The notes under the pieces: model-generated
What the model saw: the letters and a program-made list of their open reading frames with translations, nothing else
Database searches by the model: none
Told to the model about the DNA's origin: nothing
Position numbers and translations under genes: made by a program
Assembly (NCBI GenBank): GCA_031291905.1
Contig: JARLIC010000137.1
Span: 51,762-115,761, forward strand
Direction: 5' to 3'
DNA length: 64,000 bases
Origin: Minisyncoccota bacterium
GTDB taxonomy: Bacteria; Patescibacteriota; Minisyncoccia; UBA6257; 2-01-FULL-56-20
Shown: in pieces, positions 1 through 64,000 of the stretch
How the letters are laid out: each line of letters starts with the position of its first letter
How positions within the stretch are numbered: position 1 is the stretch's first letter

Positions 1-534
1 GGCGCCGCATGCCCATGGAGTAAGGCTTCGACTCGTAAGCCGGAAGCTTGCTCTTGATGGCGAGGCGCGTCTTGACATCGGTCGTGTATCCATTCTGGTC
101 CACGACGGGCTCGAAGATGATTTCCACCGTGACGGTTCGGGCTTTGGCGTCTCCGGGCCGCTCCTGGCAGTCCTTGGAAACCAAGCTCAGCCGGCTCTTG
201 AGTTCAGCATTGACGCTCCCCGCGTCCAGGATTGCAAGCGACCCGAAGTCGACCTCATGCAGCGAACTTGCCACGCTTCACCTCTTTCGCCTGATTCTTT
301 GAAGGACTTAATGCCAGACAACCCGACGATTTTCGGAAATCTTGTCAAATTTTCGCCGCTTCCACTTGCAGTACAGCCTATGTATCTTGTATGGTCGACT
401 GTGACGACGGTGCGAACTTTGGTACGCAGAGCGAACGAGGCCGGTTTGAGAGCCGGCTTCGCAAGGACTTTGGAAAGTTTCTGGCTCGACCCGATGCTTC
501 GTCGCCCCGTTGGCCGAATGCTAGCTGAAAATCT

Positions 535-574
535 TGACAGTTGGAAAGATACAAGTTTCCAGTGTGATTGTCAA
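535..574 (+). promoter_or_regulatory. candidate promoter/operator (TTGACA with nested inverted repeats TTGACA..TGTCAA and TGGAAA..TTTCCA) upstream of the gene starting at 641
   Basis: Read directly from the lower-GC stretch 300-650. Motif CTTGTA/TACAAG recurs at ~341, ~388 and ~550. Confidence 0.3.
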
Positions 575-640
575 GGCTAAACCTTCTTCTTGCTTTTCGC
601 CTTGCTTTTCACGGAATTGACTAGAGGTTACCGAACGGAG

Positions 641-1132
641 ATGCCTTTCATGACTACGCCTGACAAGAATTCCAAACCTGCGGCGATTCCCGGCCGCACG
701 TCTCCAGATTACGGAGGCAAGTCGTCGCGAGAAAAACAGATCACCGTCCAGGCGACGCCCGAGATGGTCGAGCTGTTCGACGATGTGATTCATTATCTGA
801 ATCAGCATCGCAAATTCGGCACCAAGAAATATGACAAGAAGAGGTTCTATAACAGTCTTCTTTTGGGGGTGCTGGACTTCCACTACGCCGGCGACTTTGA
901 CATCGAGGAGTTCAAGAAGAAGGGCCTCGTGCTGACCCTGATCGACCGGGGGGCGCTGCTGCATTCGCGGAAGGAGGCGATCGATACAGCGCCTTATGGC
1001 AAGAAGGGGCGAGATTTGGAGGCGGGAGGGAAAGCCAATGCAACCGAGCCCTCGAAGGATGCGAAGGCCCAGCCGCATCGCAAGCTTCCAGGTTTACGCA
1101 TCCCGAAGGATTACCTTTTCGGCGACAATTGA
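641..1132 (+). CDS. hypothetical Lys-rich protein
   Basis: ORF 590..1132. ATG at 641 is preceded by GGAG. Composition looks coding, unlike the Arg-rich antisense ORFs. Confidence 0.4.
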   Translation: MPFMTTPDKNSKPAAIPGRTSPDYGGKSSREKQITVQATPEMVELFDDVIHYLNQHRKFGTKKYDKKRFYNSLLLGVLDFHYAGDFDIEEFKKKGLVLTLIDRGALLHSRKEAIDTAPYGKKGRDLEAGGKANATEPSKDAKAQPHRKLPGLRIPKDYLFGDN

Positions 1133-1432
1133 CGTCGTGGCGTCTTCGGGGCTGAGGGCGATCAGGATGGGGCCGAATACGAACTGATGCCATGATTCCA
1201 ATTCGGGCATCTTGGATTTGGCCCTGTCCAATAGGTTGGCCGGAATCTTCAGTAGGTCGCGATCCCACATCGTGTCGCCGCGTATACCACGAAATCGGAA
1301 CTGCTCGGGGGCCAGCATCGCCCTCCTTTCTTCTTGCAGTTCCTCCACGATACGCCGATAACGCTCGGCTTCGCACCTCCAGAAGTCCGGGCCGGCTTCG
1401 TCGCCACGCTCTCGCGCATCCTCGGGCGCCAT
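1094..1432 (-). CDS. hypothetical protein
   Basis: 112-aa ORF with balanced composition. Confidence 0.3.
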   Translation of the reverse strand: MAPEDARERGDEAGPDFWRCEAERYRRIVEELQEERRAMLAPEQFRFRGIRGDTMWDRDLLKIPANLLDRAKSKMPELESWHQFVFGPILIALSPEDATTSIVAEKVILRDA

Positions 1433-1693
1433 GCGTCATCCTCCGTCGCTGTCATCACACCGGGGGTGGGTTGTTTGCCTCTCCACGAGATCCTAATAAA
1501 TCATGGGCCGCAATGCAAGCAATTCGCTCTTGACGATCGGCTTCGGAGTATGAATCGGACGCGTCAGCATTGTTCGATGTCGACGCATTTCGTTTCGCAG
1601 TACAGCCTTGCGCCGAAGGTGCATTTGAAAGAAATATCCTAGAAAACCGGATGATTCATGCCTTGGCATCTAGAGTGCATCATCGCGTCAAGC

Positions 1694-2008
1694 TCATTCT
1701 GGCTTGCCATCCGGCCCCGATGCAGCTTTATTTTGCCTATTGACCTCTCTTTCTATGGCAAGATTTAGATAGTGCTCGCACTTCTTTAGATCCTTTAACG
1801 TTGGCTCGCCGATCTTGCTTCCCGCTCGGATGGCGTATTTGCAGATGTTGTACGTCAGGCCGTCGAGACTCTGAAGCAGATGAACGGGCTGGATCGGATG
1901 TCCGCATTTCTTGCATTCAGCGTCCGGGATGCGGTAGTGGGCGGGGCAGCGGTCGTCAGTTTCGGGCGATCGTGTTGTAGTTGGCGACAAAGCCAGCCTC
2001 CTTGTCAT
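1694..2008 (-). CDS. DUF3310-like phage protein
   Basis: C-terminal HY..ECKKCG...LQSLDGLTYNICKYAIRAGSK....DLKKCEHYLNLAIE matches the DUF3310 pattern. Start is uncertain (ATG at 2008 or TTG at 1990); both overlap the 3' end of the upstream gene. Confidence 0.5.
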   Translation of the reverse strand: MTRRLALSPTTTRSPETDDRCPAHYRIPDAECKKCGHPIQPVHLLQSLDGLTYNICKYAIRAGSKIGEPTLKDLKKCEHYLNLAIEREVNRQNKAASGPDGKPE

Positions 2009-3293
2009 AGATGAACGCCTCGGCGGCGCGAATATTGCCGACGTACCCGTTCTCGCTGTGCCAGGCGTCGGTGGCGCACAGGGACGGAATCCCCCGCACG
2101 CGGACGCCCGCGAACTCGTCACTCTTGAAGCCGTGAAAGTGCCCCGTCTTGAACTCACGCCACGTCGTCTCGGCCCAGTCCTGCTTCCGCTCCTGGGCCA
2201 TGATCAAGGGGAGCTTCTCGCGTTTGATCTTGTCGCCGTGCGTGTAGCCCAGCAGGTTGACGCCGTACCGGACGTACTTGCGGGATTTCAGGTCGCAGTC
2301 GACCTCCACCCGTGCGTCGTGGCGGAAATGGGCCGCGATCGTCCGTGCCAGGTGGTACGACGTGTGCCAGTCGTGGTTGCCGGGGACCAGGACGACCTTG
2401 ACCTTCGGGCAGCGGTCGGCGAACAGCTCGATCGCACCGACGTTACAGTCCATGCCGATTCCAACCATCTTGGGATACCGACCGTCCAGCTCCAGTTGCG
2501 TGCCGGCGGTGGTCGTGTTGCGGGTCGCATCGACGTGGAAGTGGTCGCTCCCGATCAGGAAGACGACCTCTTCGACGTCGTACTTGTCGAGACGACCCCA
2601 GAGTTCCTCCACCGCTTCACCGAAGACGCGTTCGGCGATCCGCAAGTCGTAGTTCTCGCCCGTCTCGGGCGCCCAGCACAGCTTCCCGAGGTGCAGGTCG
2701 GGGATGTTGATCTCGGCCAGGACGCCGCTGTTGGTTTTGCGTGGGGGCAGGGGAGGGCGGCTGAAGAAAGGAGCCTTCTCCGCCATCCGTGCGAAGAACG
2801 CTTCGGATGCGTCGGTCAACTGCTTGGGGATCAGCCGTTCCAGTTTCAACGAGACCCGCCAGAGGCCGTGGCGCTCGGCCTCGTCCGCACCGTTCCCCTT
2901 CATCTTCATGACGACTTCCCAGGCCGTGCATCCCCAGGTCTTGACGCGCCACGTCGCCAGGTCGACTTCGGCGTAGGCGACGGCGTCTTCCAGGGTGCGG
3001 ATGCGGCGGGGGCTGGCGAGTTCCAAACTCTGTTCGTCGCCGGTTTCCACGATCTTGGATCGCATCCCGTCCGCCGTCGGCTCGTCGATCGCGGCGTCGC
3101 GGTCCAGCTTGTGAAAATAGGCAAGAGCGGCGCTAGCCGAACAGTTGGCTTGCGAGCCGCCGACCCGGCACGAGCCGCCGGACTCGCGGACCTGACGAAG
3201 AATCCTCTTCTGATCGGGCGTCAACTTGGCCAAGGTGCAATTCCTTTTGGTGGGACCAAAAGCAAGGCGGATTGCAAGAAATAAGTATTGCAA
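1956..3293 (-). CDS. calcineurin-like metallophosphoesterase with ~200-aa N-terminal extension
   Basis: Metallophosphoesterase motifs are present in order: DLHLG, GSDHFH, VPGNHDW, GYTHGDK, GHFH. The start is more likely the TTG at ~3230 (MAKLTPDQKRIL, preceded by AAAGGAA). Confidence 0.75.
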   Translation of the reverse strand: MQYLFLAIRLAFGPTKRNCTLAKLTPDQKRILRQVRESGGSCRVGGSQANCSASAALAYFHKLDRDAAIDEPTADGMRSKIVETGDEQSLELASPRRIRTLEDAVAYAEVDLATWRVKTWGCTAWEVVMKMKGNGADEAERHGLWRVSLKLERLIPKQLTDASEAFFARMAEKAPFFSRPPLPPRKTNSGVLAEINIPDLHLGKLCWAPETGENYDLRIAERVFGEAVEELWGRLDKYDVEEVVFLIGSDHFHVDATRNTTTAGTQLELDGRYPKMVGIGMDCNVGAIELFADRCPKVKVVLVPGNHDWHTSYHLARTIAAHFRHDARVEVDCDLKSRKYVRYGVNLLGYTHGDKIKREKLPLIMAQERKQDWAETTWREFKTGHFHGFKSDEFAGVRVRGIPSLCATDAWHSENGYVGNIRAAEAFIYDKEAGFVANYNTIARN

Positions 3294-3308
3294 ATCGACG
3301 CCGACGAG

Positions 3309-3626
3309 TCAAGCGTCGTCCGCGTCGGGATCGTCGAAGACGTCGACGGGCTCCAGGTCGGATCGGAAGATCCGGGCCGCGCGTTCGCAGGCGGCGATCG
3401 TCATCTCCCACGACGCGTACTTCAGGCGCCCCCTGGTGTCGTGGGGAAGCTCGATCGGCATCTTGCCGCCGGCCGCGAGCTGGACGAACGGCAGGATCGC
3501 TTTCAGCCACAGCCGGTCGCTCGACTGGACCGCCAGGTATTCCGGGTCGACGTCGATGCACTCGTGGGAACAATCGAAACCATCGTCTTCGCCGTCGTCG
3601 ATCGGCGATTCGTCCAGTTCGTTCAT
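3309..3626 (-). CDS. hypothetical acidic protein
   Basis: ORF 3309..3674; internal Met MNELDESP starts at 3626. Confidence 0.4.
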   Translation of the reverse strand: MNELDESPIDDGEDDGFDCSHECIDVDPEYLAVQSSDRLWLKAILPFVQLAAGGKMPIELPHDTRGRLKYASWEMTIAACERAARIFRSDLEPVDVFDDPDADDA

Positions 3627-3910
3627 GATGCCTTCCTCTCCCGCGAAAGGGATTGGTCCGCTTTCTGGTGGCACTCTTTACACAAAAATTGCACGCAAAT
3701 CGGATCGGAATGGTCTGGATGATGGCGATCCAAGATCCTAGAATGAAAACAGGCTTGACAGACCGCAGGGCGGTCGATCAAGCCAAGTCGTTCCGCCAAT
3801 GCGGCGGCGCGACGGGCGGCGTGGTGCCGGTTCCGTCGCGACGTTCTATAGTTTTGAGAAGCTGCGATCGCACGGTTGAGCCTGCTGGCGAGTCGGGCTC
3901 GTTCGGTCAT
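3623..3910 (-). CDS. HNH endonuclease-like small protein
   Basis: CQACFHSRILDRHHPDHSDPICVQFLCKECH matches the HNH His/Asn and Cys4 zinc pattern. Confidence 0.55.
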   Translation of the reverse strand: MTERARLASRLNRAIAASQNYRTSRRNRHHAARRAAALAERLGLIDRPAVCQACFHSRILDRHHPDHSDPICVQFLCKECHQKADQSLSRERKAS

Positions 3911-3942
3911 GGCGTTTACACCCTGGGGAGGATGGTAAATCG

Positions 3943-4578
3943 ATGATGACGATGGTAGTTTGTGCGGCGGCCTTGGTAGGGCAGGCGCCCAAGGCTGAAA
4001 AACCGATGGCGTTGGACCCGGTCACTCAGGGTCGCGTCTACGCGGCATACACCGGTGCCAGGGAATGGTCGTTCGGCTTGGCCAACAAGCTCTGTTACCG
4101 GAACCCAATGGTCCCCCTTCTTAACAGGGCTCGCCAGAAATCCGACGCTGTTTACAGCTACACGCTTTACCACCTAGAGGAAGGCGCCGCCAAACAGATC
4201 TGCGAGGCGTACGGGATATCGCGGATGACGCTCGCCAAGGTGATCGCGGACCCTCGCAGCCAGGACGTCGACTTCATTCCCGAGACGAACGGGGATGGAG
4301 GGATCGCGATGGCGACCGCCACCAATTTCAGCAGAGGGACGCGGTTTAACCCAAGGAAGGTCGTCTTGCCAGCGTCGATAGCCAGGCGGATCGGGTACAA
4401 GAATCCAGACCCGAACGCGCCGCCACCGCCACCGCCCTGGCGTCCTGAGTCGTACACGAGCGATGGTCGTCGGATACCGGGAAGGGCGGCGGATCCAGAG
4501 ATCGAACAAAGAAAGAAGGAGATCAAGGAAAGAGCAAAAAACACCGTGATCAAAGACCCGATTCCCGCATCGCCGTGA
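3943..4578 (+). CDS. hypothetical protein (possible HTH segment GISRMTLAKVI)
   Basis: Only plus-strand ORF of coding-like composition in this block. GGGGAGGA lies upstream of the ATG. It is divergent from the HNH gene. Confidence 0.45.
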   Translation: MMTMVVCAAALVGQAPKAEKPMALDPVTQGRVYAAYTGAREWSFGLANKLCYRNPMVPLLNRARQKSDAVYSYTLYHLEEGAAKQICEAYGISRMTLAKVIADPRSQDVDFIPETNGDGGIAMATATNFSRGTRFNPRKVVLPASIARRIGYKNPDPNAPPPPPPWRPESYTSDGRRIPGRAADPEIEQRKKEIKERAKNTVIKDPIPASP

Positions 4579-4580
4579 TC

Positions 4581-5087
4581 CTAAGACCTGGACAATCCGC
4601 CATAACTCTTGAGAACGGCCGTGTACGTCATTACGCCGTCGATGATCATCTTGGCGAAAAAATTCGTGACCAAGAAGTAGCCCTGCCAGTATTGATCGGT
4701 GGCACTGATTCCAAGTTGCGCGTAGGCGATGACCGAGCCGTCGAACAGGGCCGTCATGAGCGTATACGGGACCACGCCGACGTTGAAAACGCCCTCGATC
4801 CGAACATCCGTCTGAATGGCCACTGGCAGCGAGGCCGCGAACACCAGGTCCATCGAACTGTCGTAGTGGACCGACGATGTTACGTCCGACGTCTGAACGT
4901 CCGTGCGGGCCTCCCATGATCGGATAGGGACGAACGTCGGAGCAAGCGGCTTCGTCCTGTCGCGACCGGGCGGCTTGGTGAGGAACACGAACTTGGTCCC
5001 CGCACCCGCATCGTTAGTGTAGCCTAAATAGAGATAGCCTTGGGTTCCCGCACGTTTCCCGTCGTCGCCGTCATCAAATCCCGCCAT
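4581..5087 (-). CDS. hypothetical tail-associated protein
   Basis: Last ORF of the distal-tail gene run. Confidence 0.4.
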   Translation of the reverse strand: MAGFDDGDDGKRAGTQGYLYLGYTNDAGAGTKFVFLTKPPGRDRTKPLAPTFVPIRSWEARTDVQTSDVTSSVHYDSSMDLVFAASLPVAIQTDVRIEGVFNVGVVPYTLMTALFDGSVIAYAQLGISATDQYWQGYFLVTNFFAKMIIDGVMTYTAVLKSYGGLSRS

Positions 5088-5448
5088 CGTCGCTCCATTT
5101 GCCCAGCGGGCATTCCATGTCGCGGCCCCACGGCTTCACGGCCATCGAACATCTGCACTCTCGGCACTTGTTCCGCTTGGCGTCGAAGGACTCGCACGTC
5201 TCGCATATCGCGTGGCGGCGGTCGAATTCGGCCTGATCGACGGTCGCGCAGCCGGACTTGATGAACGTCCCGACCGCCACGGCAAGACTTCCGACTTGCT
5301 CAAGCAGCGGCGGATATTCGGGCTCGACTCCGTTGTGCCGGTCGATCACGCGTCGCCATTTCTCCGGGCTCTTGGCGTGGTTATTGCACAAAACCGCGTA
5401 CGAATCGCACTCGCCCGTGATCGGGCAGCCGGAGCACTTCGGGTCCAT
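5074..5448 (-). CDS. Cys-rich (11 Cys) small protein
   Basis: Start MDPKCSGC at 5448 overlaps the stop of the upstream gene (ATGA). Motifs CSGCPITGEC and CETCES..KCRECRC are present. Confidence 0.45.
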   Translation of the reverse strand: MDPKCSGCPITGECDSYAVLCNNHAKSPEKWRRVIDRHNGVEPEYPPLLEQVGSLAVAVGTFIKSGCATVDQAEFDRRHAICETCESFDAKRNKCRECRCSMAVKPWGRDMECPLGKWSDDGGI

Positions 5449-6941
5449 CAAGCGACCTCGTCGATGAAAATGCGCGTGACGACGTCCCCGGCGCCGATCG
5501 GCAGCGGGGCCGAGTAGTGCACAGGGCCGGACGTGTAATCGAGGTGAAGTGGACCGCACGACGATCCGCTTCCAAAGGTCACGGCAAGTCCGGACGTCGG
5601 CCAGTTTCCCGCTCCGGTTCCATCGATGGAGCCATAAGGGTAAGACGGACTGCTTCCGCCGTACACGATATTGATTCCATCGATTGCAAACGGGGCGTAG
5701 AGCGATGTGCAGTCGAAATAGATCGCCACCTTGAATGGAGCCGACGGCCTGGGAAAAAAAGGGTCCGACCTCCAGTGGCCGAGTTTCGTGGAGCCGGGCC
5801 GCAGCGACCCGTTAGGCATCTCCCAGGGCGCATCGGAGTACTTCATAGTCACCGAGTAGAGCGTGGTCGTCGTCGGCGGCCCGGCGGGGAAGGTGGGCGT
5901 CCGCACTTCGATGTACGTAAGCACCAGGTCTTTCTTGGGGAGGTCGCAGGGCCAGCAACATCGCCCCTTGAGCACCGCGTCGGGAGCGTCCTTGGTGTTG
6001 ACGCTTCCGTTCTTGGAGCCGTCCGCCGCAATTAGGTTGAACGTCTGGGCGCCGATGCCGCCGCTGGAAGCATAGTAAGTACGGGGGCCGGCGACGATTC
6101 CGTACCCCCATTTCAGAAACGCCAGTCCGCCGCATTCCAACTGGACGTTGTGGCCGCCCGGTGCGTTGGTCGGGTTCGTGTAGGAGGGTTGGTTCCACCA
6201 GTCGACGTTGCCGATCCACCGATAATTCTGTGTGCCGTCGTTATTGAAGATCGGGGTCTTCGTTAAACGCACCGACCCCACTCTATTTTCCTCGGCGATC
6301 GACTCGTCCTTGATATTATACGACAAGACCACGTCGCCGTCGGGATAGAAGCCCTGGGCGACGCCGCTTGACCCGGCCGCACCCCCGCAGTTTCGACATG
6401 GGCACCGTAACGTCGCCGCTGCATCCACGTCGAACGCAATGACTGGGTTCAGCCAGGGGGCCGGGAGGCCGAATTGCTGGACGATCGCGAACGTCGCCGT
6501 GATCGGGTCGCATGCTATTGAGTCGTGAGGGATGGACCTGGCGTCAATAGAGCCGCTTGAATCGCCCGGCTGGCTCGCGTTGAACAACCGCACGCCGGCT
6601 GGACACGTGGAGACGGAGTATCGCACGGTGAGCTGCATGCCCCCCCGGCTGGGATCGGTAAGCAGGACGTCGTCGATGCACGTCAGCTCATATCGATAGT
6701 ACGCAACGCCCGTCTTTCTGACGCAATCGCCGCTGGTCCAATCGTCGGTCGTCCACGCAATCCAATCCGTCTGCCACGGACGTCCTCCGGAAGCCATTGG
6801 GGTCGGCTGTTTAAGCGCATACACGCCGAGGTCGTCCGTGACGACGCCGTTCTTGAGGTATTGACCGTCGCACGCCTTGCAGCCGTTGAGGCACTGAGGC
6901 GAGCTTCCGCAGCAGCAGCCTTGGCGGTTCTTGGCACCCAA
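5448..6941 (-). CDS. distal tail / receptor-binding candidate (497 aa, Cys-cluster N-terminus)
   Basis: Large Gly/Ser/Thr-rich protein downstream of the tape-measure protein. N-terminus reads GCCCGSSPQCLNGCKAC. Confidence 0.5.
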   Translation of the reverse strand: MGAKNRQGCCCGSSPQCLNGCKACDGQYLKNGVVTDDLGVYALKQPTPMASGGRPWQTDWIAWTTDDWTSGDCVRKTGVAYYRYELTCIDDVLLTDPSRGGMQLTVRYSVSTCPAGVRLFNASQPGDSSGSIDARSIPHDSIACDPITATFAIVQQFGLPAPWLNPVIAFDVDAAATLRCPCRNCGGAAGSSGVAQGFYPDGDVVLSYNIKDESIAEENRVGSVRLTKTPIFNNDGTQNYRWIGNVDWWNQPSYTNPTNAPGGHNVQLECGGLAFLKWGYGIVAGPRTYYASSGGIGAQTFNLIAADGSKNGSVNTKDAPDAVLKGRCCWPCDLPKKDLVLTYIEVRTPTFPAGPPTTTTLYSVTMKYSDAPWEMPNGSLRPGSTKLGHWRSDPFFPRPSAPFKVAIYFDCTSLYAPFAIDGINIVYGGSSPSYPYGSIDGTGAGNWPTSGLAVTFGSGSSCGPLHLDYTSGPVHYSAPLPIGAGDVVTRIFIDEVA

Positions 6942-6954
6942 TGGGTCGTCCTCG

Positions 6955-7386
6955 TCAAGATGATCCGTCGCACTCTTCCCAGATCACTTGCCAGACGTTG
7001 AGGATCTTGGCGAGCACTAGATACTGACTACCGCCGACACTGGAAAGCCCCATGTTGTAAGCCTTGATCGGGTTTTCCTGGTCCACCTTAAGCACGCAAT
7101 CCCCGCTGTCGTCGCGAGCCAGTCGGACGGCGTAAACATCCGCTTTCCCGAGCATGCGATTGCCGTCGGCGTCATCTTCGGACGCCGGGATTCCATCTGT
7201 CCCCGATTTGGCGTACATCAGGGTCGGTGCGTTAAGATATACCTGCCTCCCGCTTGGACCCGTCATCATGCCGAGCCCAGGGCCGGGACTTGTTCCAGCC
7301 TGATCCGACACCGCCCGGTTCAACTGGCTGATCGCCTTGGCGAACGGATTCGACGACGCGAATTTGGTGAGCTTTGGGCGAAACAT
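6955..7386 (-). CDS. hypothetical tail protein
   Basis: ORF within the tail operon. Confidence 0.45.
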   Translation of the reverse strand: MFRPKLTKFASSNPFAKAISQLNRAVSDQAGTSPGPGLGMMTGPSGRQVYLNAPTLMYAKSGTDGIPASEDDADGNRMLGKADVYAVRLARDDSGDCVLKVDQENPIKAYNMGLSSVGGSQYLVLAKILNVWQVIWEECDGSS

Positions 7387-8384
7387 CAGTCGGCGTACTC
7401 CGGCCAGATGTCGAATTGCAATTCCGCCGTGGAGTAGGGGGCTTCTCCACCTTTAACCTGGATCACTTGGTCCCATTTCCCATCTGGAGAAACGAAATAG
7501 TTCCAGCTCGATTGATTGCTTCCGTTTACATCTTCGACGAGGCCGTTCGCAAGAATATGGTGCGTAATGTCGTACGTCAGGCCGCCGGTCGCGACGTCCG
7601 GCCTGGCTTCATACTCGTAGCTGAGATAAAGCATGCTTTCGGCCTTGAACGCCGTATTGCCAAAACCGAGAGGGATGTCGTTTGTTTTGCCAACGAGGTT
7701 ATTGAGTTTTTCCGAATCAACGAACGGCATGTTGTGGCGGGTGATTGTGATCTCAAGTTTGGGCCGAACGAGGCCCACCTTGGAGTCGTCGATGTTTTCG
7801 CCGCTGGTCGCGAATTTGTACCCTGAAGCGTAAGGCGAATACGCCTCTCCGGCCGCCTTGATCCGCGTCGTCGTGAACGGATATCCGCTGAGATCCGCAC
7901 CGGGGAAGTTGGGATCGAACTCCTTGTCGTCGACAATGTACGTCGGAACGCCCCACGTCGTGGGGATGACGACCATGGCGTACATGCCCCATCCGACCAT
8001 GCCCGTGGCCGACCCGTCGCCGTCAGTGCGAAATTTTACGGGGCGGAATTCCCCCGTCCCCATGCAGATCATGCGGTCCCATAGGTAGCCGCTTTGTTGG
8101 CCTGGCAGCCCCGGCGATTTATCACCGCTGATCACAGGGAGTTTCGTTGGAAGTTTGCGATAGTATTTGCCGCCCGAATATGAAGACGAGCCGGCGAGCA
8201 ACTGAAGAAACTTGATGTAGTCCTTCCATGCGATCAAGAAATCAATTTGGACGACAAGCCCCTGGTCGGTCCAGGACGGACGGATTCCGCCCTGAGATCC
8301 ATTCTCGCCCACGAAGATCGCGGCTTGAACGCCGTCGTCTCCCCCGAATTGAATGGGATCGCTGGAATACGGATTATTGGCCAC
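7386..8384 (-). CDS. distal tail protein candidate
   Basis: 332-aa ORF immediately downstream of the tape-measure protein. Confidence 0.5.
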   Translation of the reverse strand: MANNPYSSDPIQFGGDDGVQAAIFVGENGSQGGIRPSWTDQGLVVQIDFLIAWKDYIKFLQLLAGSSSYSGGKYYRKLPTKLPVISGDKSPGLPGQQSGYLWDRMICMGTGEFRPVKFRTDGDGSATGMVGWGMYAMVVIPTTWGVPTYIVDDKEFDPNFPGADLSGYPFTTTRIKAAGEAYSPYASGYKFATSGENIDDSKVGLVRPKLEITITRHNMPFVDSEKLNNLVGKTNDIPLGFGNTAFKAESMLYLSYEYEARPDVATGGLTYDITHHILANGLVEDVNGSNQSSWNYFVSPDGKWDQVIQVKGGEAPYSTAELQFDIWPEYAD

Positions 8385-8396
8385 GCGATATCATCC

Positions 8397-9746
8397 TCAG
8401 AAGGGGACGGCCCCGAGTTGGGGCTGTTTGGCCATCTTCTCGATCGCAACCGTCATGCGCTGTTGCTGTTCGAGCGATTTCTTGGCGATCTCGGTTTGAT
8501 TGCGAAGTTCATTGTGCTTGCCGCCGGTGATGGCATCCTGGATCTGACGACTCAAGCCCTGGATATCCGTGTAGGCGGCCCCGCGATGGCCGCCGCCTTT
8601 CTTGAGAGCGGCTTCCTCGGCGCTGAGCGTCAACTGGTCCTGGATCAAAGCCTTGTTTCGCTTGTCGACCTCGATGTCGGCATTCATTGCGTCTGCATCA
8701 CGCTGGGCGAGTTCCAGTTGAGATTTGCCGGACACGGCGTCCCAGAATCGACCCAAGAAGCTGGACCCCGAACTGAGGCCCTGGACCATGCTCGTCGTCG
8801 CCGAAACCACCGCGTTGAGCATCTGAAGCAGCTTCGTGAAGACAGGAAGTACCGTTTCCCCAATCGCGGCCGACAGGTTCTCCCAGTTCCCCTTGAGCAT
8901 GCGGAGCTGCATCGAATAGCGATCCTGAGATCGAACGATGTCTCCTTCGGCCCTCGCCAGTCCACCCGTGATCAAGGCGTATCGCGCCAACACCTTGGCC
9001 GAGTCCGTGACCACGCCGTCCGTGCCCACTAGCCCCATCTCGAACGCCTTGGCTTTAACCTTGGCTTCGGTCAGAAGCACGCCGAATTCACGGAGCGGGC
9101 GCGACATGCCCGAAAGGCCTGACTGAATCTTCCGCATCGCATCTTCGACGGGCACGTTGAAGAACGACGACGCTTCGGCGGCGAGTTTGGATAGGTTGGC
9201 ACCCATCTTCGCCGAGTCCTTCTCACTGGCCCCCGCGCCTTGCAGGAGGAGACCGGAAGAGGAGGAAAGTTCGTGGGTCTCCCGTTTGGATACTCCGTAC
9301 TTCGCCGCGAGTTCGTCGGCTTGATTTCCGACGATGCCTTTGTGCGAACCGAACACCTGTTGCGACTTGGCTTCAGCTTCCTGGAGTTCGCTGGCCGATT
9401 CGGCCGCCGCCTTGAGGCTGGTCGTCAACAACTCCAGGGAGCCGACGACCGCCGCAATCGCGATCGCCGCAGTGCCGCCGGGGATGGCGGCTCCGGCCGC
9501 AGGATTCGCATTTTGCGGACGGGGCGTCAAATTGGCTACTGCGCCAAGACCTCCTCCTCCTCTATGGAGAAGCGCCCCGTAAATACTCCCGACTGCACCT
9601 CCGAAATTTCCGCCAAGCTTATTGGCGATCGTCAGGAACCCGCTCATCTGCCGCTTGGTCTGAGCCAGGGCGTGGTCAAGCCCCTGTGTGTTCGCCCCGA
9701 TGTTGATCACGGCTGAGCCGAGAACATGGGCGTTCATAAAATTCAT
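8397..9746 (-). CDS. tail tape measure protein (short, 449 aa)
   Basis: Gly/Ala-rich N-terminus, long coiled-coil-like middle, and position right after the G/GT chaperone pair. Confidence 0.6.
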   Translation of the reverse strand: MNFMNAHVLGSAVINIGANTQGLDHALAQTKRQMSGFLTIANKLGGNFGGAVGSIYGALLHRGGGGLGAVANLTPRPQNANPAAGAAIPGGTAAIAIAAVVGSLELLTTSLKAAAESASELQEAEAKSQQVFGSHKGIVGNQADELAAKYGVSKRETHELSSSSGLLLQGAGASEKDSAKMGANLSKLAAEASSFFNVPVEDAMRKIQSGLSGMSRPLREFGVLLTEAKVKAKAFEMGLVGTDGVVTDSAKVLARYALITGGLARAEGDIVRSQDRYSMQLRMLKGNWENLSAAIGETVLPVFTKLLQMLNAVVSATTSMVQGLSSGSSFLGRFWDAVSGKSQLELAQRDADAMNADIEVDKRNKALIQDQLTLSAEEAALKKGGGHRGAAYTDIQGLSRQIQDAITGGKHNELRNQTEIAKKSLEQQQRMTVAIEKMAKQPQLGAVPF

Positions 9747-10240
9747 GGCGACTCATTCCACGCCTTCTCGGCGTTCTGGCGTTCTTCGAGATAGACTTTG
9801 TATTCGGCGGCGGACCCTATGGCTTTCGCACCGGGCGGTTCCTCGTTCGCGAGACAGACGAGTTGCGGGATCGTGAACCGCGCCAGTTCCCATGGCTTGA
9901 ATTTGCCTTCCTTCATCGCACTGTGGTAGATTTCCCACCAGTTGATTTTCGGCTCGCTCGCCGTTGCCGCCGGGACGCCTGTGAGCCACTCGTTGCGCTG
10001 GGCGGCGTCATGCTCAGCTCGTCGGGTTTTGGGTCGGTGGCCACCATGTCGATGTTCGTCGCCTGGCCGACCATCGCGGCGTCCACCAAGCTCATTTCGG
10101 TGAACAGGGCCTCCGCGTCGGCCTCCGTGAACGTCGGATCGCCCTTGCGGATCGATAGGAACAACGTCTGCTTGACGCCTTCGATCGAGAGCAAGAGCTT
10201 GTCGGCCTCGGGGGTGCCGATCAGGTGTCGCGGCTGGCAC
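9743..10240 (-). CDS. gpT-like extension reached by -1 frameshift from the gpG-like ORF
   Basis: This ORF lies in the -1 frame relative to 9913..10467. The fused product would read ...ATDPK/TRRAEHDAAQRNEWLTGV... Confidence 0.45.
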   Translation of the reverse strand: MPAATPDRHPRGRQALALDRRRQADVVPIDPQGRSDVHGGRRGGPVHRNELGGRRDGRPGDEHRHGGHRPKTRRAEHDAAQRNEWLTGVPAATASEPKINWWEIYHSAMKEGKFKPWELARFTIPQLVCLANEEPPGAKAIGSAAEYKVYLEERQNAEKAWNESP

Positions 10241-10467
10241 GCCGTAGACAGGGCCTCTTTAAGCAGGAACTCCTGCTGCTTCCAATTCCACGACCCGCTC
10301 GCGATAGCCTTTTCGACTTCCTTGAACGGATCAGGGAACTGACGATCGATCCACTCCTGGAGGCAACCGAAGTCTCCAATGTCGAGCGGGTGAACCTTAT
10401 ATTCCTTGCCCTTGACCGTCATCGTCTTGGGCTGCGCCGTGAGTGCGGAAAGGTTATTCATGAGCAC
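9913..10467 (-). CDS. tail assembly chaperone (gpG-like)
   Basis: Acidic 184-aa protein between the tube protein and the tape-measure protein. Its 3' end is overlapped by a -1-frame ORF. Confidence 0.55.
   Translation of the reverse strand: MLMNNLSALTAQPKTMTVKGKEYKVHPLDIGDFGCLQEWIDRQFPDPFKEVEKAIASGSWNWKQQEFLLKEALSTACQPRHLIGTPEADKLLLSIEGVKQTLFLSIRKGDPTFTEADAEALFTEMSLVDAAMVGQATNIDMVATDPKPDELSMTPPSATSGSQASRRQRRASRKSTGGKSTTVR
10027..10033 (-). promoter_or_regulatory. candidate slippery heptamer C_CCA_AAA for the G/GT -1 frameshift
   Basis: Zero-frame codons are gac cca aaa ccc. The heptamer fits the X_XXY_YYZ form inside the overlap of the two frames. Confidence 0.35.
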
Positions 10468-10468
10468 C

Positions 10469-10882
10469 TTAACTGTAGGGGAAGAACTTGCTGTTGGATA
10501 CTAACGTGCAGGTGTATTTCACGACGTCCTTGATATCGATATTGGAGGCGAAGTTCGAGATGTCGAACAGCCCGTGTCCCATCACGGCTCCCGCATCGAG
10601 CCCGAGCACGGTCGGGCACGCCCTGATTCCCGAATAGAGGTTGAACATGAGGGCGCTGGGAATGCTGTCGACGTGGAACATTCCTTCGACGTTGACCGTG
10701 GTATTCGCCATCACCGGGATCTGGGTGTTGAACAGGATGTTCGCATCCCCGTCGTAGTTCGTGTTGTCAGTACTGTCCACCAGCGTGCGGGCGACGTCGA
10801 ATGTGTACTTCGTAATCGGGATGTTCGTCCCGTTGAAGGTAATATACGACTGCATGCCGACTCTTTTTCCATCTTCGCCCAT
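10469..10882 (-). CDS. major tail (tube) protein candidate
   Basis: 137-aa ORF directly upstream of the chaperone pair. Assigned by gene order only. Confidence 0.4.
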   Translation of the reverse strand: MGEDGKRVGMQSYITFNGTNIPITKYTFDVARTLVDSTDNTNYDGDANILFNTQIPVMANTTVNVEGMFHVDSIPSALMFNLYSGIRACPTVLGLDAGAVMGHGLFDISNFASNIDIKDVVKYTCTLVSNSKFFPYS

Positions 10883-10900
10883 CTCGACCCTCCCCCTTCG

Positions 10901-12454
10901 TCAGAAATACCGCTCGATGAAATACTCGAATTCGATGATGCGTTTGTAGAGGGTCACGTTTCCGCCGGGGCCGGTCGCCTTGAACTTCGGGAACTGGCGT
11001 TCGGTGCGGCGCAGATAGAGAAGGACGCCGTCGGAGAACACCAACGGGGCGTCCTGGAGCGAGGCGGCCACGGCGTCGGCCATCTGGCGGGCGAGCAATT
11101 TCTCGGTCGCGACGACTTCGATCAGGAAGACGCCGTTGATGATCGACCCATGTGCACCGCGTGAACTCCTGGATTCGTAGTCCTCGAACTCCCTCGGCTC
11201 GCTGAACACGACGTACGGCGGGTCGGTCTTGGGCAACTCGACGTCGGAGACGAACTTCTCGCCCGTCGGTGCCCCCTTGACGTCGCCGAACGCGGCGACG
11301 ATCGCCGGCTTGGTCCTCAGCCATGCGATACACGCGGCGATCAGATCCCACGGCTTGTCGTACCGCTGGTCGTCTGGCTGGAGGATCGACGTCTTGACCT
11401 GCGGAGCGGGCCACATCAGTGGAACGCGTCGCTTGGGGACGACCACGAACAGCGGATGCGGCCGGGGGTCGTGTCGCGGCGGCGGGACGACGAACTGAAG
11501 GAACTGGCTCGTGAAGACCCACGGCGCAGCCTTGCGGCCGCGAAGGCGGGGGACGACGATCGGATCGAAGACCGGGATGCTGCGGTAGGCGATCGGCGGT
11601 CGGGTCGCGACGACGATCGGAACGCGGAGAGCTTTCGATCCCTTGAGGCGGGATGGAACGACGGTCGGCTGGGTCGACCACTGGGGGGCCAGCTCGAATG
11701 CGTCGCCGGGCAGGATCGTGACGATCCCCTTGAGCCGGGGGCCTCGCGCTGGGCGGGCGACCACGATCGGGCTTGCCCCGCGAGGGCGGATCTGTCGCGT
11801 CGCGTCGAACGAAGAGTGCAGGACGATCGGCGATCGAAATCGGCGCCTTGAGGCCGCCGGAGTGGTTACTATCTGGGGCGAGGGAGGCGGGGCTTCGGCG
11901 ATGCCTCCGGGCAGGATCGTGACGATCCCCTTGAGCCGAGGGCCTCGCGTTGGACGGCGGACGACGACCGGAGGATGGGGGCTGGCCCCCTGATTAATCC
12001 CCCACTTGTACGCCGGATGGACGATGATCGCGGGGGCCGCACGACGCAACCGAGGCGGATCAACGACGACGATCTGGTTCGGCAGGCCGTCCTTCGGCGG
12101 CTGCGTGTACCGCGTGCGGACGATGATCGCACGGGGAAGCGGCTTGGGCCTGCGAGCGACGTTGACGCCGAGCCACGTCGGCTGAAGGGGCTTGGGAGAA
12201 CCACCTCCACCGCTTGGAGGAGGGGGCGTGGGGACGCCCGTGACGACCCGAGTCGACGTGATTTGGATCAGGTCGAACGGCGACGGGCGGCGCCGCGTGA
12301 CGTAGTTGACGCCGAACCAAGTCGGCTGGAGCGGCTTCGGCGAACCACCCGCACCGATCGGCGGCGGCGGGACGACCACCGTGGACGCCGGCGGACTGGG
12401 CGTGACGACCAGGATGCGGCGGCGTCGACTTCCGTACTGGTAGCGGATTCCCAT
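10901..12454 (-). CDS. Pro/Arg-rich repetitive N-terminal region fused to a tail-completion-like C-terminal domain
   Basis: GC3 is strongly biased in this frame. Internal repeats: GGSPKPLQPTW occurs twice and RGPRLKGIVTILPG twice. The C-terminal 150 aa are globular (VVFSEPREFEDYE...KRIIEFEYFIERYF). Confidence 0.5.
   Translation of the reverse strand: MGIRYQYGSRRRRILVVTPSPPASTVVVPPPPIGAGGSPKPLQPTWFGVNYVTRRRPSPFDLIQITSTRVVTGVPTPPPPSGGGGSPKPLQPTWLGVNVARRPKPLPRAIIVRTRYTQPPKDGLPNQIVVVDPPRLRRAAPAIIVHPAYKWGINQGASPHPPVVVRRPTRGPRLKGIVTILPGGIAEAPPPSPQIVTTPAASRRRFRSPIVLHSSFDATRQIRPRGASPIVVARPARGPRLKGIVTILPGDAFELAPQWSTQPTVVPSRLKGSKALRVPIVVATRPPIAYRSIPVFDPIVVPRLRGRKAAPWVFTSQFLQFVVPPPRHDPRPHPLFVVVPKRRVPLMWPAPQVKTSILQPDDQRYDKPWDLIAACIAWLRTKPAIVAAFGDVKGAPTGEKFVSDVELPKTDPPYVVFSEPREFEDYESRSSRGAHGSIINGVFLIEVVATEKLLARQMADAVAASLQDAPLVFSDGVLLYLRRTERQFPKFKATGPGGNVTLYKRIIEFEYFIERYF
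11708..11949 (-). repeat. near-identical 41-bp direct repeat (11708-11748 and 11909-11949) inside the CDS
   Basis: gggcaggatcgtgacgatccccttgagccg(g/a)gggcctcgcg occurs twice. Confidence 0.7.
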
Positions 12455-12561
12455 GTTCTACAGGCCCACCGCCATACGGGGAGGTTGTCATGGATGTGAA
12501 GAAAGCGGGGAGGAGATGCGGGGGCGGCTGAAGCCGGAGCCCCGCTGAACGAACGCGGGCG

Positions 12562-13020
12562 TCACTCCTCGTAGCGGACGCCGCCGATGCAGTTGACCTG
12601 CGCCGTGGTCGTCACCTTGAGGCCGAGGATCGTGCCGCCGGGGACCATGTCTTCCTGGCCCGGGGGCAACGGGTAGATGACCAGGCCGCCGAAGACCGGG
12701 ATCGGATAGACGTGCAGCACGTCGCCCGAGGTGGGAGCCCCGGTCTGCGTGTTCTTGCTGACGGCCTGGAGCACCTCGCCGACGCTCGAAGGGTCGTTGA
12801 CCTTCTTGGGGGGGACGCTAGTGTTGGTGAACGAGCCGCCGGCCTGACGCTCGACGACCAGCGTGCCCGGCGCGTTGGCACTGTTGGTGCCGTCGAAGCC
12901 GACCTCGTAGCCGAGGATGCGGAGCCTCTGATTGGGGGGAGCGACGAGCTGCATCACCGTCAGGGTATTGGCGTTGATGTTCGCCGTGGTCCAGGTCGCG
13001 TAGCCGATCAAACCAGCCAT
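12562..13020 (-). CDS. hypothetical neck/tail structural protein
   Basis: ORF 12562..13086 with internal start MAGLIGYATW at 13020. Confidence 0.45.
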   Translation of the reverse strand: MAGLIGYATWTTANINANTLTVMQLVAPPNQRLRILGYEVGFDGTNSANAPGTLVVERQAGGSFTNTSVPPKKVNDPSSVGEVLQAVSKNTQTGAPTSGDVLHVYPIPVFGGLVIYPLPPGQEDMVPGGTILGLKVTTTAQVNCIGGVRYEE

Positions 13021-13165
13021 GATGTGGAACCTCTTGATATGCGGAGGGATGGGAAAAGGCGGGGAACGAACGGGCCGAGGCTCCACGTTGGAACTGGCCG
13101 CCCGGCACGCCCGTCGAAGACGGGGTGTTTTGGAAGTGGGAAGGGGAAGTGGAGGCGAAGCCGCC

Positions 13166-13912
13166 TCAGTCGGGATGGTAGTACTGAAAAGGGATGGGCA
13201 CGACGACGGGCCGGCGTGGGGGGAGGACGATGGCTCCGCTGGCGTTGACCAGGAGGTCGTCCATGAACACGCGGCTCGACGTGTTGTTCGCCTGTGCGGC
13301 GAACCCGTAGTAGCCGCCCGACGTGATGTCCGAGGCGGTGAGCGACGAGATCACGTTCACGGAAGTCGGCTGAAACGCACCGCTCGAATCCATCGTGTAG
13401 CCGTCGCTCATCCGAGTGAGAGTGACGTTGAAGATGTTCAGGCCGTACGTGACGACGCGGATCGCGTACCAACTGCCCTGGATGAGCGAACTGTCAGAGT
13501 TGGTGACGGACGCCAGGGTTGTGACCGTGCCGTTGACGATCTTGTCGAACTGGAGGTGAGCCCCCGTGAACGCGTTGTTGTACGCCAGATTCACCCAGTA
13601 GGCCGACGTGGTCGAGTTGTCCATCGTCGCGGCCGAGCACCGCATCGTCGGCCCGACCTTGTACAAGCCGACCGTCGCCGAGGAAGTGACGTAGACCATG
13701 CCCGTCAGGTCGAACGTGGCGCCGGCGCCGGGGTCGGCGATGCCGCTGGTCGCGTAATATTTGGTTCCCGCCGTGCCACTCGACAGCACCAAGCTGTTCG
13801 GCGACGAAAAGAATTGAGCGGCCGACGTGACCATCCCCGCGTCGTTGTTCCAGTTCGCCGGGATCGCGGGCGGCGTGACCGAGTCCCAATTTCCAACCAG
13901 AGAAAACGCCAT
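13166..13912 (-). CDS. Ser/Thr-rich structural protein
   Basis: 248 aa, very S/T/N-rich and beta-rich in composition. Confidence 0.5.
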   Translation of the reverse strand: MAFSLVGNWDSVTPPAIPANWNNDAGMVTSAAQFFSSPNSLVLSSGTAGTKYYATSGIADPGAGATFDLTGMVYVTSSATVGLYKVGPTMRCSAATMDNSTTSAYWVNLAYNNAFTGAHLQFDKIVNGTVTTLASVTNSDSSLIQGSWYAIRVVTYGLNIFNVTLTRMSDGYTMDSSGAFQPTSVNVISSLTASDITSGGYYGFAAQANNTSSRVFMDDLLVNASGAIVLPPRRPVVVPIPFQYYHPD

Positions 13913-13915
13913 GGA

Positions 13916-14257
13916 TCAAGTCTTCTCCTGACACGAAGCCCACCATTGGGCGGCGGGGACGGCCGGGGCGGTGTAGCCGACGACCTGATAGATCCGCGTA
14001 CGTCCCGCGCCGTCGACCCAAACAAGCACGTCTTTTGAACTCAGATCCGCGTCGTCAAGGAAGTAGATTTTCGTCGGATTGAACTCGATAGTCCGATTCA
14101 TTCCAGTTTCATCGCTGGTGTCGACGATCGTCCGGGCCTCTCCGGGCTGAACGAAGCAACGGAGCGATTGCGAGGACGTGGACGACGCGACTCTCGCCCC
14201 GCCGTCCTGATCGGCACCGAACGCATTGTGTTGCACCGTGACCGTATGAGGAGCCAT
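13916..14257 (-). CDS. hypothetical head-tail joining protein
   Basis: ORF 13916..14278 with Met MAPHTVTV at 14257. Small protein between connector-like and neck genes. Confidence 0.4.
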   Translation of the reverse strand: MAPHTVTVQHNAFGADQDGGARVASSTSSQSLRCFVQPGEARTIVDTSDETGMNRTIEFNPTKIYFLDDADLSSKDVLVWVDGAGRTRIYQVVGYTAPAVPAAQWWASCQEKT

Positions 14258-14281
14258 GCGGGCGGAAGGTCGTCTCATGGG

Positions 14282-15529
14282 TTACGCTCGATGGGAAACG
14301 TAGAGGGCGAGATCCTGACGGACGGGGTCCGGGATCGCCAGGTTCATAAGGTCGTTGATCTCGTACGAGTAATAGCCCGTCGACTCTTTCTTGACCGCGT
14401 AATCGAGGTTGATCCGCGAATACACGGTCTTGACGAGGTCGATCGCCGCCGTCTGGATGACCGTCGGGATCGTGGTGAACCCCGCGTCGTAGATCACGCG
14501 GACCACGTCGTTGGAGTGGTCGATGCTGGAGTCGAGACCCTGCATCCAGCCCGGCCCCCACATCGAGCCGAAGCCGTCGCTGAAGCCCACGCCGGGCGTG
14601 ACCAGCAGTCCGGTTCGTCGGTCCAGCCGCGACGTCGACACGTCCTCGCTGAACACCTGGAGCTGGACGCCGTCCGACAAGGCTCCCTGGGAGGTTCCGT
14701 CGCAATAAATTTCCGACACCGGCCAGCGTCCGTAGCCCATGGGGTCGACTGTGGCTTTCCACCCCGAGACCGCGTTGACGGCTGCGGCGAGGTCGTTGAT
14801 CGTCGCGAGGCCGGCGAACAGGATCGGGGTCGACGACGCGATCCCATAGGACGCACCGGCGAGGTTGAGACCCGTGTACGAAACGCTGAATGGGTTGGGG
14901 AGAACCACGTCCACGGTGCTGAAGTCGACGTAGGCCACCTGATAGGCCGAAGGGTCGGCGGTGATCGTGATCGCCGTTCGCGGGCTCCGCGACACGCGGA
15001 CGGCCCGATGCACGGGCATCTCCGAAAGCATCACTTCGCCGTCAAGCGTCGGGCTCAGGTATTCGGTGTACTCGCGTCGTGAAAACGTCCGGTTGCAGTA
15101 GCGGCGGATCTTCTCGGTGACGCCCTGGAGGATCAGCGGCAGCATCGCCACCTTGGCGGGATCGGCCGCGATGTCGGGGTTGAGAGCGAGGGCCGAAGCG
15201 GCCGAAACCAGCACGTCGTATTGCGGCTGATTGCCTGGTGCGGCGACGACTTCCAGAAGCCCGAAGGCGAGTTCGCCGTTGTTCGACGCGAGCCGGACGT
15301 GGACGGCATAGCCGCCGGGGGCGAGTGAAGCCGTTTGAGCGGCCGTCAGCGACAGCAGGATGTTCGGAGGACCGGCCGCCGCGAACGTGGGCGTGAACGT
15401 GATCAACGCCGCGTCGGTCAGCCCAGTGGAGACCGTCGCCGCCAGGATCGCGGTGGACGCGAGCGGGCACGCCGTAACGACGATCGGCGTCTTCGCCGCC
15501 TGACCTTGGACCACCTGCCACGTAAACAT
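14282..15529 (-). CDS. Ig-like N-domain fused to gp6-like head-tail connector domain
   Basis: Middle segment LILQGVTEKIRRYCNRTF resembles the gp6-like connector signature. N-terminal ~100 aa are Ala/Thr-rich and beta-rich. Confidence 0.45.
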   Translation of the reverse strand: MFTWQVVQGQAAKTPIVVTACPLASTAILAATVSTGLTDAALITFTPTFAAAGPPNILLSLTAAQTASLAPGGYAVHVRLASNNGELAFGLLEVVAAPGNQPQYDVLVSAASALALNPDIAADPAKVAMLPLILQGVTEKIRRYCNRTFSRREYTEYLSPTLDGEVMLSEMPVHRAVRVSRSPRTAITITADPSAYQVAYVDFSTVDVVLPNPFSVSYTGLNLAGASYGIASSTPILFAGLATINDLAAAVNAVSGWKATVDPMGYGRWPVSEIYCDGTSQGALSDGVQLQVFSEDVSTSRLDRRTGLLVTPGVGFSDGFGSMWGPGWMQGLDSSIDHSNDVVRVIYDAGFTTIPTVIQTAAIDLVKTVYSRINLDYAVKKESTGYYSYEINDLMNLAIPDPVRQDLALYVSHRA

Positions 15530-15701
15530 GCGTAATCCTCAATCCAGGCGGTCGAAGTCAACTGCAATTACACGGGGCGGTGGGGCTCGTCGGCGTCGGA
15601 ATATACGCGGCGAACGGCAGCGAACACGGAATGGGATCGACGACCCCGCCGGCGCCCATGCCGAGGTTCGACAGAAAGTAGATGATCATGACGAAGCCTC
15701 C

Positions 15702-17057
15702 TCAGACGAGGACGTATGCGACCTCGCCGGACACCGAGACGGCGCCAGAGAGGTTGATGTTCAAGGCCGCACTACTCGCCGTCCTGAAACGGCCGATCGG
15801 AGAGTATGAGCCGCCCGCCGAAGCGTACTGAATCATGTAGCGAAGACCCGAGATGTCGGTCGTGGCCGACTGCCACTTGACGTTGACGGTTCCGTTCGCG
15901 GTCGCCGACCATTGGAGGACGACGATCTGCTTGCCGGCCGACGACGCGACGACCTGCGTGTTGCCCGATGAGCTGGCGGTGAAGGTCGCGTATAGCGGCG
16001 CCGTCGGGACCGCCCCGCTATAGAGCGTGCTGACGTCGTCGGCGTTGGCGATCTTGCCGATCAGGTTCGTCCCGGCCGCGACGCCTACCGGGTTCGTGAT
16101 CGTGCCGACCGTCGTGACGTTGGTCACGGTGCCGACCGTGGTCACGGTCGCCAACGTCTGGGCGGAAGCAATGCTGACCGTCGCTAGCAGGTTCGCGGCG
16201 TTGGATTGAGCCACCGTCACCGGGTTAGTGATCCCCGTGACCGCCGTGACGGTCGAGACCGTGGCGAGCGTCTGGGCGGCGGCCAGAGAGACGGTCGCAT
16301 TCAGGTTGGAAGCGGTCGGCTGAGCCACGGTGACCGGGTTCGTGACGCTGGTGACGGCCCCGACGGTCCCCACGTTCGTGACGGTCGCTAGGGTCTGGGC
16401 CGCCGCGATGGACACGGTCGCGTTGAGGTTGGACGCCGTGGGCTGCGAGACCGTCACGGCGTTGGTGATCGTGCCGACCGTGCCGACGTTGGTGACCGTA
16501 GCAAGGGTTTGCGCCGAAGCGATCGAGACCGTGGCGTTGAGATTGGCTGCGGTGGGCTGTGCGACAGTAACGGGATTGGTGATCCCCGTCACGGCGGTCA
16601 CGGTCGACACCGTGCCGACGGTCGTCACTGTCCCGAGCGTCTGCCCTGATGCGATGTTCGCCGTGCAAAGCAGACTGGAGGCCGTCGGCTGCACGACCGT
16701 CACCGGATTGGTGATCGACGTGATCGAGGAGATCGCCCCGACGCTGACGGTCCCGCTGATCGCGGCGAGCACCGTCAGTTGGCCGCTGCTGTTGACGACC
16801 GCCGTGTTGCCCCCCTGCTTGATCGACATGACCCAGGGGTTGGTGTTCGGCGTATCGCCGGGGTTGACGACCCACGTCCCATCCTGCACCACGGGCATGC
16901 CGTTTCCGACCTGGACTGGCTGGGCGACAGCCGCATTGTCGGTGACGCTCGTCATGAAGACCATGGCGGCGGGCGCGTAAGCCTCGCCCGCCGCCGTCTT
17001 GTAGGTGACGAGCTTGGCGCCGCCTGCCCCGGCATTGAGTTCAATGTTCGTGGACAA
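15702..17057 (-). CDS. fibrous protein with 7-8 tandem ~37-aa repeats (NPVTVAQPTASNLNATVSIAAAQTLATVTNVGTVG)
   Basis: Repeats are visible in the translation and as ~111-bp DNA tandem repeats. Confidence 0.7.
   Translation of the reverse strand: MSTNIELNAGAGGAKLVTYKTAAGEAYAPAAMVFMTSVTDNAAVAQPVQVGNGMPVVQDGTWVVNPGDTPNTNPWVMSIKQGGNTAVVNSSGQLTVLAAISGTVSVGAISSITSITNPVTVVQPTASSLLCTANIASGQTLGTVTTVGTVSTVTAVTGITNPVTVAQPTAANLNATVSIASAQTLATVTNVGTVGTITNAVTVSQPTASNLNATVSIAAAQTLATVTNVGTVGAVTSVTNPVTVAQPTASNLNATVSLAAAQTLATVSTVTAVTGITNPVTVAQSNAANLLATVSIASAQTLATVTTVGTVTNVTTVGTITNPVGVAAGTNLIGKIANADDVSTLYSGAVPTAPLYATFTASSSGNTQVVASSAGKQIVVLQWSATANGTVNVKWQSATTDISGLRYMIQYASAGGSYSPIGRFRTASSAALNINLSGAVSVSGEVAYVLV
16030..16800 (-). 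repeat. ~111-bp tandem DNA repeats encoding the 37-aa protein repeats
   Basis: Recurring gtgaccg..gtgacggtcg..accgtggc..gtctgggc.. blocks. Confidence 0.7.
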
Positions 17058-17060
17058 CGC

Positions 17061-18656
17061 TCAGCACTCCGAATTGAAAATATAATTGTTCGTCACATTG
17101 GTGGTGAGCGAGGCCACGAACTTGGGGACGACCCCTCCCCGCAGTGCGGTCGCCAACGCGGACGGGTCGCCGGTCGCACCGCCGAAGGTGTCGATGTAGC
17201 AGACGCCATTCGCGGCGGCGGGTCTCGCCGTGACGCGGACCGTCACCCAGCCGGCGGCGGACGGCGTGAACGTCGTGAGCGACAGTTGGTTCCAGGTCCC
17301 CGTGTTGGCGGGCGCCGTGGTTGAGGCCGCCGAAACGCCGATGGCCGGCTCGGCGAGCACCTCGAAGACGGGAGGCGTCGCCGTGCCGTAGTTCGCGTCA
17401 GCGTTGGTGTAGATCGTCAGCGTGGTTGCGGACGCCGCGACCGGAACGCGCCACTCTTGCGTTCCGGGTCCGGGGCCGAGCTTCTCGGCCGCCGATCCCG
17501 CCTGGACTGTTCCGGTCTGGACCGTCGCCGTATCCTGTCGGCCGAAGCAGCCGACTTGCATCAAGAGCGATCCGCTGCCGGCCGGGACCATGCGGCCGCT
17601 GATGTCGACCGCAGGAGGGGTCCCCCCGTTGCCGAATCCAAGCTGCGGACTGCCGTCGAGCGGCTCCATGAACGGCCGAGGCGAAAGGCCAACCAGACGC
17701 TCGCCGCCGAAGTTCAGTCGCGGGTTGGCCGCGATCCGGGAGTGGGCTCCGATGGACACCGCCGTCCGGGGAGTGGTGACGTAGAAATCGTTGTAATCCT
17801 CGTCGATCACCGACGTGTTGTTGGCTGAAACGCTGCCGTTGAAGAAATAGCAGCCGTAGATCCCTATCTTCGTGGTCAAGGTGACGGCCGAACTGGTGTA
17901 GGCGGAAGCGCCCCCGCCGAAGACGAAACTGCAATTCTGGATCGTCTGGCCGGTTGCGAGGAATGAGCCGGAGCCCGTCTGCGTAAGGCGGGCGCCGGAG
18001 CCGCCGCCATAGAACAGGCTGTTTTGGATGAGGTTGCCCAGGCTATATTCAGCGGTGTGGAGCGGCGGCCGAATTTCCACGCCAATCCCGCCGGTAGGCG
18101 AGACGACCGTGTTTTGTGTGAACGTCAAGTTCATCGCCGCGCCAGCCGTGCCGTCGAACCAGCAGGTGACCGTTTTGAGTTGATGGGGGATGAGAATGCA
18201 ATTCGCAACCGTCCAGTTGGACCACACCCCCGTGACATACAGGGCGCACGCCGCCTGAGACGTGTTCGATCCTGTGATCTGGAAACCTTGGATCGTGACG
18301 TAACTCTTTCCGGTCGCGTAGAGCGTCGCCGTGGCCGTGAGCGCCGTCGTGTCGTTCGACCAGCCGAGCCACTCCACCTGGCCGGTGGCCGGCGTGGCGT
18401 AACCGCCGGCGAGAAACCCTGTCCCGTCGCAGTCGCCGATGATCGAGAGCGGCCCGGCGAGCGTCGGCGACAGGCTGAGCGTCACGATCTCGCGATACGG
18501 AGTACCCGGCTCTACGTAGACGACGTCGCCCGTGCCCGACAGGGTGATTTTGGGAGTAGGCCCGATCGCGGCGCCAATGGTTTGCCATGGGTTCGTTGCG
18601 GAACCTGTGCCTGTACTGTCGCTGCCCCTGGAACTGCTGACGTAGTACAAAGCCAT
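17061..18656 (-). CDS. right-handed beta-helix (pectate-lyase-like) fibre/spike protein
   Basis: N-terminus SSRGSDSTGTGSATNPWQTIGAAIG is the hallmark start of beta-helix spike proteins. The sequence is Gly/Thr/Asn-rich. Real start is probably MALYYV at 18656. Confidence 0.6.
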   Translation of the reverse strand: MALYYVSSSRGSDSTGTGSATNPWQTIGAAIGPTPKITLSGTGDVVYVEPGTPYREIVTLSLSPTLAGPLSIIGDCDGTGFLAGGYATPATGQVEWLGWSNDTTALTATATLYATGKSYVTIQGFQITGSNTSQAACALYVTGVWSNWTVANCILIPHQLKTVTCWFDGTAGAAMNLTFTQNTVVSPTGGIGVEIRPPLHTAEYSLGNLIQNSLFYGGGSGARLTQTGSGSFLATGQTIQNCSFVFGGGASAYTSSAVTLTTKIGIYGCYFFNGSVSANNTSVIDEDYNDFYVTTPRTAVSIGAHSRIAANPRLNFGGERLVGLSPRPFMEPLDGSPQLGFGNGGTPPAVDISGRMVPAGSGSLLMQVGCFGRQDTATVQTGTVQAGSAAEKLGPGPGTQEWRVPVAASATTLTIYTNADANYGTATPPVFEVLAEPAIGVSAASTTAPANTGTWNQLSLTTFTPSAAGWVTVRVTARPAAANGVCYIDTFGGATGDPSALATALRGGVVPKFVASLTTNVTNNYIFNSEC

Positions 18657-18907
18657 CAGGCAACCCCTTTCGCTAGAGCCGCCATGCGAGGGGCGACTTC
18701 GGAGAGAAGTGCGGCGAGGGCTTCCGAAGGTAGGTTTTCCAGGAGATCCGAAACGAGAACGGCCGAATTCCCGGTGCAATCAACGAGCATTTCGCCGGTA
18801 ACAGAGTCGCAGAAGCCGATTTCGATCTTGTAGTCGTTTTTCAAAACGATCGACTTTGGACCCGGTATCGACGAAAGCACGTATGGATTAAGATCCATGC
18901 TGATCAA
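18656..18907 (-). CDS. small hypothetical protein
   Basis: 83-aa ORF. Its stop overlaps the next gene's start. Confidence 0.4.
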   Translation of the reverse strand: MISMDLNPYVLSSIPGPKSIVLKNDYKIEIGFCDSVTGEMLVDCTGNSAVLVSDLLENLPSEALAALLSEVAPRMAALAKGVA

Positions 18908-18970
18908 CCTCGCGATATGATTCGCCGAACGGCGGGGTGGGGCGGGCCTTGCTGAATTGCAAGAGATTTG

Positions 18971-18989
18971 GTAGGATCACCGATCCTAC
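18971..18989. promoter_or_regulatory. perfect palindrome GTAGGATC-acc-GATCCTAC in divergent intergenic region
   Basis: Read directly between divergent gene starts at 18907 and 19020. Confidence 0.35.
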
Positions 18990-19019
18990 TTCTAAACTGC
19001 AAGGCTTGGAGCAAGACAA

Positions 19020-20669
19020 ATGGCTTGGGATTCAGCGTACTATTCGTCGGTCAACGAAGATCTCTTGCGATTCATCCCGCCGGATAGTAACCGCGTGCTT
19101 GAGGTGGGATGCGGAACCGGGGCGTTGGCCTCGCGGTTCAAGCGGATCAATCCGAAGTGCGTGTACTGGGGAGTGGAGGCTGACCAAGATGCGGGCGAAG
19201 CAGCTCACAATAATCCTGATCTCGATATCATGTTTTCAGAAACAATCGAGCACTTCCTAGGTCGATATCCCACGGAGTGCGAGAATCCCGATTGCGTCGT
19301 ATTCGGCGACTGCCTCGAACACCTTGTCGATCCACACGCCGTTCTCAAGAAATGCGTTGAATGGCTTAAGCCCAACGGCTCCGTCGTCGCCTGCGTTCCC
19401 AATGTTCAGCATTGGAGCGTGATTCAAACACTGATCCAGGGCCAATGGCCTCGAATGGGATCAGGATTGTTTGATGCGACGCATCTCAGTTGGTTCACCA
19501 AGCAAAGCCTGATTGAGATGTTCGAGGCGGCGGGGCTAACTATCGCGAAGATCGTCCCTCGCAATATCGCGCCAGGCGGCGAGCGTCTCATCGACGCCGT
19601 GAAGGAGTTTGGGCTTACCGAGGACGTCGGACGGTTTAGGGAGGGATGCCAGGCGTATCAATGGCTGATCCACGCCGTCAAGGGCGACGTCCCAAGCCGT
19701 AAAGTTCTCATCCGTGGCTTCACCGCCGAAGGATGCTGCGCCCGACCGCGTCTCACGGAGCCGGGCGGAATGATCAATACGATTCCCGGCTTCCGCTACT
19801 CCGAGGTCACGACACAGGTCGAGCCGGGGGAATCCGTGGTCGTTGTACGTCAGCGATTCAACATCACCGAAGCCGCCATCCGCGAACACCTGAAGCACGG
19901 GCAGTTGATTATCGGCGAATGGGACGACGACCCGTGGTACGAAGGGTTCAACGGCAAGCTCAAGACGCCATCCGTCGAATGGGCTCTCAAGGCTTGCCAC
20001 GCGATCCAGGTCAGCACCGAAGCCATCGCCGAACTCGTGCGACCGATCAACCCGAACGTCGCAGTGTTCCCGAATCAGATCGCAGCCGTGGGACCAGAAC
20101 GAGAGTACGTCGAGTCCGACGTAATCCGGGTCTATTTGGGAGGCCAGAGGAATAAAGGCGACTGGGACAAAGTGATCCCCTTCGTCAACGGCATGTCCGC
20201 CGCGAGCCCGGATGTTTTTCACTTCGTCGTCGTGCACGATAGGGATCTCTACCAGGCCCTTGAAACGCATAGGAAGACATTTTACGCCTTCCAGCCTTAC
20301 GAAAAGTATCGGGCCATACTGAGGACGTGCGATGTGACGATTGCTTCTCTAGCCAACACGCGGTTCAATCGGTGCAAGAGCGATATAACCGTAATCGAAT
20401 GCGCGGTGGAAGGCGTGGCCGTGATTCCGTGCAATCCAGAGTCCAGCATGTACACTGAGCTAAGGTCTTGGAAATACAACAAGAAACCAAGCGAGTTCGC
20501 TGAATCCCTTCGCAGCCAGGGACGAAGAGATCGCAGTTGGTCCATCAGCAACCGCATGCTCTGCGACCACTACAAGAAGCGAGCCGCATGGTACGACGGC
20601 TTGCTCGACGACAAGGCTGAATTGGATCGCCAGTTGTTCGAGCGGCTGCCGGAACTTCGTCCTACTTGA
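19020..20669 (+). CDS. class I SAM-dependent methyltransferase fused to GT-B-like glycosyltransferase domain
   Basis: MTase motif I VLEVGCGTGALA and post-I, II and III motifs are present. The C-terminal half has an ..ECAVEGVAVI.. GT-B-like region. GC is lower than in neighbours and the strand is opposite. Confidence 0.65.
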   Translation: MAWDSAYYSSVNEDLLRFIPPDSNRVLEVGCGTGALASRFKRINPKCVYWGVEADQDAGEAAHNNPDLDIMFSETIEHFLGRYPTECENPDCVVFGDCLEHLVDPHAVLKKCVEWLKPNGSVVACVPNVQHWSVIQTLIQGQWPRMGSGLFDATHLSWFTKQSLIEMFEAAGLTIAKIVPRNIAPGGERLIDAVKEFGLTEDVGRFREGCQAYQWLIHAVKGDVPSRKVLIRGFTAEGCCARPRLTEPGGMINTIPGFRYSEVTTQVEPGESVVVVRQRFNITEAAIREHLKHGQLIIGEWDDDPWYEGFNGKLKTPSVEWALKACHAIQVSTEAIAELVRPINPNVAVFPNQIAAVGPEREYVESDVIRVYLGGQRNKGDWDKVIPFVNGMSAASPDVFHFVVVHDRDLYQALETHRKTFYAFQPYEKYRAILRTCDVTIASLANTRFNRCKSDITVIECAVEGVAVIPCNPESSMYTELRSWKYNKKPSEFAESLRSQGRRDRSWSISNRMLCDHYKKRAAWYDGLLDDKAELDRQLFERLPELRPT

Positions 20670-20955
20670 TGATCGCCAGGACGTTCTCTTCTTTCACCAG
20701 AAGCAGCTTCTTGCCGTCGACCTTGAATTCCTCGCCCGCGTACTTCGTGAACAAGACCGTGCGGCCGGGCGAGAAACCGACTTCGATCCGCTCGCCGTTC
20801 GATGCGATCCGACCCGGACCGACCGCCAAAACTGTGCCCTTGTTCGGCCTGTCCTTGGCGACGTCCGGGAGGACGATGCCGCCCTGCGAAACGTCTTCGG
20901 TCGCGTCACGTTCGATGATGCACCAGTCAAGCGTCGGAACGAGAGTCATCAACAA
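20662..20955 (-). CDS. groES: co-chaperonin GroES (Cpn10)
   Basis: GGIVLPDVAKDRPNKGTVLAVGPGR..NGERI...KYAG.E.K.DGK..L..EENVLAII aligns along the full length with the GroES pattern. Confidence 0.85.
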   Translation of the reverse strand: MLMTLVPTLDWCIIERDATEDVSQGGIVLPDVAKDRPNKGTVLAVGPGRIASNGERIEVGFSPGRTVLFTKYAGEEFKVDGKKLLLVKEENVLAIIK

Positions 20956-20965
20956 AACTCCAGGG

Positions 20966-21196
20966 GCCTATGAAATGAGCGATCAGCGATGCGGGACGTG
21001 CGAGCACTTTGGACATGAACCGCATGCCAAAGCAGAGGGATCCCCAGGATACTGCTATCGAATCCAGGAGTATTATTGCCCAGGCCCAGAATTCAAAGAC
21101 CTGGCGTGCGTGTCGGCCGACGTCGGCGGCATCTTTTATTGCCGCCCCGAATTCGGCTGCATTCTCTGGGAAAAGAAGGAGAAGAATGATGAGTGA
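20966..21196 (+). CDS. small Cys-rich protein, paralog A (MSDQRCGTCEH...FGCILWEKK)
   Basis: ATG at 20966. Shares conserved N- and C-termini with two downstream paralogs. Confidence 0.55.
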   Translation, partial: AYEMSDQRCGTCEHFGHEPHAKAEGSPGYCYRIQEYYCPGPEFKDLACVSADVGGIFYCRPEFGCILWEKKEKNDE

Positions 21197-21410
21197 CCAG
21201 CGATGCGGGACGTGTGAGCACTATTGTAGAAGTGATCTACAGGCTGAAGAGAACACGTACGGCACGTGTGATCGAATAGGAACAGAAGGTGGCCCTTGGC
21301 CAAGCGAAGACAATCTGGCGTGCGCTGTCGACAGGCAGGACGGGGCGGATCTTCGCTGCATGCCAACCTTCGGCTGCGTACTCTGGGAATCAAAGGAGTC
21401 AGCGAAATGA
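21186..21410 (+). CDS. small Cys-rich protein, paralog B
   Basis: Start ATGATGAGTGA overlaps paralog A's stop. Sequence MMSDQRCGTCEHY...FGCVLWESK. Confidence 0.55.
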   Translation: MMSDQRCGTCEHYCRSDLQAEENTYGTCDRIGTEGGPWPSEDNLACAVDRQDGADLRCMPTFGCVLWESKESAK

Positions 21411-21691
21411 GTGACCAGCGATGCGGGGCGTGCAATCGATTCGGCGGTCTTCTCAGAAAGGATTACATGAGAGAAGACTATCCAGAGCCTTCTGAGAGAT
21501 TCAGCTTTGGGTACTGCCGAGCGATCAAACTCAATCGAATTCCCAATAGCAATGAACCCAGCGGCGAGCCGGATTGCCTCGCGTTCACAACCGACGTAGA
21601 AGACTATTCAGCAGCATTGATGGTTCGCCCCAATTTCGGCTGCGTCCTCTGGGAGCCTAAACGAACACCGGATCTTCCGGCTGCGGATTGA
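21407..21691 (+). CDS. small Cys-rich protein, paralog C
   Basis: ATGA overlap with paralog B. Sequence MSDQRCGACNRF...FGCVLWEPK. Confidence 0.55.
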   Translation: MSDQRCGACNRFGGLLRKDYMREDYPEPSERFSFGYCRAIKLNRIPNSNEPSGEPDCLAFTTDVEDYSAALMVRPNFGCVLWEPKRTPDLPAAD

Positions 21692-22622
21692 GTTGGCGGC
21701 GTAAATCGTCGTACAAAACCTCTTCCCGCATACTCCGCGTCAGCACGTCCTTCACCGCGTGAACGTATCGCGAGTCCATGCCGTCGAGCCCGGCGGCGTG
21801 GCCGCGAAGGTGGGCGTTGGGCATGATCTCCGCCCATAAGCCGAATTGATCGGCCCAGTTCGGCAGATCGTCCATCATGCCGTCGAGCCACTTCAGGAAC
21901 GACTTCTGCTGCTCGGGCTTCTCGACGAGGTTCTGGCGGTAGGATTCGTTCTTGCCGTGGTGTCGCCAGTAACCGATGCGGACGGGGTCGCAGACGACCT
22001 TGCCCTTGCGGCCCATCGCGGCGAGGATCGTTCGTTCGGTGAACAGGTCGCAGTGCTCGGGCACTTCCGCCATCGCGTCGCGGAAGTCCTGGCCGCACCG
22101 GAAGGCGACGGCGGGCGACAACGCCCAGCTTGTGACGTACGCGAACGGCGTCAGCATGTCGCCGTCGATGACCATCGGCCTGTTCCTGAGAAGGTTCATC
22201 GGCACCAGAGGGCCGACACCGGTGAACCACATCGCAAGGTCTTCGTCTTCGGAGATAGCGAGGATCGCGGTCCACGTCTGTGCATCCGCGAACGTGTCGA
22301 AAGCGATGGTGATCCGCTCGCTGTACCGCTCATGGACGATGTCGTCGTCCTGGCACCACGCGAAGTATTCGGCCCCGTCGTCCATCGCCATCTCGGCGGC
22401 TTCACGCCAGTTCTCCCAGAGGCACGTCGCGTCGGTGCGTCGATGGGAGACGAGCGGGTTGTCTTTGTATTGGTGCATCAACTCGGCGGTCGCGTCCGTC
22501 ATGCCCTGATCGGCGACGAGTATCCGGCATGGCGAGATCTGCCCCAAGAGGCATTCGATCGTCTTGCCGAGGAATTCCGTGCGATCCAGGTGCGGGACGC
22601 CGACCGTGAGCTTGGGATGCAT
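21657..22622 (-). CDS. family-2 (GT-A) glycosyltransferase
   Basis: N-terminus LTVGVPHLDRTEFLGKTIECLLGQ...ILVADQG fits the GT2 start pattern. A DxD-like WCQDDD follows. Confidence 0.6.
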   Translation of the reverse strand: MHPKLTVGVPHLDRTEFLGKTIECLLGQISPCRILVADQGMTDATAELMHQYKDNPLVSHRRTDATCLWENWREAAEMAMDDGAEYFAWCQDDDIVHERYSERITIAFDTFADAQTWTAILAISEDEDLAMWFTGVGPLVPMNLLRNRPMVIDGDMLTPFAYVTSWALSPAVAFRCGQDFRDAMAEVPEHCDLFTERTILAAMGRKGKVVCDPVRIGYWRHHGKNESYRQNLVEKPEQQKSFLKWLDGMMDDLPNWADQFGLWAEIMPNAHLRGHAAGLDGMDSRYVHAVKDVLTRSMREEVLYDDLRRQLNPQPEDPVFV

Positions 22623-22709
22623 GGAGGATTCCGAAGAATGAGGAGCCGCCGCCCCGATCGTTTACAAGGCGAAGGGGGCGACGGCGATTAACACATCAGC
22701 AATCGCTGA

Positions 22710-23168
22710 TCAAAAGAACGTGTTTTCAAGCTGCACATACGCGGCCGTGTCGTTGTACGACGCGGGGGCGTAGTGCTCGACGAAGCCGTTGGCGTGAACG
22801 CCCGCGACTACCGACGCACCGGACACCGACAGGACCGGGAAAAGCCAAGGTCCCGTGCTCTGGTTGCCGAGGAACTCGCCCCGGATCTCCGCGACGAGGG
22901 TTCCGCCCGACGCCGAGGTGGCGGAGGCGAACAACAGGCCCGTGGATGCGACCAGGGTCGACCCAGTGCCGGTCGAAGCCGACGCGGCGTAGAACAGCAT
23001 CCTGGCCGAAGCCGCTCCACCCGAACCGGCGTCCAGGTGGAAAACCATCTTGTTGCGGCCGGTCATGGTCAACGCCGAGCCGATGGACGAGCCGGCGGCG
23101 TAGACGGCGGGGGGCAGTCCGGCGTTCAGCTCGCTGAACACGTCCCGGAACTTGCGACTTGCAAACAT
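22710..23168 (-). CDS. Ala/Ser/Gly-rich structural protein (decoration candidate)
   Basis: 152-aa ORF directly downstream of the capsid genes. Confidence 0.45.
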   Translation of the reverse strand: MFASRKFRDVFSELNAGLPPAVYAAGSSIGSALTMTGRNKMVFHLDAGSGGAASARMLFYAASASTGTGSTLVASTGLLFASATSASGGTLVAEIRGEFLGNQSTGPWLFPVLSVSGASVVAGVHANGFVEHYAPASYNDTAAYVQLENTFF

Positions 23169-23190
23169 GGGGATTACCTCCGGGAAGTGA

Positions 23191-24690
23191 TTAGGAGCCG
23201 AGCGAAAGCTGGACGAAGGGGGACGTCTTGTAGATCACGCCCGAGGGGGACGTCGACTGACGCGGCCCCATCCACAAGGACTTGCCGTCGTGGCGCTGCT
23301 TCCAGCGATACGCGATCTGGTCGGTGTCGAAGAGGAACTGTTCGCTGATCGCGACTTCGATGCCCGAGCGGTTCGCCACGCCGTACTGCGTGGGGTCGAT
23401 GAGCATGATGTCGCCGGTGCCCGAGACCTCAAGCTTTTCGGTCGTGAAGCGGATCGGCAGGCCGAGCAGGGTGCCCGCAGCCTGATACCGCATGCCGGCC
23501 GACTTGGTCCCGGCGATACTGGAAAGCATCGCGGCCTGGGTGATCTGTGAGTTGGGCTGGAACGCAAGGGTGGTGCCGTCGCGGACGTTAAGAAGTTGAC
23601 TGTAGGTCGCCTGGTGGGCGATGAACATCGCGTTCTTAAGACATGACATATCGAACAAGGCCAACATCGCCTGGAGGTCGGCGAGCTGGATCTTGTTCTG
23701 CAACAGGCGGGTCGCCGTGAGCAACGCCGGGCTCTGGCGGATTCCGGTCGGCTTGCCGGCTCCGTCGCCGTTCAGGAACACGAAGTCCGTCTTGTACGCC
23801 ATCGCCTTCAAAAAGAGGCTCTGAAGGACGGTGGCAGCCGAGATGTAGTTGTCGGCGACGAGGTCGCGGGAGATCTGCGTGTAAGCAGTCTGGTCGACGA
23901 TTTTGTACGTGATCTCGCGAAGCTTCGCGTCGGAAGCCTGGCGTTGGGTCGACTCGCCCTTGTAGAAGACCTGGATGCCGGCGGTCGCCGACGTCTGGCC
24001 GATGCCGGGGGCGAAGTACTGGTCCAGGGCGGGCCAGTGGACTTCGTTGGTCGCCCCGACCGGGATGTTGAAGGCGTACGGCTCGATCAGCGACTCTTCC
24101 ATCGCGATCTCGTTGTAGCCTCCGAGAATCTCCGGCTTCACGAAGTAGCCATAGGCGGAGCCGCCGGAAAGCGATTCACTGCCGGCGCGAGCGACGGCGG
24201 GCGACGCGGTCGACATGGAGCCGTCCCATGTCCGCTCCAGCTTGAAGTGCTCGACGAGCCGCTGGTCGGCGTGGTCGCGTTCGCCCTGAGACGCCGACGG
24301 GCGGGTTCGATAGAGCAGCCCGAGGATTTCGCCAAGGCCGCGACCGATCGCCTTGCCGTCCACGCCGCGATCGGCGGGGGATTCGGTGTGCTCGATCGTC
24401 CCGTTGAACGGAACGCCGTCGTCATCGAACTCCATGCCCTTGGACGGAGGGCCTTTACTGGGCTTATTGCCGCCGCTCTGGAGCGAACGCTTGAGGTCTT
24501 CAAGCTCCTTCGTGATCCCGGCGGTGGCGTCACTGAGTTGGCTGCGGACCATCGCGCTGACGTGGGCCTGAGCGTCGGATTCCTCGGCGAATCCGTACTC
24601 GATGTACCCTCGTGCGACCTTCTCGTCCGCGATATCGATCACATCGCCGGCCTTGTGCTCGTCGATGTTCTTCTTGAGCTTCACAAACAT
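23191..24690 (-). CDS. HK97-fold capsid protein paralog with N-terminal coiled-coil (delta-like) segment
   Basis: DLVADNYISAATVLQSLFLKAMAYKTDFVFLNGDGAGKPTGI matches the HK97 major-capsid signature. Start MFVKLKK at 24690. Confidence 0.7.
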   Translation of the reverse strand: MFVKLKKNIDEHKAGDVIDIADEKVARGYIEYGFAEESDAQAHVSAMVRSQLSDATAGITKELEDLKRSLQSGGNKPSKGPPSKGMEFDDDGVPFNGTIEHTESPADRGVDGKAIGRGLGEILGLLYRTRPSASQGERDHADQRLVEHFKLERTWDGSMSTASPAVARAGSESLSGGSAYGYFVKPEILGGYNEIAMEESLIEPYAFNIPVGATNEVHWPALDQYFAPGIGQTSATAGIQVFYKGESTQRQASDAKLREITYKIVDQTAYTQISRDLVADNYISAATVLQSLFLKAMAYKTDFVFLNGDGAGKPTGIRQSPALLTATRLLQNKIQLADLQAMLALFDMSCLKNAMFIAHQATYSQLLNVRDGTTLAFQPNSQITQAAMLSSIAGTKSAGMRYQAAGTLLGLPIRFTTEKLEVSGTGDIMLIDPTQYGVANRSGIEVAISEQFLFDTDQIAYRWKQRHDGKSLWMGPRQSTSPSGVIYKTSPFVQLSLGS

Positions 24691-24843
24691 GGGGTTCTCC
24701 CGATGTTGTCGTGGGTGTTGACAACGCTCGGCGCGGCGAATCTCCAGTCCGCCGGGGAGTCCGCCGCATCTCGAAGACGGGTCGGGCCGGGAACCTGATT
24801 GCTCGTGCGCTGACACGAAACAAAAACGTGTATTAAGATGTCG

Positions 24844-25884
24844 TTACTTGAGAACGACGAAGGGGCCGGCGGTCTGCGAGCCGTCGGCGATCGTGACGGG
24901 CTGCCTCCAGAGCGGCGAGCCGTCGACCCGGAACTTGAACCGAAAGACCGTACTGTCGGTGTCGAACATGAACTCGTCGGCCGACCGCGTCTCGACGAAC
25001 TCGCCGAGTGACCCACAGGTCACGCTCATGTCGGGGTCGCCGTTATTGTCCACGGTGCGGGCCACGAGGGCGTACTGGCTCCAGTCGCCGACGATCAAAT
25101 CGCCTTGCGTCCCGAGTGCGGGGCACTGTTCGACGGGCAGGAGCGGGCGGCCCTTGAGCAACGGGTACGGGTTGCCGTACATCCCCATCGGCATGTACAG
25201 ATTCGCGGGCCAGCCGGTCGTCGTGGCCACGGCGTCGAGCTTCAGCAGCGTGTCGTCGTTGCACATCCACGCCGCGTTGCGACGGCAGTACGGCCAGAGC
25301 CGGCTCCACATCGTGTCGACGTCGGCCTGTGCGATGTTGTTGGAGCCGTTCCGCGTGACCTGGATGCTGGAGTTGGCCGCGATCACGCCGAGCGGGTGAG
25401 TGATCCCCTTGCCGTTGATCATCGACTCGACGACGGCGTACTGGATTTCCTGGCTTGCGGCGTAGTCCAACATTCGTTCGACGAGCGGGGCGTCGGCGAG
25501 CAGGTCGTTGCTGAACGGCGTGGAAAAGACCATGGCTCGCTTGGGGACGAACTTGATCATCGCCGCCGCCGGCTGGCTGGCGTCCGGCGTGGCCGACTTG
25601 TCGTCGGTCGTTCCCTGCCATCGAACCTTGATGCCGCCGAAGCGAGAACCGGCGACGCGGCTGGTTTCGTCCAGTGCGGGCCACTCGGCTTCGTGCTTGT
25701 TGGTCGTCAGGAAGAGGCATCGCGCCAATGGGCCGTCGATCGCACGAGCCTTGTCCCACACCGACTGGAACAGCTCGGTGTCGAGCAGGAAGCCGCCGTT
25801 GGCCCCGCCGCCGTACGTATTCAGTGCGCGGGTGACGTCCGCAAAGTAACGGACGATCGGATTTCCGCTCTGTGCGGTCGTCAT
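24844..25884 (-). CDS. HK97-fold capsid protein paralog (no delta domain)
   Basis: NDLLADAPLVERMLDYAASQEIQYAVVESMINGKGITHPLGVI carries the same HK97 signature in a second, different sequence. Confidence 0.7.
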   Translation of the reverse strand: MTTAQSGNPIVRYFADVTRALNTYGGGANGGFLLDTELFQSVWDKARAIDGPLARCLFLTTNKHEAEWPALDETSRVAGSRFGGIKVRWQGTTDDKSATPDASQPAAAMIKFVPKRAMVFSTPFSNDLLADAPLVERMLDYAASQEIQYAVVESMINGKGITHPLGVIAANSSIQVTRNGSNNIAQADVDTMWSRLWPYCRRNAAWMCNDDTLLKLDAVATTTGWPANLYMPMGMYGNPYPLLKGRPLLPVEQCPALGTQGDLIVGDWSQYALVARTVDNNGDPDMSVTCGSLGEFVETRSADEFMFDTDSTVFRFKFRVDGSPLWRQPVTIADGSQTAGPFVVLK

Positions 25885-25925
25885 GCGATGCCTCGAAATG
25901 TCAAAGAACTTGCAGAGCGGTGGGA

Positions 25926-27071
25926 TTAAGCTTCGCCGCGAAACCAGCCCTTGAGATCCTGGATGCGTTGCGTGTTGGCCTTCTCGAAGTCGTCGATCGA
26001 CCTGAGAGCTTCCTTCAAGATGTCGTCAAGCGGACGGCCGACGAGCGGGGGAAGGTCGGGCCTGGCATCGACGACGGACTCGACTTCCTTGGCGGCCTCG
26101 ATGAATTCGTCGATGGCGGTTTCGACGGCCGACGCGGTTCGCTCGATCGTTTCGGGCTCAACGGCGGCTTGCGTCGCTTCAGGCTCGGGCTCGGGCGTGG
26201 TTCGTTCGACGGCTTCAGGCTTAACGACAGGGACGGCCTCTTCATCGAGGGACCGCTTCTCTTCGTCCTTCATGCACATCTCGACGTCGTCGCCCGCATC
26301 GTCGTCGGCGGATCGCTTCTTCTTTTTCTTCTTCTTGGTCTCGTCGTCTTCGTCGTCGTCCGGCTCATCGGCCTCATCTTCGTCGTCGTCGACCAAGGCG
26401 CCGCCGTCGGCAAGCGTCGATTCGTTCATGCGTTCGACGGGATCGACGCCGGTCAGTGTTCGCCTGACTTCTTCGGGCTCGTTCATCTGTTCAATGATGG
26501 GGTCCACTAGCGGTTTCACATCCTCGTTAGGGGACCAGAAACCACGCACGACGAGCCTTGCAATTGACCTAAGTTCTTGCTGGCTAAGTGCTTCGGGATT
26601 CCCTGGGACGGCCGTGACACTGTACTCCAGAAGCTCGGACGACCGATAAACCAGGTCGCAATTAGCGAGTTCGGGACGCGATCGAATCTCTTCGCGGGTC
26701 GGGACGCTCGCGTCTTTCGGGAGGATCGAGACCGACCAGCCTCGCATCGTGCCATCGCAATACATGTCGAAAAGCTGGGCCGAAAAATCGTCCTTGCCGA
26801 AAATCGTCTTGGCGAGCAGTCGTTCCGTGTTGTCCTTCTCGACCCGAACCCACTGGTTGCGACCAATCGGAAGCGATCCTCGCAGGGGGTCTTTGCCGTG
26901 CTCGAACAGCACAACGGGGTTGGTCCTGTACGCGACAAGGTCGATGCCTCGCGGCTCGATCACGGTCTTGTAGCGATCGACGGCGCGAGTCCCGATCTTG
27001 GCGACGACGGACCTCTCGGCGGGCTTGACGTCGTCAACGACGGCGGCAAAGGAGCGGATGATTTGATTCAT
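25926..27071 (-). CDS. prohead protease (S78/HK97-type) fused to acidic/Lys-rich scaffold-like C-terminus
   Basis: GTMRGWSVSI matches the GxxxGWSxGF-type S78 motif. The C-terminal half is D/E-rich with a KKKKKKK run and coiled-coil character. Confidence 0.7.
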   Translation of the reverse strand: MNQIIRSFAAVVDDVKPAERSVVAKIGTRAVDRYKTVIEPRGIDLVAYRTNPVVLFEHGKDPLRGSLPIGRNQWVRVEKDNTERLLAKTIFGKDDFSAQLFDMYCDGTMRGWSVSILPKDASVPTREEIRSRPELANCDLVYRSSELLEYSVTAVPGNPEALSQQELRSIARLVVRGFWSPNEDVKPLVDPIIEQMNEPEEVRRTLTGVDPVERMNESTLADGGALVDDDEDEADEPDDDEDDETKKKKKKKRSADDDAGDDVEMCMKDEEKRSLDEEAVPVVKPEAVERTTPEPEPEATQAAVEPETIERTASAVETAIDEFIEAAKEVESVVDARPDLPPLVGRPLDDILKEALRSIDDFEKANTQRIQDLKGWFRGEA

Positions 27072-27109
27072 ATCGGGGCTCGCAAGATGGGGCGTGGCCC
27101 CGAACAGGA

Positions 27110-27400
27110 TCAGTCGTTGTCGACGACGAACTGGGGCGGGACGTAGCTCGACTCGACCACGTCCTTCACGGCTTCGGTGCCAGTCGCCGGTGCGTGAAAC
27201 GCACCGAGGTCCGACACCGGGAGCCAGATGCCGTCGATGCGGTGATACATCGCGACCGGGAAAGTGCAGGTGATCACGTCGCCCGGCTTGGCCCTAGCGA
27301 TCTCCGTGACGTTATCCTGGAACTTAGCCCGGTCTTCTGCGGTGAGATGGTCGACCGGCGAGACGAGAAGGGGAGGGGGGAGGGGCATGATCAGTTCCAA
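27110..27400 (-). CDS. hypothetical protein
   Basis: 96-aa ORF. Confidence 0.35.
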   Translation of the reverse strand: MELIMPLPPPLLVSPVDHLTAEDRAKFQDNVTEIARAKPGDVITCTFPVAMYHRIDGIWLPVSDLGAFHAPATGTEAVKDVVESSYVPPQFVVDND

Positions 27401-27945
27401 GCCTTGCGGATTCGGTTGAGTTTCGTGAGGCTGGAGAGCATGACTTTGCTCTTTTGTTCAAGGCCGACGTTGTGACGACGTGGGGTTCCGGCTCGGTCGG
27501 TGTGAACTGCTGTCAGGCTGGTTCGCTTCGTGACGCCGACGTTATGCATCGCGTTAGCGGCCGAGATGTGCGGCCGGATATTGGCCTTGATCTTTCGCGG
27601 AGTGTGATTGGGGTTTATGCTGGTTCCAGCCGAGATGTTCGTGCTGACTCCGGCCATCTTGCCCGTGAGAAATGCAGGACCGGCGGCGTTCATCGCAGGC
27701 CGCAAGAAGGGGTGGGGGCGCATTTTCCAGGTGCCGAATTCCTGCGGGATCGCGTGGTTTGTTCCGGCGTAGAGCGTCAGAGTCTTCGTTGCTCTGTCGT
27801 AACGGTAGCCGATCGACTTTTGCAGATCCCCGGAGTCGACGGCTACCATGGTTTCCGCAATCGCCACCATCGCTTGGCCGGCGGCGTGCATTCGTTTTTC
27901 AACGAGGTCGTCAATCCACTTCGTGGGGTTCCACTGGATGCCCAT
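27391..27945 (-). CDS. HK97 gp10-family phage protein
   Basis: SGDLQKSIGY...LYAGTNHAIPQEFGT....PHPFLRPA matches the gp10-family pattern. Confidence 0.5.
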   Translation of the reverse strand: MGIQWNPTKWIDDLVEKRMHAAGQAMVAIAETMVAVDSGDLQKSIGYRYDRATKTLTLYAGTNHAIPQEFGTWKMRPHPFLRPAMNAAGPAFLTGKMAGVSTNISAGTSINPNHTPRKIKANIRPHISAANAMHNVGVTKRTSLTAVHTDRAGTPRRHNVGLEQKSKVMLSSLTKLNRIRKAWN

Positions 27946-27960
27946 CGATCACTCCGCCGC

Positions 27961-28506
27961 CTACGTATGAAGCACATGGAACGGCTTGCGGACGCCGGCG
28001 CTATGGGCTTCGGCCGCTTCCAGCGACAACAGGATCGCCTTCTCTGGAGACTTGAACCCGTCCGACCGCTTCACTGCGTAGAGGCAACCGAGTGCGATGT
28101 CTTGCCCGCAACCCACGGCGTCATATCGATCCAGCGATTCGCCTACCTGGAAATCCGAATCGATCCTGAACAGCCTTCCTTGGAATCCGACGAGGAAGGT
28201 TCCCGCCGATTCCTGGCCCCTGTCGACGCTGAGATGGCCGGCGGATCGAAACCGTTCCCTTACGGCGTCAACGAATCGAGTCACCATGTACTCGTAAACG
28301 TCGTCGCCTTGATGTAGCTTCGGTGGCGTGAATCCGTAGCGAAGGATCTGGCCCATCCGAAACGATGATGTGAAACCGAACAGCATATCGCCGTTCAGGA
28401 ACACTTTCTCGTCGGACCTGACGGTCAGAGACAAGCCGCCGACTGCGGCACTGTCTCCACCGACATAGACGTCTTTGCCGTAAACCAGTCCGGCTATACA
28501 GGTCAA
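27961..28506 (-). CDS. HslV/proteasome-beta-like Ntn hydrolase
   Basis: N-terminus M-TCIAG..GKDVYVGGDSAAVGG....KVF...D.LFGFTSS and later AVGCGQDIALG parallel HslV (TTIVSV...GDGQ..GN..KVR..GFAGG; AIGSGG). Confidence 0.5.
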   Translation of the reverse strand: MTCIAGLVYGKDVYVGGDSAAVGGLSLTVRSDEKVFLNGDMLFGFTSSFRMGQILRYGFTPPKLHQGDDVYEYMVTRFVDAVRERFRSAGHLSVDRGQESAGTFLVGFQGRLFRIDSDFQVGESLDRYDAVGCGQDIALGCLYAVKRSDGFKSPEKAILLSLEAAEAHSAGVRKPFHVLHT

Positions 28507-28528
28507 ACGCGACTCCTGATTGGCATAG

Positions 28529-28762
28529 TTAGACCAGCGGCTTCCGGTCCTCGGACCTCTTGACGAGATAAAAGTCTTCAGTCAAGAGTTCCAACAACTT
28601 GTCGCCGTGCTCGTTTCTTGGGATCGACTCGACCGTGACATGAACGACGTCGTCGTGTTTAGAATCGATGGTGATACGCCGGACAGGAACAGTGATCCCG
28701 AGTGCTTGGGCAAGTTCCTTAAGAAACAAGGCCGGTGCGAATAAACTGGTGACGTTGCTCAT
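28529..28762 (-). CDS. hypothetical protein
   Basis: 77-aa ORF. Confidence 0.35.
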   Translation of the reverse strand: MSNVTSLFAPALFLKELAQALGITVPVRRITIDSKHDDVVHVTVESIPRNEHGDKLLELLTEDFYLVKRSEDRKPLV

Positions 28763-28780
28763 TCAGTCCCTTTTGAGAAA

Positions 28781-29587
28781 TCAAGGAGCGACAATGAACT
28801 CTTCGCCGTCATCGCCAAGACGATACGTCAGGTGACAATGGCAATTTTGTCGGCACTGGCGATCGCCAATACTCCTGAGACTTCCGATCGGAACGAAGCC
28901 TCTCGCGGAGTCTTCCAGGCAGTCCCCGCAGTGTTCGGCTTCTCCAAGGACCAAGCGTTCCTGATCGAACACCATGTTCCTGGCGTACGTCGCTCGGGCG
29001 ATCTCTTGCGAGCAGCCCCAGGCGCAGGCACCGTAGGATTCGGCTCGGGCGATGAATTGATTAGCCGTGATCGGTGCGGGGAAGATGAAGACTTCCAGCG
29101 TCTTGTCCGGATTGAAGGGCTGGGGCCGAAGCATGTCGGCCTGGAAGCGATCGAGGTAGGCGTCTTGCGTTACGGCCTGGCGTTCGGCCTGCTGGAGTTC
29201 ATCACTGGTCAAGGCTCGCGGGCCGAGCAAGCCCATCGCACCGGCGACGATCGATTCGCGGACGAAGCCTTTTATCCGTTTGAAGAACCGGCCCGCTTGT
29301 TCACGTAGAGACCGCCCAACTTGCTCATCTTCGGCTGGGCCGAGAAGACTCCGGCCTTCGTTCCAGTCGAGCTGGCTCCTTGCGAACTGCTGGGCTTCAT
29401 GCTTAATCCACGCTTTGGAAAAAGCACGAATGGCTTCGAGAAGGCGAAGACGCTCATGCCCATCGAGTTGCCCCTTGTTGTAGCGTGCGGTCCAGCCGAG
29501 CTTTTTGAGGACGTGTGCGAGGATCGCTTCGGCCGAAGCCGGCTTGTTCGTCAGCCGCTTGCTTCCGAGGGAAGGTCCACGGACCAC
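28781..29587 (-). CDS. Mu F-like head morphogenesis protein
   Basis: Located directly after the portal gene. C-terminal H...CRQNCHCHL resembles the Mu F domain His/Cys motif. Confidence 0.55.
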   Translation of the reverse strand: MVRGPSLGSKRLTNKPASAEAILAHVLKKLGWTARYNKGQLDGHERLRLLEAIRAFSKAWIKHEAQQFARSQLDWNEGRSLLGPAEDEQVGRSLREQAGRFFKRIKGFVRESIVAGAMGLLGPRALTSDELQQAERQAVTQDAYLDRFQADMLRPQPFNPDKTLEVFIFPAPITANQFIARAESYGACAWGCSQEIARATYARNMVFDQERLVLGEAEHCGDCLEDSARGFVPIGSLRSIGDRQCRQNCHCHLTYRLGDDGEEFIVAP

Positions 29588-31209
29588 GGCAGGTGATCGA
29601 AAGGGTCGCGATCCTCACCCTCCGCTAATCCTTCGACTCCATGAAGCTCCGCATCCTCTTGATCGAGGCCGCCATAAGCACCGCGAAGGCCGTCAGTCCC
29701 GCCATGCTCAAGACTTCGATTGCGGCTTGCATTGGGCTTCTTCTTCTTGTCGTCGCCGCCCTTGGCTTTCGGCTTCTTCTTCACGTCCTTGTTGTTGACG
29801 GCCGGGTTCCCGCCGCCTTCGGCCATTCCGATCGCACCGGCGGTGGCCATCTTGATTGTAGCTTCATTCATCTTAACAATCATCGACAGCGGCGACATGG
29901 TGTTCGGAAGAATCGGCTCGTCCCCCCACGGCACCGGAGGGAGGCCGGTTTCGGCGTTCCTCTGGTTGATCGTGATGCTTCCGTTCCTCAGATCCATGTC
30001 GAATATCTTGGTTTCTTGCTCGCGATCGACCTTGAGCGGGTTGTCGAAAGCGAAGAACAGCCGCCGGTCCCATTGCTGGATCACCCGCGTCAACTTGCTT
30101 GCGATCGACATGCACCGGGGGCTGATCGCCTGCTCGGCGTGCATCTCCTTGGCGGCCTGGAGGTTCGCCAGGTTCGTGTCGGTGGAGAAGAACTCTATCG
30201 GCGTGCCCATCGCGGCGCACATCGCCTGCCAGTCGTACTCGGCGATCTTCAGGCCCGAGAGGTCGGTCGGCGCATAGGTCGTCGGCTGGAAGTTCCACAT
30301 CCCGGTCGTGACCAGGATGCCGCCCTGGCGAGAGCGGGCGTGCTTCATGTTCAGTTCTTGCTCGAACTTCAGCCGCTCGGCGTCGCCGGGCATCGCGTTC
30401 GCGTCGGCGGGCGATGCGATCAGGTTGGGACGAGGCCCTTGCGCCAGGAGTTGCTCCTGGACCGACACGAACTTGTCTTCGAGCTTGGCGTACTCGTAAG
30501 CGGCGTAGAGCGGCGGGTACGACGCTCCGTAAGGGTCTTTCAGGCTCACGCCGTGACCGAAGTAGACGATCTCGTCGGGCTCCAGTCGACTGGCGAAATA
30601 CTGGTAGTGCGACGGAATCGGGGTTCCGGCTGCGCGGACCGGGAGGACGTACTGGCTGAACAGCGGCCAGAATTCCGTGTACGGCCTGCCTTCCGGCCCC
30701 TTGGGGGCGAAGTAAGCACGGCCGATGATGTCGCTGTAGAGCGAGATCATTTTGAGGATGTAGACGAGATCGAACATCCCGTACGGATCGGGATTGTTGA
30801 GCGTGTGGAGAAACGGATGCTCGCGAATCTCTCGAATATTCGCGACGTTCGTTCCATTGCTGGGGACGTACCCCGCGTTCCGCATGTGGCAGAACTGCCG
30901 AAGCGAAACCTCTCGCGGGTCGGAGATGTCCTTCGGCTTCTTGCCGTTCGTCGAGTCCATGTACAACTTGAGCGGAACGGAACTGACGGCGTTCGCGTTG
31001 ATGACGGCACAACTGTAGGCGATCGACTTGAAGTGCTCGATCAACTCGACCGGCGAAGGGGCCGGCTTGGACCGCCACGCGTCCGTGGTCGACGGGCCGC
31101 CGATCCACCCGGTGCCGAGAGAGAATCCCCCAGGGGGTCCAGAGGAGCCTTTACGCTCGACACTGAACGCCGATGCGTCGGCCTGGAGTCTTTCGAGGAA
31201 GCTTGCCAA
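29551..31209 (-). CDS. portal protein
   Basis: 552 aa, located downstream of terminase. Acidic/basic C-terminal tail. Central HPFLHTLNNPDPYGMFDLVYILK segment. Confidence 0.7.
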   Translation of the reverse strand: MASFLERLQADASAFSVERKGSSGPPGGFSLGTGWIGGPSTTDAWRSKPAPSPVELIEHFKSIAYSCAVINANAVSSVPLKLYMDSTNGKKPKDISDPREVSLRQFCHMRNAGYVPSNGTNVANIREIREHPFLHTLNNPDPYGMFDLVYILKMISLYSDIIGRAYFAPKGPEGRPYTEFWPLFSQYVLPVRAAGTPIPSHYQYFASRLEPDEIVYFGHGVSLKDPYGASYPPLYAAYEYAKLEDKFVSVQEQLLAQGPRPNLIASPADANAMPGDAERLKFEQELNMKHARSRQGGILVTTGMWNFQPTTYAPTDLSGLKIAEYDWQAMCAAMGTPIEFFSTDTNLANLQAAKEMHAEQAISPRCMSIASKLTRVIQQWDRRLFFAFDNPLKVDREQETKIFDMDLRNGSITINQRNAETGLPPVPWGDEPILPNTMSPLSMIVKMNEATIKMATAGAIGMAEGGGNPAVNNKDVKKKPKAKGGDDKKKKPNASRNRSLEHGGTDGLRGAYGGLDQEDAELHGVEGLAEGEDRDPFDHLPWSVDLPSEASG

Positions 31210-31224
31210 GTTTGATTGTCGCCG

Positions 31225-31494
31225 CTAAAGAACCCGGTCAAGGAACCAGGCTGGATAAACGTCTTCGAGTTCCGATCGCCACAAGAGGCCGTCTCGGATG
31301 TCCTGTTTCCACATCTTGACGGTGACGTTCATCCACCGAGCACCGACCGCGAATCCGTTGGGCCTTCGGTCGGCGAACAAGCCGAACTGGAGGTCGCCCT
31401 TGCCCGTAGTCTCAAACAAGTACATCTCTTCAGCGGCTTCGCCGGAGAAATCCAGGCCGTCCTCTTTGGCGAACATCCTGTAAATCTCAGACAT
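31225..31494 (-). CDS. hypothetical protein
   Basis: 89-aa ORF. Confidence 0.35.
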   Translation of the reverse strand: MSEIYRMFAKEDGLDFSGEAAEEMYLFETTGKGDLQFGLFADRRPNGFAVGARWMNVTVKMWKQDIRDGLLWRSELEDVYPAWFLDRVL

Positions 31495-31584
31495 GGCGAG
31501 CCACTTCTTGCTGATCTTCAGCCTGCTTTTCGCACTGACATAGACAACCTCGCAATTTGATTAGCCGACCGAGAGGGGAGTGGT

Positions 31585-31827
31585 TCAGGCAGGCCCAACA
31601 GGTCCGCCCAACGGCGGCGGCGGGTAGACGATCGGCGGGTTTGGCCCGGGGAAAGGTCCGGGGCTCGGCTCTGGTGCCGGAGTTGGTTCGCTCGGCGGAT
31701 TGCTCGGTGGCCGTGGAACGGTCGGGTCCGACACGATCACGGGCGGCATCACAACGCGTCCGGGGCTGATTCGCGGTTCAAGCGGCATTGCACCGCAGCA
31801 GCCGCACAGGCTGGGTATGAATCGCAT
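31585..31827 (-). CDS. Pro-rich small protein (uncertain)
   Basis: ORF could be a GC-rich artefact. N-terminus MRFIPSLCGCCG is followed by PxP repeats. Confidence 0.25.
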   Translation of the reverse strand: MRFIPSLCGCCGAMPLEPRISPGRVVMPPVIVSDPTVPRPPSNPPSEPTPAPEPSPGPFPGPNPPIVYPPPPLGGPVGPA

Positions 31828-31866
31828 ATGGTTGATCCGTGGGAGTGGATCGGAGGGAGAGATGAA

Positions 31867-31970
31867 GTGACGCGCCTTGGAATCGAACCAAGGTGGGCCA
31901 TCTACTGACGACCCCAGCCGCCAACAGCCCCGCTAAAAGGAGCGAAGCCTAACGTTGGTTGTCCGCGTCA
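31867..31970 (-). tRNA. non-canonical tRNA-like gene (~104 nt), candidate anticodon UUA
   Basis: On the minus strand TGACGCG...CCTTGGTTCGATTCCAAGGCGCGTCA-C shows a canonical T-arm (GGTTCGATTCC) and perfect 7-bp acceptor pairing (TGACGCG/CGCGTCA) 96 nt apart. Hairpin GCTCC-TTTTAGC-GGGGC gives a 7-nt loop with anticodon positions UUA. The D-arm and long variable region do not fold cleanly by hand. Confidence 0.4.
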
Positions 31971-32295
31971 ACTGATTCACGATTATCGTGATACAAGAAA
32001 GATCAGCATGGCGGTAATGTTGGTGACAAGGCATACCGCCCCGATCGAGATCCTGAACTTTCGTGCTTCGGTGATGCCATCTTGTTTAATGAAATTCAAG
32101 GCGAACAAGTTGATAACAAGCCACGCCAGCCACGCTCAAGCCAAGTGGATCGCCATCTAGTTCCTTTGTTCTACAATAAGGCTGTGAATCAGATTTCCTT
32201 AATACAGCAATTCCCGATTTTGAATAATAAGTTTCTAGGGACACCGTACGCTTTGGTCGATAGATCCACGGCGTATTCCTCTGCGCGAATTCCTT

Positions 32296-32559
32296 TCAGA
32301 TCTTCGGGCGAGTGCTCGATCGGCGTGAAGTGCCAAGCGGCGTCTCCCGCACGTCCATCAGCACCGACGTATCGGCCAGCCTGTCCCGGTTCCGACTCAT
32401 CGATTCGCCGTTCCAACGCCTATCCCCCTGGAAAATGCCGTAGCGACGCCTGACATCGACGACCTCGGCCATGCATCGCGGGCACACTTCGTCGTCAGCC
32501 GCGCAACCGCAGTCGCTGCAATAATCTTCACAGACATCGGCGTCGTCGTTGATCATCAA
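32296..32559 (-). CDS. small protein with N-terminal Cys cluster (CEDYCSDCGC....CPRC)
   Basis: ATGA-coupled to the upstream membrane-protein gene. Confidence 0.35.
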   Translation of the reverse strand: MMINDDADVCEDYCSDCGCAADDEVCPRCMAEVVDVRRRYGIFQGDRRWNGESMSRNRDRLADTSVLMDVRETPLGTSRRSSTRPKI

Positions 32560-32822
32560 TCACGTCGTCCATAAAAACGCTGGTTCAGGGCGGCGATCGT
32601 TTCCTCGCCGCTCCAGTGCAGCCAGAGCAGAGCCCGATAGAGCCTGAGGCCGACCCAACTGGCGCCCATGATGGGAATCGAAAGCACGCCCATGAAAACC
32701 TTGAAGAGAAAATCGGACCACCCCATGACGGCGGGTCCGGCAAGCCTCTCCAGCATGACTTCCGTCTTCGTCGGGCGATCGATCACGGCTTGCCCCTCGG
32801 TTTCGTTCTCGTCTTGCAGCAC
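32556..32822 (-). CDS. small membrane protein
   Basis: Hydrophobic stretch FLFKVFMGVLSIPIMGASWVGLRLYRALLWL. Confidence 0.45.
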   Translation of the reverse strand: MLQDENETEGQAVIDRPTKTEVMLERLAGPAVMGWSDFLFKVFMGVLSIPIMGASWVGLRLYRALLWLHWSGEETIAALNQRFYGRRD

Positions 32823-32886
32823 AGCAAGATAAATTCATTGCTACGATGGCAAGACTATCATCTTGCGAAGCAGAACGCAAGTCAGA

Positions 32887-33318
32887 TTAGGCGCCGACTT
32901 CGGTCCAGCGTTCGTCGTCCCAATCGCTCGTCATCGCCTCGTAGGTTCCGTCGTGCTGGGCCGGCGGCGGCGGCTGGATATTGTGCTTGGCCCCGTAGAT
33001 CGCCATCGCACGAACGACGAGCGGCGGCGGATTGCCGGTGGTCGCGGTCAGCGTGTCCCACCACTGGTGCGGGCCGTCTCCCTCGATCGCGACCTGGCGG
33101 CAGAAGTCGCACCGGAGGGCGGCCAGATCGTAGCGTCGCAGGAGTCGGGTTGATCGCTGTGTCGACCGGGTGCAGCGAGGGCAGGGGGGGCCGTCGTGCT
33201 TGATCACGACCTGGACTTCATCGTCCGGCACGTCGGCTTCGACGGCTTCAATAATGGCGTCTTCGGCATCGCGGGGCTTCGGGGGACGGCCGCGACGTTT
33301 GGTCTCGATCGTGCTCAT
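32887..33318 (-). CDS. basic zinc-ribbon protein (KRRGRPPKP; CPRC...CDFC)
   Basis: Overlaps the TerL stop by 4 nt. Confidence 0.45.
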   Translation of the reverse strand: MSTIETKRRGRPPKPRDAEDAIIEAVEADVPDDEVQVVIKHDGPPCPRCTRSTQRSTRLLRRYDLAALRCDFCRQVAIEGDGPHQWWDTLTATTGNPPPLVVRAMAIYGAKHNIQPPPPAQHDGTYEAMTSDWDDERWTEVGA

Positions 33319-35864
33319 GCTACCTCTATGTCCGTGTCATGCCACGAGTCGGGCCACCAGCGGGGGTCTTGCCAATCTTGCTGGGCGGCTCGATCTTTTT
33401 CGATCTTCTCCAGCCACGCCCGCTCCAGCCGTTCGCGTTCCATGCGTTCGCGTTCTTCGGGGGGGATGGCGGCTGGGCCACGCTTCTGGACTTCAAGAGA
33501 GGCGTAGGCGAGCACGTCGACTGTGTCGTCGTGGGCACCGTTAGGAAAGGTCATCAACTCGGTTTCGAGGTTGTCGAGTTCCGGGTGATGCTTGGGAAAC
33601 CAAATCTGACCGGCTTCCATGCGTATCTGGGCGTCTACGCTTCGGGCTATTTTATCGACGTTCCCGGTCTTGAGCGACTGGATCGTCAAGCCTTGCTTTC
33701 GAGCCGCTTTAATGACTAGGTTTTGCGCTGCAACATCTTCGATTCCACAATACGACGCCTTGTGCTTGTCCATCATCGCACGAATAGACGGGACGAGCTT
33801 ATCGCCGGTCATCTGTTCGCGATGCATGTCAAGAAGAATCAGGTCGCTGTCCGGCGTCACAGCCCACGCGCCGATGCATGTGTAGTCCGCACTGGTTCTT
33901 GTAGAAAATGCGAGGTCTACCGCCAGGAAAATTCGGCAGTGATCGAGGCTGAATGATCGTGTTTCAAGCCTGATGTAGTTTTCGTGCCGATCATAGTATT
34001 TGAAATCTGATCGCCGAAATAATCCACCACCCTCGGGGGAGGGGCGTTGCTGATACACAGAATTAAAAAGATGTTTTTGGGTTGCTTTGACACGAAGCAG
34101 GTATTCTTCGTTGAAGTGCTCGGGCCAGAGGGCTTCGCCTCGCTTGCGTCCCATCGGATCGTTATCTTCGGCCAAAGCCGGAAGATTATAGACGACCCAT
34201 TCCTCGCCCGTCTCTTTCGCTCGATCCAGGATCTTGCCGACCATGTCGGCTTCATGCCACCTCTGCATGACGACGACGATCGACCCACCGGGCTCAAGCC
34301 GCGTGTACGCGGTTCCGACGTACCAGTTCCAAGCCTTCTCGCGAAGCGTCTCGCTGAACGCATCCTCTTGCTTCTGGACGTCGTCAAGCACAAGTAGGTG
34401 CGCTCCCTTCCCGAGCAACGCGCCCCCCATGCCGACGGTCTGCATTCCGCCGCTGTGGCCCTTGAGCATCCAGCGATCGGCGGCCTTGCTATCCTGGCGG
34501 ATCTTGACTCCGAAGTATTTCTCGCCGTCCTCTTCGATCAGGTCGCGTACCTTGCGTCCCCACTCGGAAGCGAACTCAGCCTCATACGACGCCAGGATCA
34601 CTTTCTTGTCCGGGTTCCTCCCCAGATACCACGCCGGGAAGTACATCGACGTCATTGTGCTATTGCACGTCGGAATCATCGAGCGGCCACACAAAAACAT
34701 GTGGCTCGGTGAGTCGACTTCGATGCAAACAGTGTCGCCGGTTCCGACGTACGTGGCGCCGATGTATCGGTTCGGCTGCTTAACGCCGTCGCGACATCGC
34801 GGCGACTTCCGAGGCGACTTGCAGGCCCCTGCTTTATAGAACATGACGCGGAATTTGGGTCCGCAATCTTTTCCATAAAGCGTAGCTCTTCCAAGTATCA
34901 GGCTCGCCTTGGTTCCGAGTGAACGAACGAGTTCAAGGCAGCCTTCAGCCAATGCTAGGTCTGTCGAGCAAAACTCGACCTGGCCATCCGGAGCGACATG
35001 GCCATCCGTGTCGCAAAGCCCACGAAGCAACTCAAACCTTTGGCTCTCGCTCGCTCGCAGGTATTGGTTCGGGACATGCTTGTTCTTCAGCAGGCCGAGT
35101 TCGCGAAGCTTTCCGCCAAGGCCCATGACCCCAAATACGTTTTCGACCGACCGATCTCTCGTCTCGTAGCCGAGCCGCGAAAGTTCTTCCTTGAACCACT
35201 CAGTATCCAGGCCGTTGCACGTGATGCCGCAGTTCTCGGAGCAGCCGTTTCCAAGCCAAACACCGAGGACGTACGGGTCGATCGGCAAGTCGGCATCGGG
35301 AAGCTGAAGTGCCCCCTGCTTGCGGACCATAAGCCTCTTGTTTCGAGGCTTCGAGAGATAGGCGGTGTCTTTGACGTGGAATATATCGCGAGTCTTCGCC
35401 TTGCTGACGACCCACTCGTGATTTTGGTCGGCGAAGATTTCATCGCCGTCGTCGGTTGTTACTCGGTAGATCGGGCGGTTCTTCCAGACGGGAGACTTTG
35501 CCACAACGTTACAGGGCTGACCGTCTTCATTAAAGACCTGATCGCCCGGCTTCAGTTCCCCTATCGTCGTCCAGCCGGAAGGCGTCGGGATCGGGGTGCT
35601 CAGGGCTAAGGCTTTCCCGTGCCTCGGTGGCACCGTCACAATTAATCGTTTGATCCGGCCCTCCGCCACATCCATCATCTTCTGCGTCAAGAAGAGAAGA
35701 TGTTTCGCCGGCTTCCACTGAAATTCGCTCGAAAGATGTGCATAGTGCGCGGGGCTCAGGTTCGCTATATGCTTCTCTAGGCTGAATCGCTCCTGCGAGT
35801 TGAGTGAGGCCGCCAAGGAGCGTAAGGACTCGATCTGTTGCGGCGTCTCCATTGAGGTGATCAA
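33315..35864 (-). CDS. terminase large subunit interrupted by an intein
   Basis: N-terminal ATPase region runs through the Walker A up to VTVPPRHGK. It resumes as STMTSMYFPAWYLG.. after ~317 inserted residues. C-terminal RNase-H-like nuclease (FLAVDLAFS...DSDLILLD). Confidence 0.85.
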   Translation of the reverse strand: MITSMETPQQIESLRSLAASLNSQERFSLEKHIANLSPAHYAHLSSEFQWKPAKHLLFLTQKMMDVAEGRIKRLIVTVPPRHGKALALSTPIPTPSGWTTIGELKPGDQVFNEDGQPCNVVAKSPVWKNRPIYRVTTDDGDEIFADQNHEWVVSKAKTRDIFHVKDTAYLSKPRNKRLMVRKQGALQLPDADLPIDPYVLGVWLGNGCSENCGITCNGLDTEWFKEELSRLGYETRDRSVENVFGVMGLGGKLRELGLLKNKHVPNQYLRASESQRFELLRGLCDTDGHVAPDGQVEFCSTDLALAEGCLELVRSLGTKASLILGRATLYGKDCGPKFRVMFYKAGACKSPRKSPRCRDGVKQPNRYIGATYVGTGDTVCIEVDSPSHMFLCGRSMIPTCNSTMTSMYFPAWYLGRNPDKKVILASYEAEFASEWGRKVRDLIEEDGEKYFGVKIRQDSKAADRWMLKGHSGGMQTVGMGGALLGKGAHLLVLDDVQKQEDAFSETLREKAWNWYVGTAYTRLEPGGSIVVVMQRWHEADMVGKILDRAKETGEEWVVYNLPALAEDNDPMGRKRGEALWPEHFNEEYLLRVKATQKHLFNSVYQQRPSPEGGGLFRRSDFKYYDRHENYIRLETRSFSLDHCRIFLAVDLAFSTRTSADYTCIGAWAVTPDSDLILLDMHREQMTGDKLVPSIRAMMDKHKASYCGIEDVAAQNLVIKAARKQGLTIQSLKTGNVDKIARSVDAQIRMEAGQIWFPKHHPELDNLETELMTFPNGAHDDTVDVLAYASLEVQKRGPAAIPPEERERMERERLERAWLEKIEKDRAAQQDWQDPRWWPDSWHDTDIEVA
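34662..35612 (-). mobile_element. intein with LAGLIDADG homing endonuclease inserted in the terminase P-loop
   Basis: Hint N-blocks ALALSTPIPTPSGWTTIGELKPGDQVFNEDG and ..IFADQNHEWVV. Two LAGLIDADG motifs: YVLGVWLGNGCS and LLRGLCDTDGHV. C-terminal block ..VCIEVDSPSHMFLCGRSMIPTCN followed by S. Confidence 0.7.
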
Positions 35865-36345
35865 TCTCGATCCTCTGCACGAACATCCCGTGGTACTTGG
35901 CGAGTTTGTCCATCGCCTCGGCCGCGTCGTGGAACTTGACCTCGATCGCGCCGCTCGGGTGGATCTTGAGATCCTTGATCAGGTTGCCCTTCTTGAGCTT
36001 CTTGACCTTCTTCAGGTCCAGCACAGGCTTCTCGATCGGCTCGCCGCTGGAGTCGAGCTTGACGTTGCCTCTGGCGTCCACGTCTTCAACGAACTCGACG
36101 AACTCCATCACGTCCAGTGAGGCGATCGTCGACAGTCGTGCCAGAACCTCGGCGACCGGCATCGCCCCGGATTCTTCGAGCTTCTGTTCGAGGTATCCGC
36201 TGATCACCCTGCTTTTGAGTAGTTGAAAGGCGGCCGACTCAGGATTCGCGTACCCCGCCATCTTCGCGGCTTTGACCGCGTTGTCTTTGGCGTCGCCAAG
36301 GTAGTAGTGGACGAACAGACGTTGGCGGTGGTTGAGCGTCGACAT
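35530..36345 (-). CDS. terminase small subunit
   Basis: N-terminus LNHRQRLFVHYYLGDAKDNAVKAAKMAGYANPESAAFQLLK fits the terminase small-subunit pattern. The 3' 335 nt overlap the TerL ORF in another frame. Confidence 0.65.
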   Translation of the reverse strand: MSTLNHRQRLFVHYYLGDAKDNAVKAAKMAGYANPESAAFQLLKSRVISGYLEQKLEESGAMPVAEVLARLSTIASLDVMEFVEFVEDVDARGNVKLDSSGEPIEKPVLDLKKVKKLKKGNLIKDLKIHPSGAIEVKFHDAAEAMDKLAKYHGMFVQRIEIDHLNGDAATDRVLTLLGGLTQLAGAIQPREAYSEPEPRALCTSFERISVEAGETSSLLDAEDDGCGGGPDQTINCDGATEARESLSPEHPDPDAFRLDDDRGTEAGRSGL

Positions 36346-36352
36346 GGGCGGT

Positions 36353-36577
36353 TCAGCGGGAGTGCGTGGGGAGCAGGATGTGGCCTACCAGGGTTCCCAA
36401 AGCGAAAACCGCCACGACGAACGTCACGGGGTAATCGGCGAACAGGCGAGCGGCGACCCGAGAATACGTGGCGTGAACGCCGAACGTCTTCATCAGCCAA
36501 ACGTCGGACGCGATGATGAACAACGCGACCGCGACCATCAGGGCCAACGTCAGCCATTGCCGTTGAACATCGTCCAT
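36353..36577 (-). CDS. two-TM small membrane protein (holin-like candidate)
   Basis: 74 aa with two hydrophobic helices, just upstream of TerS. Confidence 0.4.
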   Translation of the reverse strand: MDDVQRQWLTLALMVAVALFIIASDVWLMKTFGVHATYSRVAARLFADYPVTFVVAVFALGTLVGHILLPTHSR

Positions 36578-36593
36578 CGCGTCGCCCCGCGAA

Positions 36594-37064
36594 TCAAAGC
36601 GTGATATTGATGATGTCCGGCAGGTTGCATTTCTTACCGGGGTCGGCCGGAACGGGGCAGACGTGCATCGCCAGCCGCTTCTTGAGCAGTTCGTAATTTC
36701 CGGTGACTTCCGACAATCTCAGGTCCGTGGCGACGATCTTGTCATTGGCGAGTTTGAGCTTTCCAAGGCAGTCGTCGACTTCAGCCTCCGACTTGTCGAG
36801 CCGCTTAAGGATCGTCTCGAATCGCTGATCGTTCGCCGCACGGTAGATCGCCCACCCGAGGCCCACCACGCCCAACGCCGCGCCGATGGCGATCGGAAAG
36901 AAATCGTCCTGAGCCGCCGCCCATGACACGGACGCGATCGAGGCGAGTACGCCCGTAACCAATGCGTTTCCGCTCGAAACACCGTGCAACATGATCATCC
37001 CCTCGATCGACGCCAAATCACCCGTGCCGCCTTGTAGACGGCCGACGCGAGGAGACCGATCCAA
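36594..37064 (-). CDS. membrane-anchored coiled-coil protein (spanin-like candidate)
   Basis: One TM segment followed by a KLKLANDKIVATDLRLSEV coiled-coil region. Confidence 0.35.
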   Translation of the reverse strand: MDRSPRVGRLQGGTGDLASIEGMIMLHGVSSGNALVTGVLASIASVSWAAAQDDFFPIAIGAALGVVGLGWAIYRAANDQRFETILKRLDKSEAEVDDCLGKLKLANDKIVATDLRLSEVTGNYELLKKRLAMHVCPVPADPGKKCNLPDIINITL

Positions 37065-37510
37065 ACCGCCGCCCAGAACACGCGAGCATCAAGGAAGGGC
37101 CGATCCTCCATGTCGATCGCGGGCATGAACCAGGCGATGGCGAACATGGCGGCGACCCACAACAGGATGCCTAGTTGCCCCACTTTTCCGCTTCCGGCTT
37201 GGGGGCTTGCAGCGATGCACGATCGGCTCGCCACGCACTGGTCAGCGTGATCGCCGGATGGTCGCGGGGCAACTTGTCCTGAAGGCTCTGAAGGAAGGTC
37301 GTCACGACCGTTCCAAGCTTGGCCCAATCCGATGCGGGGATGTTGGACACCGCCATGACGGCGATCTTGAAGGCGAATTTCGCGAGCGTGAGCCACATTG
37401 CCGGGCCTCCTTGAATCCTTGGAGTGGAGCAAACGAAAGCAGCCGGGCCTGGCGTCTCACGACGGTTGGCCCGGCGCTGCCCGACGATCGAAATCGGCGG
37501 GGGATATGAA

Positions 37511-37813
37511 TCAGGGGGTCGGTGCGGAAGCCGGGGGATTGACGTCGAGCACGGCCGCGTCGATCTTGGCCTTCAGGGCGTCACCCTTGGCTTCGATGGC
37601 GGCGACTTCGGCGGGGTCGGCGACCTTGGACTTCAGATCGGCGATTTCGGTGACGAGGGTCGTCACGCTGGCCTGAAACTCGGCGAGCTTCGCGGTGAAC
37701 GAGGCGTCGAGAGCGTCGATCTTGCTGTCGATATTGCTGAACAAGGCCATGATCATATTCTCCAGGGCGGGACTAAGGGCAACGGTATGAACGATATTAA
37801 TTGTGAGCGGCAT
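37511..37813 (-). CDS. small coiled-coil protein
   Basis: 100 aa, Ala/Lys/Asp-rich. Confidence 0.35.
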   Translation of the reverse strand: MPLTINIVHTVALSPALENMIMALFSNIDSKIDALDASFTAKLAEFQASVTTLVTEIADLKSKVADPAEVAAIEAKGDALKAKIDAAVLDVNPPASAPTP

Positions 37814-37820
37814 GGCGTCC

Positions 37821-38639
37821 TCAGATTGCGAGGGCGATGGGCGGCGTGTCGGCGTCGGATGGATCTTCGATCACGGCCTTGATCGTGTAGGCTTCTTGGT
37901 AGCCGGTCGCGTTCCAGTGATCTTCCTTGTACCAGCCGAAGCCGTTCTGGCCCCACGCACGACTCCACGACCCGCAATGCCTCAACGCCGGCTTCCCGTT
38001 CCGCAGCGTCTTCTTGCCGCCCGCGATCAGGATGGCGTGATTTCCCGGACCGCGATCGACGCCCATGCAGCCTTCGGAATCGAGGTTGCTGTACGTGTTG
38101 CCGACCTGGATGGCCAGGATCACCGCACGACGACGGCCGCCGGCCTCACTCTGGACCTCTTCCCAGCTATTAAGCTGCTGGTCGATCTCGAAGCGGAATC
38201 GGAGGGCGTTCGCGACAGCTTTTGCCGAGAAGCTTCGCGGATTGGCAAGTGACGCGGGGATCTGGCCGACCTCGCAAATGCCGACCTTGGCGATCTGGGC
38301 CGCCGCGTCCAAGATGCTGGTCCCGACGTTCCAGCCGCCGGTCGCGACCGAGTAGGAGTACAACGGCTCAAGCTGGGCGTGCGGTTGCCCCGACTGGAGC
38401 CGGGCGAACATGAGACCCTGTGTCGAGCTGTAGTGCGTGCAGCCGTTGTAGCCGTTCTGGTCGAGCACCTTCAATTGGCTCGGCCAGTGATCCCAATCGG
38501 GGATCTCCGACGCTGGAATCACGCTGGACGCCATGCGCGGGATGGCGGATCGCAGGATCTCGGAACTGCGAGGCAGGCCAAGCAGAAACTTTTGTCCGCT
38601 GGGGGTGACGTGGCTACCGGAAGCGTATTGCGACATCAC
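37821..38639 (-). CDS. papain-like (C1 family) cysteine peptidase
   Basis: QNGYNGCTHYSS fits the Gln-Cys block. GPGNHAILIAGG fits the His block. SWSRAWGQNGFGWY fits the Asn-Trp block. Confidence 0.55.
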   Translation of the reverse strand: MMSQYASGSHVTPSGQKFLLGLPRSSEILRSAIPRMASSVIPASEIPDWDHWPSQLKVLDQNGYNGCTHYSSTQGLMFARLQSGQPHAQLEPLYSYSVATGGWNVGTSILDAAAQIAKVGICEVGQIPASLANPRSFSAKAVANALRFRFEIDQQLNSWEEVQSEAGGRRRAVILAIQVGNTYSNLDSEGCMGVDRGPGNHAILIAGGKKTLRNGKPALRHCGSWSRAWGQNGFGWYKEDHWNATGYQEAYTIKAVIEDPSDADTPPIALAI

Positions 38640-39271
38640 TGGCCCCTCAACGTCTTGATCTTGGCCATCACGTCGTCGAACGATTCGGGATTCGACACGT
38701 CGATCACCGGGGCCGGTGGCGCCGGCTCAGCGTCGTACTTCACGCCGGTCGCGGCCTCCTGAACGACTAAAACGGCCCGCGACGAAGCGTAACCGTCCAT
38801 TTTCCTGGCCTTCAGCTCCGGGCTGCTCGCCCCGTAAGCCCTCCAGTGGCAGTCCAGGCCCTTCCAGTCCGTGCCGACCGCCGCATCGCGGATCGCGGAC
38901 GACTTCACCGTCGCGTCGTCCGGCTCGATGAAGGACAGAGTCAACGTCCTGTCGTGCTTGACGGGAGCCGGGACTGGTGCGGGGGACGGATCGGGCTTGG
39001 GTGCGGGAGAGGGGGCAGGCCCTGGAATCGGTGCGGGAATCGGAACCGGCGCCGGAATGGGAGTAGGGGCCGGGCCGTGGCCGAACATGGCGGCGCCGAT
39101 CGCGATCCCCATGACCAGCGTCTTGACCTGATCGTACACCCACGCACCAGCGCCCATCGCCGCGCCTTCAACCTGAACCAACGCCTGATAGGCGGGAGTC
39201 TGGGCGGCTGCGGGGTCTGGCATGGGAAGCCCTTTGGAAAAGAAGGGACGTGGAGCAGGCAACGCCGACAT
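38636..39271 (-). CDS. membrane-anchored protein with PAPVPIPAP-type Pro-rich linker and C-terminal globular domain
   Basis: TM segment LVMGIAIGAAMF, then PAP repeats (DNA repeats at 38985-39065). Confidence 0.45.
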   Translation of the reverse strand: MSALPAPRPFFSKGLPMPDPAAAQTPAYQALVQVEGAAMGAGAWVYDQVKTLVMGIAIGAAMFGHGPAPTPIPAPVPIPAPIPGPAPSPAPKPDPSPAPVPAPVKHDRTLTLSFIEPDDATVKSSAIRDAAVGTDWKGLDCHWRAYGASSPELKARKMDGYASSRAVLVVQEAATGVKYDAEPAPPAPVIDVSNPESFDDVMAKIKTLRGQ

Positions 39272-39362
39272 TCGTTCGCCGGTTTTGGTTATCCCGGATC
39301 GGATTACGGATGCACGGGGCCTTTAGGGTTCAGCGTCGGAACGCCGGCGCTGCCTGCCCTGA

Positions 39363-39692
39363 TCAGGCGGATTGAGACGCACGCCGTTCGCGGCGGGTCT
39401 GATTCGACTTGGCGGGAGATGGGGCGGGAGTGGGCGATTCGGCTGACGCCGCCTTGGGCTCGGGTTTTGGGTCCGTAAGCGGGTCGCGTTGGAGAATTCC
39501 AAGATGGTCGACGCCCGATTTATGGCACACGGCACATGTGCAGAGCGATCCTCTTGGAATCTCAGAGACCCCGGTTCCCCGGCACCGTCCGCAAGTTGCG
39601 TGATCCACGAACCCCGTGGACCGACATGACTTACACGGATGCACATCTTTACATGTGAGTTGAGAGTAAGGCTTTGAGGATGCGCCGAACAT
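39363..39692 (-). CDS. DnaJ-type zinc-finger (CxxCxGxG x2) small protein
   Basis: CKSCRSTG and CGRCRGTG repeats. A further CTCAVCHKSG follows. Start taken at internal Met. Confidence 0.45.
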   Translation of the reverse strand: MFGASSKPYSQLTCKDVHPCKSCRSTGFVDHATCGRCRGTGVSEIPRGSLCTCAVCHKSGVDHLGILQRDPLTDPKPEPKAASAESPTPAPSPAKSNQTRRERRASQSA

Positions 39693-39978
39693 CAGGACGA
39701 GTTCCGGACCCTCGACTCGCGGCAACGGCGGAGTCCAGTCTGCCCAAATATTCTTCCGTGACATGCCGGTTCTTCACCTTTTCTGGCATCTGCTTGAGGT
39801 AGTCGGAAATAACCGTGAAATCAACCTCGAAGCATTCGGCGATATCCCTGAGAGGGATACCCGCCCGGTGCAGGTCGCTCCAGATCAGGACCGTGGCTCG
39901 AATCTCATTGAGTTTGCCGGCAGGTTCGTCTTTATGCGGAGGCTCTATCTGGATTCCGCGTTCGTCGACCCAACTCAT
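39649..39978 (-). CDS. HTH DNA-binding protein
   Basis: RATVLIWSDLHRAGIPLRDIAECFEVDFTVISDYL resembles a sigma region-4/resolvase-type HTH. Confidence 0.45.
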   Translation of the reverse strand: MSWVDERGIQIEPPHKDEPAGKLNEIRATVLIWSDLHRAGIPLRDIAECFEVDFTVISDYLKQMPEKVKNRHVTEEYLGRLDSAVAASRGSGTRPDVRRILKALLSTHM

Positions 39979-40032
39979 GCAGACGAGCCCTTTCGACAAT
40001 ACCTGTCTCTCTACTAATAGAAATTTGTCTTG

Positions 40033-40275
40033 CTATTTCTCTTGTTTGCCAAACATAATTTCGCATAACTCCTTTATTGTCTTCCACTTACGCATAGGAT
40101 AATCTTGTTGGGTGTTTGATTTTGGGTTATCGTTCGCTGCTATAAACAGTCGTGCGGCAGCGTTTATCGCGATACGGTAATCCGCCGAGTCGTTGTCTCC
40201 TTCTTTGGACAACTCTTCAACGCGAGCCATTGCTTCGGCATAGTTCTCGAACTTGGGTCTTTTCGGTTTCGCCAT
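40033..40275 (-). CDS. hypothetical protein
   Basis: Lower-GC ORF with start MAKPKRPKF. Confidence 0.35.
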   Translation of the reverse strand: MAKPKRPKFENYAEAMARVEELSKEGDNDSADYRIAINAAARLFIAANDNPKSNTQQDYPMRKWKTIKELCEIMFGKQEK

Positions 40276-40316
40276 TGCAACCTCATCGTTGTTAGTTATC
40301 TGGGATAACTTCGTGA

Positions 40317-40664
40317 TCACCGCGGTAATGCGTTCCAGTTACGGATCGCGATCCGCACTGAATCACCTTTGGAGCCTCGCATATAGCAGTTCGGGCAATG
40401 AACTTGCCAGAAACCAAAGTTCACGAAACAAGCTAGTCTGCCGTTGCCCCAAGTCCCATCGCAACCGCACCCAGGGCAAGGATCGATCGACGGCACTTCG
40501 GATTTGACAGCCTTAACATGGACGTTGATCGCTGCCATCCGTTCGTTGAACGCCCGGCCGTGCTTTTTCTTGCCCTCCGCATCGAGGGACTTGAACCACG
40601 CCTTGAGTTCCTTGGGCGAGTTAATGTCGGCGGGGATCATCTCAACCTCATTGTTGTCAGACAA
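40317..40664 (-). CDS. Lar-family-like restriction alleviation protein
   Basis: PCPGCGCDG....C......HCPNC.......DSVRIAIRNWNALPR fits the Lar pattern (CPFCG...C..CG....eAi.aWNrR). Confidence 0.55.
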   Translation of the reverse strand: MSDNNEVEMIPADINSPKELKAWFKSLDAEGKKKHGRAFNERMAAINVHVKAVKSEVPSIDPCPGCGCDGTWGNGRLACFVNFGFWQVHCPNCYMRGSKGDSVRIAIRNWNALPR

Positions 40665-41037
40665 GTCGACTCAAAAGCCTGTCGGCAACCGGAAACCCCC
40701 GCCTATCGACTATCGCATCGTACGCAACGTCATAGAATTTCGTTCGCCGCTCCAACTTTTCCTTTGCGGCGTAGGTTATGCACAAACACCCTCTGAGCAG
40801 ATACGAAGGCGTTTTAGAGACATCAAGATTGTCCAGGATCGAATCGATGATCTTGAACTCGCCTTCGTGGCACAATCGATCGATCGCATTGAAAACATGA
40901 TCGGTCGCCCCCTGACTATTGTCGATCGCCGTTAATGCGTATAGGTCTTCAAGGAACTCTGTAACATCGAAATCCATCATCCCTCCTAAATAGGATACGA
41001 CGCCGCGAACGAGTGCTCGCGACGCCGCTGTGATCAC
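40657..41037 (-). CDS. hypothetical protein
   Basis: ORF. Confidence 0.35.
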   Translation of the reverse strand: MITAASRALVRGVVSYLGGMMDFDVTEFLEDLYALTAIDNSQGATDHVFNAIDRLCHEGEFKIIDSILDNLDVSKTPSYLLRGCLCITYAAKEKLERRTKFYDVAYDAIVDRRGFPVADRLLSRLV

Positions 41038-41040
41038 TGC

Positions 41041-41349
41041 TTACTCAGTTCGCTCGATCGCCGCTATCGCCCACATCAGACATTGCTCAAGATTCGTCAG
41101 CGCCGATGACTGCTCACGCGACGCGGATGAGTGGTCGACGATGGACAAGGCGAGATTCTTGGCATCGTCCCGAAGTAACGCGAGAGGGATAACCTTGTCA
41201 GCCCGAACAGTGAGCTTTGCGGCGAACCGCTTCTCGACTTCTTCGCGGAATCGCTCGGCGCGAGTCTTTCCGTCATCGATATGAACAGCGTAGATGGGTG
41301 GCGGGTTATCTCTCACCGAACTTGGAGCCGGGTACACAGGGTTCATCAA
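41041..41349 (-). CDS. hypothetical protein
   Basis: ORF. Confidence 0.35.
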   Translation of the reverse strand: MMNPVYPAPSSVRDNPPPIYAVHIDDGKTRAERFREEVEKRFAAKLTVRADKVIPLALLRDDAKNLALSIVDHSSASREQSSALTNLEQCLMWAIAAIERTE

Positions 41350-41948
41350 AGCTCTCCTTCAAAAACCGATCCGCCGAAGTAGTCGATCACATCGAACTCA
41401 CGCGGGCGGGCGAACGGAATGTCGTCTTCCTGAAAAGCGTCCACCTCGGCCTGGCTGACAGGAACCGTTCGCCCCTGCCCACCCTGCCCGTTGTATCCGC
41501 CGCCGCCACGACCTTGCGGTGCGGGACCGCGACCCTGGGGAGGACCGCTGCGCGACTCGGCTTGCGGCTGGCGTTCGTTTCCGCCTTGGCTGCGCGGTCC
41601 GTCTTCGTCGCGAGCCTTAGCCTCAAGGTTCTGGACCCGGTCGGCGTTCACCTTGATTTTGCTCCGTTTCTCGCCGGTCGCCTTGTCGTCCCACTGGTCC
41701 ATCTTGAGCGAGCCTTCGACGAAGATCAGGTTGCCCTTGTGCAAGGTATTGCAGGCCCGCTCCGCCGCCGCACCCCAGACGGTCGCGTCGATATAGAGGA
41801 CTTCTTCCTTCCACTCGTCGTTCTTGTCCTTCCATGACCGATTGACGGCCATGCGGAGTTCGGTCACGGCCGATCCGCTTGGAATGCGGCGCAACTCGGG
41901 CTCGAAAGTCAGTCGGCCCATGAGTTGGACCTTATTTAAGTCAGCCAT
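41346..41948 (-). CDS. ssb: single-stranded DNA-binding protein
   Basis: N-terminal OB pattern MADLNKVQLMGRLTFEPELR..SGSAV..LRMAVNRSWKDK. Gly/Gln-rich tail ending EDDIPF plus ~20 extra residues. Confidence 0.8.
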   Translation of the reverse strand: MADLNKVQLMGRLTFEPELRRIPSGSAVTELRMAVNRSWKDKNDEWKEEVLYIDATVWGAAAERACNTLHKGNLIFVEGSLKMDQWDDKATGEKRSKIKVNADRVQNLEAKARDEDGPRSQGGNERQPQAESRSGPPQGRGPAPQGRGGGGYNGQGGQGRTVPVSQAEVDAFQEDDIPFARPREFDVIDYFGGSVFEGEL

Positions 41949-41964
41949 TCGTCGTCTCCTCTTC

Positions 41965-42306
41965 TTAGGAATATTGACCCGTCGGCAGGTCGTCGCCGTT
42001 GATCACGCATTCGTACGACGCTATGTTCGAGGACGTAATTTTCGCCGAAAAGTCGGCGATTCGAAATTTCCCCGACATACTGTACAACCGATTGCGAGAC
42101 GTGAGAATGCAATAGGCTGTAGCCTTCTGGCTCTGCAAGTACTCCAGGAGACCGTCGGGCAAATCGCTCAACCCGAAGACCCCCTTGACGCTGCCACCGA
42201 CGCCGCCGTTGGTAAGCCTCACGTCGATAGTATGAATCCCCAGTGCGACCGGCCCTACGCCATCGAACTCTATCCTCATCACCGCCGAACCACCATGACT
42301 ATCCAT
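41965..42306 (-). CDS. hypothetical protein
   Basis: Start MDSHGG is preceded by GGGAGGGTGAG. Confidence 0.4.
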   Translation of the reverse strand: MDSHGGSAVMRIEFDGVGPVALGIHTIDVRLTNGGVGGSVKGVFGLSDLPDGLLEYLQSQKATAYCILTSRNRLYSMSGKFRIADFSAKITSSNIASYECVINGDDLPTGQYS

Positions 42307-42307
42307 C

Positions 42308-42454
42308 TCACCCTCCCGCCATCTTAATAACGAACATTCCAACGACATAAACGAGCATCGCCGCAACCAGGCCGATCATCAAGAACCCGTTAGGCGCGGG
42401 CCGAAAAGGATCTATAACCGGCTGAGGTCGCTCAGGCTTCGGCGGAATCTCCAT
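42308..42454 (-). CDS. 48-aa hydrophobic peptide (MEIPPKPERP...LMIGLVAAMLVYVVGMFVIKMAGG)
   Basis: Not in the ORF track (<60 aa). Its ATG is preceded by the same GCGGGAGGGTGAGATGG element that also forms its stop (AGG-TGA). Confidence 0.35.
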   Translation of the reverse strand: MEIPPKPERPQPVIDPFRPAPNGFLMIGLVAAMLVYVVGMFVIKMAGG

Positions 42455-42544
42455 CTCACCCTCCCGCATACACCAGAAACCCCATTGCCACCACGAACAC
42501 CATCATCGCCACCGAGACGGCCGCCAGATGCCAGTTGAAGCGTC

Positions 42545-42931
42545 TCACAGCCCGTACCTCCCAGCCATCTCATGAACCCCTGAATCCGCCGCAACCTCGC
42601 AAACCGCCTGCTGCAACTCCTCCAGCGTCATCGCCCGACCCAGCGCGAGAATCGACTGATACGTCTCTTCCACCTGATCGCCGCAGTCTTCCGCCTTCAG
42701 CACCTTCTTGACGATGCGACGCAGCATGAACCGCTGGATGAAATTCGGATTGCGGCACTTGTCTAACGCGGTGCTCGATTTCCAGCACTCAAACAGCAGG
42801 ATCGCGATTTTCAAGATCGCGACGATGATCGCCACGGTTACGACGACGCTTCCTGGCTTGCTCTGAGCGTCGCGGGAGATGGTCGGCATGTTGGCGATGG
42901 TGCGTTCGGCGAGTCGGTCGATTTGGGTCAT
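42545..42931 (-). CDS. membrane protein
   Basis: TM segment VVVTVAIIVAILKIAILLF. Confidence 0.4.
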   Translation of the reverse strand: MTQIDRLAERTIANMPTISRDAQSKPGSVVVTVAIIVAILKIAILLFECWKSSTALDKCRNPNFIQRFMLRRIVKKVLKAEDCGDQVEETYQSILALGRAMTLEELQQAVCEVAADSGVHEMAGRYGL

Positions 42932-43305
42932 TGGGTCCCTTGCTTCTATTGTACGACGGCCTTGGTCGGCTATCGCATGAGGCTACTCCAGTTTACGGAA
43001 CGCTTGGATCGCTACTTGTTGCTTCGCCAATGCCGTCAATCAAGTATTTCCCCTTGCTGACCCAATTGACGCACGCTCCATTACTGGTTGCAAATCGAGA
43101 TAGACCTTTTGTGAGGCCGTTTGGCCCGCTCAGGTGAATCGACTCTATCACTGTGCCGTGCTCGAAAATCCTATGAGTGACCCCGAATGCATCAATCACA
43201 TCGAAGCACTGTTTTGTAGGGTGGATTCTGTTCATCGTATCTCCGATAGCCTTTGTCTTGTAATTGCAATGCGTACCAAACGGCCACGTGGCCATGCGGC
43301 GTACG

Positions 43306-43785
43306 TCACGCCGCGTTACTATCGGCCTCCAATGGGTAAAACTTGCCGCCCATTCTATAGCCGATAACTACCCCCAGGGTGTTCCGCGTCTCTTGTTTAA
43401 TGTGCTTGAACGCCTCCGGGGATCTCGCCATTACATGGCGTATGTTATACAGTCCTAACTTCTCTAGACGTTTGTGGGACAACAGCATCCCGCCGTTTGC
43501 GTCAGCCATGCCAGTGATAATGCGAACCCATTCTTGAATGGGCTTTGGTTTTTCCTGCTTCTTCTTTACAGAGATAGGATTCGGATCGCACTGATCCCGT
43601 GCAGGCTTCTGCTTCAGCCCTACGCCGCCGAATTCCGCTTTCGAGCACGACGGCCATGATGGGTACAAGAGAGCGACCCATCCTTTTCGACGACGAAATT
43701 CAGCCACGTCGTCCGGACGGCCGAACGGATCTTCCTTGATCCGATCGGCATAGGCCCTGGCTTCCCGATACTTCATAACAAGCAT
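43306..43785 (-). CDS. hypothetical protein
   Basis: ORF. Confidence 0.35.
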   Translation of the reverse strand: MLVMKYREARAYADRIKEDPFGRPDDVAEFRRRKGWVALLYPSWPSCSKAEFGGVGLKQKPARDQCDPNPISVKKKQEKPKPIQEWVRIITGMADANGGMLLSHKRLEKLGLYNIRHVMARSPEAFKHIKQETRNTLGVVIGYRMGGKFYPLEADSNAA

Positions 43786-43808
43786 GTACGCTTCTCGCCT
43801 CTTGCTGA

Positions 43809-44909
43809 TTACTTGATCTTGAAAGAGTATTCCTTGCGCTGGCCGTGATTAAGTTCGTCGAGCACCCCGCGCGCCGACGTCTTAACACCTTTATTCCTGT
43901 GGTACTCGCGCGCTTCTCGCGCCGCCTTGATGATGCCTGAAGCCTTGAGGTCAACGAGTTTGCTATGCCATTTCGTCCGGAGCAGCGACTCGCCTTCGCT
44001 GTTCTTCTGGATGTAGAACAGGGGGGCGACTACGCTCTCGTTGATGAACTCGCCGTCGTGCAATTCGACGAATAGAGGCCAGAGTTGCCTAAGGATTTCG
44101 CGGTCCTGGCTTGCGAGGTTCATCATCATCTTGATGCATCGAACACTGCGAGTGCCGCCCGGCTGGACTACGTAGCCATCCTGTGCAAACAAGTCGCGCA
44201 GGAAAACAGCGTTGGCCACACCGGCCTCGCATTTCGCCTTGAAGTCGTCATGCGGCGTGATGCGACGCCGTTCTTCGTTGGTTGCGATGTAAGCATTGGA
44301 CTCCTCGCGCTTATCCTGCATTTCATAGACCATGCAGGGGACGAACTCGATCGCATCGATCATATTTGCCGCAAGGAGCCGATGCCCTCCATCGTACACA
44401 AAGAAAGAACCGTCCGGACGACGTGCCACAAGCAGCGTGCCGAACGACGACCACCTGAATTTCCTCTTGATCGACTTGGCGAAATGAATGGCCGTCTCTC
44501 GCTGATAAGAGACGTCGATGAACAAACTCGACTTGTCGAGCATCATGAACTCGCCAGTTTCGTCCAGGATCGCACAGTCGCCGCCCGGCACCGCGAAGCC
44601 AAAGCCGTCGTCAACGTCGTCCTGATACGAAGTCTCAAAGTACACCGTGCACGGCACCGCCGCCCTGTCGACAGCCATTAGGATTTCGCGGCCCGATTTC
44701 AGCGTGCCGTCGGGATAGAATTGCACGACATGCCTACTGTTCCTCCATAGGCCGTTCCTGATGTCCTCTGTGAGCGCCATGACCAGACGCATGTCCCTTG
44801 GCCCGGTTGGTGCCCCAACCATGATCGCCCTGGCTCGCTCTGGAGTCACCATCTCAATGCTCGTGTCGCCACTATGCTCAACCATCGTTGCTTTCAAAAC
44901 CGTAGACAT
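43809..44909 (-). CDS. ParB-like nuclease domain protein
   Basis: LLVARRPDGSFFVYDGGHRLLAA fits the ParB N-domain GxxRxxA motif. Confidence 0.55.
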   Translation of the reverse strand: MSTVLKATMVEHSGDTSIEMVTPERARAIMVGAPTGPRDMRLVMALTEDIRNGLWRNSRHVVQFYPDGTLKSGREILMAVDRAAVPCTVYFETSYQDDVDDGFGFAVPGGDCAILDETGEFMMLDKSSLFIDVSYQRETAIHFAKSIKRKFRWSSFGTLLVARRPDGSFFVYDGGHRLLAANMIDAIEFVPCMVYEMQDKREESNAYIATNEERRRITPHDDFKAKCEAGVANAVFLRDLFAQDGYVVQPGGTRSVRCIKMMMNLASQDREILRQLWPLFVELHDGEFINESVVAPLFYIQKNSEGESLLRTKWHSKLVDLKASGIIKAAREAREYHRNKGVKTSARGVLDELNHGQRKEYSFKIK

Positions 44910-44970
44910 TCATGATCTCCTGTTATGAAGTTGCACTGAAACACCTGAACTGAAAACCCAACACCGACCC

Positions 44971-45255
44971 TCAGTCGTTGGCACTCTCGACGAGCGACAT
45001 TGACGCTTCGCCAGAAGACTCGTCTTCGGCTTGATCCTTGAATACGCCCTTCTTGCGTAAGTTGATAAGAGCGACGATGGCATCGTTCATTGTGCACGGA
45101 AAGTATTGGATCATATTGACCCAGAGAACTTCGTGCTCATAGGTACTGCCTATTTGGTCTGCCGACAAAGTGATTTCGCCTTCACTCTTTAAGCGCTTGT
45201 ACGTGGCCTCCAGAACTTCCTGGAAATCTTTTCTGTCACGGATTCTCACGATCAA
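44971..45255 (-). CDS. hypothetical protein
   Basis: ORF. Confidence 0.35.
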   Translation of the reverse strand: MIVRIRDRKDFQEVLEATYKRLKSEGEITLSADQIGSTYEHEVLWVNMIQYFPCTMNDAIVALINLRKKGVFKDQAEDESSGEASMSLVESAND

Positions 45256-46150
45256 CCTCCTCTAAGTAATCGATGCGCTGGCCGATCCACCGCATCATGG
45301 GAACTGGGAAAGAATTGCCGAGCACCGTCGTTCGCTGCTTGTCGCTCGCGGGGCGACCCTTATAAGTGACGCTCGTCCACTCATCCGGAAATCCCTGAAG
45401 CCTCTCCCACTCGATCGGCGTGAGCCGCCTTGTGATGCCGTCCCTGGCCACAAGCACTCCTTCGCCACCCTGACTTGCCCGAAGCGTCGGCGTCATTCCG
45501 ACGCAAGCTTTAGGGGTAGGGTCTCCGGTCCAACCGACGGGCTCCTTCCGAGTGCTTCCAGGAATTCGGGCGGCGCCGTCTTTCCGTATCGCGGAAACCT
45601 TGCCAGCATCTTGTCGATGGCCTCTGGCGTCAAAAAGTACCGCTGCGGCACGCTGCCATCGTCCTCCAGAATGTCCGACAACGAAGACGCGACGGCGTCG
45701 CTGGGGGACTCCGAAAGACTGGCAGTCCAGCACACGCCAGCACACGCCAAACCCGCACTCGGCCAGGATTTCAAGGAAGTTTCCGAAAGCCCTTCCGTTG
45801 TCGATGGACAGGATGCCAGGGACGTTTTCCCAGACGAACCATCGCGGGCGAAGAACCTCAAGAAGTCTTGCATAGTGCAGCGTGAGTCCGCCGCGATCGT
45901 CAGCCATGCCTTGTCGGCTTCCGACAATGGACCAACTTTGGCAAGGCGGTCCGCCAACGAGGACGTCGATCGGCCCATGTTCATCTCCGATGGTCGTCAT
46001 GTCGCCAAGGTTAGGAACGCTCGGATGCCGTTCAGCCAGCAACGCTGAAGCGAATGGGTCGATTTCAGAGAAAAAAGACGGCTTCCATCCCAGCGGTTCC
46101 CACGCCACCGTGGCGGCTTCTATCCCGCTGCACACACTGCCATAGATCAT
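45236..46150 (-). CDS. dcm: DNA (cytosine-5)-methyltransferase
   Basis: Motif I GSVCSGIEAA, motif IV GGPPCQSWS, ENV, QRRRRVFVVG and LGNSFPV are all present. Start MIYGSVC at 46150. Confidence 0.8.
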   Translation of the reverse strand: MIYGSVCSGIEAATVAWEPLGWKPSFFSEIDPFASALLAERHPSVPNLGDMTTIGDEHGPIDVLVGGPPCQSWSIVGSRQGMADDRGGLTLHYARLLEVLRPRWFVWENVPGILSIDNGRAFGNFLEILAECGFGVCWRVLDCQSFGVPQRRRRVFVVGHSGGRWQRAAAVLFDARGHRQDAGKVSAIRKDGAARIPGSTRKEPVGWTGDPTPKACVGMTPTLRASQGGEGVLVARDGITRRLTPIEWERLQGFPDEWTSVTYKGRPASDKQRTTVLGNSFPVPMMRWIGQRIDYLEEVDRENP

Positions 46151-46217
46151 CGTCGCTATCCCAATCCTGAATCGCCACGCAAGGTTCACGCGACTCGACG
46201 ATGTTGCTTTGCCATAA

Positions 46218-47329
46218 TTACTTATTGATCGGCATAACAACATACGTATAATTTTCGCCCGACCTGAACACCACCGCGTTCTTCGGGTCCAGCAAATCCA
46301 CCGTCAGGACCGTATCCATCTCCAGTGACCGCAACGCTTCGACGACGTACTGCGGGTCCATCGTCAGCGACATTCCATCCCCATCGAAGCCGCCCAGCAA
46401 AGGCAACTCGATGCACGATTGGCCGACGTCTGAGGCGTTGCTGGTCAACTCCACGCCATCGGACGAGAACTTGAACGTGACGCCCCGGCTTTCCTCGCTG
46501 GTCACGATCGAAGCCTGTTGCGTGGCCGACAAGAACGACGCCACGTCCAGCGGGATCGTGTACGTCGAGCTTTTGGGAAACACATCCTGATATCGCGGGA
46601 ACCGGCCTTCCACCAGCCGACTGTAGATCACGCTGTTCGACGACCGAACCACGACCGCAACGCCCTTAAGGAAGGCGACGTGAATCTGATCGCCGTCGCC
46701 GGACAGAGCCTTGTCGATCAGCTTCAGAGCTTTGACCGGAAGAACGCATTGCGAATCGTCCACGTCGCCGACCCGCTCAGCAGGAACCGTGGCTCGTGCC
46801 AGACGGCGGCCGTCGGTTCCGACGAACGAGACGCTGTCGTCCGCCCGTTCGACCAGGACGCCGCCGAGAGCGTATCGAGCCGAGTTCAGGTCGGTCGCAA
46901 AAGCCGTCCTCTTGATCAGCTTCTTCAAGTCCGAGTCGATCAGGACCATGTACGATTCGCTGTCAAACCCGGCTGGCTCGGGGAACAAACTTGGTTCTTC
47001 GTTCGGCAGGTTGAACCGTGACCGCTTGCCCCGGATCAGCAACTTGTCATCATCGGCTTCGATGCTGATCTCGTCGTCGATCGACGTCCGCAGGATTTGA
47101 CTGACGCGGTCGGTCGGCAGGATAACATGGCCGTCTCGATCGAACTTCACGCCAAGCAGCGTCCGCCGCACCCCGACTTCCAGATCCGTCGCGATCAATG
47201 TGCATTCGTCGTTGTCGATGACAAGTTTCACGTTTTGCAGGATCGGCTTGGGTGATCGAGCCGGCACGACGCTGGCGACCGTTGTAAACGCTTCGAGCAA
47301 GGCTTTTCGGTTGAACGTCGCTTTCAAGG
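46218..47329 (-). CDS. dnaN: DNA polymerase III beta subunit (sliding clamp)
   Basis: N-terminus KATFNRKALLEAFTTVASVVPARSPKPILQNVKL....LIATDLEV and C-terminal YTYVVMPINK are present. Likely TTG start at 47329 with GAGGTGG upstream. Confidence 0.8.
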
Positions 47330-47815
47330 TTCCACCTCGTGTGTCGGGCCATCTGATAGAAAGGTAGCCATCTGGTAATAGAACTTCTCTCGCCCCTCGA
47401 AGTCGTCTTCGACGGCGCATGCTTCGACCTTGCCGGCGTCCAAAAACATCGCCGCCGCACAGCCAGCCTGATCGATTTCGAGGTATACAGTGCGGTACTT
47501 ATGGGATTCGGTGTGTTTGAACATCATGCCGATTCCACCCTGGACGCAAGGTGACAGCCGCGTCAGGAATTGCATTCCTGGGTATTCAGCGAACAAGAAG
47601 TACTGAGCGACATCCAAAGCTTCCAGCGTCGGCGTCGGTGCGTCATATCCGTCCCACCCTGGCTTGAGCATCGTCAGCTTCACGAGCTTGGATTTCCAGT
47701 CGATCACGCTTCCCCTGACTCCCTCTGATCTCGATCCGCAAAAAACGTCTCGTAATCTGCTTTCGTCAACGACAGCAACTCGTCGTCCGGCATGCTGGCG
47801 AGGTAGGTGTTCCAC
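47324..47815 (-). CDS. hypothetical protein
   Basis: ORF. Confidence 0.35.
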   Translation of the reverse strand: MEHLPRQHAGRRVAVVDESRLRDVFCGSRSEGVRGSVIDWKSKLVKLTMLKPGWDGYDAPTPTLEALDVAQYFLFAEYPGMQFLTRLSPCVQGGIGMMFKHTESHKYRTVYLEIDQAGCAAAMFLDAGKVEACAVEDDFEGREKFYYQMATFLSDGPTHEVEP

Positions 47816-48126
47816 TTTTCCCAGAAGTCGACTTTAGGCTTAGCCTCTTCTTGATCTCTCTCGAACTCGATCCTGTACCTACACCACCAATCACAGAACA
47901 CAACGTCTAATGCTTCGGGTTTCGTCCTATCTCCAAGCATTTCGTCAAGGGATGCTATGTTCGCCTTGACTATCGCGAGTTTGGCACTACACGACTTAAA
48001 CTGGTATCCGACCTCATCCTTGACCACCTTCGCCGGCACCTTGATCGCCCACGATTCGACGCCGACCGCGTCCATCCCGGTGGGGAACCAGACTCCGGGA
48101 GTGGATTGAAGGTCCCGCATGTTCAT
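47704..48126 (-). CDS. hypothetical protein
   Basis: ORF. Confidence 0.35.
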   Translation of the reverse strand: MNMRDLQSTPGVWFPTGMDAVGVESWAIKVPAKVVKDEVGYQFKSCSAKLAIVKANIASLDEMLGDRTKPEALDVVFCDWWCRYRIEFERDQEEAKPKVDFWEKWNTYLASMPDDELLSLTKADYETFFADRDQRESGEA

Positions 48127-48512
48127 GATTCAGGCTCCCTTGGTTTGCCGACGCCTCGATAGAAGAACCGGTAGTCGTCGATCGTAAATCTCAGTTTCAC
48201 TGTCGGCTCGATCGTCAGAAGGAAGTCGTGCCAGGTTTCCCAGTACTGAATCTGGCTGACAGCCCTATCGCGGAGAGACGTCCCTTCGAGGCGTATTTTC
48301 ATGTCGCTTTCCCAATACGCGACGTGCTTCTTTATCACAAAGTCGGCGACGTCCCCCGCCTCAATCTCGCACGTCCAGTTGTCGCGGCCGACAGCAGTCT
48401 GTACGTATTTCATTCCGTCTTCCATGGTCCCAATTCTCCCGATCGTCGTCCACTTGACCGTAATCGGGGGATACGGCGATCCGTCGGGCTGTAGACTAGG
48501 CATGTTCATCAC
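48123..48512 (-). CDS. hypothetical protein
   Basis: ORF. Confidence 0.4.
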   Translation of the reverse strand: MMNMPSLQPDGSPYPPITVKWTTIGRIGTMEDGMKYVQTAVGRDNWTCEIEAGDVADFVIKKHVAYWESDMKIRLEGTSLRDRAVSQIQYWETWHDFLLTIEPTVKLRFTIDDYRFFYRGVGKPREPES

Positions 48513-48796
48513 GCCGCCTCCTGGTGAATCAAATGCTCCGCGTCACACACCTTGAGGATGCTCAACGCGAGCTGGACCGCCTGATCCCTGGGTAGCTTCA
48601 TGAACCCCCACAGGCCAGGGCTTTTGAACGACACGTCGATCAAATCGCCTTCGCCGTCCTGGACCGCGATTTTGGCTACGGACTGGGCCTCAACGCGAAC
48701 GGTGTCGATCGGCCTTCCGGAGAGCGACCGATTGACCGTCAGCATCCGCATGGCCGTCTCTCGAAGCGAAACACTCATCTTCGCTCGCATTCTCAT
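48509..48796 (-). CDS. hypothetical protein (first gene of the minus-strand block)
   Basis: ORF. Confidence 0.35.
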   Translation of the reverse strand: MRMRAKMSVSLRETAMRMLTVNRSLSGRPIDTVRVEAQSVAKIAVQDGEGDLIDVSFKSPGLWGFMKLPRDQAVQLALSILKVCDAEHLIHQEAA

Positions 48797-48930
48797 GGGC
48801 TCCTCGATTGTCTTGCTTTCAAGCGTCCATCCTCAGCGAGCCCAATCCTACCGGGCGAACATTTGCATGTCAATGGAGAAAGCAAGAAATTTCACTTGCC
48901 ACTAAACAGGGCTTCATGAAGTGAAATCCG

Positions 48931-49304
48931 AGCCGTCGAGACCTTTCGACGGGGAGGGTTTCGCAAGACTCCTCCGCGTTCGGCTGGTCCCGGCCCCATC
49001 GCGAATAGTTGGAGCCCACACGCAGAAATGGCCCAGGATGCCCCAGGAGCGATCCGTGATGTCAAACTGATGGAATCTACCAACCTGGTCCCGGCGATCG
49101 CGTGGTGAGCCCAGGAGAGGCCTCCGAACGCAGGGGGTTGCGAGCCGGGCGACGGCGTCCCCCGCGAACCGATTTTCGGCCTCGCGTGATATACAAGAAA
49201 AACCGTCGGCCTCGTGCGAATTCGGAATTAGCTTGCGCAGTACAAGAACAAGCGTCGCTCAATCTGGATTGCGAGCCGTTCGCCGTCGAAAGGTCTCGAC
49301 GGCT
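48931..49304. promoter_or_regulatory. 22-bp perfect inverted repeat pair (48931-48952 / 49283-49304) bracketing ~330 bp of the divergent control region
   Basis: agccgtcgagacctttcgacgg versus its exact reverse complement. Confidence 0.5.
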
Positions 49305-49574
49305 CACGTCTCCCCTTAGAATTTGCATTCAGGTAAGAAGATTAGATATGGCTAAACCAAATACTAAAACCTAATCCTTCGGAGTCAAAAAGACAATACT
49401 TCGCACGGCCAGCGTGCCCGAACCTTCTTTATATAGGGAATCCATCAAAGATCGTGAATGCAAGCGGCCGATTGTCTTGCTTTGCTAAAAATCTTGCAAT
49501 CTGTCTTGACGTTCGGAATAAACGGCGGTAGGATCTGGCTCGGGCGACAAGAACGTTGGAATGGCAAGGAGAAC

Positions 49575-50741
49575 ATGCGAATGAGTGAGCTGATCGTGGA
49601 GGTGTGCGAAGTACTGGAAGTCCTGCCGCATGGGAATGCGGATCGGCTTGAGATCGTCACGGTGAAAAATTGGCCCGTGGTTGTCCAGAAGGGCCTTCTC
49701 AAGCAAGGCGATCCCGTCGTTTTCTTTCCGCCGGACAGCGTCTTGACCGAAGAACTGGCCGATCGGCTCGGCATCCGGAAGTACCTCGCCCCGGTCAAGA
49801 CCGGCGAATCCGTCACCGGCTATCGGGTCCGGGCCACTCGGCTTCGCGGTGTCGCCAGTTTCGGGACGATCGACCATGAGATCCCGGAAGGCTTCGCGGT
49901 CGGGGCCGACGTGGCGGAGCACTACGGCGTAACGAAGTGGGAGCCGCCGGCACGGGGTGGCGACAATTGGGCTGGCGGAGGGCTCAAGGGCAGCCAGTAT
50001 CGCGTCACCAATGCGGCGTTCCACCGATACAAGAGCATCAGCAATATTCGGCACAATCGCAATGCGTTCAAGGACGGCGAGATGGTCGTCCTCACGGAGA
50101 AGGTCCACGGCTCCAATATGAGGTCCGGCCTCATCAAGACGCCGTACGACCCCGGAACCGGCTTTATTGGTTTCTTGCGGCGGATTTACTGCCGGGTGTT
50201 CGGTTCGCCGGAGCCGACCTACGAGTTGATGGCCGGGAGCCACAACCTTCCTCGCGACGTCTATAGCGAAGACGGCAGCCTCACAGAGTACGCCCTCCCG
50301 ATCGGCGAACCGAACGTCGTCGGCCTGCTCAAGTACCTGAGCAACGGCGAGCACGACGTCATCCTGTTCAGCGAACTGTTCGGCAGCGGCGTCCAAGATA
50401 TGACGTATGGCCACAAGGACGGCAGTCGTGGCTTCCTGGCCTTCGACATCACGATCGACGGACGATATCTGGACGCGGTTGAGAAGTACGACCTGCTGTC
50501 CCGCTATCAGGTACCGACCGTCCCCGTGCTTTACACGGGACCCTTCTCATGGGATGTCGTCGAAGCCTATACCGATGGCCCGACCACGATCTGTGATCCC
50601 AAGGATGCCGGCCCGTTCAAGGGTCGCGAGGGCGTCGTCGTGACGTGCTTGACGGAGCCTCGGGACTATCCAGGCCGGAAGATTTACAAGTCGATTTCGG
50701 CGGATTATTTGGCCCGGAAGAATGCCACGGATTCCCACTGA
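49575..50741 (+). CDS. ATP-dependent RNA ligase (Rnl family) with N-terminal tRNA-binding-like OB domain
   Basis: N-terminus EVLEVLPHGNADRLEIV...GDPVVFFPPDSVL resembles the HPNADkL tRNA-binding domain. Ligase motif I LTEKVHGSN matches Rnl EKIHGTN. Later EGVVV and KIYK fit motifs IV and V. AAGGAGAAC upstream of the ATG. Confidence 0.65.
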   Translation: MRMSELIVEVCEVLEVLPHGNADRLEIVTVKNWPVVVQKGLLKQGDPVVFFPPDSVLTEELADRLGIRKYLAPVKTGESVTGYRVRATRLRGVASFGTIDHEIPEGFAVGADVAEHYGVTKWEPPARGGDNWAGGGLKGSQYRVTNAAFHRYKSISNIRHNRNAFKDGEMVVLTEKVHGSNMRSGLIKTPYDPGTGFIGFLRRIYCRVFGSPEPTYELMAGSHNLPRDVYSEDGSLTEYALPIGEPNVVGLLKYLSNGEHDVILFSELFGSGVQDMTYGHKDGSRGFLAFDITIDGRYLDAVEKYDLLSRYQVPTVPVLYTGPFSWDVVEAYTDGPTTICDPKDAGPFKGREGVVVTCLTEPRDYPGRKIYKSISADYLARKNATDSH

Positions 50742-50752
50742 GGAGGATCAAG

Positions 50753-51142
50753 ATGAGCGATAAGGCGAACGGCGGCTACGTGATCCCGGAGAATATCTTG
50801 AACATGATGGAATTCGGATTCTCCGGAGTCCACGAGAAGAAGCCCGTGGCCATGAGGCATGCTGAGGTCGACAAGGCTTTCCTCGCGGCCAAGAAGGCTT
50901 GTGCAGAACTGATCGAGGCCGAGAACGCCTATCTCGTGTCGCGGGGCTTCGTGATGGAGCTTGATCACGAGAAGGAGGTCGTCCGGTGGCGCGAACCCAA
51001 GGAGCATGGCGGCTCGCTTTGGGGGCGGCAGCAAGCCCTCGGGGTCGCATGCAGGAAAGAGCAGATGGCTAAATACGCAGCCGAGCAGGATATCGCGAAA
51101 CTCAAGGCTGAGCATGGGATTGAGGACGGGGGTGCGAAGTGA
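50753..51142 (+). CDS. hypothetical protein
   Basis: GGAGGA upstream of ATG at 50753. Confidence 0.4.
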   Translation: MSDKANGGYVIPENILNMMEFGFSGVHEKKPVAMRHAEVDKAFLAAKKACAELIEAENAYLVSRGFVMELDHEKEVVRWREPKEHGGSLWGRQQALGVACRKEQMAKYAAEQDIAKLKAEHGIEDGGAK

Positions 51143-51750
51143 GCGAACAAGCCAAAAGCAGCGACGCGCGATCCCCGCACACTGACGCCCTCGATACGCT
51201 CGGAAGCATCATTACAGAGAACGAAAAGCGAGACGCGATCCACCTGGCGGTTGAAAATGTCGTGGCGGCCCACGTTCTTCGGCCTGGAGAGCATGTCGGT
51301 TTCTGGGCTGTTGGGATAGTCGGGAGCAGTTCTAAGCCAGTTGGGATCGTCGATCCTTTCCTGAAGACGGCCGTCAATGAAGGCGAGCACTTCTGGCTGA
51401 TCGTCTACCCTCGCCAGATCACGTCGCTTCGTCACGTCTGGACGCACCCGGCGTTTCCTGACGCATCGGAGCTGAAGACGCAGGAGGTCGCGATTCAACG
51501 CGAAGTCGATCCCGTTGCGGAGTCACGGCGGTGGATCGATAACTTCGCCGCGTCAATCGATCAAACGACCAATCGGCTGATGGAGGCGGCTGCCACTTGG
51601 ATCAATGACCGCGAGTTCACGTACGACAACAGCCGAGCCTATAGTGACTTTCAGCACAAGTTCCCGGAGTTCTGGGGCCACTATGAAGTCGTGACTGGGG
51701 CGAAGGTTGAAGAGGACGATCGCGAGAGGTTCTTTACGTGTGGCTGCTAA
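51139..51750 (+). CDS. hypothetical protein
   Basis: GTGA-coupled start. Confidence 0.4.
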   Translation: MSEQAKSSDARSPHTDALDTLGSIITENEKRDAIHLAVENVVAAHVLRPGEHVGFWAVGIVGSSSKPVGIVDPFLKTAVNEGEHFWLIVYPRQITSLRHVWTHPAFPDASELKTQEVAIQREVDPVAESRRWIDNFAASIDQTTNRLMEAAATWINDREFTYDNSRAYSDFQHKFPEFWGHYEVVTGAKVEEDDRERFFTCGC

Positions 51751-51763
51751 GGGAGGAAGCGAA

Positions 51764-52207
51764 ATGAATCGTCGTATCTTTGGAAAGAAATCAACAGGTT
51801 GGCTTGCGGCGTTCGGGGCTGTGCTTGGCGTGAAGACGGCACAGGCCCATGAGCCTTTCGGCCTGAAGGCGACGGGCCAACTAGAGACGATGGGCTACTG
51901 GAAAACCAAGCCGGATAATCCTGCCAGCACCGATCGGTATGGAATTTACATCAAGTTGGATAGTCCAGTTATCCAAGATGACGGAACCAAGTTGGATGAT
52001 TTCATCCTCCATATTTCAGAGTGCCGCAGGGCGTGGCATCTAAAATACAGAGTGACGAGTGCGGATGGAGTCATCTCGAAACAGTCAATCCATTGCGATC
52101 AACGCAATGCTATTCACGTCAATCGGAAGGGCTTGGATCAAATCCAGATTGGGACGGCTGCAATTTTCTTGCCGCCGAAGTACGAGGAGACGTCTTCATG
52201 TCCATGA
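51764..52207 (+). CDS. Tat-signal secreted protein, paralog 1
   Basis: MNRRIFGKKSTGWLAAFGAVLGVKTAQA signal. GGGAGGAAG upstream. Confidence 0.55.
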   Translation: MNRRIFGKKSTGWLAAFGAVLGVKTAQAHEPFGLKATGQLETMGYWKTKPDNPASTDRYGIYIKLDSPVIQDDGTKLDDFILHISECRRAWHLKYRVTSADGVISKQSIHCDQRNAIHVNRKGLDQIQIGTAAIFLPPKYEETSSCP

Positions 52208-52632
52208 ATCTGAATCGCCGCGCCTTCAGCAAGAAATCAGCCGGAGCATTCGGAGCCGTCCTCGCAGCCCTGGGCGTGAAGACGGCGACGGCGGAGAAGC
52301 TGTCGACGCCGATGGCTGGTGGTCGGCTGGAGACGGTGGGCTATTGGACCCACGAAACCTGCAAGCCCGATGTCGATCCATTGCCGGCCGTGCATCTCCA
52401 TGGTCAGGATTGGCCCGCTGGGTCCAAACGGCTCCACGTGCAATCCAGGGTGGCCAAGCTAAATCACAGCTATACGGCCGCATGGAAAGGCAAGCCACAA
52501 ATGAAGTGCACCAATTGGGCCGTCGTTCGCGTGTACCTGAACCGCGATGGAACAGAGACGTACGAGTTTGTCCCGGCCGATGGTCAGTCTGAATTGCTTC
52601 GCAAGAATGAGCCGATCGGCACCTTTTCCTGA
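52198..52632 (+). CDS. Tat-signal secreted protein, paralog 2
   Basis: MSMNLNRRAFSKKSAGAFGAVLAALGVKTATA signal. Shares the RLETVGYW motif with paralog 1. Confidence 0.55.
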   Translation: MSMNLNRRAFSKKSAGAFGAVLAALGVKTATAEKLSTPMAGGRLETVGYWTHETCKPDVDPLPAVHLHGQDWPAGSKRLHVQSRVAKLNHSYTAAWKGKPQMKCTNWAVVRVYLNRDGTETYEFVPADGQSELLRKNEPIGTFS

Positions 52633-52642
52633 AAGGACCACC

Positions 52643-52981
52643 ATGAACCGGCGTGACTTCGTTGGCAAGGCGGCTGGGGCTTCGGCCCTGGCTGCTACTG
52701 GCGGAATGGCAAAGGCTGACGTAGTCGAGCCGCCGGCAGAGGTTTGCAAACTTCGGCACACGGCCGAAGATGGGCCGCCGTGCGTGAGGATCAAGGTGCT
52801 CGGGGTCACGAAAATCTATGACATGAGCGCCACGAGCTGGAATAGCGATCACCCCGGCTCCAAATGGGAATGCGAGTACGAGTTGACTCGGATCGACGGC
52901 AGCACGGTAATCAGAACCGCGAACACGGTTCAACTGGGCAGCGACAAGCAGCCCAAATCCTTTGGATTCGACCTCTCTTGA
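52643..52981 (+). CDS. Tat-signal secreted protein 3
   Basis: MNRRDFVGKAAGASALAATGGMAKA signal. Confidence 0.5.
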   Translation: MNRRDFVGKAAGASALAATGGMAKADVVEPPAEVCKLRHTAEDGPPCVRIKVLGVTKIYDMSATSWNSDHPGSKWECEYELTRIDGSTVIRTANTVQLGSDKQPKSFGFDLS

Positions 52982-53001
52982 CAATCAGGAGTCCCCAGAG
53001 A

Positions 53002-53316
53002 ATGCATGATCGCACGGAGCACCTCGACTTGCTGGCCGACCACGTTGTTGAGATCATAGGCGGGCTTCAGCGTGAAGCCGTCCGGGAAGCCGTCAGCGAC
53101 GCGACCGCGATCAACATTTGCAAGATCAAACCTTCGGCTATTCATCCTAATGGCCAGCCGATGTTTGATGCCAAAACCTTGCAATACGCTGACGGCCTCA
53201 TGGAAGACGTGTTTAGCCACATCGCCAGCAAGTGGTCCGAGTTCCGCGAGATTCAGCGGCGGCTCTGTTCGGCGAGTGCGATGCATTACGATGAAAATGG
53301 GGACTTCGATCTATGA
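53002..53316 (+). CDS. hypothetical protein
   Basis: CAGGAG upstream. Confidence 0.35.
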   Translation: MHDRTEHLDLLADHVVEIIGGLQREAVREAVSDATAINICKIKPSAIHPNGQPMFDAKTLQYADGLMEDVFSHIASKWSEFREIQRRLCSASAMHYDENGDFDL

Positions 53317-53570
53317 GCAAGGCAAAACCAGAAACCAGGAGTTCAGAACCAATCAAGGAGATCAAGAGCGAAATGCAAGTCCGTAGAGAAGTTTACGAAG
53401 CGGCGAAGCGAGACATCATCCAGGTCGTCGTCGAACTGGCCACGGAGCACGAGTTGTTCCCTATCGAGATCGTCGCGATCCTTGGCGAGATCGGTGCGAA
53501 GTTCTCGGTGGAAGAACTCAACCGCCAGTACGAAGAGTTCTACGAACCGGCCGACGCGGACGCGAGGTGA
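53313..53570 (+). CDS. hypothetical protein
   Basis: ORF. Confidence 0.35.
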   Translation: MSKAKPETRSSEPIKEIKSEMQVRREVYEAAKRDIIQVVVELATEHELFPIEIVAILGEIGAKFSVEELNRQYEEFYEPADADAR

Positions 53571-53595
53571 CAACGATGCAACCGCCCGCTCGACG

Positions 53596-54225
53596 ATGAG
53601 TGGGCGGCCTTTTATCAGGAGTGCCATATTGAGGTATGTGAGCATCGATATCGAGACGACGGGATTGAATCCGGAGACGGATCAGATCCTTGAGTTCGGA
53701 GCCGTGATCGACGACACGCTGAGGCCAGATGTTCCGGTTGAGGAACTGCCGACGTTCCGCAAGGTAATCCGGAGCGACCGGCTATCCGGGACGCCAATGG
53801 CAATCGCCATCAACGCGAGCCTGATCAACTTCATTGCTTCCGTGGAAAAGCCGGAAGAGAACGAATTGTTCTGCCTTCCTAAAGATCTTGGCTTCGAGTT
53901 CTTCGTTTGGCTTCGAGGTCATGGATTCAAGATCAAGAACAACTCGAATGCGGCCTTTGTGCCAGCAGGAAAGAACTACGCCGGATTCGATTCCAGGTTC
54001 CTAAATAAGATCCCCCACTGGAATACGTATCTGACTCCATGCCATCGCACGCTCGACCCCGCCATCCTCTACTTCGATCCCCTGAAGGACGAGAAGCCGC
54101 CGAGCCTTTACGAATGCCTGGAGCGGGCTGGGTTCGACGCTACGGTGAAGCACACGGCCGTCGACGACGCACGTGATGTGGTGCGACTTCTTAGGCATAA
54201 GTTTGCGGAGGTGTCTGGTGGCTGA
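53596..54225 (+). CDS. DEDD-family 3'-5' exonuclease
   Basis: Exo I motif YVSIDIETTGL and Exo III motif HTAVDDARDVVRLL. Confidence 0.7.
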   Translation: MSGRPFIRSAILRYVSIDIETTGLNPETDQILEFGAVIDDTLRPDVPVEELPTFRKVIRSDRLSGTPMAIAINASLINFIASVEKPEENELFCLPKDLGFEFFVWLRGHGFKIKNNSNAAFVPAGKNYAGFDSRFLNKIPHWNTYLTPCHRTLDPAILYFDPLKDEKPPSLYECLERAGFDATVKHTAVDDARDVVRLLRHKFAEVSGG

Positions 54226-55180
54226 GAACACGAAGATTCAGTGGGCCACGCACACCTGGAGCCCACATCGTGGATGTGCGAAAATCAGCCCTGGGTGTGC
54301 TAATTGCTACGCGGAACGCGGCAGTCATCGCAACCCAGGACTATTCGGCGTATGGGGAGTGAACGGCAACCGAGTCATCAACGCTGACTGGGACAAGCCG
54401 CTGGCGTGGGACCGCAAGGCCGCCAAGCTCGGCGAACGGCACCGCGTGTTCCCGTCGCTGTGCGACCCGTTCGAGGATCGCGAGGATCTGGACGGGTCGC
54501 GGTCGCGGCTTCTGGAGTTGATCAGCAAAACGCCGAACCTCGATTGGCTGCTACTGACGAAACGTCCCGAGAACTGGCGTCCGCTGATGCAAAGATTGGC
54601 GAACGCCGGAGTCAGCGACGGCGACTGCTTGGCGGGCGACTGGCTCGCCGGAAATCCGCCCGCCAACGTCTGGCTCGGCGTGTCGGTCGAGAATCAGGAA
54701 TACGCGGACAAGCGTCTGCCTATCTTGCTTCAGATCCCAGCCGCGATCCGCTGGGTGAGCTATGAACCCGCGTTGGGGCTAGTCGATTTTAAACCTCATA
54801 TCTGGGACATCGACTGGATCGTATGCGGTGGCGAGAGCGGGCCAAGGGCCAGGCCCTTCGACCTTCGCTGGGCCGAAGCCGCACGCGATCAATGCAAGGA
54901 AACCGACGTGTTGTTCTTCATGAAGCAGGCCGGTTCTCGGCCGATCATGAGCAGCGACGAGGCCAATCCCATCAAGCGGGCCGTCTGCGAGAAATACAAC
55001 GCCGGCTGGATCGAGCGGCACATCACCGATCCCAAAGGCGGTGCGATCGAGGAATGGCCAGAGGATCTGAGGGTCCGCGAGATCCCAGTTGTCGGAGCGA
55101 CGCCAGCCGAGATCAAGAAGGCCGAGGCGAAGGGGATGCCGCTGTTTGATTCTACAGAGAAGGAGACTGGCCTTGAGTGA
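54218..55180 (+). CDS. phage Gp37/Gp68-family protein
   Basis: TKIQWATHTWSPHRGCAKISPGCANCYAERG fits the N-terminal hallmark of this family. Probable GTG start at 54218 after GGAG. Confidence 0.6.
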   Translation: MAENTKIQWATHTWSPHRGCAKISPGCANCYAERGSHRNPGLFGVWGVNGNRVINADWDKPLAWDRKAAKLGERHRVFPSLCDPFEDREDLDGSRSRLLELISKTPNLDWLLLTKRPENWRPLMQRLANAGVSDGDCLAGDWLAGNPPANVWLGVSVENQEYADKRLPILLQIPAAIRWVSYEPALGLVDFKPHIWDIDWIVCGGESGPRARPFDLRWAEAARDQCKETDVLFFMKQAGSRPIMSSDEANPIKRAVCEKYNAGWIERHITDPKGGAIEEWPEDLRVREIPVVGATPAEIKKAEAKGMPLFDSTEKETGLE

Positions 55181-55475
55181 CGCGAAAGAGATTATCGCCA
55201 AGCTGGAATTTATCGATGGTATTCATAGTCTGTATCAGGACGATCGAAAGACGATCGACGAGGCTATTGAGTTCATTGAGCGGCTAACGAAGCCGATGAC
55301 GCTGAAAGAGTGCCGCGACATCTTGAACGCGAACGAGTACAGCTTCGATCTCTGGGACGCACCTTGGGAAGTAGAGGGCGACGTGCTCTACAACGGGCTG
55401 GACGCACTGACATTGTTTGAGGCAAACGCACTGTCGCGTGCCTACATGGTCCAGAAGGAGGCTGGACGTGGCTGA
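55173..55475 (+). CDS. hypothetical protein (TTG start)
   Basis: AGGAG lies 7 nt upstream of TTG. Confidence 0.35.
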   Translation: MSDAKEIIAKLEFIDGIHSLYQDDRKTIDEAIEFIERLTKPMTLKECRDILNANEYSFDLWDAPWEVEGDVLYNGLDALTLFEANALSRAYMVQKEAGRG

Positions 55476-55842
55476 AACGAGCGAACTGCTAAAAGAGATC
55501 CGGCACGTCCTGGATAGCGAGAATACCGAGATAATAGATCTCTACGACGCCCTTGAGAAGGCGGCCGAGTTCATCGAGGGATGCGGCAAGCCAACCGAGA
55601 AGATCAAGGCGAAGTCGAATACGACGAAAGGGCTTCTCGAAGCCTGCCTGTGCGGCAAGTCTCCCGTCGTGCTCGACAACACGGCGAACGGCAAGTGGTC
55701 GATCGGATGCTATCAGGCGTTCTTCGGGCTGATGCCGGGCGAAACTGAATGCAAGGACAGGCCGGCGGTCGTTGAAGCGGAGTCGCGAGGGCATGCGGTC
55801 GAGACCTGGAATGAGCTGATCGTGCGGCGCAGGAATGCGTGA
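55468..55842 (+). CDS. Lar-like zinc-ribbon protein (weak)
   Basis: CLCGKS....C......ECKD......HAVETWNELIVRR. GTG start after AAGGAGG. Confidence 0.35.
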   Translation: MAETSELLKEIRHVLDSENTEIIDLYDALEKAAEFIEGCGKPTEKIKAKSNTTKGLLEACLCGKSPVVLDNTANGKWSIGCYQAFFGLMPGETECKDRPAVVEAESRGHAVETWNELIVRRRNA

Positions 55843-55896
55843 CGCCGCGAAGTCCGCCTTGCAATTCCATATTAGTAGACGAGAACAGGAGAGAAC

Positions 55897-56640
55897 ATGG
55901 GGATTCCGAGGGCGATCCTGTGTACGCCAAGATTTTCCGACGAGGTCAACGCTTTGTCGTTCATGTCCTCCCAGAATGCGACAAGAAATGAACTTCATCC
56001 ACCCGAAGATCATATCGAGATCGTGTACAACGTCGGCGCGAAAGGGTCGCTTTTGACCCTCTGCTTCAACCAGCTCCTCGTCGAAGCCCTGAATAAACGA
56101 GACGAAGGCGAAGTCGATTATATAGTCATGGCTCACGCGGACATAGCGGCCAGCCCAGGATGGCTCAACGTCTTATTCTCTCGCCTCCGCCAACGCGGAG
56201 ACGTGGTCGTGTCGGCGGTCGTGCCGATCAAGGAGCCGCAGAAATCCAAGACGAGCTGTGCCGTCGGCTCGCGCAGAGACCACTACGATATCCGCCGCTA
56301 TATCACGACAGAAGATCGCCTGTCGACGCCCGAGACGTTCGCCACCAAAGATGTCGCAAGGGACGACGACGAGGTTTTGCTGATAAATACAGGCATGTGG
56401 ATCGGAGATCTTTCATGGCCAGGATGGGACGCCTTCGCGTTCGACTTCGAGAACAAGATCATGGTGAACCCGGCCAGCGGGAAGCGCCAGGCGTTTTGTC
56501 TTCCTGAGGACTGGGCCATGTCTTTTGCCCTAGATGAGGCCACCGCTCCGTACAGTGCGTCGTGGGCCGTGCAAACCTACCATTTTGGCCCGAGCGTCTG
56601 GGATAGCCACGAGATTCCGGCTGCCGTGGGGGCGCAATGA
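55897..56640 (+). CDS. hypothetical protein, possible GT-A-like DxD (DYIVMAHAD)
   Basis: ORF. Confidence 0.35.
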   Translation: MGIPRAILCTPRFSDEVNALSFMSSQNATRNELHPPEDHIEIVYNVGAKGSLLTLCFNQLLVEALNKRDEGEVDYIVMAHADIAASPGWLNVLFSRLRQRGDVVVSAVVPIKEPQKSKTSCAVGSRRDHYDIRRYITTEDRLSTPETFATKDVARDDDEVLLINTGMWIGDLSWPGWDAFAFDFENKIMVNPASGKRQAFCLPEDWAMSFALDEATAPYSASWAVQTYHFGPSVWDSHEIPAAVGAQ

Positions 56641-57516
56641 GCAAGACGAACTCGGATCGCGACCGGCTCAACTTCATCGGCCAATCCTATGCCACCGTCA
56701 ACCATAACGGCCATGCGTGGGAAGTCAGGTTCATGAACGGCCAATGTGCCGTTCACAAGCAGCTACGCAAAGCCGTGGACGAGGCTATGCGATTCACCAA
56801 AGCGATAACCCGGGACGGAGATTGAATCCATGTCCACCACCGCATTTTTGATCTATGCTTCTTTCGTGGCCGGAGCCGCCTGTGCGGTCGCCTTCTCTTG
56901 GGTCGTCTCCAAGATCACCTTCCGTCCCAAAAAATAGACACCAACAGCAAGATATTTCGCTTGCTTTTTGGTCGGCGTCTTGCTAAAGTATAGAAAGGAG
57001 AAGATCAATCGTAACAGCAAGACGGAGGGACAGTTTGAGCGTTGTGAAAGAGGCTGTTTTCGTCACGGTTCTGATCGTGGCGTGGTACGCGGCGTGGCTG
57101 GCGATCGATTTCGTCAGACCCATGGATACGGCGGAAGCCAGGAAGTCGAATCCCGGGGCCGTAACGCCCGAGAACGCCCCGCTTCTTGGGCCTGGAATCG
57201 AGCGAACGATCGAAGCGTTGGGCGGATCAGTGGAGGAAGGGGTTGAGCCTTGAGTGAAGATTTCAAGTCGGTCATTGCGTTCGAAAAGGCTTGCGGCAAG
57301 GAATTGGACGCAGTGGAGGGAGAGTAAGATGGCAAAGATGCTGAGGATCGTGGTTCGGTCCTATATTTTCGACGAGGTCGACATCGCCGAAGACGAGTGG
57401 AATGCGATGAGCCGCAAAGACAGGGAAGACATGGCTCGCACGGTTTTGCGAGGCGCGGGCATCTGTGACATCGAGTTTAACGAAGAGTATCTGGACGAAG
57501 GGGAGGACGACTGAAC

Positions 57517-57963
57517 GTGGAATCAGCTTTCAGGCAAGTTTGCCGGTTTGAAGAGGCGTTCGGACATGAATTGTCCAGTAAGCCTCCGGCAGCACCAAGC
57601 AGGGATACGATCCGGCTTCGGCGGAAACTGATCCTTGAAGAAGCACGAGAGACGCTGGCTGCTCTCCGCGTCGTCCAGAAGGCCGTTGAGGCTGGAGACT
57701 CCGTGACTGGCGAGATGCTGGCCGAGGTGGCTGATGGATCGGCGGATTTGCAATTCGTCTGCAAGGGAACCGATGTCGCCTTTGGGGTCGACGGGCCTGC
57801 GGTCATGAACGAAGTGTGCCGAGCCAACCTCTCGAAATTCGGCCCTGGCCACTACTACGACGAGACGGGAAAGCTCAGAAAACCACCGGGATTCAAGCCT
57901 CCCGACATTCTCGGCGTGATCATGAATCAGAAGCCACTCGCTGAGTTGTACGGGAGCGAATGA
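57517..57963 (+). CDS. MazG/HisE-like nucleotide pyrophosphohydrolase
   Basis: FEEAFG......LRRKLILEEARE...A......E.ADGSADLQFVCKG..VAFGVDG...EVCRANLSKF. Confidence 0.5.
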   Translation: MESAFRQVCRFEEAFGHELSSKPPAAPSRDTIRLRRKLILEEARETLAALRVVQKAVEAGDSVTGEMLAEVADGSADLQFVCKGTDVAFGVDGPAVMNEVCRANLSKFGPGHYYDETGKLRKPPGFKPPDILGVIMNQKPLAELYGSE

Positions 57964-58098
57964 TGCATGAGTCCCGACGCCACAAGATCCTGGCCCGCAT
58001 CGAGAAGCGGAAGTGGCCTGAAGGCGACACTGCCTACATTCACCCTTTCTACTTTCCCGGCGTAAAGTCGAAGACAATAACGACGTGGGACGAGTTCT

Positions 58099-58530
58099 GT
58101 GTCGCGATGGGAATCGAATCGAAACTCAGGGAGCCAGAGATTGAGTATCCTGACCGGAATAAGTCCGTCCCAATGGGAGCGAGACCATATCATCGCCGTA
58201 AGGCAGGGCGTTAAGTACATCGCCGAGCACGATGCTGTGCCGGACACACCGATGTGGGACATGCTGGTTCATCGTCACGAGATCAATACCGCGAGGTTCG
58301 ACCACTACCATCACGTCGTCGGCAACGCTCTCGAAGAACTAGCCAGGCGACGCCTGACCGAATTCACCTGCCCGCCGCCCTACGACCACAAAGCCCCGTG
58401 CATCCCGTCGATCGAATGCCGGCCCGAAGTCCCGCTCCATCCCCAGGTCGTGCCTGAGCCGGGTTCGGTGATCAGCCTTGTTATCGGGCTCGTCCTATTG
58501 ATGGCTTTTGGCGTGAGGAGGATGCGATGA
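58099..58530 (+). CDS. hypothetical protein with C-terminal TM segment
   Basis: VISLVIGLVLLMAFGV. Start uncertain. Confidence 0.3.
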   Translation: MSRWESNRNSGSQRLSILTGISPSQWERDHIIAVRQGVKYIAEHDAVPDTPMWDMLVHRHEINTARFDHYHHVVGNALEELARRRLTEFTCPPPYDHKAPCIPSIECRPEVPLHPQVVPEPGSVISLVIGLVLLMAFGVRRMR

Positions 58531-58877
58531 GCACGTTCTACGCGAAATCCAGCAAGGTCGACGCGGTGCAGTGGTTCAAGGAAGGCGATCATCCCGACGT
58601 CTATATGCTCGGCGGCGACCCGTACTTCAAGACAGAAAACTCGGTCGTTCCTCAAGACGTGAATCCTGGGGATTGGATCGTCACGCCGCCGAACGGCAGG
58701 TCGATGCTTTGTTCGCACGAAGAGTTCAATGAGGCGTACGGCCAAGAAAGCGATTCCATCAAAGCCTTCGCCAACCACGTCCGCGACGTCAGCAGCGAGT
58801 TCTCGTCGGTCCACGGCAAGCGGTTGATCGTCGTCGATGAGAGCAAACTGAAAGCGTTCCTGCAAGCAACGGAGTAG
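58527..58877 (+). CDS. hypothetical protein
   Basis: ORF. Confidence 0.35.
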   Translation: MSTFYAKSSKVDAVQWFKEGDHPDVYMLGGDPYFKTENSVVPQDVNPGDWIVTPPNGRSMLCSHEEFNEAYGQESDSIKAFANHVRDVSSEFSSVHGKRLIVVDESKLKAFLQATE

Positions 58878-58881
58878 AGCG

Positions 58882-59496
58882 ATGGCCGCAAAGACCACCA
58901 GGATCAAGAGGCTGACCAAGAAGAAGAAGGATGAGGCTGCGAAGAACGTCCCGTTGGCCAAGCACATCGCGAAGAAAATGGGATGGCGAGATCTTCCGAT
59001 GGAGGATCAGATCCAAGAGGCGTCCGTCGGCCTGTGCAAAGCGGTGAACGGATTCGATCCATCCAGGGGAACGAAGCTGAGCACCATGATCGGCCGATGT
59101 GCGATGAACGAGATCTTGTCTGCGAGGCGGAAGTACGGTTTGATCCGGATACCAGACTACCTCCAAGAGAAAGCGAACGCCGAACACGGCCTCCAGAAGC
59201 ACGTCAAACAGGCCGGAAAGCGGCTCAGTATCGACGGGATATCGGAGGACTCGGAATTTCATCCAAGGTGCCCCGAAGACGACGACTCCGAGTTCGGCTG
59301 GAAGGCGATGCGGGCGGTTCGATGGGCCGTCCAGAAGCTTCCGCCGATCGAGCGGGACGTGATTCGCGGGCTGATGTTCCGCCAGGAAACAGCCCGCGAA
59401 CTGGGCAAGAAGCACGGCGTCCACGTCTCGGTGGTGCGTCACCTGAAAGACACAGCCTTGGCGAAGTTGCGAGCGAGTTTGGTTAAGCACGTGTAA
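58882..59496 (+). CDS. sigma-70 family sigma factor
   Basis: Region 2: PMEDQIQEASVGLCKAVNGFDPSRGTKLSTMIGRCAMNEI. Region 4: IERDVIRGLMFRQETARELG...VSVVRHLKDTALAKLR. Confidence 0.75.
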   Translation: MAAKTTRIKRLTKKKKDEAAKNVPLAKHIAKKMGWRDLPMEDQIQEASVGLCKAVNGFDPSRGTKLSTMIGRCAMNEILSARRKYGLIRIPDYLQEKANAEHGLQKHVKQAGKRLSIDGISEDSEFHPRCPEDDDSEFGWKAMRAVRWAVQKLPPIERDVIRGLMFRQETARELGKKHGVHVSVVRHLKDTALAKLRASLVKHV

Positions 59497-59511
59497 ATAA
59501 CTGGGGGCGAC

Positions 59512-60072
59512 ATGGCCAAAAAGAAGCCGACCGCGAAAGGATTGATTCCCTTTGACCTGCCATTGAATGAGGAACAAAAAGAACTGGCGGCGTCGTGCGA
59601 GAGGATGGTGGTGAACATAGCGAAGAAGTCGGCGAATCGGAACAACAACTTCGACGACCTGATCGACGCCGGGCAGATGGGCCTCATACGAGCCGCCCAG
59701 ACATACGACGAGGCGAAAGGTGCGTTTTCGACGCACGCGTATCGGTGGATTTTAGCGAAAGTGCTGAGAGCAAGACATGAGCTAAACAAGAACAACGCCA
59801 GAAAGGATTACGCATTCGACGTGCGGAATCTTCCGTCTCGCCCGGCCGAAGACACCTGGTTTGACCCAGATGTCGTATTGCAAGCCTTCGACTCCCTTCC
59901 CAGGCAACTTCAGGACGTTGTTCGACTCAGGGTCTGGGATGACGACGCCAAGAAGCTGGATAAGGTCGCCAGGCGGCTGGGCTGCGTAAAACAAACGGTC
60001 TTAACCCGCCAAGCCAAGGCGTTCGGAATCCTCCGCGACACGCTCTGGCGATACGCACGGGAGGCTTCATGA
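59512..60072 (+). CDS. sigma-70 family sigma factor (second, adjacent)
   Basis: Region 2: FDDLIDAGQMGLIRAAQTYDEAKGAFSTHAYRWI. Region 4: LQDVVRLRVWDDDAKKLDKVARRLGCVKQTVLTRQAKAFGILR. Confidence 0.75.
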   Translation: MAKKKPTAKGLIPFDLPLNEEQKELAASCERMVVNIAKKSANRNNNFDDLIDAGQMGLIRAAQTYDEAKGAFSTHAYRWILAKVLRARHELNKNNARKDYAFDVRNLPSRPAEDTWFDPDVVLQAFDSLPRQLQDVVRLRVWDDDAKKLDKVARRLGCVKQTVLTRQAKAFGILRDTLWRYAREAS

Positions 60073-60422
60073 CCAACTCGTGCCCCGGCTGCCGATCAAC
60101 CAAGGTCCAGCCCGTCTTGTCGCTACATGTCGGCTGGCGGGTCTTGTGCTCCGGGTGCTTGATGATGGGGCCGATCGGCGTGGATCAGACGGACGCGGAG
60201 AACAGGTGGAATAGGTTGCCACGAGTTTCCGATTTGGACGCCGAGATGAGGTATTTGTTCGATGTGATCAGTGCTGTCGCCAGGGGAGCCCATGACGACG
60301 AGCAGATGGAGTTCAGGACAAGTCTGAGCGGCTCTTGGATGACGGTAGGCGGCATCCGAAGGGCTGTTGCTCAGTGGAAGAATCTGCCTCGTGCGGAATA
60401 CGCTATTGAGGAGCTGCCATGA
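60069..60422 (+). CDS. Lar-family-like restriction alleviation protein
   Basis: SCPGCRS......(x12)...CSGC..MGP.....DAENRWNRLPR. Confidence 0.55.
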   Translation: MTNSCPGCRSTKVQPVLSLHVGWRVLCSGCLMMGPIGVDQTDAENRWNRLPRVSDLDAEMRYLFDVISAVARGAHDDEQMEFRTSLSGSWMTVGGIRRAVAQWKNLPRAEYAIEELP

Positions 60423-60703
60423 GTATGACCCTGCACCAGCTCGCCGACGAGCTTCTGGAGATCCGCCGCTACGTGCGGAGCCACCCAAAGCACGTCAAGG
60501 AGCGAATGGCTGTGATTAACGATCGCGACATTGTGAATGTCGGGCGGTATCACCCATTCCATAGAAAACTGAAACGAATGGCGACCAATGTCAACGCCGG
60601 TCTCGATCGCATCGTCGTCGACCCCGAGATCCTCGAAGGCTACCTCTACGGGGCCGCCGCCGAGATTCGTGAACTCGCTATAAAGCTGGAAACTACAGGA
60701 TGA
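60419..60703 (+). CDS. hypothetical protein
   Basis: ORF. Confidence 0.35.
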   Translation: MSMTLHQLADELLEIRRYVRSHPKHVKERMAVINDRDIVNVGRYHPFHRKLKRMATNVNAGLDRIVVDPEILEGYLYGAAAEIRELAIKLETTG

Positions 60704-60718
60704 TTCGGGGGCCTGGAG

Positions 60719-61018
60719 ATGGGCTGGAGAGAACGCAATCGGCCACCGGGCTTCAGGCATCTCAAGCGAGTCTGGTGCAAATACCTTGAGCGGCTTATCT
60801 GGCGGGAATCGGGCGCTTGGCGTGGCAACAACAGAAGCTATCGCGGCTGGGTCCGCCACATGAGAACAACGGCGGAAATTCGGGCCTACGACCCAGAGTT
60901 CTGCCGAGCGAAACGAAGCCCGCACCGACTGCCGGATGTTCGCGACGGCTACTGGCGGCGGAATCAGAGATGCTGGAAACGATTCCGGTCCTCGCAGTAC
61001 AAAATGAGGCCGATGTAA
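60719..61018 (+). CDS. basic Arg/Trp-rich small protein, paralog 1
   Basis: MGWRERNRP...DPEFCRAKRSP...WKRFR. Confidence 0.45.
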   Translation: MGWRERNRPPGFRHLKRVWCKYLERLIWRESGAWRGNNRSYRGWVRHMRTTAEIRAYDPEFCRAKRSPHRLPDVRDGYWRRNQRCWKRFRSSQYKMRPM

Positions 61019-61039
61019 CAATTAGGAGGTAGGCGATTC

Positions 61040-61246
61040 ATGGCAAAGGCAATGGATATCACGGGGCAGGTTTTTGGTAGGCTAACTGCCGTGAGCCGGC
61101 TTGTTGGCCCAAACATTTCCACCGTCAGCATGGACCACGCCGTCGAGGTCGCCCAGGCCGCACGGCTGAAATTCATTCGGGATAACGAAGGCAGGCTCAG
61201 CTACGATCCCGACTGGCACCTGAAGAATCGTTTCGCGGAGGAATAA
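61040..61246 (+). CDS. small protein with GQVFGRLTAV motif (resembles N-termini of phage HNH/AP2 endonucleases)
   Basis: 68-aa ORF. Confidence 0.35.
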   Translation: MAKAMDITGQVFGRLTAVSRLVGPNISTVSMDHAVEVAQAARLKFIRDNEGRLSYDPDWHLKNRFAEE

Positions 61247-61250
61247 TCCA

Positions 61251-61523
61251 ATGGGCTGGCGGGACAAGAATCAGCCCCAGAACGGCAGTCGTTGCTGGCA
61301 CGCCTACGGATGCCTCAACAAGTTCATGGGGCGAAAGTGGGCGAGCGGAAACTACTATCGCCATTTCCGCGTCATGCGAATCCTGAAGGCTTGCGATCCC
61401 GAGTTCAACAGGCCCGGCCGAAGCTATCGCCAGACGCCGCATCCTTGGGACGACGTCTACATAAAGTGCCAGAAGACGTGGAAGAAATTCCGCAGAACCA
61501 GATGGAAACCCAAACAAACATGA
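61251..61523 (+). CDS. basic Arg/Trp-rich small protein, paralog 2
   Basis: MGWRDKNQP...DPEFNRPGRSY...WKKFRR. Confidence 0.45.
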   Translation: MGWRDKNQPQNGSRCWHAYGCLNKFMGRKWASGNYYRHFRVMRILKACDPEFNRPGRSYRQTPHPWDDVYIKCQKTWKKFRRTRWKPKQT

Positions 61524-61774
61524 GCGAGAAACCAAAGTGTCCAGCGAAATGGACGCTACCTGAAATCATTTGGGCATTGCGTGATATTAAATATCTGGGA
61601 CACGACCAGTGGAAGATGGTCGCTGGCAAGAGCGGTCGAGCGAAGACGCATATCCAAGGTTCTCGCTACGACGCGCTTCTTGACATCGAGACAGCCAGGG
61701 CCGTCGTTGCGTGGGAGAAAGTCCGACGCGGAGACTGGCGGCTATCGGTAGCAGCAAACCCGGAGACATCATGA
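61520..61774 (+). CDS. hypothetical protein
   Basis: ATGA-coupled; start MSEKPKCPAKW. Confidence 0.4.
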   Translation: MSEKPKCPAKWTLPEIIWALRDIKYLGHDQWKMVAGKSGRAKTHIQGSRYDALLDIETARAVVAWEKVRRGDWRLSVAANPETS

Positions 61775-61965
61775 CCACCGGCATCACCAAGGCTGCCCTG
61801 GATCAACTGCCGCCCTTCGAGGCTTGGGTGATCAAACGCCGGCTTGTCGACAAAGAGAACTCGTGGAGGCGACTGGAATCTGAATGCGGTCTAGCCGTCT
61901 ACCGTTTAAAGCAGATCGAGCGTGAGGCTTTACTGAAGTTGTTTAATCCCGAGGGACAAGTATGA
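61771..61965 (+). CDS. small sigma-region-4-like HTH protein
   Basis: ECGLAVYRLKQIEREALLKL resembles a region 4.2 helix-turn-helix. Confidence 0.35.
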   Translation: MTTGITKAALDQLPPFEAWVIKRRLVDKENSWRRLESECGLAVYRLKQIEREALLKLFNPEGQV

Positions 61966-62909
61966 CCCGCCCCCCGATCCCGCTTCTTGCCCCGAACGTC
62001 ACTTGCGGCTTCCCGTATTTCGATCCCGACGTCTTCGAGACAGGCTTGGGCGTCCAGTATTTCAAGGAAGCCGGCGTCGCACTGATCTCGCGTCCTAACG
62101 TGAATATCGCGGCGGCTGCCGGGTTCCTGGACAGCTTTGACGACAGCCTTGGGTTTCGCGAGTACCTGTTCGACCCCGTGAATATCGACGACGGGGCGCA
62201 AGCGGCCAAGTACGCGGGACAGGGGTGCTATCAAAGCTATAGTGCGAAGAGGACCTGGAACAAGGACGCCGGAAGGTATCTCGACCACATCAAGGAGTTA
62301 GGTCACGGCTCCGTTCTTGAAGCGGCCAGTTATGGGTTCCAGTTCTGGGGAGTCGACCGAGCACTTACGCATGAGTTGGTCCGGCACCGGATGCTCAGTT
62401 TTTCACAGACATCGCAACGTTTCTGCGATGACAAAGCGTTGCGATTTGTTGAGAGGCCGGAGTATCAGCCCGAAAGATTGCCGGACGACGCGGGCGACGA
62501 ACTTAAGAGAGATGTCGCGTGGGCAGACACGAAGTTTCAGCAGATCATTAATAGTTTCGTGAGTCATTACGAATTATCCGCCGAGAATCTTGGCTCCGCT
62601 CGCGACCACGGCCATCCGCTGCTTCAAGGCGGCTCGGCGACCGAGAAGCGTAAGCATCTCAATCAGGTCGCGAGAGAATGCCTTCCCAATTGTTGCGAGG
62701 CCCCGATCGTCGTCACCGGCAACGCGAGGGCTTGGCGCGGATTCCTGGACCAGCGAGCCACGCCGCACGCCGACGTGCCGATCCGCGAGTTGGCCATCAA
62801 GGTTCTGAAAGCGTTATTGGTGACGAGTCCATTGTTGTTCGGCGACTATGAGATCGCGAAGCAGGATGATGGAACCGAGGCCGCTACGACCGCCTACCGC
62901 AAGGTCTGA
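61962..62909 (+). CDS. thyX: flavin-dependent thymidylate synthase
   Basis: ThyX signature RHRMLSFSQTSQR (RHRxxxxxxxSxR). Confidence 0.8.
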   Translation: MTRPPIPLLAPNVTCGFPYFDPDVFETGLGVQYFKEAGVALISRPNVNIAAAAGFLDSFDDSLGFREYLFDPVNIDDGAQAAKYAGQGCYQSYSAKRTWNKDAGRYLDHIKELGHGSVLEAASYGFQFWGVDRALTHELVRHRMLSFSQTSQRFCDDKALRFVERPEYQPERLPDDAGDELKRDVAWADTKFQQIINSFVSHYELSAENLGSARDHGHPLLQGGSATEKRKHLNQVARECLPNCCEAPIVVTGNARAWRGFLDQRATPHADVPIRELAIKVLKALLVTSPLLFGDYEIAKQDDGTEAATTAYRKV

Positions 62910-63066
62910 AAGCCATGCCAGAAACCGACCACGCCAGATACATCAGCCTTCTAACCAACCTGTACTCCGGTGCGACGTTGAGCGATAGTGAGCATATCGA
63001 GTTGACGAATTTGCATTTCGCGAATATAGCCAGGGTTGGAAAGATCACCACCGAGGGTGCGGCACC

Positions 63067-63363
63067 ATGAATATCCAAGATTGCAGTTTTCCGGTCAACG
63101 GAGACAGGTTTACTTTCGCACTCGTCAGCAAGGATGCTCACGATACCACTGTCGCCATCAAAGACGCCCGCATTAAGGAACTTGAAGCGTCTCTCTATGA
63201 AGCGCAGTTCGACCTAAAGTACGCCAAGTGGTCGACAGATAATGCGTACGCCGTCGTCGACAAGCTCGGAATTAGGATCGGCAAACTTCGGGTGCATCTC
63301 GCGGCCCGCGACGCCGAGATCGCTGAACTGAAGCTCAGAATCACCAGTGGAGACGCAGAATGA
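63067..63363 (+). CDS. hypothetical protein
   Basis: ORF. Confidence 0.35.
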   Translation: MNIQDCSFPVNGDRFTFALVSKDAHDTTVAIKDARIKELEASLYEAQFDLKYAKWSTDNAYAVVDKLGIRIGKLRVHLAARDAEIAELKLRITSGDAE

Positions 63364-64000
63364 TTCGCTACGGGAAGCGGTTGTCGAAGAAGACGATCTT
63401 CGATTACGTCCAGTGCCGTGACGAGAACAGTCATGCGGATTTCGTGTTCGCCGATCTAGTTCGGCAACTCGAAGAGAGAGAAGAAGAACTCGAAGCGAAA
63501 GACGCGGAACTGGCCGAGGCGGCCGAGCCGAAGGCTTGCGGTGCATACAGGATCGTCCACGAGGACGAGTACGCGGAGCTGAAGCGGCAGGCGAATATCG
63601 GCCGCGCCAAGGAAGAACTCTACTTTCGAGCGATGGACGCCAAGGACGCCGAGATCGATCGATATAAGGGCGCGACGGAACTCGCTGGCAAATTGATCGA
63701 CGACAGGAATTCGATCATCGAATCCAAGGACATGACGATCGCTGACCTTGAACGCGACATGGTCTGCCTTGAGCACGAACGTAAGGCTTCCCGACTGGCT
63801 TCCGGCAAGAACGGAGAAACGATCGGCAAACTTCGTGGGGAAGTTAAGACGAAGGACGCCGAGATCGCGTCCCTGAAGTCCGACCTCCAAGCCGTCGTTT
63901 TTGAGAGCGAATCGCAGGCGGCCGAGATCATCCGACAGCGAGACGAGGCCAGGGCCGAACTTCGCAAACTCCAGCGTCTCCAGAGCAGCGAGTCCACCTA
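63360..64000 (+). CDS. coiled-coil protein with repeated KDAEI(A/D) heptad-like units (3' partial)
   Basis: ATG at 63360 overlaps the previous stop. No stop before the window end. Confidence 0.4.
   Translation, partial: MIRYGKRLSKKTIFDYVQCRDENSHADFVFADLVRQLEEREEELEAKDAELAEAAEPKACGAYRIVHEDEYAELKRQANIGRAKEELYFRAMDAKDAEIDRYKGATELAGKLIDDRNSIIESKDMTIADLERDMVCLEHERKASRLASGKNGETIGKLRGEVKTKDAEIASLKSDLQAVVFESESQAAEIIRQRDEARAELRKLQRLQSSEST

Follow-up and report, generated by a model that had tools for sequence, protein, structure and literature searches.

A proteasome-family threonine peptidase homologue among the head genes of a phage, and the variable genomic position of its relatives

A gene located between the portal and capsid genes of a phage (27961..28506, minus strand, of the 64-kb stretch of DNA that was analyzed, hereafter the window) encodes a 181-aa homologue of the proteasome-family (T1) N-terminal-threonine peptidases. 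The gene is a further member of an already catalogued family of phage proteasome homologues, PHROG 1040, and its capsid-gene location is one of several places that the gene occupies in different phages. We consider it moderately probable that the product is a stand-alone, late-expressed accessory Thr1 peptidase of the proteasome family, probably active, which would have some other specific substrate rather than serving as the capsid maturation protease. Below we present the evidence on the protein, its neighbourhood and its relatives, and weigh this reading against its alternatives.

Identity, predicted fold and active site of the 181-aa protein

The predicted start is a TTG codon (28504..28506), read from the sequence together with a Shine-Dalgarno-like AGGAG (28512..28516) that is 6 nt 5' of TTG and 22 nt past the stop of the preceding ORF; both are on the minus strand, as are all features described here. 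The codon following TTG is ACC, for the Thr that is predicted to be the nucleophile. In 124 distinct relatives in which the motif was located, the start codons counted were ATG (108), GTG (17) and TTG (8). Translation of the ORF contained every motif from which an earlier note on this DNA had proposed an HslV/proteasome-like Ntn hydrolase: MTCIAG, GGDSA, KVF, LFGFTSS and AVGCGQD.

Searches with the 181-aa protein matched phrog_1040, ‘peptidase HslV family’, over residues 1–157 (E 2.6e-20), and the best PDB match by sequence was BPH (5ovu_A, E 4.6e-5). The protein had no match to Pfam even at E ≤ 10, the Proteasome model included, and none to NCBIfam, the HslV models included; thus, the protein was identified through PHROGs, the PDB and its predicted fold. 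We concluded that the similarity to the proteasome/HslV family is far above chance. PADLOC models of anti-phage defence, compared with the protein and three of its neighbours, gave no match at E ≤ 0.1.

The AlphaFold2 monomer model of the protein (pLDDT 93.5, pTM 0.89) was compared with the PDB using Foldseek, which returned 948 matches at E ≤ 0.001. The best match was BPH (TM 0.81, E 1.4e-10), followed by HslV (TM about 0.7), 20S beta subunits and Anbu; a search of BFVD yielded 35 viral structure matches at E ≤ 0.001 (best TM 0.94). The proteasome/HslV Ntn-hydrolase fold expected by the earlier note was therefore borne out, the predicted structure being the proteasome-type alpha-beta-beta-alpha sandwich. 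Helices of the model at residues 49–57, 70–89, 135–149 and 154–168 correspond to H1–H4. The last strand is found at residues 176–180 with nothing beyond it; S12, the C-terminal H5 and insertions are all absent from the model.

Residue conservation was counted across 270 relatives that share only about 50% identity. The predicted catalytic nucleophile, Thr2 (mature Thr1; codon 28501..28503), was Thr in 263 of the 270, Ser in 2 and a gap in 5, a degree of conservation that agrees with the catalytic role first proposed for this residue. Asp18 (mature Asp17; codon 28453..28455) and Lys34 (mature Lys33; codon 28405..28407) were each conserved in 269 of 270 sequences and align without gaps to Asp17 and Lys33 of the 20S beta subunit. 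Thr2 aligns with Thr1 of BPH and of the Rhodococcus 20S beta subunit (1q5q_H), and residues 2–41 of the family profile align gaplessly to residues 1–40 of the latter, which places Thr1, Asp17 and Lys33 in register. These assignments come from HMMER alignments with 20S beta and BPH; in MAFFT, Lys33 was off by three columns relative to E. coli HslV.

Glycines of the predicted active site were similarly constant: G44, in the GFTSS loop, was found in all 270 sequences, as was S48, and G132 was found in 268. Cys133 (codon 28108..28110), in a G-C-G motif, occupies the position of proteasome Ser129 (GSG); it was Cys in 231 of the 270 and Ser in 23, and the G-C/S-G motif at 132–134 aligns with GSG of BPH, HslV and 20S. 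G44 would be the candidate, by sequence, for the oxyanion-hole Gly47 of the proteasome; E166 (187/270) and S169 (218/270), considered in the sequence alignment for the support residues Asp166 and Ser169, were less conserved than the triad. Of the 263 relatives that have the predicted nucleophile Thr, 239 carry it immediately after the initiator Met, indicating that there is no propeptide. Judged from its sequence, the gene is a genuine small proteasome/HslV-type protease gene with a predicted active site that is intact.

Gene neighbourhood and genomic position across relatives

In the window, the head genes form a co-directional array whose members overlap or are separated by gaps of 15–41 nt. 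Upstream of the peptidase gene are the large terminase subunit with an intein-like insertion (33315..35864; phrog_38, E 8.8e-109; Terminase_6N/6C, LAGLIDADG_3), the portal protein (29551..31209; Pfam Phage_portal, E 2.4e-21; phrog_2662), a 268-aa ORF (28781..29587; phrog_24776, E 1.3e-9) and, directly preceding the peptidase gene, a 77-aa ORF (28529..28762) that belongs to no known family and was found only in this phage. Directly downstream is a 184-aa Neck1/tail-completion protein resembling HK97 gp10 (27391..27945; phrog_5, E 3.5e-14), followed by a 96-aa ORF, a 381-aa S78-like prohead protease (25926..27071) and two HK97-type major capsid paralogues (24844..25884, Pfam Phage_capsid, E 9.1e-25; 23191..24816, Pfam Phage_capsid, E 2.3e-26). 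Because the peptidase gene is embedded in this tight portal-to-capsid array, its transcription is probably late and shared with the head genes. A scan for promoter-like and terminator-like sites gave only chance-level results, and no tRNA or Rfam features were found in the window.

The S78-like protease gene, 0.9 kb downstream of the peptidase gene, was recognised by a custom S78 HMM and by hhalign. Its product matched phrog_11321 and had no match in Pfam, and hhalign against 17 S78 proteins brought the catalytic His and Ser into alignment (probability 83%, E 8.9e-6); its C-terminal half is acidic, Lys-rich and scaffold-like. The S78 label is moderately supported by these alignments. The 268-aa ORF occupies the place expected of a MuF-like minor head protein, and a MuF identity was unconfirmed, there being no Pfam match and an hhalign alignment limited to a 12-residue C-terminal CxC motif (probability 1.8%). 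The earlier note had placed the gene between portal/MuF genes and an S78 prohead protease; its position between the portal and the protease and capsid genes stood, and the S78 assignment stood moderately, but the MuF label did not find confirmation. The portal protein, run as a tblastn query on 50,697 phage records, found no match, which left no cultured relative of this phage to work with.

We took a census of gene position in 124 dereplicated relatives, seeking head genes within 10 kb. The gene was inside the terminase-to-capsid block in 12 of the 124, where it occupied three different junctions, and in 19 it lay a short way upstream of the block; altogether, 31/124 had it within a packaging/head block or upstream of one by less than 3 kb. 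In 69 of the 124 relatives, none of the genes within 10 kb was recognised as a head gene. Counted by viral group, the gene was in or just upstream of such blocks in 25 of 74 groups and was co-directional with them every time.

The arrangements within head blocks differed among lineages. Three lineages were counted with the gene between the portal (or portal-MuF) and a protease. In lineages L020 and L059 (56–57% identity) it directly follows a portal-MuF fusion gene; S78 and then capsid come next in L020, whereas no protease was recognised ahead of the capsid gene in L059. Three further lineages have the gene between TerL and an S78-capsid fusion, and others have it between TerL and the portal. 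Canonical S78 proteases were found beside the peptidase gene in most cases examined, and the possibility that the peptidase substitutes for the prohead protease within the head block was ruled out for L020, L026 and L079, where S78 or S78-capsid fusions are present.

Elsewhere, many relatives were found in replication or early regions, adjoining ParB_N or AAA_25 genes. The gene lies in the nucleotide-metabolism region of T5-like phages, and amid small uncharacterised genes in Moorella and Psychrobacter phages. The ORFs picked in syntenic islands of Azospirillum and Rhizobium had almost no Pfam or PHROG matches; these ORFs are probably spurious frames in high-GC DNA. The census suggests that the gene tends towards the start of the late packaging/head operon, inside or beside it, without being bound there.

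The earlier note had advised looking for a cognate HslU-like partner, and none was found in the window, 64 kb of a contig of at least 119 kb, or beside relatives (173 loci). All-against-all clustering of ORFs from the 173 loci revealed no recurrent partner besides head/packaging genes and an HNH endonuclease, and no recurrent ATPase neighbour; the remaining top clusters consisted of ORFs that overlap the peptidase gene in antisense. A six-frame Walker-A scan of the window gave two matches, at least one of them antisense to a predicted gene and neither in the frame of a predicted gene; no credible P-loop ORF was found. Pfam searches of ten large ORFs of the window detected no AAA+ protein; what they detected was an RNA ligase, beta clamp, C5 methylase, ThyX, DUF5131, RNase T and SSB. 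The peptidase gene therefore appears in the census as a stand-alone module that has a conserved active site and no phage-encoded unfoldase that we could find.

Family membership and comparison with known systems

Proteasome homologues borne by phages, AAH and PPH, have already been described (Fuchs et al. 2021), and the 181-aa protein is no new kind of protein. We found 2,068 homologues of it, and the family comprises 7,885 clusters at 50% identity, is present in 205 phage records and gave 288 viral-contig matches. In view of this large, catalogued and previously described family, the earlier description of a second, proteasome-type protease as unusual did not hold. The best 80 genome loci include Rhizobium, Ensifer, Mesorhizobium, Azospirillum, Streptomyces, Frankia, Dactylosporangium, Paenibacillus and Telluribacter; close relatives thus occur in alpha-proteobacteria, Actinobacteria, Firmicutes and Bacteroidetes as well as in phages. 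The family also has members in Actinobacteria and in syntenic islands on Rhizobium/Ensifer chromosomes, and for these phage transmission was not evident to Fuchs et al. (2021). Cultivable systems with a relative include the Mesorhizobium loti DSM 2626 prophage, Geobacillus virus E3, Psychrobacter phage D'Alembert and a T5-like Epseptimavirus.

By published description and distribution, the 181-aa protein best fits AAH. The AAH proteins are compact members of group I, with H1–H4 present and without insertions or S12/H5, and they have spread via phages in alpha-proteobacteria, Actinobacteria, Firmicutes and Bacteroidetes, besides occurring in phages (Fuchs et al. 2021). The 181-aa protein is likewise compact, lacking a propeptide, insertions and the C-terminal H5, with H1–H4 and the Thr1/Asp17/Lys33 triad intact; this likeness is drawn from described features and distribution, Fuchs et al. 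(2021) having provided neither an analysis of gene position nor a function. PPH is also phage-borne, stand-alone and related to BPH, and both PPH and the 181-aa protein appear to be covered by PHROG 1040. However, PPH has about 140 residues and no helix H2 (Fuchs et al. 2021), whereas the 181-aa protein is longer and has a confident H2 at residues 70–89.

The nearest characterised relative is BPH (5ovs, 5ovt, 5ovu), the best PDB match by both sequence and structure, which shares the M-T-C N-terminus. In BPH the Met is removed, Thr1 is exposed, epoxomicin is bound and tetradecamers are formed, with no partner unfoldase; the protein is inert on standard substrates. Identity between the two is only 19–22%, and position 129 is Ser in BPH but Cys in the 181-aa protein. 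BPH has a long, highly acidic pore loop after H2; the loop at residues 88–102 of the 181-aa protein (SAGHLSVDRGQESAG) is not markedly acidic. BPH genes belong to stress-regulated bacterial operons, whereas the gene studied here is phage-borne.

HslV (ClpQ) has the same fold, is of similar size and has a Thr1 exposed by Met removal, but its identity to the 181-aa protein is only about 13–19%. The protein is not HslV in the strict sense: neither the Pfam Proteasome nor the NCBIfam HslV models were matched, the nearest structure was BPH, and no hslU or HslU-like partner was found in the window or beside relatives. The caudovirus prohead protease (Peptidase_S78, HK97 gp4 type) shares the operon position class, portal-to-capsid, but differs entirely in fold and in its Ser/His chemistry, and in this phage its role is taken by the 381-aa protein.

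Proposed role and alternative explanations

In the explanation that we favour, the 181-aa protein is a genuine and probably active T1-family Ntn hydrolase from the compact bacterial and phage branch to which BPH and HslV are related. Once the initiator Met is cleaved off, Thr1 would be free to act in the manner of the proteasome, together with Asp17, Lys33 and an oxyanion hole lined by Gly. Judging from BPH and HslV, its nearest solved relatives, the protein would probably form a double-ring homo-oligomer with internal active sites. The gene would be a stand-alone accessory, with no phage-encoded unfoldase or other conserved partner found, and would probably be transcribed late with the head genes. 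Most likely, the peptidase would have another specific target during infection, a protein or peptide of either the host or the phage. Because BPH is inert on standard substrates, and because our literature search found no functional or biochemical study of AAH, PPH or other phage proteasome homologues, we infer that the protein is an active protease from the conservation of its residues.

The earlier note had offered maturation, scaffold removal or host protein processing as possible roles, of which the last may apply. The 381-aa S78-like enzyme fills the role of capsid maturation protease, which argues that the peptidase is not that enzyme. A dedicated head-assembly protease, in line with the note, would act beside S78 and might process or remove the portal, MuF, scaffold or other head component, or be packaged in the capsid. 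This is unlikely in our judgment. The gene does lie in a single closely packed co-directional array, flanked by the portal/268-aa ORF on one side and by the protease and capsid genes on the other; L020 and L059 have it after the portal-MuF fusion, in three more lineages it falls between TerL and an S78-capsid fusion, and 31/124 relatives have it in or close to the packaging/head block. Against such a role, only 12/124 relatives have the gene within the block and 69/124 have no recognised head gene within 10 kb; the junction occupied varies by lineage, with S78 proteases adjoining in most cases examined; many relatives are in replication/early regions (ParB_N, AAA_25), and cultured phages carry the gene in early or small-gene locations (the nucleotide-metabolism region of T5-like phages, small uncharacterised genes in Moorella and Psychrobacter phages). 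The occurrence of the family in Rhizobium/Ensifer chromosomal islands and Actinobacteria also weighs against it. The recurrence of the gene in head blocks (at least three lineages after the portal or portal-MuF, others between TerL and the portal or S78-capsid fusion), always co-directional, could alternatively mean a late or packaged protease. It seems quite improbable that in some temperate phages the peptidase is functionally tied to the operon of packaging and head genes, acting late, or packaged in the capsid and ejected, and targeting a minor head protein or the host at entry; if true, this would define a new class of virion-associated Thr protease.

A core protease that docks on a host AAA+ unfoldase (HslU/ClpY or another), thereby redirecting the ATP-dependent proteolysis of the host, would be consistent with the structural closeness to HslV, with the failure to find a phage-encoded ATPase and with the label ‘HslVU peptidase subunit’ that some source databases give to relatives. 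We regard this as unlikely, given that the nearest structure, BPH, has no unfoldase partner and that the NCBIfam and Pfam HslV/Proteasome models were not matched. In addition, Actinobacteria have no HslV according to Table 1 of Fuchs et al. (2021), and close relatives are common among them; dependence on HslU is therefore not general. It is very unlikely that the protein is a sequence-specific ligase or transpeptidase like archaeal connectase instead of a degradative protease: connectase demonstrates that the proteasome fold is able to ligate, and BPH-type proteins are without bulk protease activity, but the connectase signature, two helices inserted between S3 and S4, is missing from the model, in which strands 20–23 and 26–29 follow each other without an insertion. 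The first helix pair, absent from connectase, is moreover present here (H1 and H2), both helix pairs being kept, and the 181-aa protein groups with BPH and HslV rather than connectase. Least credible of all is a pseudo-enzyme, that is, a catalytically dead structural remnant. The literature search revealed no member with demonstrated activity, and Cys stands in place of Ser129; however, 270 sequences of only about 50% identity show almost no variation at Thr1, Asp17, Lys33 and the glycines, which argues for selection on catalysis.

Phage-borne proteasome homologues are thus abundant, with thousands of clusters, and they are carried by T5-like phages, by many large phages and by prophages of rhizobia, actinomycetes and Firmicutes. 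For the favoured accessory peptidase, the stand-alone status of the gene and its positional tendency narrow the hypotheses, pointing to a specific protease that may act late rather than to a capsid-maturation enzyme.

Fold and active site of the peptidase

The peptidase gene lies at 27961-28506 on the minus strand, exactly where the earlier note had placed it, and is an ORF of 181 aa with a TTG start. Reading the sequence showed AGGAG 6 nt upstream of this start, and the stop of the preceding 77-aa ORF lies 22 nt before it. All motifs quoted in the earlier note occur in the translation (MTCIAGLVYGKDVYVGGDSAAVGGLSLTVRSDEKVFLNGDMLFGFTSSFRMGQ...DAVGCGQDIALG...).

Pfam and NCBIfam models gave no match to the peptidase. 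In PHROGs it fell in phrog_1040, 'peptidase HslV family' (E 2.6e-20), and its only sequence matches among solved structures were two Betaproteobacteria proteasome homologue (BPH) proteins (E 4.6e-5 and 0.027). An AlphaFold2 model based on an alignment of 50 sequences was confident (pLDDT 93.5, pTM 0.89), and its order of strands and helices was that of a proteasome beta-type subunit. The model contained four helices (residues 49-57, 70-89, 135-149 and 154-168) and no C-terminal fifth helix. Foldseek against the PDB placed BPH at the top (TM 0.81, E 1.4e-10), followed by HslV of several species, 20S beta subunits from archaea, bacteria and eukaryotes, and Anbu. The fold prediction was therefore positive, and the HslV-like architecture that had been proposed from the raw sequence was correct. 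Predicted viral structures gave 35 matches at E<=0.001, with a top TM of 0.94. The closest of these were the BFVD entries A0A2D1GNJ8 (388 aa), A0A2I7R1C1 (288 aa) and A0A6G6XWV4 (219 aa), with TM 0.93-0.94 to the query; because they are far longer than the 181-aa domain, we infer that some phages fuse the peptidase to an extra domain, whose identity could hint at function.

Residues T2, D18 and K34 were invariant in the 50-sequence alignment. We then scored conservation in 270 proteins, comprising 120 close homologues and 150 representatives of 50%-identity clusters. The catalytic Thr was kept among these homologues (Thr2 in 263/270, with 2 Ser and 5 truncated), as were Asp18 and Lys34 (269/270 each), Gly44 and Ser48 (270/270 each) and Gly132 (268/270). 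One notable departure was the equivalent of proteasome Ser129 (GSG), which was Cys in 231/270 and Ser in 23/270. The family profile (residues 2-41) and the 20S beta subunit of Rhodococcus (residues 1-40) aligned with no gap; thus, Thr, Asp and Lys correspond exactly to mature positions 1, 17 and 33. The Thr immediately followed the initiator Met in 239 of the 263 Thr-bearing proteins, and judged from these sequences the family is one without a propeptide. Removal of Met, demonstrated for BPH by mass spectrometry, would bare the nucleophile Thr. Near-invariance of these residues among sequences only ~50% identical argues for what would be a working enzyme, and the same conservation across 270 proteins makes a pseudo-enzyme unlikely.

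Start codons in the family (124 distinct loci, motif located) were ATG in 108 cases, GTG in 17 and TTG in 8, non-ATG starts being the minority. Moorella phage MTATph1 (OR602862.1, locus L005) carries the peptidase at 8001-8558; its TTG-Thr-Cys start, which has a GAGGTGG ribosome-binding site, lies 14 codons upstream of the annotated ATG. Because the deposited CDS, 'peptidase HslV family', begins at that internal ATG (locus 8043), the annotated protein lacks the catalytic Thr1.

Gene neighbourhood in the window

The window DNA is phage. In the direction of transcription, the minus strand encodes TerS, the large terminase, the portal, a 268-aa ORF, the 77-aa ORF and the peptidase, followed by a 184-aa Neck1/gp10-like protein, a 96-aa ORF, a 381-aa protein and two HK97-type capsid paralogues, with tail genes further along. 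A replication and nucleotide-metabolism region elsewhere in the window encodes SSB, a beta clamp, a C5 methylase, RNA ligase, RNase T and ThyX. Neighbouring genes here either overlap or leave gaps of 15-41 nt on either side of the peptidase region, and promoter-like and terminator-like sites were as frequent as expected by chance; the peptidase is thus likely co-transcribed with the head genes.

The 381-aa protein had no Pfam match. Its residues 32-161 aligned to a profile of 17 S78 proteases from relatives' loci (hhalign probability 83%, E 8.9e-6), and both invariant residues of the profile, His and Ser, were matched; therefore this phage appears to have a conventional prohead protease. The earlier note had set the peptidase between portal/MuF genes and an S78 protease; the portal and the S78-like protease stood, whereas the MuF label of the 268-aa ORF was unconfirmed. 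This ORF (28781-29587, minus strand) was missed by automatic gene calls on identical Logan contigs (L001, 9199-9669), where antisense ORFs were called instead. The frame is probably the real gene here, because it overlaps the stop of the portal gene and matches phrog_24776 (E 1.3e-9).

Other features of this region were also recorded. The Neck1/tail-completion gene (27391-27945, minus strand; HK97 gp10-like, phrog_5 E 3.5e-14) precedes the genes for the prohead protease and the capsid, instead of following them together with the other connector genes. The capsid genes (24844-25884, 346 aa, and 23191-24816, 541 aa; both minus strand) encode tandem HK97-fold major capsid proteins that both match Pfam Phage_capsid. 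They are mutually 25% identical (BLASTP E 1e-15), and the second is extended by ~220 aa at its N-terminus. It would be unusual for a capsid to be built from two divergent paralogues, or for one of the pair to be the capsid protein and the other a decoration or scaffold derivative. In the large terminase (33315-35864, minus strand, 849-aa ORF), terminase domains match only residues ~402-823, and the matches at residues ~49-322 are to intein-carrying profiles and to a LAGLIDADG_3 homing-endonuclease domain, so that the insertion looks like an intein close to the ATPase N-terminus. Between the head and tail modules (19020-22622), precomputed Pfam matches on an identical Logan contig mark a Cpn10/GroES homologue (20662-20955, minus strand), a multi-hit SAM methyltransferase of 549 aa (19020-20669, plus strand) and a family-2 glycosyltransferase (21657-22622, minus strand).

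At NCBI, the identical peptidase is deposited under a 'Candidatus Pacebacteria bacterium' MAG and annotated as hypothetical. The source contig is probably a mis-binned phage contig, because the window has 55-66% GC and is phage-like throughout. The portal protein had no match at E<=1e-5 (tblastn) in 50,697 phage records, and thus that collection contains no close cultured relative of this phage.

Gene position among relatives

The census covered 80 viral-contig loci, 80 genome loci, loci from exact-protein look-up and three cultured phages. All ORFs were clustered and HMMs were built for recurrent neighbours, which turned out to be portal, capsid, TerL, S78 and a small HNH endonuclease; clustering revealed no recurrent neighbour family beyond HNH and the head and packaging genes. 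Dereplication at 90% identity left 127 groups, 124 with usable flanks, including a viral/metagenomic subset of 74. The peptidase lay inside the TerL-to-capsid block in 12/124 groups (11/74 of the subset), <3 kb upstream of it in 19/124 (14/74), 3-8 kb upstream in 12/124 (8/74) and downstream of a head gene in 6/124 (4/74). The head gene was distant or on the opposite strand in 6/124 (4/74), and none was recognised within 10 kb in 69/124 (33/74), an upper bound because detection covers few head-gene families. A roughly three-fold enrichment near the packaging/head block is suggestive, not established.

Inside the block, three junctions were in use: TerL/portal (loci L025, L027, L034, L060, L065, L068), TerL/S78-capsid fusion (L026, L079, L158) and portal(-MuF)/protease or capsid (the window, L020, L059). 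The portal-MuF and S78-capsid fusions were confirmed by Pfam, and the peptidase always ran in the same direction as the block. Other placements were in replication regions adjoining ParB_N or AAA_25 genes. In MTATph1 and in Psychrobacter phage D'Alembert the peptidase sat amid small uncharacterised genes, and in a T5-like phage it lay between the genes for thymidylate synthase and RNase H. In Rhizobium/Ensifer/Sinorhizobium (L102-L139) and Azospirillum (L138-L172), the neighbourhoods were syntenic and lineage-wide, pointing to ancient insertions that may since have been domesticated. Few of the ORFs picked in these two sets could be annotated; the rhizobial neighbourhood has an SDR oxidoreductase but no head genes that could be recognised. 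A prophage-like relative (L012) has a Thoeris-type pair (13023-14938; SIR2_2/STALD and ThsB_TIR) ~4.5 kb downstream of the peptidase.

Family placement and function

A word-indexed search found 2,068 homologues, and an exhaustive profile search 7,885 clusters at E<=0.001 (2,688 at E<=1e-30). By tblastn the family occurs in 205 phage records, including those of ~150 T5-like phages (Salmonella and Escherichia) as well as large Vibrio, Xanthomonas, Ochrobactrum, Geobacillus and Moorella phages, under names such as 'peptidase HslV family', 'Ntn hydrolase-like', 'proteasome subunit' and 'threonine-type endopeptidase'. Phage-borne proteasome homologues were already described by Fuchs, Alva and Lupas (2021, PMC8665760), whose AAH and PPH groups both branch out from BPH inside a compact 'group I'; AAH ranges over alpha-proteobacteria, Actinobacteria and many phage genomes. 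Our best 80 genome loci (Rhizobium, Ensifer, Mesorhizobium, Azospirillum, Streptomyces, Frankia, Dactylosporangium, Paenibacillus, Telluribacter and others) match the AAH distribution given in that description. PPH identity was rejected, as the peptidase has H2 and is 181 aa, unlike the PPH description. The peptidase is thus a typical addition to a catalogued family and not a new kind of system, and the earlier view of the gene as unusual was not borne out.

A head-maturation enzyme, one of the roles raised in the earlier note, is unlikely and finds no support here, because this phage, like most of the relatives that were inspected, has an S78-like protease, and because the peptidase gene holds no conserved position among the 124 groups. 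Placement straight after the portal-MuF genes does recur, and a head-associated or packaged protease is a minority possibility. Dependence on host HslU cannot be general, since close relatives abound in Actinobacteria (best 80 genome loci), from which HslV is absent (Fuchs et al., Table 1, PMC8665760). Within the window itself (contig at least 119 kb), no credible P-loop ORF was found in the 64 kb and no AAA+ match among the large ORFs; PADLOC models gave no match to the peptidase or to three neighbours. A connectase-like ligase appears unlikely from the model, which, in contrast to connectase, has no S3/S4 insertion and retains helices H1 and H2.

We regard a stand-alone Thr1 peptidase of a BPH/HslV-related branch as the best-supported reading. 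It would be produced without a propeptide, would probably assemble, like the BPH tetradecamers and HslV dodecamers, as a double ring, and would cut a specific substrate; in this phage, late expression with the head genes is probable. Our literature search turned up no functional work on phage members of the family. The family is abundant yet functionally blank, and the positional census yields testable leads.

Follow-up and report, generated by a model that had tools for sequence, protein, structure and literature searches.

Transfer RNA genes of phages are usually explained by codon usage or, more recently, as substitutes for host tRNAs that defence nucleases have destroyed. Small, stable, non-decoding RNAs with tRNA-like ends are also found in phages, such as the species 1/2 RNAs of T4 and the C4 RNA of P1/P7, which are matured by tRNA-processing enzymes (C4 by RNase P). 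The YrlA-type Y RNAs of bacteria and phages are likewise non-decoding, and combine a tRNA-like T-arm with an acceptor-like stem (Chen et al. 2014, PMC4201824). The YrlA of M. smegmatis is cleaved by RNase P and CCA is added to it, so mimics can be handled as tRNAs; M1 RNA cleaves a bacterial tRNA mimic whose acceptor stem has 7 bp (PMC4201824). Unusual stacks occur in decoding molecules as well: allo-tRNAs and tRNA-Sec have 8/4, 9/3 and 8/5 stacks, keep the anticodon loop and decode (Mukai et al. 2017, PMC5389517).

In this article we describe an RNA element of the window, i.e. the whole stretch of 64,000 nucleotides that was analysed. Positions 31868-31969 of the minus strand, to which all coordinates of the element refer, encode a real, conserved RNA of about 100 nt that reproduces a tRNA's top half and has no anticodon loop. 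It belongs to an undescribed family of structured RNAs in one uncultivated tailed-phage lineage. On balance the element (102 nt, named type A, delimited by its four-way junction in the minimum free energy (MFE) fold and by a leave-one-out covariance model) is probably a tRNA mimic of the phage, and its reading as a suppressor of stop codons is largely refuted.

An earlier note on this DNA had drawn attention to a canonical T-arm running straight into an acceptor-like stem, and the sequence of 31868-31969 bears this out. The T-arm (31875-31893) consists of CCTTGG (31893-31888), TTCGATT (31887-31881) and CCAAGG (31880-31875), that is, a 6-bp CCUUGG/CCAAGG stem closing the canonical 7-nt, TPsiC-type loop UUCGAUU. 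The pairing of TGACGCG (31970-31964) with CGCGTCA (31874-31868, then C at 31867), for which the note had given a stack of 7 plus 5-6 bp, was also recovered: it makes 7+6 bp in that register, which is the family register plus U at 31970 and C at 31867, and 6+6 bp in the register common to the homologues, where position 1 is G at 31969. The acceptor-like stem, contiguous with the T-arm, thus has six pairs, or seven with U31970-A31868 (12-13 bp in total); its 5' strand GACGCG (31964-31969) pairs with 31869-31874, and its 3' strand CGCGUC is followed by an unpaired "discriminator" A at 31868 (31868-31874 together), with no CCA encoded at the 3' end.

Between the two strands of this stem the RNA forms a four-way junction with an MFE of -50.4 kcal/mol (z = -4.1), equalled by none of 200 dinucleotide shuffles. 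Junction J1 (GACAA, 31959-31963) is a 5-nt connection between the acceptor-like stem and arm 2, in which C31961 forms a lone pair with G31918; this C-G pair is invariant in all four type-A members. Arm 2 (31921-31958), a long bulged hairpin of the MFE fold, has an outer stem (31954-31958/31921-31925), a 5' bulge GUUA (31950-31953), an inner 9-bp stem (31941-31949/31926-31934) and an apical loop CCUUUU (31935-31940), and both of its stems covary among the four members. It is joined by linker J2 (CGGCUG, 31915-31920), whose GGCUG motif is also present in relatives L002 and L007, to arm 3 (31895-31914). This hairpin of 8 bp, capped by the tetraloop AGUA (31903-31906), is predicted by the MFE fold, is supported by covariation in helix 4 and stands where class II tRNAs have their variable arm.

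Compared with class II tRNAs, the element has the same acceptor-like stem on a T-arm with UUCGAUU loop (12 bp in total), an arm 3 that stands one nucleotide before the T-arm as a long variable arm does, and a position on the coding strand where relatives have tRNA-Met. It differs in lacking the D-arm and the 7-nt anticodon loop, in the atypical 6/6 split of its stack instead of 7/5, in being missed by ARAGORN and the Rfam tRNA model, and in its discriminator base, which is not conserved across the elements of the lineage. The tRNA-like domain of tmRNA also joins an acceptor to a T-arm with neither anticodon arm nor D stem, and a long helix leaves its junction at the place of the anticodon arm; however, tmRNA is about 300-400 nt long against about 100 nt here, the element has no tag reading frame and no pseudoknots, the G3-U70 alanine identity pair is absent (C3-G70 in the window), and both ARAGORN in tmRNA mode and the Rfam tmRNA model were negative on the window. 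With YrlA the element shares its non-decoding nature and the combination of T-arm and acceptor-like stem, and some YrlA RNAs are phage-encoded too. Yet YrlA has a Ro60-binding module, carries the acceptor-like stem as an internal stem-loop and is encoded beside Ro60, whereas the element ends at the acceptor-like stem, its topology is not permuted and it has no D-arm; no TROVE match was obtained with Pfam among the 28 ORFs of the window that were scanned, and no Y RNA match with Rfam. Similarly to allo-tRNAs and tRNA-Sec, some of which are phage-borne, the element has a non-7/5 split at constant total length, is over-long and is missed by standard finders. These molecules keep the D-arm in addition to the anticodon loop, whereas the element has neither and is split 6/6 (or 7/6); their 8/5, 9/4, 8/4 or 9/3 split and 6-bp D stem were not found in it, and the Rfam tRNA-Sec model had no match in the window. 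The T4 species 1/2 and P1/P7 C4 RNAs are likened to the element by description, and are coliphage RNAs with other architectures.

The family was recognized in three relatives (L002, L007 and L397) that form the same four-way junction: a 6-bp closing stem stacked on a 6-bp T-arm (12 bp, as long as the acceptor/T minihelix of tRNAs), the lone C-G pair, a long 5'-bulged arm and a second hairpin. The window element, L002 and L007 adopt this architecture independently in their MFE folds. A covariance model (R2) built from L002 and L007 only, with the window sequence left out, matched 31868-31969(-) at full length (model positions 1-101) with 57.6 bits and E = 2e-12, while the next match had 15.8 bits; L397 was added as the fourth member at 27.8 bits (E = 3e-6). 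In these four sequences, which are all that were found and are all metagenomic, 93% of the cells are paired and double-sided changes occur in 21 of 34 pairs, whereas slid registers give 3-6. The same structure was obtained when RNAalifold was applied to a plain MAFFT alignment, with compensatory change in 23 of 35 pairs and a covariation term of -9.1. The acceptor-like stem and the T-arm stem are each 100% paired, with compensatory changes in five of six pairs in both. All five helices are kept by compensatory change in four phages whose portal proteins are only about 57-71% identical. Neither of the two internal helices that take the place of the D- and anticodon arms is capped by a conserved 7-nt loop, and the resemblance to annotated phage tRNA genes is confined to the T-arm, at non-significant E-values. 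The GGCTGG columns are invariant in the alignment of the window element, L002 and L007; in L397 they are replaced together with the T-loop, which is the non-canonical UUGCAAA, so that three of four members have the canonical loop and tRNA mimicry may not be essential to the type-A family.

Scans of IMG/VR and GTDB by motif spacing (GGCTGG..GTTCGATNC and GGACRAC..GGCTGG..GTTCGA) gave no new members among the matches listed, after structural and covariance-model filtering. The portal protein had no relatives among the INPHARED phages at DNA or protein level, nor, as a single query, in IMG/VR. Candidate L204 was rejected as a family member, being located inside an ORF and folding differently. Elements of the L074 type, although ARAGORN-negative, proved to be true tRNAs whose anticodon arm has an insertion, hence ARAGORN negativity alone proves nothing.

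The element belongs to the coding strand of a region densely packed with same-strand genes, where it lies between the genes of the large terminase subunit, 33315-35864(-), and of the portal protein, 29551-31209(-), and the same interval houses it in L002, L007 and L397. Other relatives have at this locus either shorter elements of the tRNA top half (60-73 nt, composed of the acceptor, a GG-containing linker, one hairpin and the T-arm) or a genuine tRNA-Met (L012, L018, L148). Altogether 55.7 kb of coding strand upstream of the portal genes of the lineage contained eight non-canonical T-arm/acceptor elements and three tRNA-Met, where about 0.9 chance matches are expected. It should be emphasized that the T-arm/acceptor detector gives about 16 ARAGORN-negative matches per Mb of strand in unrelated DNA, therefore a match of this kind is not beyond chance by itself, and the significance of the element comes from its fold, its homologues and its synteny. 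The 12-bp stack is retained in almost every variant. The shorter and other variants (L006, L008, L009, L148b and L395) score 15-24 bits or nothing with the type-A model and at these scores are candidate relatives of type A only; the short element of L006 also gave the only tRNA-Sec match with Rfam, 22.8 bits against a gathering score of 47. The region is hypervariable: in L147 and L013 the same spot is occupied by a different, strongly structured RNA (z = -4.2), and in relatives Acb2/Tad1-hairpin proteins, a methyltransferase and TnpB also occur in the interval. Judging from this gene content, the interval could be an accessory or counter-defence context. The window also encodes an RNA ligase: the phage RNA ligase with a tRNA-binding domain that the earlier note had pointed out is confirmed by ORF 49458-50741, which matches PF09414 (RNA_ligase) and the OB-fold domain PF21189.

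The explanation that we favour, with moderate confidence and on the grounds of its shape, is that the element is a non-decoding tRNA mimic of about 100 nt which tRNA-processing enzymes would excise, and which may serve as a punctuation mark, as a mimic or decoy, or as both. The RNA would be transcribed on the coding strand inside the terminase-to-portal operon and would fold into a tRNA-like L shape, in which the GGCUG linker, we infer, is a D-loop-like partner of the T-loop and would dock on it as a D-loop surrogate. Host enzymes that need no more of a tRNA than its top half, namely RNase P, RNase Z or other 3' nucleases, the CCA-adding enzyme and TruB/TrmA, could then recognise and excise it. 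By this excision the polycistronic transcript would be severed immediately before the proline-rich and portal genes, as in tRNA punctuation, and a stable tRNA-like small RNA would be freed as well. Since there is no anticodon and no conserved discriminator base, this freed RNA would more likely act as a mimic, decoy or sponge of a tRNA-binding factor than in translation. It is the 12-bp stack and the T-loop that suggest RNase P/Z cleavage and CCA addition, and the shape in general that suggests a decoy role. The most likely ancestor of the element is a phage tRNA gene located at the terminase-portal locus.

When a phage lineage keeps a tRNA-shaped RNA under clear structural selection despite its inability to read a codon, and exchanges it at one hotspot with shorter top-half versions and real tRNA-Met, this suggests that the shape of a tRNA is of use in its own right, be it in transcript processing or in mimicry/decoy. 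A concrete, small RNA supported by covariation is now available for study, and since ARAGORN and Rfam miss it entirely, the number of similar RNAs in viral metagenomes is probably underestimated. If it were only a processing signal, it would be a modest addition to known tRNA-like punctuation.

This leads to the best surviving alternative, which we regard as unlikely but worth serious weighing: a purely cis-acting mRNA element, with no free functional RNA. Such an element might govern the processing or the stability of the transcript, regulate the proline-rich gene from its 5'-UTR, or bring about antitermination before the late genes in the manner of put RNAs. This reading overlaps the punctuation half of the favoured explanation and is not exclusive of it. 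The location on the coding strand in a dense same-strand array, where neither a minus-strand promoter nor a terminator was detected near the element, is in agreement with such a role, as is the other structured RNA at the same spot in L147 and L013. The gene downstream in the window, 31585-31827(-), codes for a proline-rich protein of 80 amino acids and is context, not part of the RNA; it is conserved in eight members of the lineage (65-74% identity) and can also be retrieved with a directly back-translated DNA pattern. It begins about 25-85 nt past the element in the window, L007, L008 and L009, which would suit a 5'-UTR regulator, but in L002 and L006 other genes separate the two, and L148 has an element and no proline-rich gene. 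Moreover, a generic regulatory hairpin needs neither a canonical T-loop nor a 12-bp stack.

Distinctly less probable is a more specific version of the mimic, in which the RNA would be an effector of counter-defence or host takeover: a decoy of the tRNA top half that soaks up a host factor recognising the acceptor/T-arm or the elbow, for example an acceptor-end-modifying toxin or a tRNA nuclease, in some phages together with an adjacent small basic protein. The exchange of size variants and real tRNA-Met at one hotspot would then reflect an arms race. The basic protein itself (about 50 amino acids, rich in Arg and Lys, with no Pfam or PHROG match) leads to a further, improbable proposal, namely that the RNA is its partner in a ribonucleoprotein, e.g. 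through binding of an arginine-rich motif to a tetraloop hairpin. In three of the four type-A carriers (L002, L007, L397), 5-6 nt separate the end of its gene from the start of the RNA; the window, however, has the RNA and no homologue of the basic protein anywhere in its 64 kb, and in L014 and L015 the basic protein is followed by about 180 nt with neither the element nor a significant fold.

That the element is a decaying tRNA pseudogene or a chance T-arm-like hairpin without function could be suspected from the real tRNA-Met genes which sister phages have at this hypervariable locus, and from the fact that a single T-arm/acceptor match is not rare. The conservation of five helices by compensation between such divergent phages, the leave-one-out E-value and the fold z-score stand against it, and this reading is already disfavoured and very improbable.

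The earlier note had also proposed that an arm GCUCC/UUUUAGC/GGGGC presents a UUA anticodon, through which the charged RNA would read UAA as an ochre suppressor, or that the RNA is another decoding, non-canonical tRNA. The canonical T-arm and acceptor-like stem speak for a decoding tRNA, and the stack of 12-13 bp is reminiscent of tRNA-Sec. Such a hairpin is indeed possible on paper, U33 and purine 37 included, but its register is not favoured: it lies 6.2 kcal/mol above the MFE, its pairs have a probability of about 1e-4, and the proposed UUA (31934-31936) falls within arm 2. In the consensus fold of the three homologues the equivalent apex has 4 nt, AGAA in L002 and AUAA in L007, therefore no anticodon loop is conserved and the family has no conserved anticodon arm with 7-nt loop, U33 and purine 37. 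A D-arm with a GG-containing loop is missing as well; the note could not fold one, rightly, since there is none in the MFE, centroid or consensus fold. Among the tRNA finders, ARAGORN reported no gene by default or at a threshold of 95%, only a different "tRNA-???" with a 2-nt anticodon at 80%, and nothing usable with relaxed thresholds or in intron, mitochondrial and tmRNA modes, while the Rfam models for tRNA (RF00005), tRNA-Sec and tmRNA gave no match at E <= 10 on 31600-32300, and none at the gathering threshold either. When internal segments of 8-49 nt were deleted exhaustively, no deletion converted the window element into a tRNA callable by ARAGORN. A "tRNA-Gln" obtained from L007 after forced deletion had a G.G mismatch and a degenerate D-arm and was judged an artefact. 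UAA, moreover, is an ordinary stop in this phage: of the 69 long ORFs it terminates 13, among them genes of the capsid region and that of the sliding clamp, and nothing points to recoding. The decoding reading is already largely refuted, and we give it hardly any credence together with the UUA anticodon; the fallback of the note, an otherwise non-canonical tRNA-like RNA, is supported by the tRNA shape, the canonical T-arm, the acceptor-like stem and the tRNA-Met of the sister locus. The anti-Shine-Dalgarno-like CUCCUUU in arm 2 of the window was also considered and dropped, its sequence not being conserved in the homologues.

Finally, the reading as an attachment or recombination site, in which the element would reproduce the 3' portion of a host tRNA and serve as attP or as a cassette-exchange hotspot (the sequence given for this question of origin is GGTTCGATTCCAAGGCGCGTCA), is most improbable: an exact 22-nt match of the 3' half of the T-arm/acceptor in an unrelated megaphage and flanking motifs common to cassette boundaries would fit it, but an att core needs neither the covarying complementary 5' strand nor two internal helices, no integrase is found among the annotated neighbours, and the terminase-portal location is atypical.

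The low-GC pocket noticed earlier is real (GC 0.46-0.50 over about 31900-32300 against 0.58-0.70 around it), and the element, with a GC content of 61%, stands at its edge. The upstream spacer, 31970-32295(-), has 45% GC and no convincing ORF and is likewise context of the RNA; it was rejected as a structured RNA (z = -0.1), with no Rfam match and no similarity in relatives. A 52-aa ORF (32086-32244) examined as possible kin of the L002/L007 basic protein is unrelated. On the other side, the 40-nt spacer to the next gene, 31828-31867(-), contains a hairpin GAUCC-N8-GGAUC just before the AUG, and the same motif also precedes a different gene (HAD) after the second element of L002.

Folding of the 104-109-nt RNA alone gave a four-way junction at -50.4 kcal/mol, and none of 200 dinucleotide shuffles folded as well (z = -4.1). 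In the predicted fold, the acceptor-like closing stem and the 6-bp T-arm are accompanied by two further helices: a long hairpin made of 5 bp, the bulge GUUA and 9 bp topped by the loop CCUUUU, and a hairpin of 8 bp capped by the tetraloop AGUA. The pairing strands were found as the earlier note had read them on the minus strand, TGACGCG at 31970-31964 and CGCGTCA at 31874-31868 followed by C, the latter directly 3' of the T-arm (CCTTGG, TTCGATT, CCAAGG; 31893-31875), and the D-arm that could not be folded there is indeed absent. The element is found on the coding strand, in the interval that separates the genes of the large terminase (33315-35864, minus strand, with a LAGLIDADG intein) and the portal (29551-31209, minus strand, PF04860).

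The proposal that this RNA is a suppressor tRNA reading ochre codons with a UUA anticodon had to be rejected: no tRNA was called, the hairpin was unfavourable and the apex equivalent to the proposed anticodon loop is a 4-nt loop in the homologous RNAs. ARAGORN detected no tRNA or tmRNA in the whole 64-kb window, and at thresholds relaxed to 80% its sole call was a 'tRNA-???' that differs from the proposed molecule and has an anticodon of two bases. Rfam gave no match in the window at gathering thresholds, and its tRNA, tRNA-Sec and tmRNA models gave none in 31600-32300 even at E <= 10. The required GCUCC/UUUUAGC/GGGGC hairpin, if forced, was 6.2 kcal/mol worse than the MFE, its closing pair had an ensemble probability of about 1e-4, and no callable tRNA was obtained after every possible internal-segment deletion. 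In 69 non-overlapping long ORFs the stop codon is TGA in 49, TAA in 13 and TAG in 7; since TAA terminates genes of the capsid region and that of the sliding clamp, nothing points to reassignment of UAA.

In order to compare genomic contexts, contigs of portal relatives and IMG/VR or JGI loci were used (numbered L001 onwards). Although their helix sequences differ, the window element and those of L002 (3146-3246) and L007 (1353-1452) folded independently into one architecture, designated type A. From the 5' end, the closing stem of 6 bp leads into a GAC junction, the C of which forms a lone pair with G. Next come an outer stem and an inner stem of 9-10 bp, between which the 5' strand bulges by 4-5 nt (AAAA in L002, AAAAC in L007, GUUA in the window). 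The linker GGCUG then connects to a hairpin of 7-8 bp, which is separated by one nucleotide from the 6-bp T-arm. In the alignment of the three, 95% of the cells were paired and 18 of the 34 pairs carried two-sided changes, compared with only 1-4 pairs when the 3' partners were slid. Because the structure had been derived from these sequences themselves, a leave-one-out test was also run, in which a covariance model built from L002 and L007 only was applied unfiltered to the whole window. It recovered 31868-31969 (minus strand) at full length with 57.6 bits (E = 2e-12), the runner-up scoring 15.8 bits. A fourth member, in L397 (1181-1282), scored 27.8 bits (E = 3e-6), and by itself it folds with z = -2.8. 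With all four sequences 93% of the cells pair and 21 of 34 pairs show compensatory changes, versus 3-6 in the slid controls; from a plain MAFFT alignment RNAalifold arrived at this four-way junction too, counting 23 compensatory pairs out of 35 and giving a covariation term of -9.1 kcal/mol.

A decaying pseudogene is not credible, because the fold has been kept by compensatory changes among phages whose portals are only about 57-71% identical. Known tRNA-like classes did not account for the element, which lacks at least one defining feature of tRNA, of tRNA-Sec or allo-tRNA, of tmRNA and of YrlA-type Y RNA. We regard the window element, with high confidence, as a real, conserved, non-decoding tRNA-shaped RNA, and type A is a new RNA family with covariation support, by which the fallback reading of the earlier note (a non-canonical tRNA-like molecule) is both upheld and sharpened. 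No family matching the element was found in Rfam 15, and literature searches brought up no account of a tRNA-shaped RNA family without an anticodon at a terminase-portal locus.

The locus itself was surveyed with a detector for a 5-bp T-arm with a TTCRANN loop, directly followed by a 7-nt strand pairing 25-140 nt upstream; as a positive control, it recovered the known tRNAs of a megaphage array. ARAGORN-negative elements were detected upstream of the portal, on the coding strand, in L002/L003, L006, L007, L008, L009/L010/L021, L013, L148 and the window, while L012, L018 and L148 carry canonical tRNA-Met(CAT) genes at the same place. Unrelated loci totalling 3.08 Mb gave an ARAGORN-negative background of about 16 hits per Mb of strand, an estimate biased upward since these were chosen for containing GTTCGA. 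In the 55.7 kb examined about 0.9 hits were thus expected versus 8 observed, plus the 3 tRNA-Met genes, which marks the locus as a genuine site of tRNAs and tRNA-like elements in this lineage. This is qualified by a control: elsewhere, some of the ARAGORN-negative elements proved to be true tRNAs of 100-103 nt with an anticodon-arm insertion of about 30 nt (L074 4399-4501, minus; L088 8015-8116, minus; L121 10615-10716, plus; L072 2264-2362, minus), missed by ARAGORN at default settings; the L074 copy was found by the Rfam tRNA model with 34.3 bits, unlike the window element, which that model did not recognise.

The tRNA top half is the common denominator among the elements of this locus. Mini versions (L006, 66 nt; L008, 73 nt; L390/L395, 60 nt) consist of an acceptor stem, a GG-containing linker, one hairpin and a T-arm, and scored only weakly with the type-A model (about 23 bits for L006 and L008, 14.6 for L395). 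Other interiors, with no reported match to this model, occur in L009 (100 nt) and in L148 (114 nt, directly 3' of tRNA-Met). All of these are thus no more than candidate homologues of type A. L014 has no element at the locus. Other strongly structured non-coding RNA (z about -4.2) occupies the equivalent position, upstream of the proline-rich gene described below, in L147 (4081-4177) and L013 (5274-5710), the latter with a degenerate T-loop-like hairpin.

In the window element the closing stem and the T-arm are contiguous and form 12 bp in total (split 6/6, or 7/6 should pairing extend to the flanking U and A), equal in length to the acceptor/T minihelix of tRNA; a stack of about 12 bp recurs in L395 (7/5), L006 (7/5), L008 (6/6), L009 (7/5) and the second element of L002 (about 8/4). 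The short forms and three type-A members out of four have the canonical T-loop UUCGAUY. L397 has the T-loop UUGCAAA instead, together with GUCGUCG in place of the GGCUG linker; this joint change fits, without proving, a tRNA-style elbow contact of the linker with the T-loop, and mimicry may not be indispensable in the family, to judge from these motifs. Since the lineage elements encode no CCA and differ in the base after the closing stem (A, U, A, U, U, C), no conserved aminoacylation identity is visible. Annotated phage tRNA genes (Lys, Tyr) resemble the element only in the T-arm and 3' strand, with non-significant E-values.

What has been demonstrated is the fold, its conservation and location, the absence of decoding features and the tRNA genes of relatives at the same locus; any specific role can be proposed only with moderate to low confidence. 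The element would be transcribed within the terminase-to-portal operon, adopt an L shape with the linker docking on the T-loop, and be excised by RNase P and 3'-processing enzymes, so that the transcript would at the same time be severed before the late genes begin; once released, the RNA would act as a tRNA mimic or decoy. It is comparable to the tRNA-mimic class in the sense that it has a tRNA top half. Handling by RNase P and addition of CCA are plausible, because a bacterial Y RNA mimic with a 7-bp acceptor stem is so processed (PMC4201824).

Between terminase and portal, the phages of this lineage have a hypervariable region of small accessory genes, which in relatives encode Acb2/Tad1-hairpin proteins (L006 5196-5513; L007 2475-2792), BubE and a HAD hydrolase (L002 3391-4620), TnpB (L009 3007-4020), RyR and a D12 methyltransferase (L008 360-1680) and HNH (L012, L147). 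The RNA ligase named in the earlier note was confirmed in the window (ORF 49458-50741, PF09414 and a PF21189 OB-fold), and, as context only, this ligase and the counter-defence genes of the relatives fit a tRNA-centred conflict with the host. The window also encodes an RNase T-like exonuclease (53482-54225), DUF5131 (54173-55180), a C5 cytosine methyltransferase (45236-46243), a DNA polymerase III beta clamp (46218-47420) and a SAM methyltransferase (19020-20669). The L149 terminase has an intein as well, and several relatives have two gene calls for the terminase, one for the N and one for the C domain, between which an HNH gene sometimes lies.

A proline-rich gene of about 75-80 aa (31585-31827, minus strand), conserved in at least 8 relatives, starts about 25-85 nt 3' of the element in the window, L007, L008 and L009. 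Its product ends in DPPIVYPPPPLGGPVGPA and has an N-terminal LEPRxxPS; LExRxLLS is a motif of Planctomycetota secreted proteins, and the likeness may hint at the phage host. A very basic protein of about 50 aa (..EQADG.GYGMRSR..KR.K.R.ERR.AK.NPEC..), without Pfam or PHROG match, ends 5-6 nt 5' of the type-A RNA in L002 (2981-3139), L007 (1188-1346) and L397 (1023-1175); it is absent from the window and occurs in L014 (about 3054-3206) and L015 without type-A RNA. The gene-start motif CCCUCCGAUCC, followed by an 8-nt loop, GGAUC and AUG, lies in the 40-nt spacer 3' of the window element (31828-31867, minus strand) and recurs in L002 (3357-3390) 3' of a second element; as it precedes different genes, the proline-rich one in the window and HAD in L002, exchange of cassettes at shared intergenic or gene-start sequences is suggested. 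This second tRNA-shaped element of L002 (about 3249-3356, plus strand), lies directly 3' of the type-A RNA; its closing stem of 8 bp and T stem of 4 bp (loop UUCAAGU) give it a stack of about 8/4 like that of allo-tRNA, and it also has a 5' hairpin of 7 bp.

The low-GC pocket pointed out previously is real (GC 0.46-0.50 over about 31900-32300), and the element, with 61% GC, stands at its edge. Neither a convincing ORF nor a significant fold (z = -0.1) is present in the 45% GC spacer at 31970-32295, which is also without similarity to the relatives; its plus (non-coding) strand contains 3 sigma-70-like promoter matches against 0.4 expected. The 119-kb source contig, deposited as part of a Candidatus Pacebacteria MAG, is a tailed-phage genome on account of its gene content (terminase, portal, capsid and tail genes) and 60% GC, and was probably misbinned. 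No relatives are present in INPHARED, and a large protein database contains a portal family at 50-79% identity to the window portal.

TRNA-shaped elements were also observed elsewhere. An identical 113-nt element is present in two IMG/VR loci outside the portal lineage (L220 6925-7036, minus; L265 7135-7246, plus), with a 7-bp acceptor, a D-like arm, an 8-nt 'anticodon' loop, a very long variable arm and a canonical T-arm; it was negative in ARAGORN, Rfam (E <= 1) and the type-A model. In L001 (2851-2929, minus strand; IMGVR_UViG_3300021400_000025, a 418-kb contig) an uncalled 78-nt element with an 8-nt apical loop lies between tRNA-Asp and tRNA-Gln in a megaphage array of 29 tRNAs and a tmRNA; it becomes callable by ARAGORN only when the thresholds are lowered to 80%, and then with an anticodon of 4 nt. 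This element and that of the window are identical over 22 nt in the T-arm/acceptor 3' half and agree in their 6-bp T stem.

Follow-up and report, generated by a model that had tools for sequence, protein, structure and literature searches.

The insert that interrupts the large terminase (TerL) of an uncultured tailed phage is, with a probability of roughly 80%, a class 3 intein of the Trp-Cys-Thr type, which carries an in-frame LAGLIDADG endonuclease and lies in the P-loop of the ATPase. The gene was found in a window of 64,000 nucleotides (the whole stretch of DNA analysed), where the original prediction of an intein with a LAGLIDADG endonuclease at 34662-35612 turned out to be exact in its coordinates, the strand, which it had not stated, being minus. 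The features on which the analysis rests are the following.

33315..35864, minus strand: TerL precursor ORF, 849 aa, N-extein, intein and C-extein (from the ORF list, Pfam and 4,721 TerL homologues)
35613..35864, minus strand: N-extein, aa 1-84, whose C-terminal end is the first half of Walker A, VTVPPRHGK
34662..35612, minus strand: probable class 3 intein, 317 aa (Ala1 to Asn317), TerL residues 85-401
35298..35612, minus strand: N-terminal part of the Hint domain, intein aa 1-105, with block A ALALSTPIPTPSGW and block B ADQNHEW; aa 1-70 align with 6RIX and 6BS8
35418..35420 and 35412..35414, minus strand: block B residues His65 and Trp67, invariant or nearly so
34761..35297, minus strand: LAGLIDADG homing-endonuclease domain, intein aa 106-284 (Pfam LAGLIDADG_3, PF14528)
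35238..35273, minus strand: LAGLIDADG motif 1, aa 114-125, YVLGVWLGNGCS, with Asn122 (35247..35249, AAC) replacing the catalytic Asp
35001..35030, minus strand: LAGLIDADG motif 2, aa 195-204, LLRGLCDTDG, with Asp203 (35004..35006) intact
34662..34760, minus strand: C-terminal part of the Hint domain, intein aa 285-317, with block F TVCIEVDSPSHMF and block G MIPTCN
34725..34727, minus strand: predicted block F nucleophile, Cys296
34668..34670, 34665..34667 and 34662..34664, minus strand: block G residues Thr315, Cys316 (TGC) and Asn317
33315..34661, minus strand: C-extein, whose first residue is Ser+1 (34659..34661), the Ser of Walker A; the remaining ATPase and the RNaseH-like nuclease domain come after it (from Pfam and contiguity in L041)
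35530..36345, minus strand: small terminase (TerS) ORF, with Pfam Terminase_2 on aa 4-162 only (also from gene calls on identical contigs and codon-position GC)

An insert that splits Walker A of the large terminase

The TerL ORF runs for 2,550 nt without interruption. The ATPase (PF03237) and RNaseH-like nuclease (PF17289) domains identify its product as a terminase; Terminase_6N is matched solely past the insert (aa 402-622) and is accompanied by Terminase_6C, with LAGLIDADG_3 falling within the insert itself. Excision is predicted to restore Walker A and to leave a spliced TerL of 532 aa, which can be aligned over its whole length with intein-free homologues (520-530 aa).

The intein sequence reads ALALSTPIPTPSGW...GRSMIPTCN, with VTVPPRHGK before it and STMTS after it, splitting Walker A between Lys and Ser (PPRHGK/ST), which agrees with the interruption of the GK-S/T motif proposed originally. 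The closest TerL relative, L041 (80% amino acid identity), is an empty-site allele, which provides the intein-free relative that had been sought: it has no insert and carries the unbroken sequence LIVTVPPRHGKSTMTSMYF. Since L041 is contiguous across the junction (LIVTVPPRHGK-STMTSMYFPAWYLGRNPDKKVI), both intein boundaries are fixed. Its nucleotide junction, CCACCTCGTCACGGCAAA/AGTACTATGACGTCGATG, is a candidate endonuclease target. Two other intein-free TerL proteins, P0123 and P0124, read PPRHGKST, and across the intein-free homologues the junction is an unbroken PPRHGKST or PPRHGKSE, to be compared with the predicted spliced junction peptide ...PPRHGK-STMTSMYFPAWYLGR. The first intein codon is GCC (Ala) and the last two are TGC AAT (Cys-Asn), as first read; realignment, which had been thought capable of moving a Cys or Ser to position 1, leaves Ala there, a position set by the empty-site allele.

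The start codon of the N-extein is probably TTG 35864 or ATG 35852. This segment shows homology with the N-terminus of P0123, a protein that lacks an intein, and with the sequence lying in frame upstream in relatives, and codon-position GC agrees with the TerL frame across it. TerS is read in another frame, and its last ~110 codons run over the N-extein and into the intein as far as codon 27. Because of this overlap, gene finders place the TerL start inside the intein, and therefore the database proteins are missing the N-extein and block A, so that the intein goes unnoticed, which constitutes an annotation problem in this phage group. A six-frame search with the family profile found no second intein in the window. 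Also, two antisense ORFs on the plus strand (34998..35609 and 34234..34839), considered as endonuclease candidates, were rejected, having no Pfam match.

Class 3 signature, known relatives and the proposed splicing route

The features that define class 3 inteins, the Trp-Cys-Thr triplet among them, have been described previously (PMC2807308, PMC5050341). In the TerL intein the triplet (B:12, F:4 and G:5) is complete as W67, C296 and T315, there is no Cys, Ser or Thr nucleophile at position 1, which is Ala, and the block B His65 (B:10), the C-terminal Asn317 and Ser+1 are all present. The penultimate His, which is typical of class 3 without defining it, is replaced by Cys316. The residues of the signature are strongly conserved: all 197 relatives in the 198-member alignment have Cys at position 296, and T315 does not vary, whereas in an alignment of 94 relatives H65 and W67 are each kept in 93 and Ala1 in 90, position 1 being Ala in 134 of the 164 representative domains. 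A class 1 assignment was rejected on account of Ala1, with L041 allowing no other boundary.

A search of solved structures with phmmer retrieved the mycobacterial inteins MchDnaB1 (PDB codes: 6RIX and 6RIY) and MsmDnaBi1 (PDB code: 6BS8), with E values of 2e-23 to 5e-22 (2e-23 for 6RIX and 4.8e-22 for 6BS8), both of which belong to inteins with an experimentally shown class 3 mechanism. The AF2 model of the intein (pLDDT 96.3, pTM 0.93) has the predicted Hint fold on which the original reading depended, a horseshoe of beta structure to which both the N- and the C-terminal segments contribute; with Foldseek it matches inteins and the Hedgehog autoprocessing domain, PI-SceI being the best match (E 3e-19, TMq 0.75) and the class 3 DnaB inteins giving TMt values of 0.84-0.89. 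Judged from sequence, the strength of the intein match is far beyond chance. The family comprises 18,347 cluster representatives, with hosts that include phage terminases, Cas4 and dCTP deaminases, and 3,807 representatives at E<=1e-30 were found in a library of 1.84 billion proteins. The TerL element shows that P-loop inteins of class 3 are frequent among the terminases of uncultured phages, well outside the actinobacteriophages in which they have been catalogued.

A comparison with MsmDnaBi1 (PDB codes: 6BS8 and 6OWN) and MchDnaB1 (PDB codes: 6RIX and 6RIY) reveals a common start, ALAL.TP.PTP.GWTT, the pair His65/Trp67, the block F Cys and the ending Thr-x-Asn; Ser+1 and an insertion point that separates the P-loop Lys and Ser of an ATPase are also common to them and the TerL intein. 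In MsmDnaBi1, the C118A mutation kills splicing (PMC6195587, PMC7360933). However, the mycobacterial proteins are mini-inteins without an endonuclease, reside in a bacterial helicase and keep the penultimate His, and MsmDnaBi1 has Cys48, whereas the TerL intein has a full LAGLIDADG domain, a phage terminase as host, Ile48 and Cys316. Another known system is the class 3 prototype, MP-Be DnaB of Mycobacteriophage Bethlehem (Tori et al. 2010, PMC2807308), which is also full-length, lies in a P-loop, has Thr/Ser at +1 and ends in Thr-x-Asn. When compared by published residue numbers, the spacing is identical, with H65, W67, C296 and then Asp at +4, His at +8, Phe at +10 and Asn at +21 in the TerL intein corresponding to His65, Trp67, Cys320, Asp324, His328, Phe330 and Asn341 in MP-Be DnaB (PMC2807308), which nonetheless differs in Pro1, the penultimate His340 and a helicase-like host protein. 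In the Bethlehem record AY500153, positions 30000-52250 gave no match to the TerL intein, the annotated DnaB-like helicase being only 273 aa long.

The same architecture and kind of host gene are found in the LAGLIDADG-bearing class 3 inteins that interrupt terminases and Cas4 exonucleases of actinobacteriophages (Kelley 2016, PMC5050341; Gosselin 2025, bioRxiv 10.1101/2025.01.02.630785). These inteins, for example that in the terminase of Gordonia phage YungMoney, share 37-42% full-length identity with the TerL intein and likewise occupy the 'classic' P-loop site between the invariant Lys and the next Thr/Ser. In the mycobacteriophage survey, Terminase_6-type TerL proteins had inteins only at the C-motif (PMC5050341). 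The TerL intein differs from the actinobacteriophage ones in belonging to a phage unrelated to cultured phages, in its Terminase_6-type host and in its penultimate Cys and Asn122. On the other hand, PI-SceI (the VMA1 intein, PDB codes: 1EF0, 1VDE and 1LWS), although it combines, as the TerL intein does, a Hint domain with a double-motif LAGLIDADG endonuclease, is a class 1 intein (Cys1, Cys+1) of ~17% identity, with an extra DNA-recognition region and both catalytic Asp residues kept. The TerL intein is otherwise an ordinary member of a well-described family, with two uncommon substitutions at functional residues.

The other mechanism that would suit an N-terminal Ala is that of class 2, KlbA-like inteins, in which attack on the N-terminal junction comes straight from the +1 residue, without a branched intermediate at block F. 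Ala1 is indeed common to KlbA inteins (PMC2807308); however, in class 2 inteins +1 is Cys, F:4 is Asp and the Trp-Cys-Thr triplet is absent (PMC2807308), whereas the TerL intein has Ser+1, Cys at F:4 and the full triplet, and its closest homologues are proven class 3 inteins, making a class 2 route exceedingly unlikely. The class 2- or 3-like mechanism suggested originally is thus narrowed to class 3 by W67, C296 and T315, His65, Ser+1 and the nearest structures, and class 2 is practically out of consideration.

By analogy with the characterised class 3 inteins, from which the following steps are taken, we infer that the TerL intein would follow class 3 chemistry, with its obligate block F Cys nucleophile and two branched intermediates in succession, and be competent to splice. 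With Lys84 and Ser+1 on opposite sides of the intein, Walker A is broken in the 849-aa precursor, which would therefore be unable to bind ATP. Cys296 (block F position 4), which His65 and Thr315 would activate and Trp67 would buttress, would attack the Lys84-Ala1 peptide bond and form a thioester branch, from which the N-extein would be transferred to the hydroxyl of Ser+1. Then, cyclisation of Asn317 would free the intein, and an O-to-N acyl shift would restore PPRHGKST and yield the active 532-aa TerL.

The penultimate cysteine

At position 316, 182 of 197 relatives (92%) have His, whereas the TerL intein has Cys. The Cys-Asn end is found in six of 166 representative domains, all six in full-length terminase ORFs, and the nearest neighbours of each Cys-Asn intein are His or Arg variants. 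Cys is the commonest non-His residue at this position, Arg, Ser, Leu and Gly being also found. Of 105 terminase inteins, 10 have a non-His residue here, vs none of 38 dCTP deaminase inteins, a difference that is not significant (Fisher p = 0.06). At the codon level, Arg (CGC) lies a single step from both His (CAC) and Cys (TGC). A literature search returned no report on a penultimate cysteine in inteins. In MP-Be DnaB, mutation of His340 had a 'minimal effect' (PMC2807308). Cys316 is probably a tolerated rare variant that may at most slow Asn cyclisation, and it may carry a cost, given the prevalence of His in the family.

A more severe consequence would be that His316Cys, perhaps together with other changes, abolishes splicing, leaving TerL non-functional and the phage a defective remnant. 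The penultimate His normally helps Asn cyclisation (PMC2807308, PMC5050341), and the endonuclease already bears a substitution of an inactivating type, Asn122. Nonetheless, the essential class 3 residues (H65, W67, C296, F306, N317 and Ser+1) are all intact, the ORF is open throughout, and the neighbouring genome keeps a full structural module (TerS, portal, capsid and tail genes), from which the host phage looks complete. Moreover, the intein departs from the consensus at only two of 60 conserved columns (122 and 316), which equals the family median in the 198-member alignment, and Cys-Asn recurs in other intact terminases. A dead intein is, on this evidence, very unlikely. The decay that the original prediction had raised is thus not supported for the splicing domain, which on its sequence is not decaying, and holds in part for the endonuclease, where Asn122 is found.

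Another explanation, which would add to class 3 splicing rather than replace it, is that Cys316 makes splicing conditional, either through a reversible disulfide with Cys296 or through a metal site formed with Cys296 and His65, so that redox state or zinc would gate terminase maturation. A regulatory disulfide is known from MsmDnaBi1, where it joins the block F Cys, which also binds zinc, to a non-catalytic Cys 11-12 Å away (PMC6195587, PMC7360933). The repeated appearance of a penultimate Cys in terminase inteins is consistent with this explanation, as is the Cys content of the TerL intein, 4.1%, the highest among the 198 family members (median 2.0%). However, the variety of other residues at position 316 is consistent with neutral drift where constraint is weak, the path through Arg would make Cys a possible endpoint of that drift, and the TerL intein, with Ile48, lacks the Cys48 partner of the M. 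smegmatis protein. Conditional splicing is therefore considered improbable here, and there is an equally slim chance that the penultimate Cys is an adaptive trait, recurrently evolved in terminase P-loop class 3 inteins as a disulfide or metal trap, with cysteine richness as part of the adaptation. If true, splicing, and hence DNA packaging, would be tied to redox conditions or zinc in the infected cell. The recurring penultimate Cys bears both on the need of class 3 inteins for a penultimate His and on conditional splicing by a second active-site thiol.

The endonuclease, selection and mobility

The endonuclease part of the class 3 intein has both LAGLIDADG motifs, aa 114-125 and 195-204, as the original prediction held, and its predicted fold matches PI-SceI, PI-PfuI and I-DmoI with Foldseek, in accordance with a double-motif enzyme, whose two LAGLIDADG helices belong to a pseudo-dimeric alpha-beta-beta-alpha-beta-beta-alpha fold. 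In enzymes of this type each motif normally ends in an acidic catalytic residue. In the TerL intein motif 1 ends in Asn122, a position that is Asp in 183 of 197 relatives; having lost one of two catalytic acids, the endonuclease is probably impaired, being inactive or a nickase, and therefore this copy of the intein is likely past its mobile phase. A literature search returned nothing on PI-SceI D218/D326 and no directly citable statement on a nickase.

When the intein is compared with four relatives, pN is far lower than pS for the Hint part as well as for the endonuclease part. Synonymous sites are saturated in these comparisons (pS 0.6-0.8), so that only long-term purifying selection is shown and a recent relaxation of selection would be undetectable. 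Two observations mark the intein as a mobile element: the empty site in L041 and a discordance with L008, where the intein is 66-91% identical and the exteins only 48%.

TerL shares at most 37% identity with cultured phages, and a scan of 185,579 species genomes gave no close TerL relatives; no tRNA genes were found in the window. The exact allele was recovered from three samples with consecutive run accessions (SRR23300978-80), which may not be independent, in three contigs that are 100% identical to the window and show no polymorphism.

Boundaries of the insert and annotation of the terminase genes

The large terminase (TerL) is encoded by an ORF of 849 codons, in which residues 85-401 correspond exactly to 34662..35612, where the original prediction had placed an intein splitting the Walker A motif (P-loop). 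This description and its coordinates are accurate and agree with the ORF translation and Pfam, the sole omission being the strand (minus).

33315..35864, minus strand, TerL ORF
TerL residues 402-622, Pfam Terminase_6N, downstream of the insert only
TerL residues 648-789, Pfam Terminase_6C
34662..35612, minus strand, intein of 317 residues with a Pfam LAGLIDADG_3 domain inside
35530..36345, minus strand, small terminase (TerS) ORF of 271 aa, Pfam domain confined to residues 4-162
35530..35864, minus strand, overlap of TerS and TerL, 335 nt, different frames

The intein sequence, ALALSTPIPTPSGWTT...FLCGRSMIPTCN, is preceded by VTVPPRHGK and followed by STMTSMYFPAWY. A search with the conceptually spliced protein of 532 aa matched 4,721 terminase homologues at E<=1e-10, most of them of 440-530 aa with an uninterrupted junction, as in P0123 (VTFPPRHGKSTISS; 60% identity) and P0124 (ITFPPRHGKSTITS). 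The nearest relative overall, P0122 (80% amino acid identity), belongs to a short JGI metagenome contig (locus L041, 3300036652) whose upstream 40 nt translate to LIVTVPPRHGKSTMTSMYFPAWYLGRNPDKKVI, the insert being absent and the flanking residues identical to those of the window. A comparison of the junction codons (slash, insertion point) between L041 1..100 (CCT CGT CAC GGC AAA/AGT ACT) and the window (CCG AGG CAC GGG AAA/AGC ACA) reveals only synonymous differences. This junction is a homing site that stands empty in a close relative, and it is a candidate target of the homing endonuclease. The empty site fixes the intein bounds as Ala1 to Asn317 with Ser+1, and with these bounds no realignment could give position 1 a Cys or Ser; the alanine originally proposed at this position stays.

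Past its Pfam domain, the TerS ORF continues for ~110 codons, and its overlap with TerL covers the N-extein (the TerL part before the intein) and the first 27 intein codons. The codon-position GC of the overlap fits the TerL frame (GC3 0.73) and not the TerS frame (GC3 0.44; 0.84 in the TerS head), and similar overlaps of 215-320 nt are observed in the relatives L005, L007 and L008. Gene finders sidestep the overlap by placing the TerL start inside the intein, at residues 17-37, as in the window's own database entry (P0121, 729 aa) and likewise in P0001-P0003, P0126 and P0130 and at loci L001 and L005-L008, so that the public entries lack the N-extein, half of the Walker A motif and intein block A. 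The in-frame upstream sequence of the misannotated proteins corresponds to a normal N-extein ending in ...GK/AL(A/V)LDTP, and extension restores ...PPRHGK/ALALDTP....

Assignment to class 3

An exhaustive search of 1.84 billion cluster representatives places 18,347 of them in the intein family at E<=0.001, of which 3,807 reach E<=1e-30. Its hosts include many terminases, actinobacterial dCTP deaminases and PD-(D/E)XK/Cas4-type nucleases, and where the motif is readable the intein nearly always lies between ...GK and a following Ser/Thr. The best cultured-phage match is the terminase of Gordonia phage YungMoney (42%), Mycobacterium phage terminases and Cas4 exonucleases matching at 37-39%. Since these groups are those surveyed by Kelley 2016 (PMC5050341) and Gosselin 2025 (bioRxiv 10.1101/2025.01.02.630785), the kind of element is well known.

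In a phmmer search against all PDB sequences, the best matches are the mycobacterial DnaB mini-inteins MchDnaB1 (PDB codes: 6RIX and 6RIY; E 2e-23) and MsmDnaBi1 (PDB code: 6BS8; E 5e-22), which align to the two termini of the intein (residues 1-70 and 286-317), the central LAGLIDADG region being matched by PI-SceI. MsmDnaBi1 is reported to be a class 3 intein of the DnaB P-loop with Cys118 as initiating nucleophile and Ser+1 (PMC6195587), and MchDnaB1 is reported to use a Cys124-His65-Thr143 triad (PMC7664689). Class 3 is defined by the absence of the N-terminal nucleophile together with a Trp-Cys-Thr triplet at B:12, F:4 and G:5; its +1 residue is usually Ser/Thr, and most members lie in ATPase P-loops, phage terminases among them (PMC2807308; PMC5050341). 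The window intein has Ala1, His65, Trp67, Cys296, Thr315, Asn317 and Ser+1. Its spacing (H65, W67; Cys296, then Asp +4, His +8, Phe +10, Asn +21) is that of the MP-Be DnaB prototype (His65, Trp67; Cys320, Asp324, His328, Phe330, Asn341; PMC2807308).

In the 198-member alignment, Thr315 does not vary and Cys296 is kept in 197/197 relatives. In the first alignment, 93 of 94 relatives have His65, the same number have Trp67, and 90 have Ala1; His65 and Trp67 are both invariant in a 64-sequence alignment. Ala occupies position 1 in 134/164 representative domains. The AlphaFold2 model (input 64 homologues; mean pLDDT 96.3, pTM 0.93) was compared with the PDB using Foldseek: PI-SceI matches the whole intein length (E 3e-19, TMq 0.75), the class 3 DnaB inteins match the Hint part (TMt 0.84-0.89), and further matches are to PI-PfuI, I-DmoI and Hedgehog.

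This element adds one more member to the class 3 inteins already known from terminases. The class-2/3-like mechanism originally suggested is essentially right and narrows to class 3 through the triplet, Ala1 and the homology to DnaB inteins, a class 2 mechanism being excluded by Ser+1 and the Cys at F:4. By homology, Cys296 would attack the Lys84-Ala1 bond, activated by His65 and Thr315 with Trp67 supporting His65; the thioester branch would be handed to Ser+1, Asn317 would cyclise without the usual His assistance, and an O-to-N shift would regenerate PPRHGKST.

The penultimate cysteine and cysteine content

A decaying intein had also been proposed. Over 60 alignment columns, each >=85% conserved, the window copy departs at 2, which is the family median, so the copy is not generally degraded and decay in this sense is not borne out. 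Both deviating columns (316 and 122) are functional residues.

The penultimate position 316 is Cys (TGC) in the window and His in 182/197 relatives; where DNA is available the His codon is CAC or CAT, so two substitutions are needed, and the Arg codon CGC is a one-step intermediate. No second penultimate Cys was seen in the first 120 close matches or 30 viral contigs. In a more diverse set of 166 representative domains, six end in Cys-Asn, other non-His residues being Arg (5), Ser (4), Leu (2) and Gly (1). The penultimate-Cys inteins are not mutual nearest neighbours: each is surrounded by His variants, and the Cys-bearing P0272 shares 74% identity with P0308, which has Arg. The host of each of the six is a terminase of full length with an unbroken reading frame, and one of these hosts belongs to another Pfam family. 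Moreover, the MP-Be DnaB intein showed "minimal effect" when its penultimate His was mutated (PMC2807308), and this position is known to vary among phage inteins (PMC5050341). With the recurrence, the intact hosts, the MP-Be mutant and the known variation taken together, Cys316 is best read as a minor variant that recurs and is tolerated.

As a rival and less likely reading, splicing may be gated by redox state or a metal via the extra thiol adjoining the nucleophile, a possibility encouraged by two observations. MsmDnaBi1 forms a Cys48-Cys118 disulfide and binds zinc (PMC6195587; PMC7360933), and the window intein is the most Cys-rich of 198 family members (13 Cys, 4.1%; median 2.0%), the 532-aa extein having only 3. 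Six of the intein cysteines are found in this copy alone (positions 124, 128, 200, 225, 264 and 316), and Cys 124, 128 and 132 form a CxxxCxxxC run directly after the mutated LAGLIDADG motif.

Endonuclease, mobility and phage context

In that first motif, Asn122 (AAC) replaces the last acidic residue (WLGDG to WLGNG), Asp203 of the second being retained; relatives have Asp (GAY) in 183/197 and Asn in 11/197. In LAGLIDADG enzymes the two active sites overlap, each motif supplying one metal-binding acid to one of them, so that Asn122 would be predicted to stop the cutting of one strand or both, and the endonuclease is probably crippled. The three segments of the intein are 78%, 66% and 91% identical to those of L008, whereas both exteins are 48% identical; conversely, L006 is closer in the extein (66%) and more distant in the intein (52-53%). 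The intein phylogeny is thus discordant with the host gene, a pattern that, with the empty L041 site, fits past horizontal movement by homing, the present copy with Asn122 probably no longer moving.

The TerL ORF is intact and its spliced product of normal length. The window encodes a coherent phage: besides TerS and TerL there are a portal gene, two genes of the capsid family and one for a tail completion protein, together with a DNA methylase, sliding clamp, SSB, RNA ligase and Acb2/Tad1-like protein. An identical sequence was assembled from three runs, whose accessions are consecutive and which may be non-independent. A tailed phage cannot do without TerL, and ATP binding is lost when the P-loop is split, so splicing competence is the parsimonious inference. 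A dead intein in a defective phage is unlikely. In the Hint and endonuclease parts, pN is 0.05-0.34 and pS 0.6-0.8, showing purifying selection on both at the long-term scale only, since synonymous sites are saturated and recent selective history is beyond the reach of pN/pS.

The capsid-family genes are adjacent (23191..24816 and 24844..25884, minus strand; 541 and 346 aa, both Pfam Phage_capsid). The Acb2/Tad1 hairpin match, to an anti-defence sponge family, is in a 101-aa gene adjoining the SSB gene (4159..4464 of L001, whose sequence is identical to the window; about 41040..41345 of the window, minus strand).

The lineage whose intein is closest to this one (72% identity) has TerL divided between two ORFs, which lie in different frames and overlap by 4 nt (L007 4001..6405, L008 4001..6435, L009 760..3194), the first carrying the ATPase and intein (507 aa) and the second the Terminase_6C nuclease (294-304 aa). 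This arrangement is kept in three contigs from different samples and may reflect either programmed frameshifting or a terminase that is split by nature. At locus L004, an HNH_3 endonuclease gene (1693..2580) directly follows the intein-free TerL P0123 with slight overlap.
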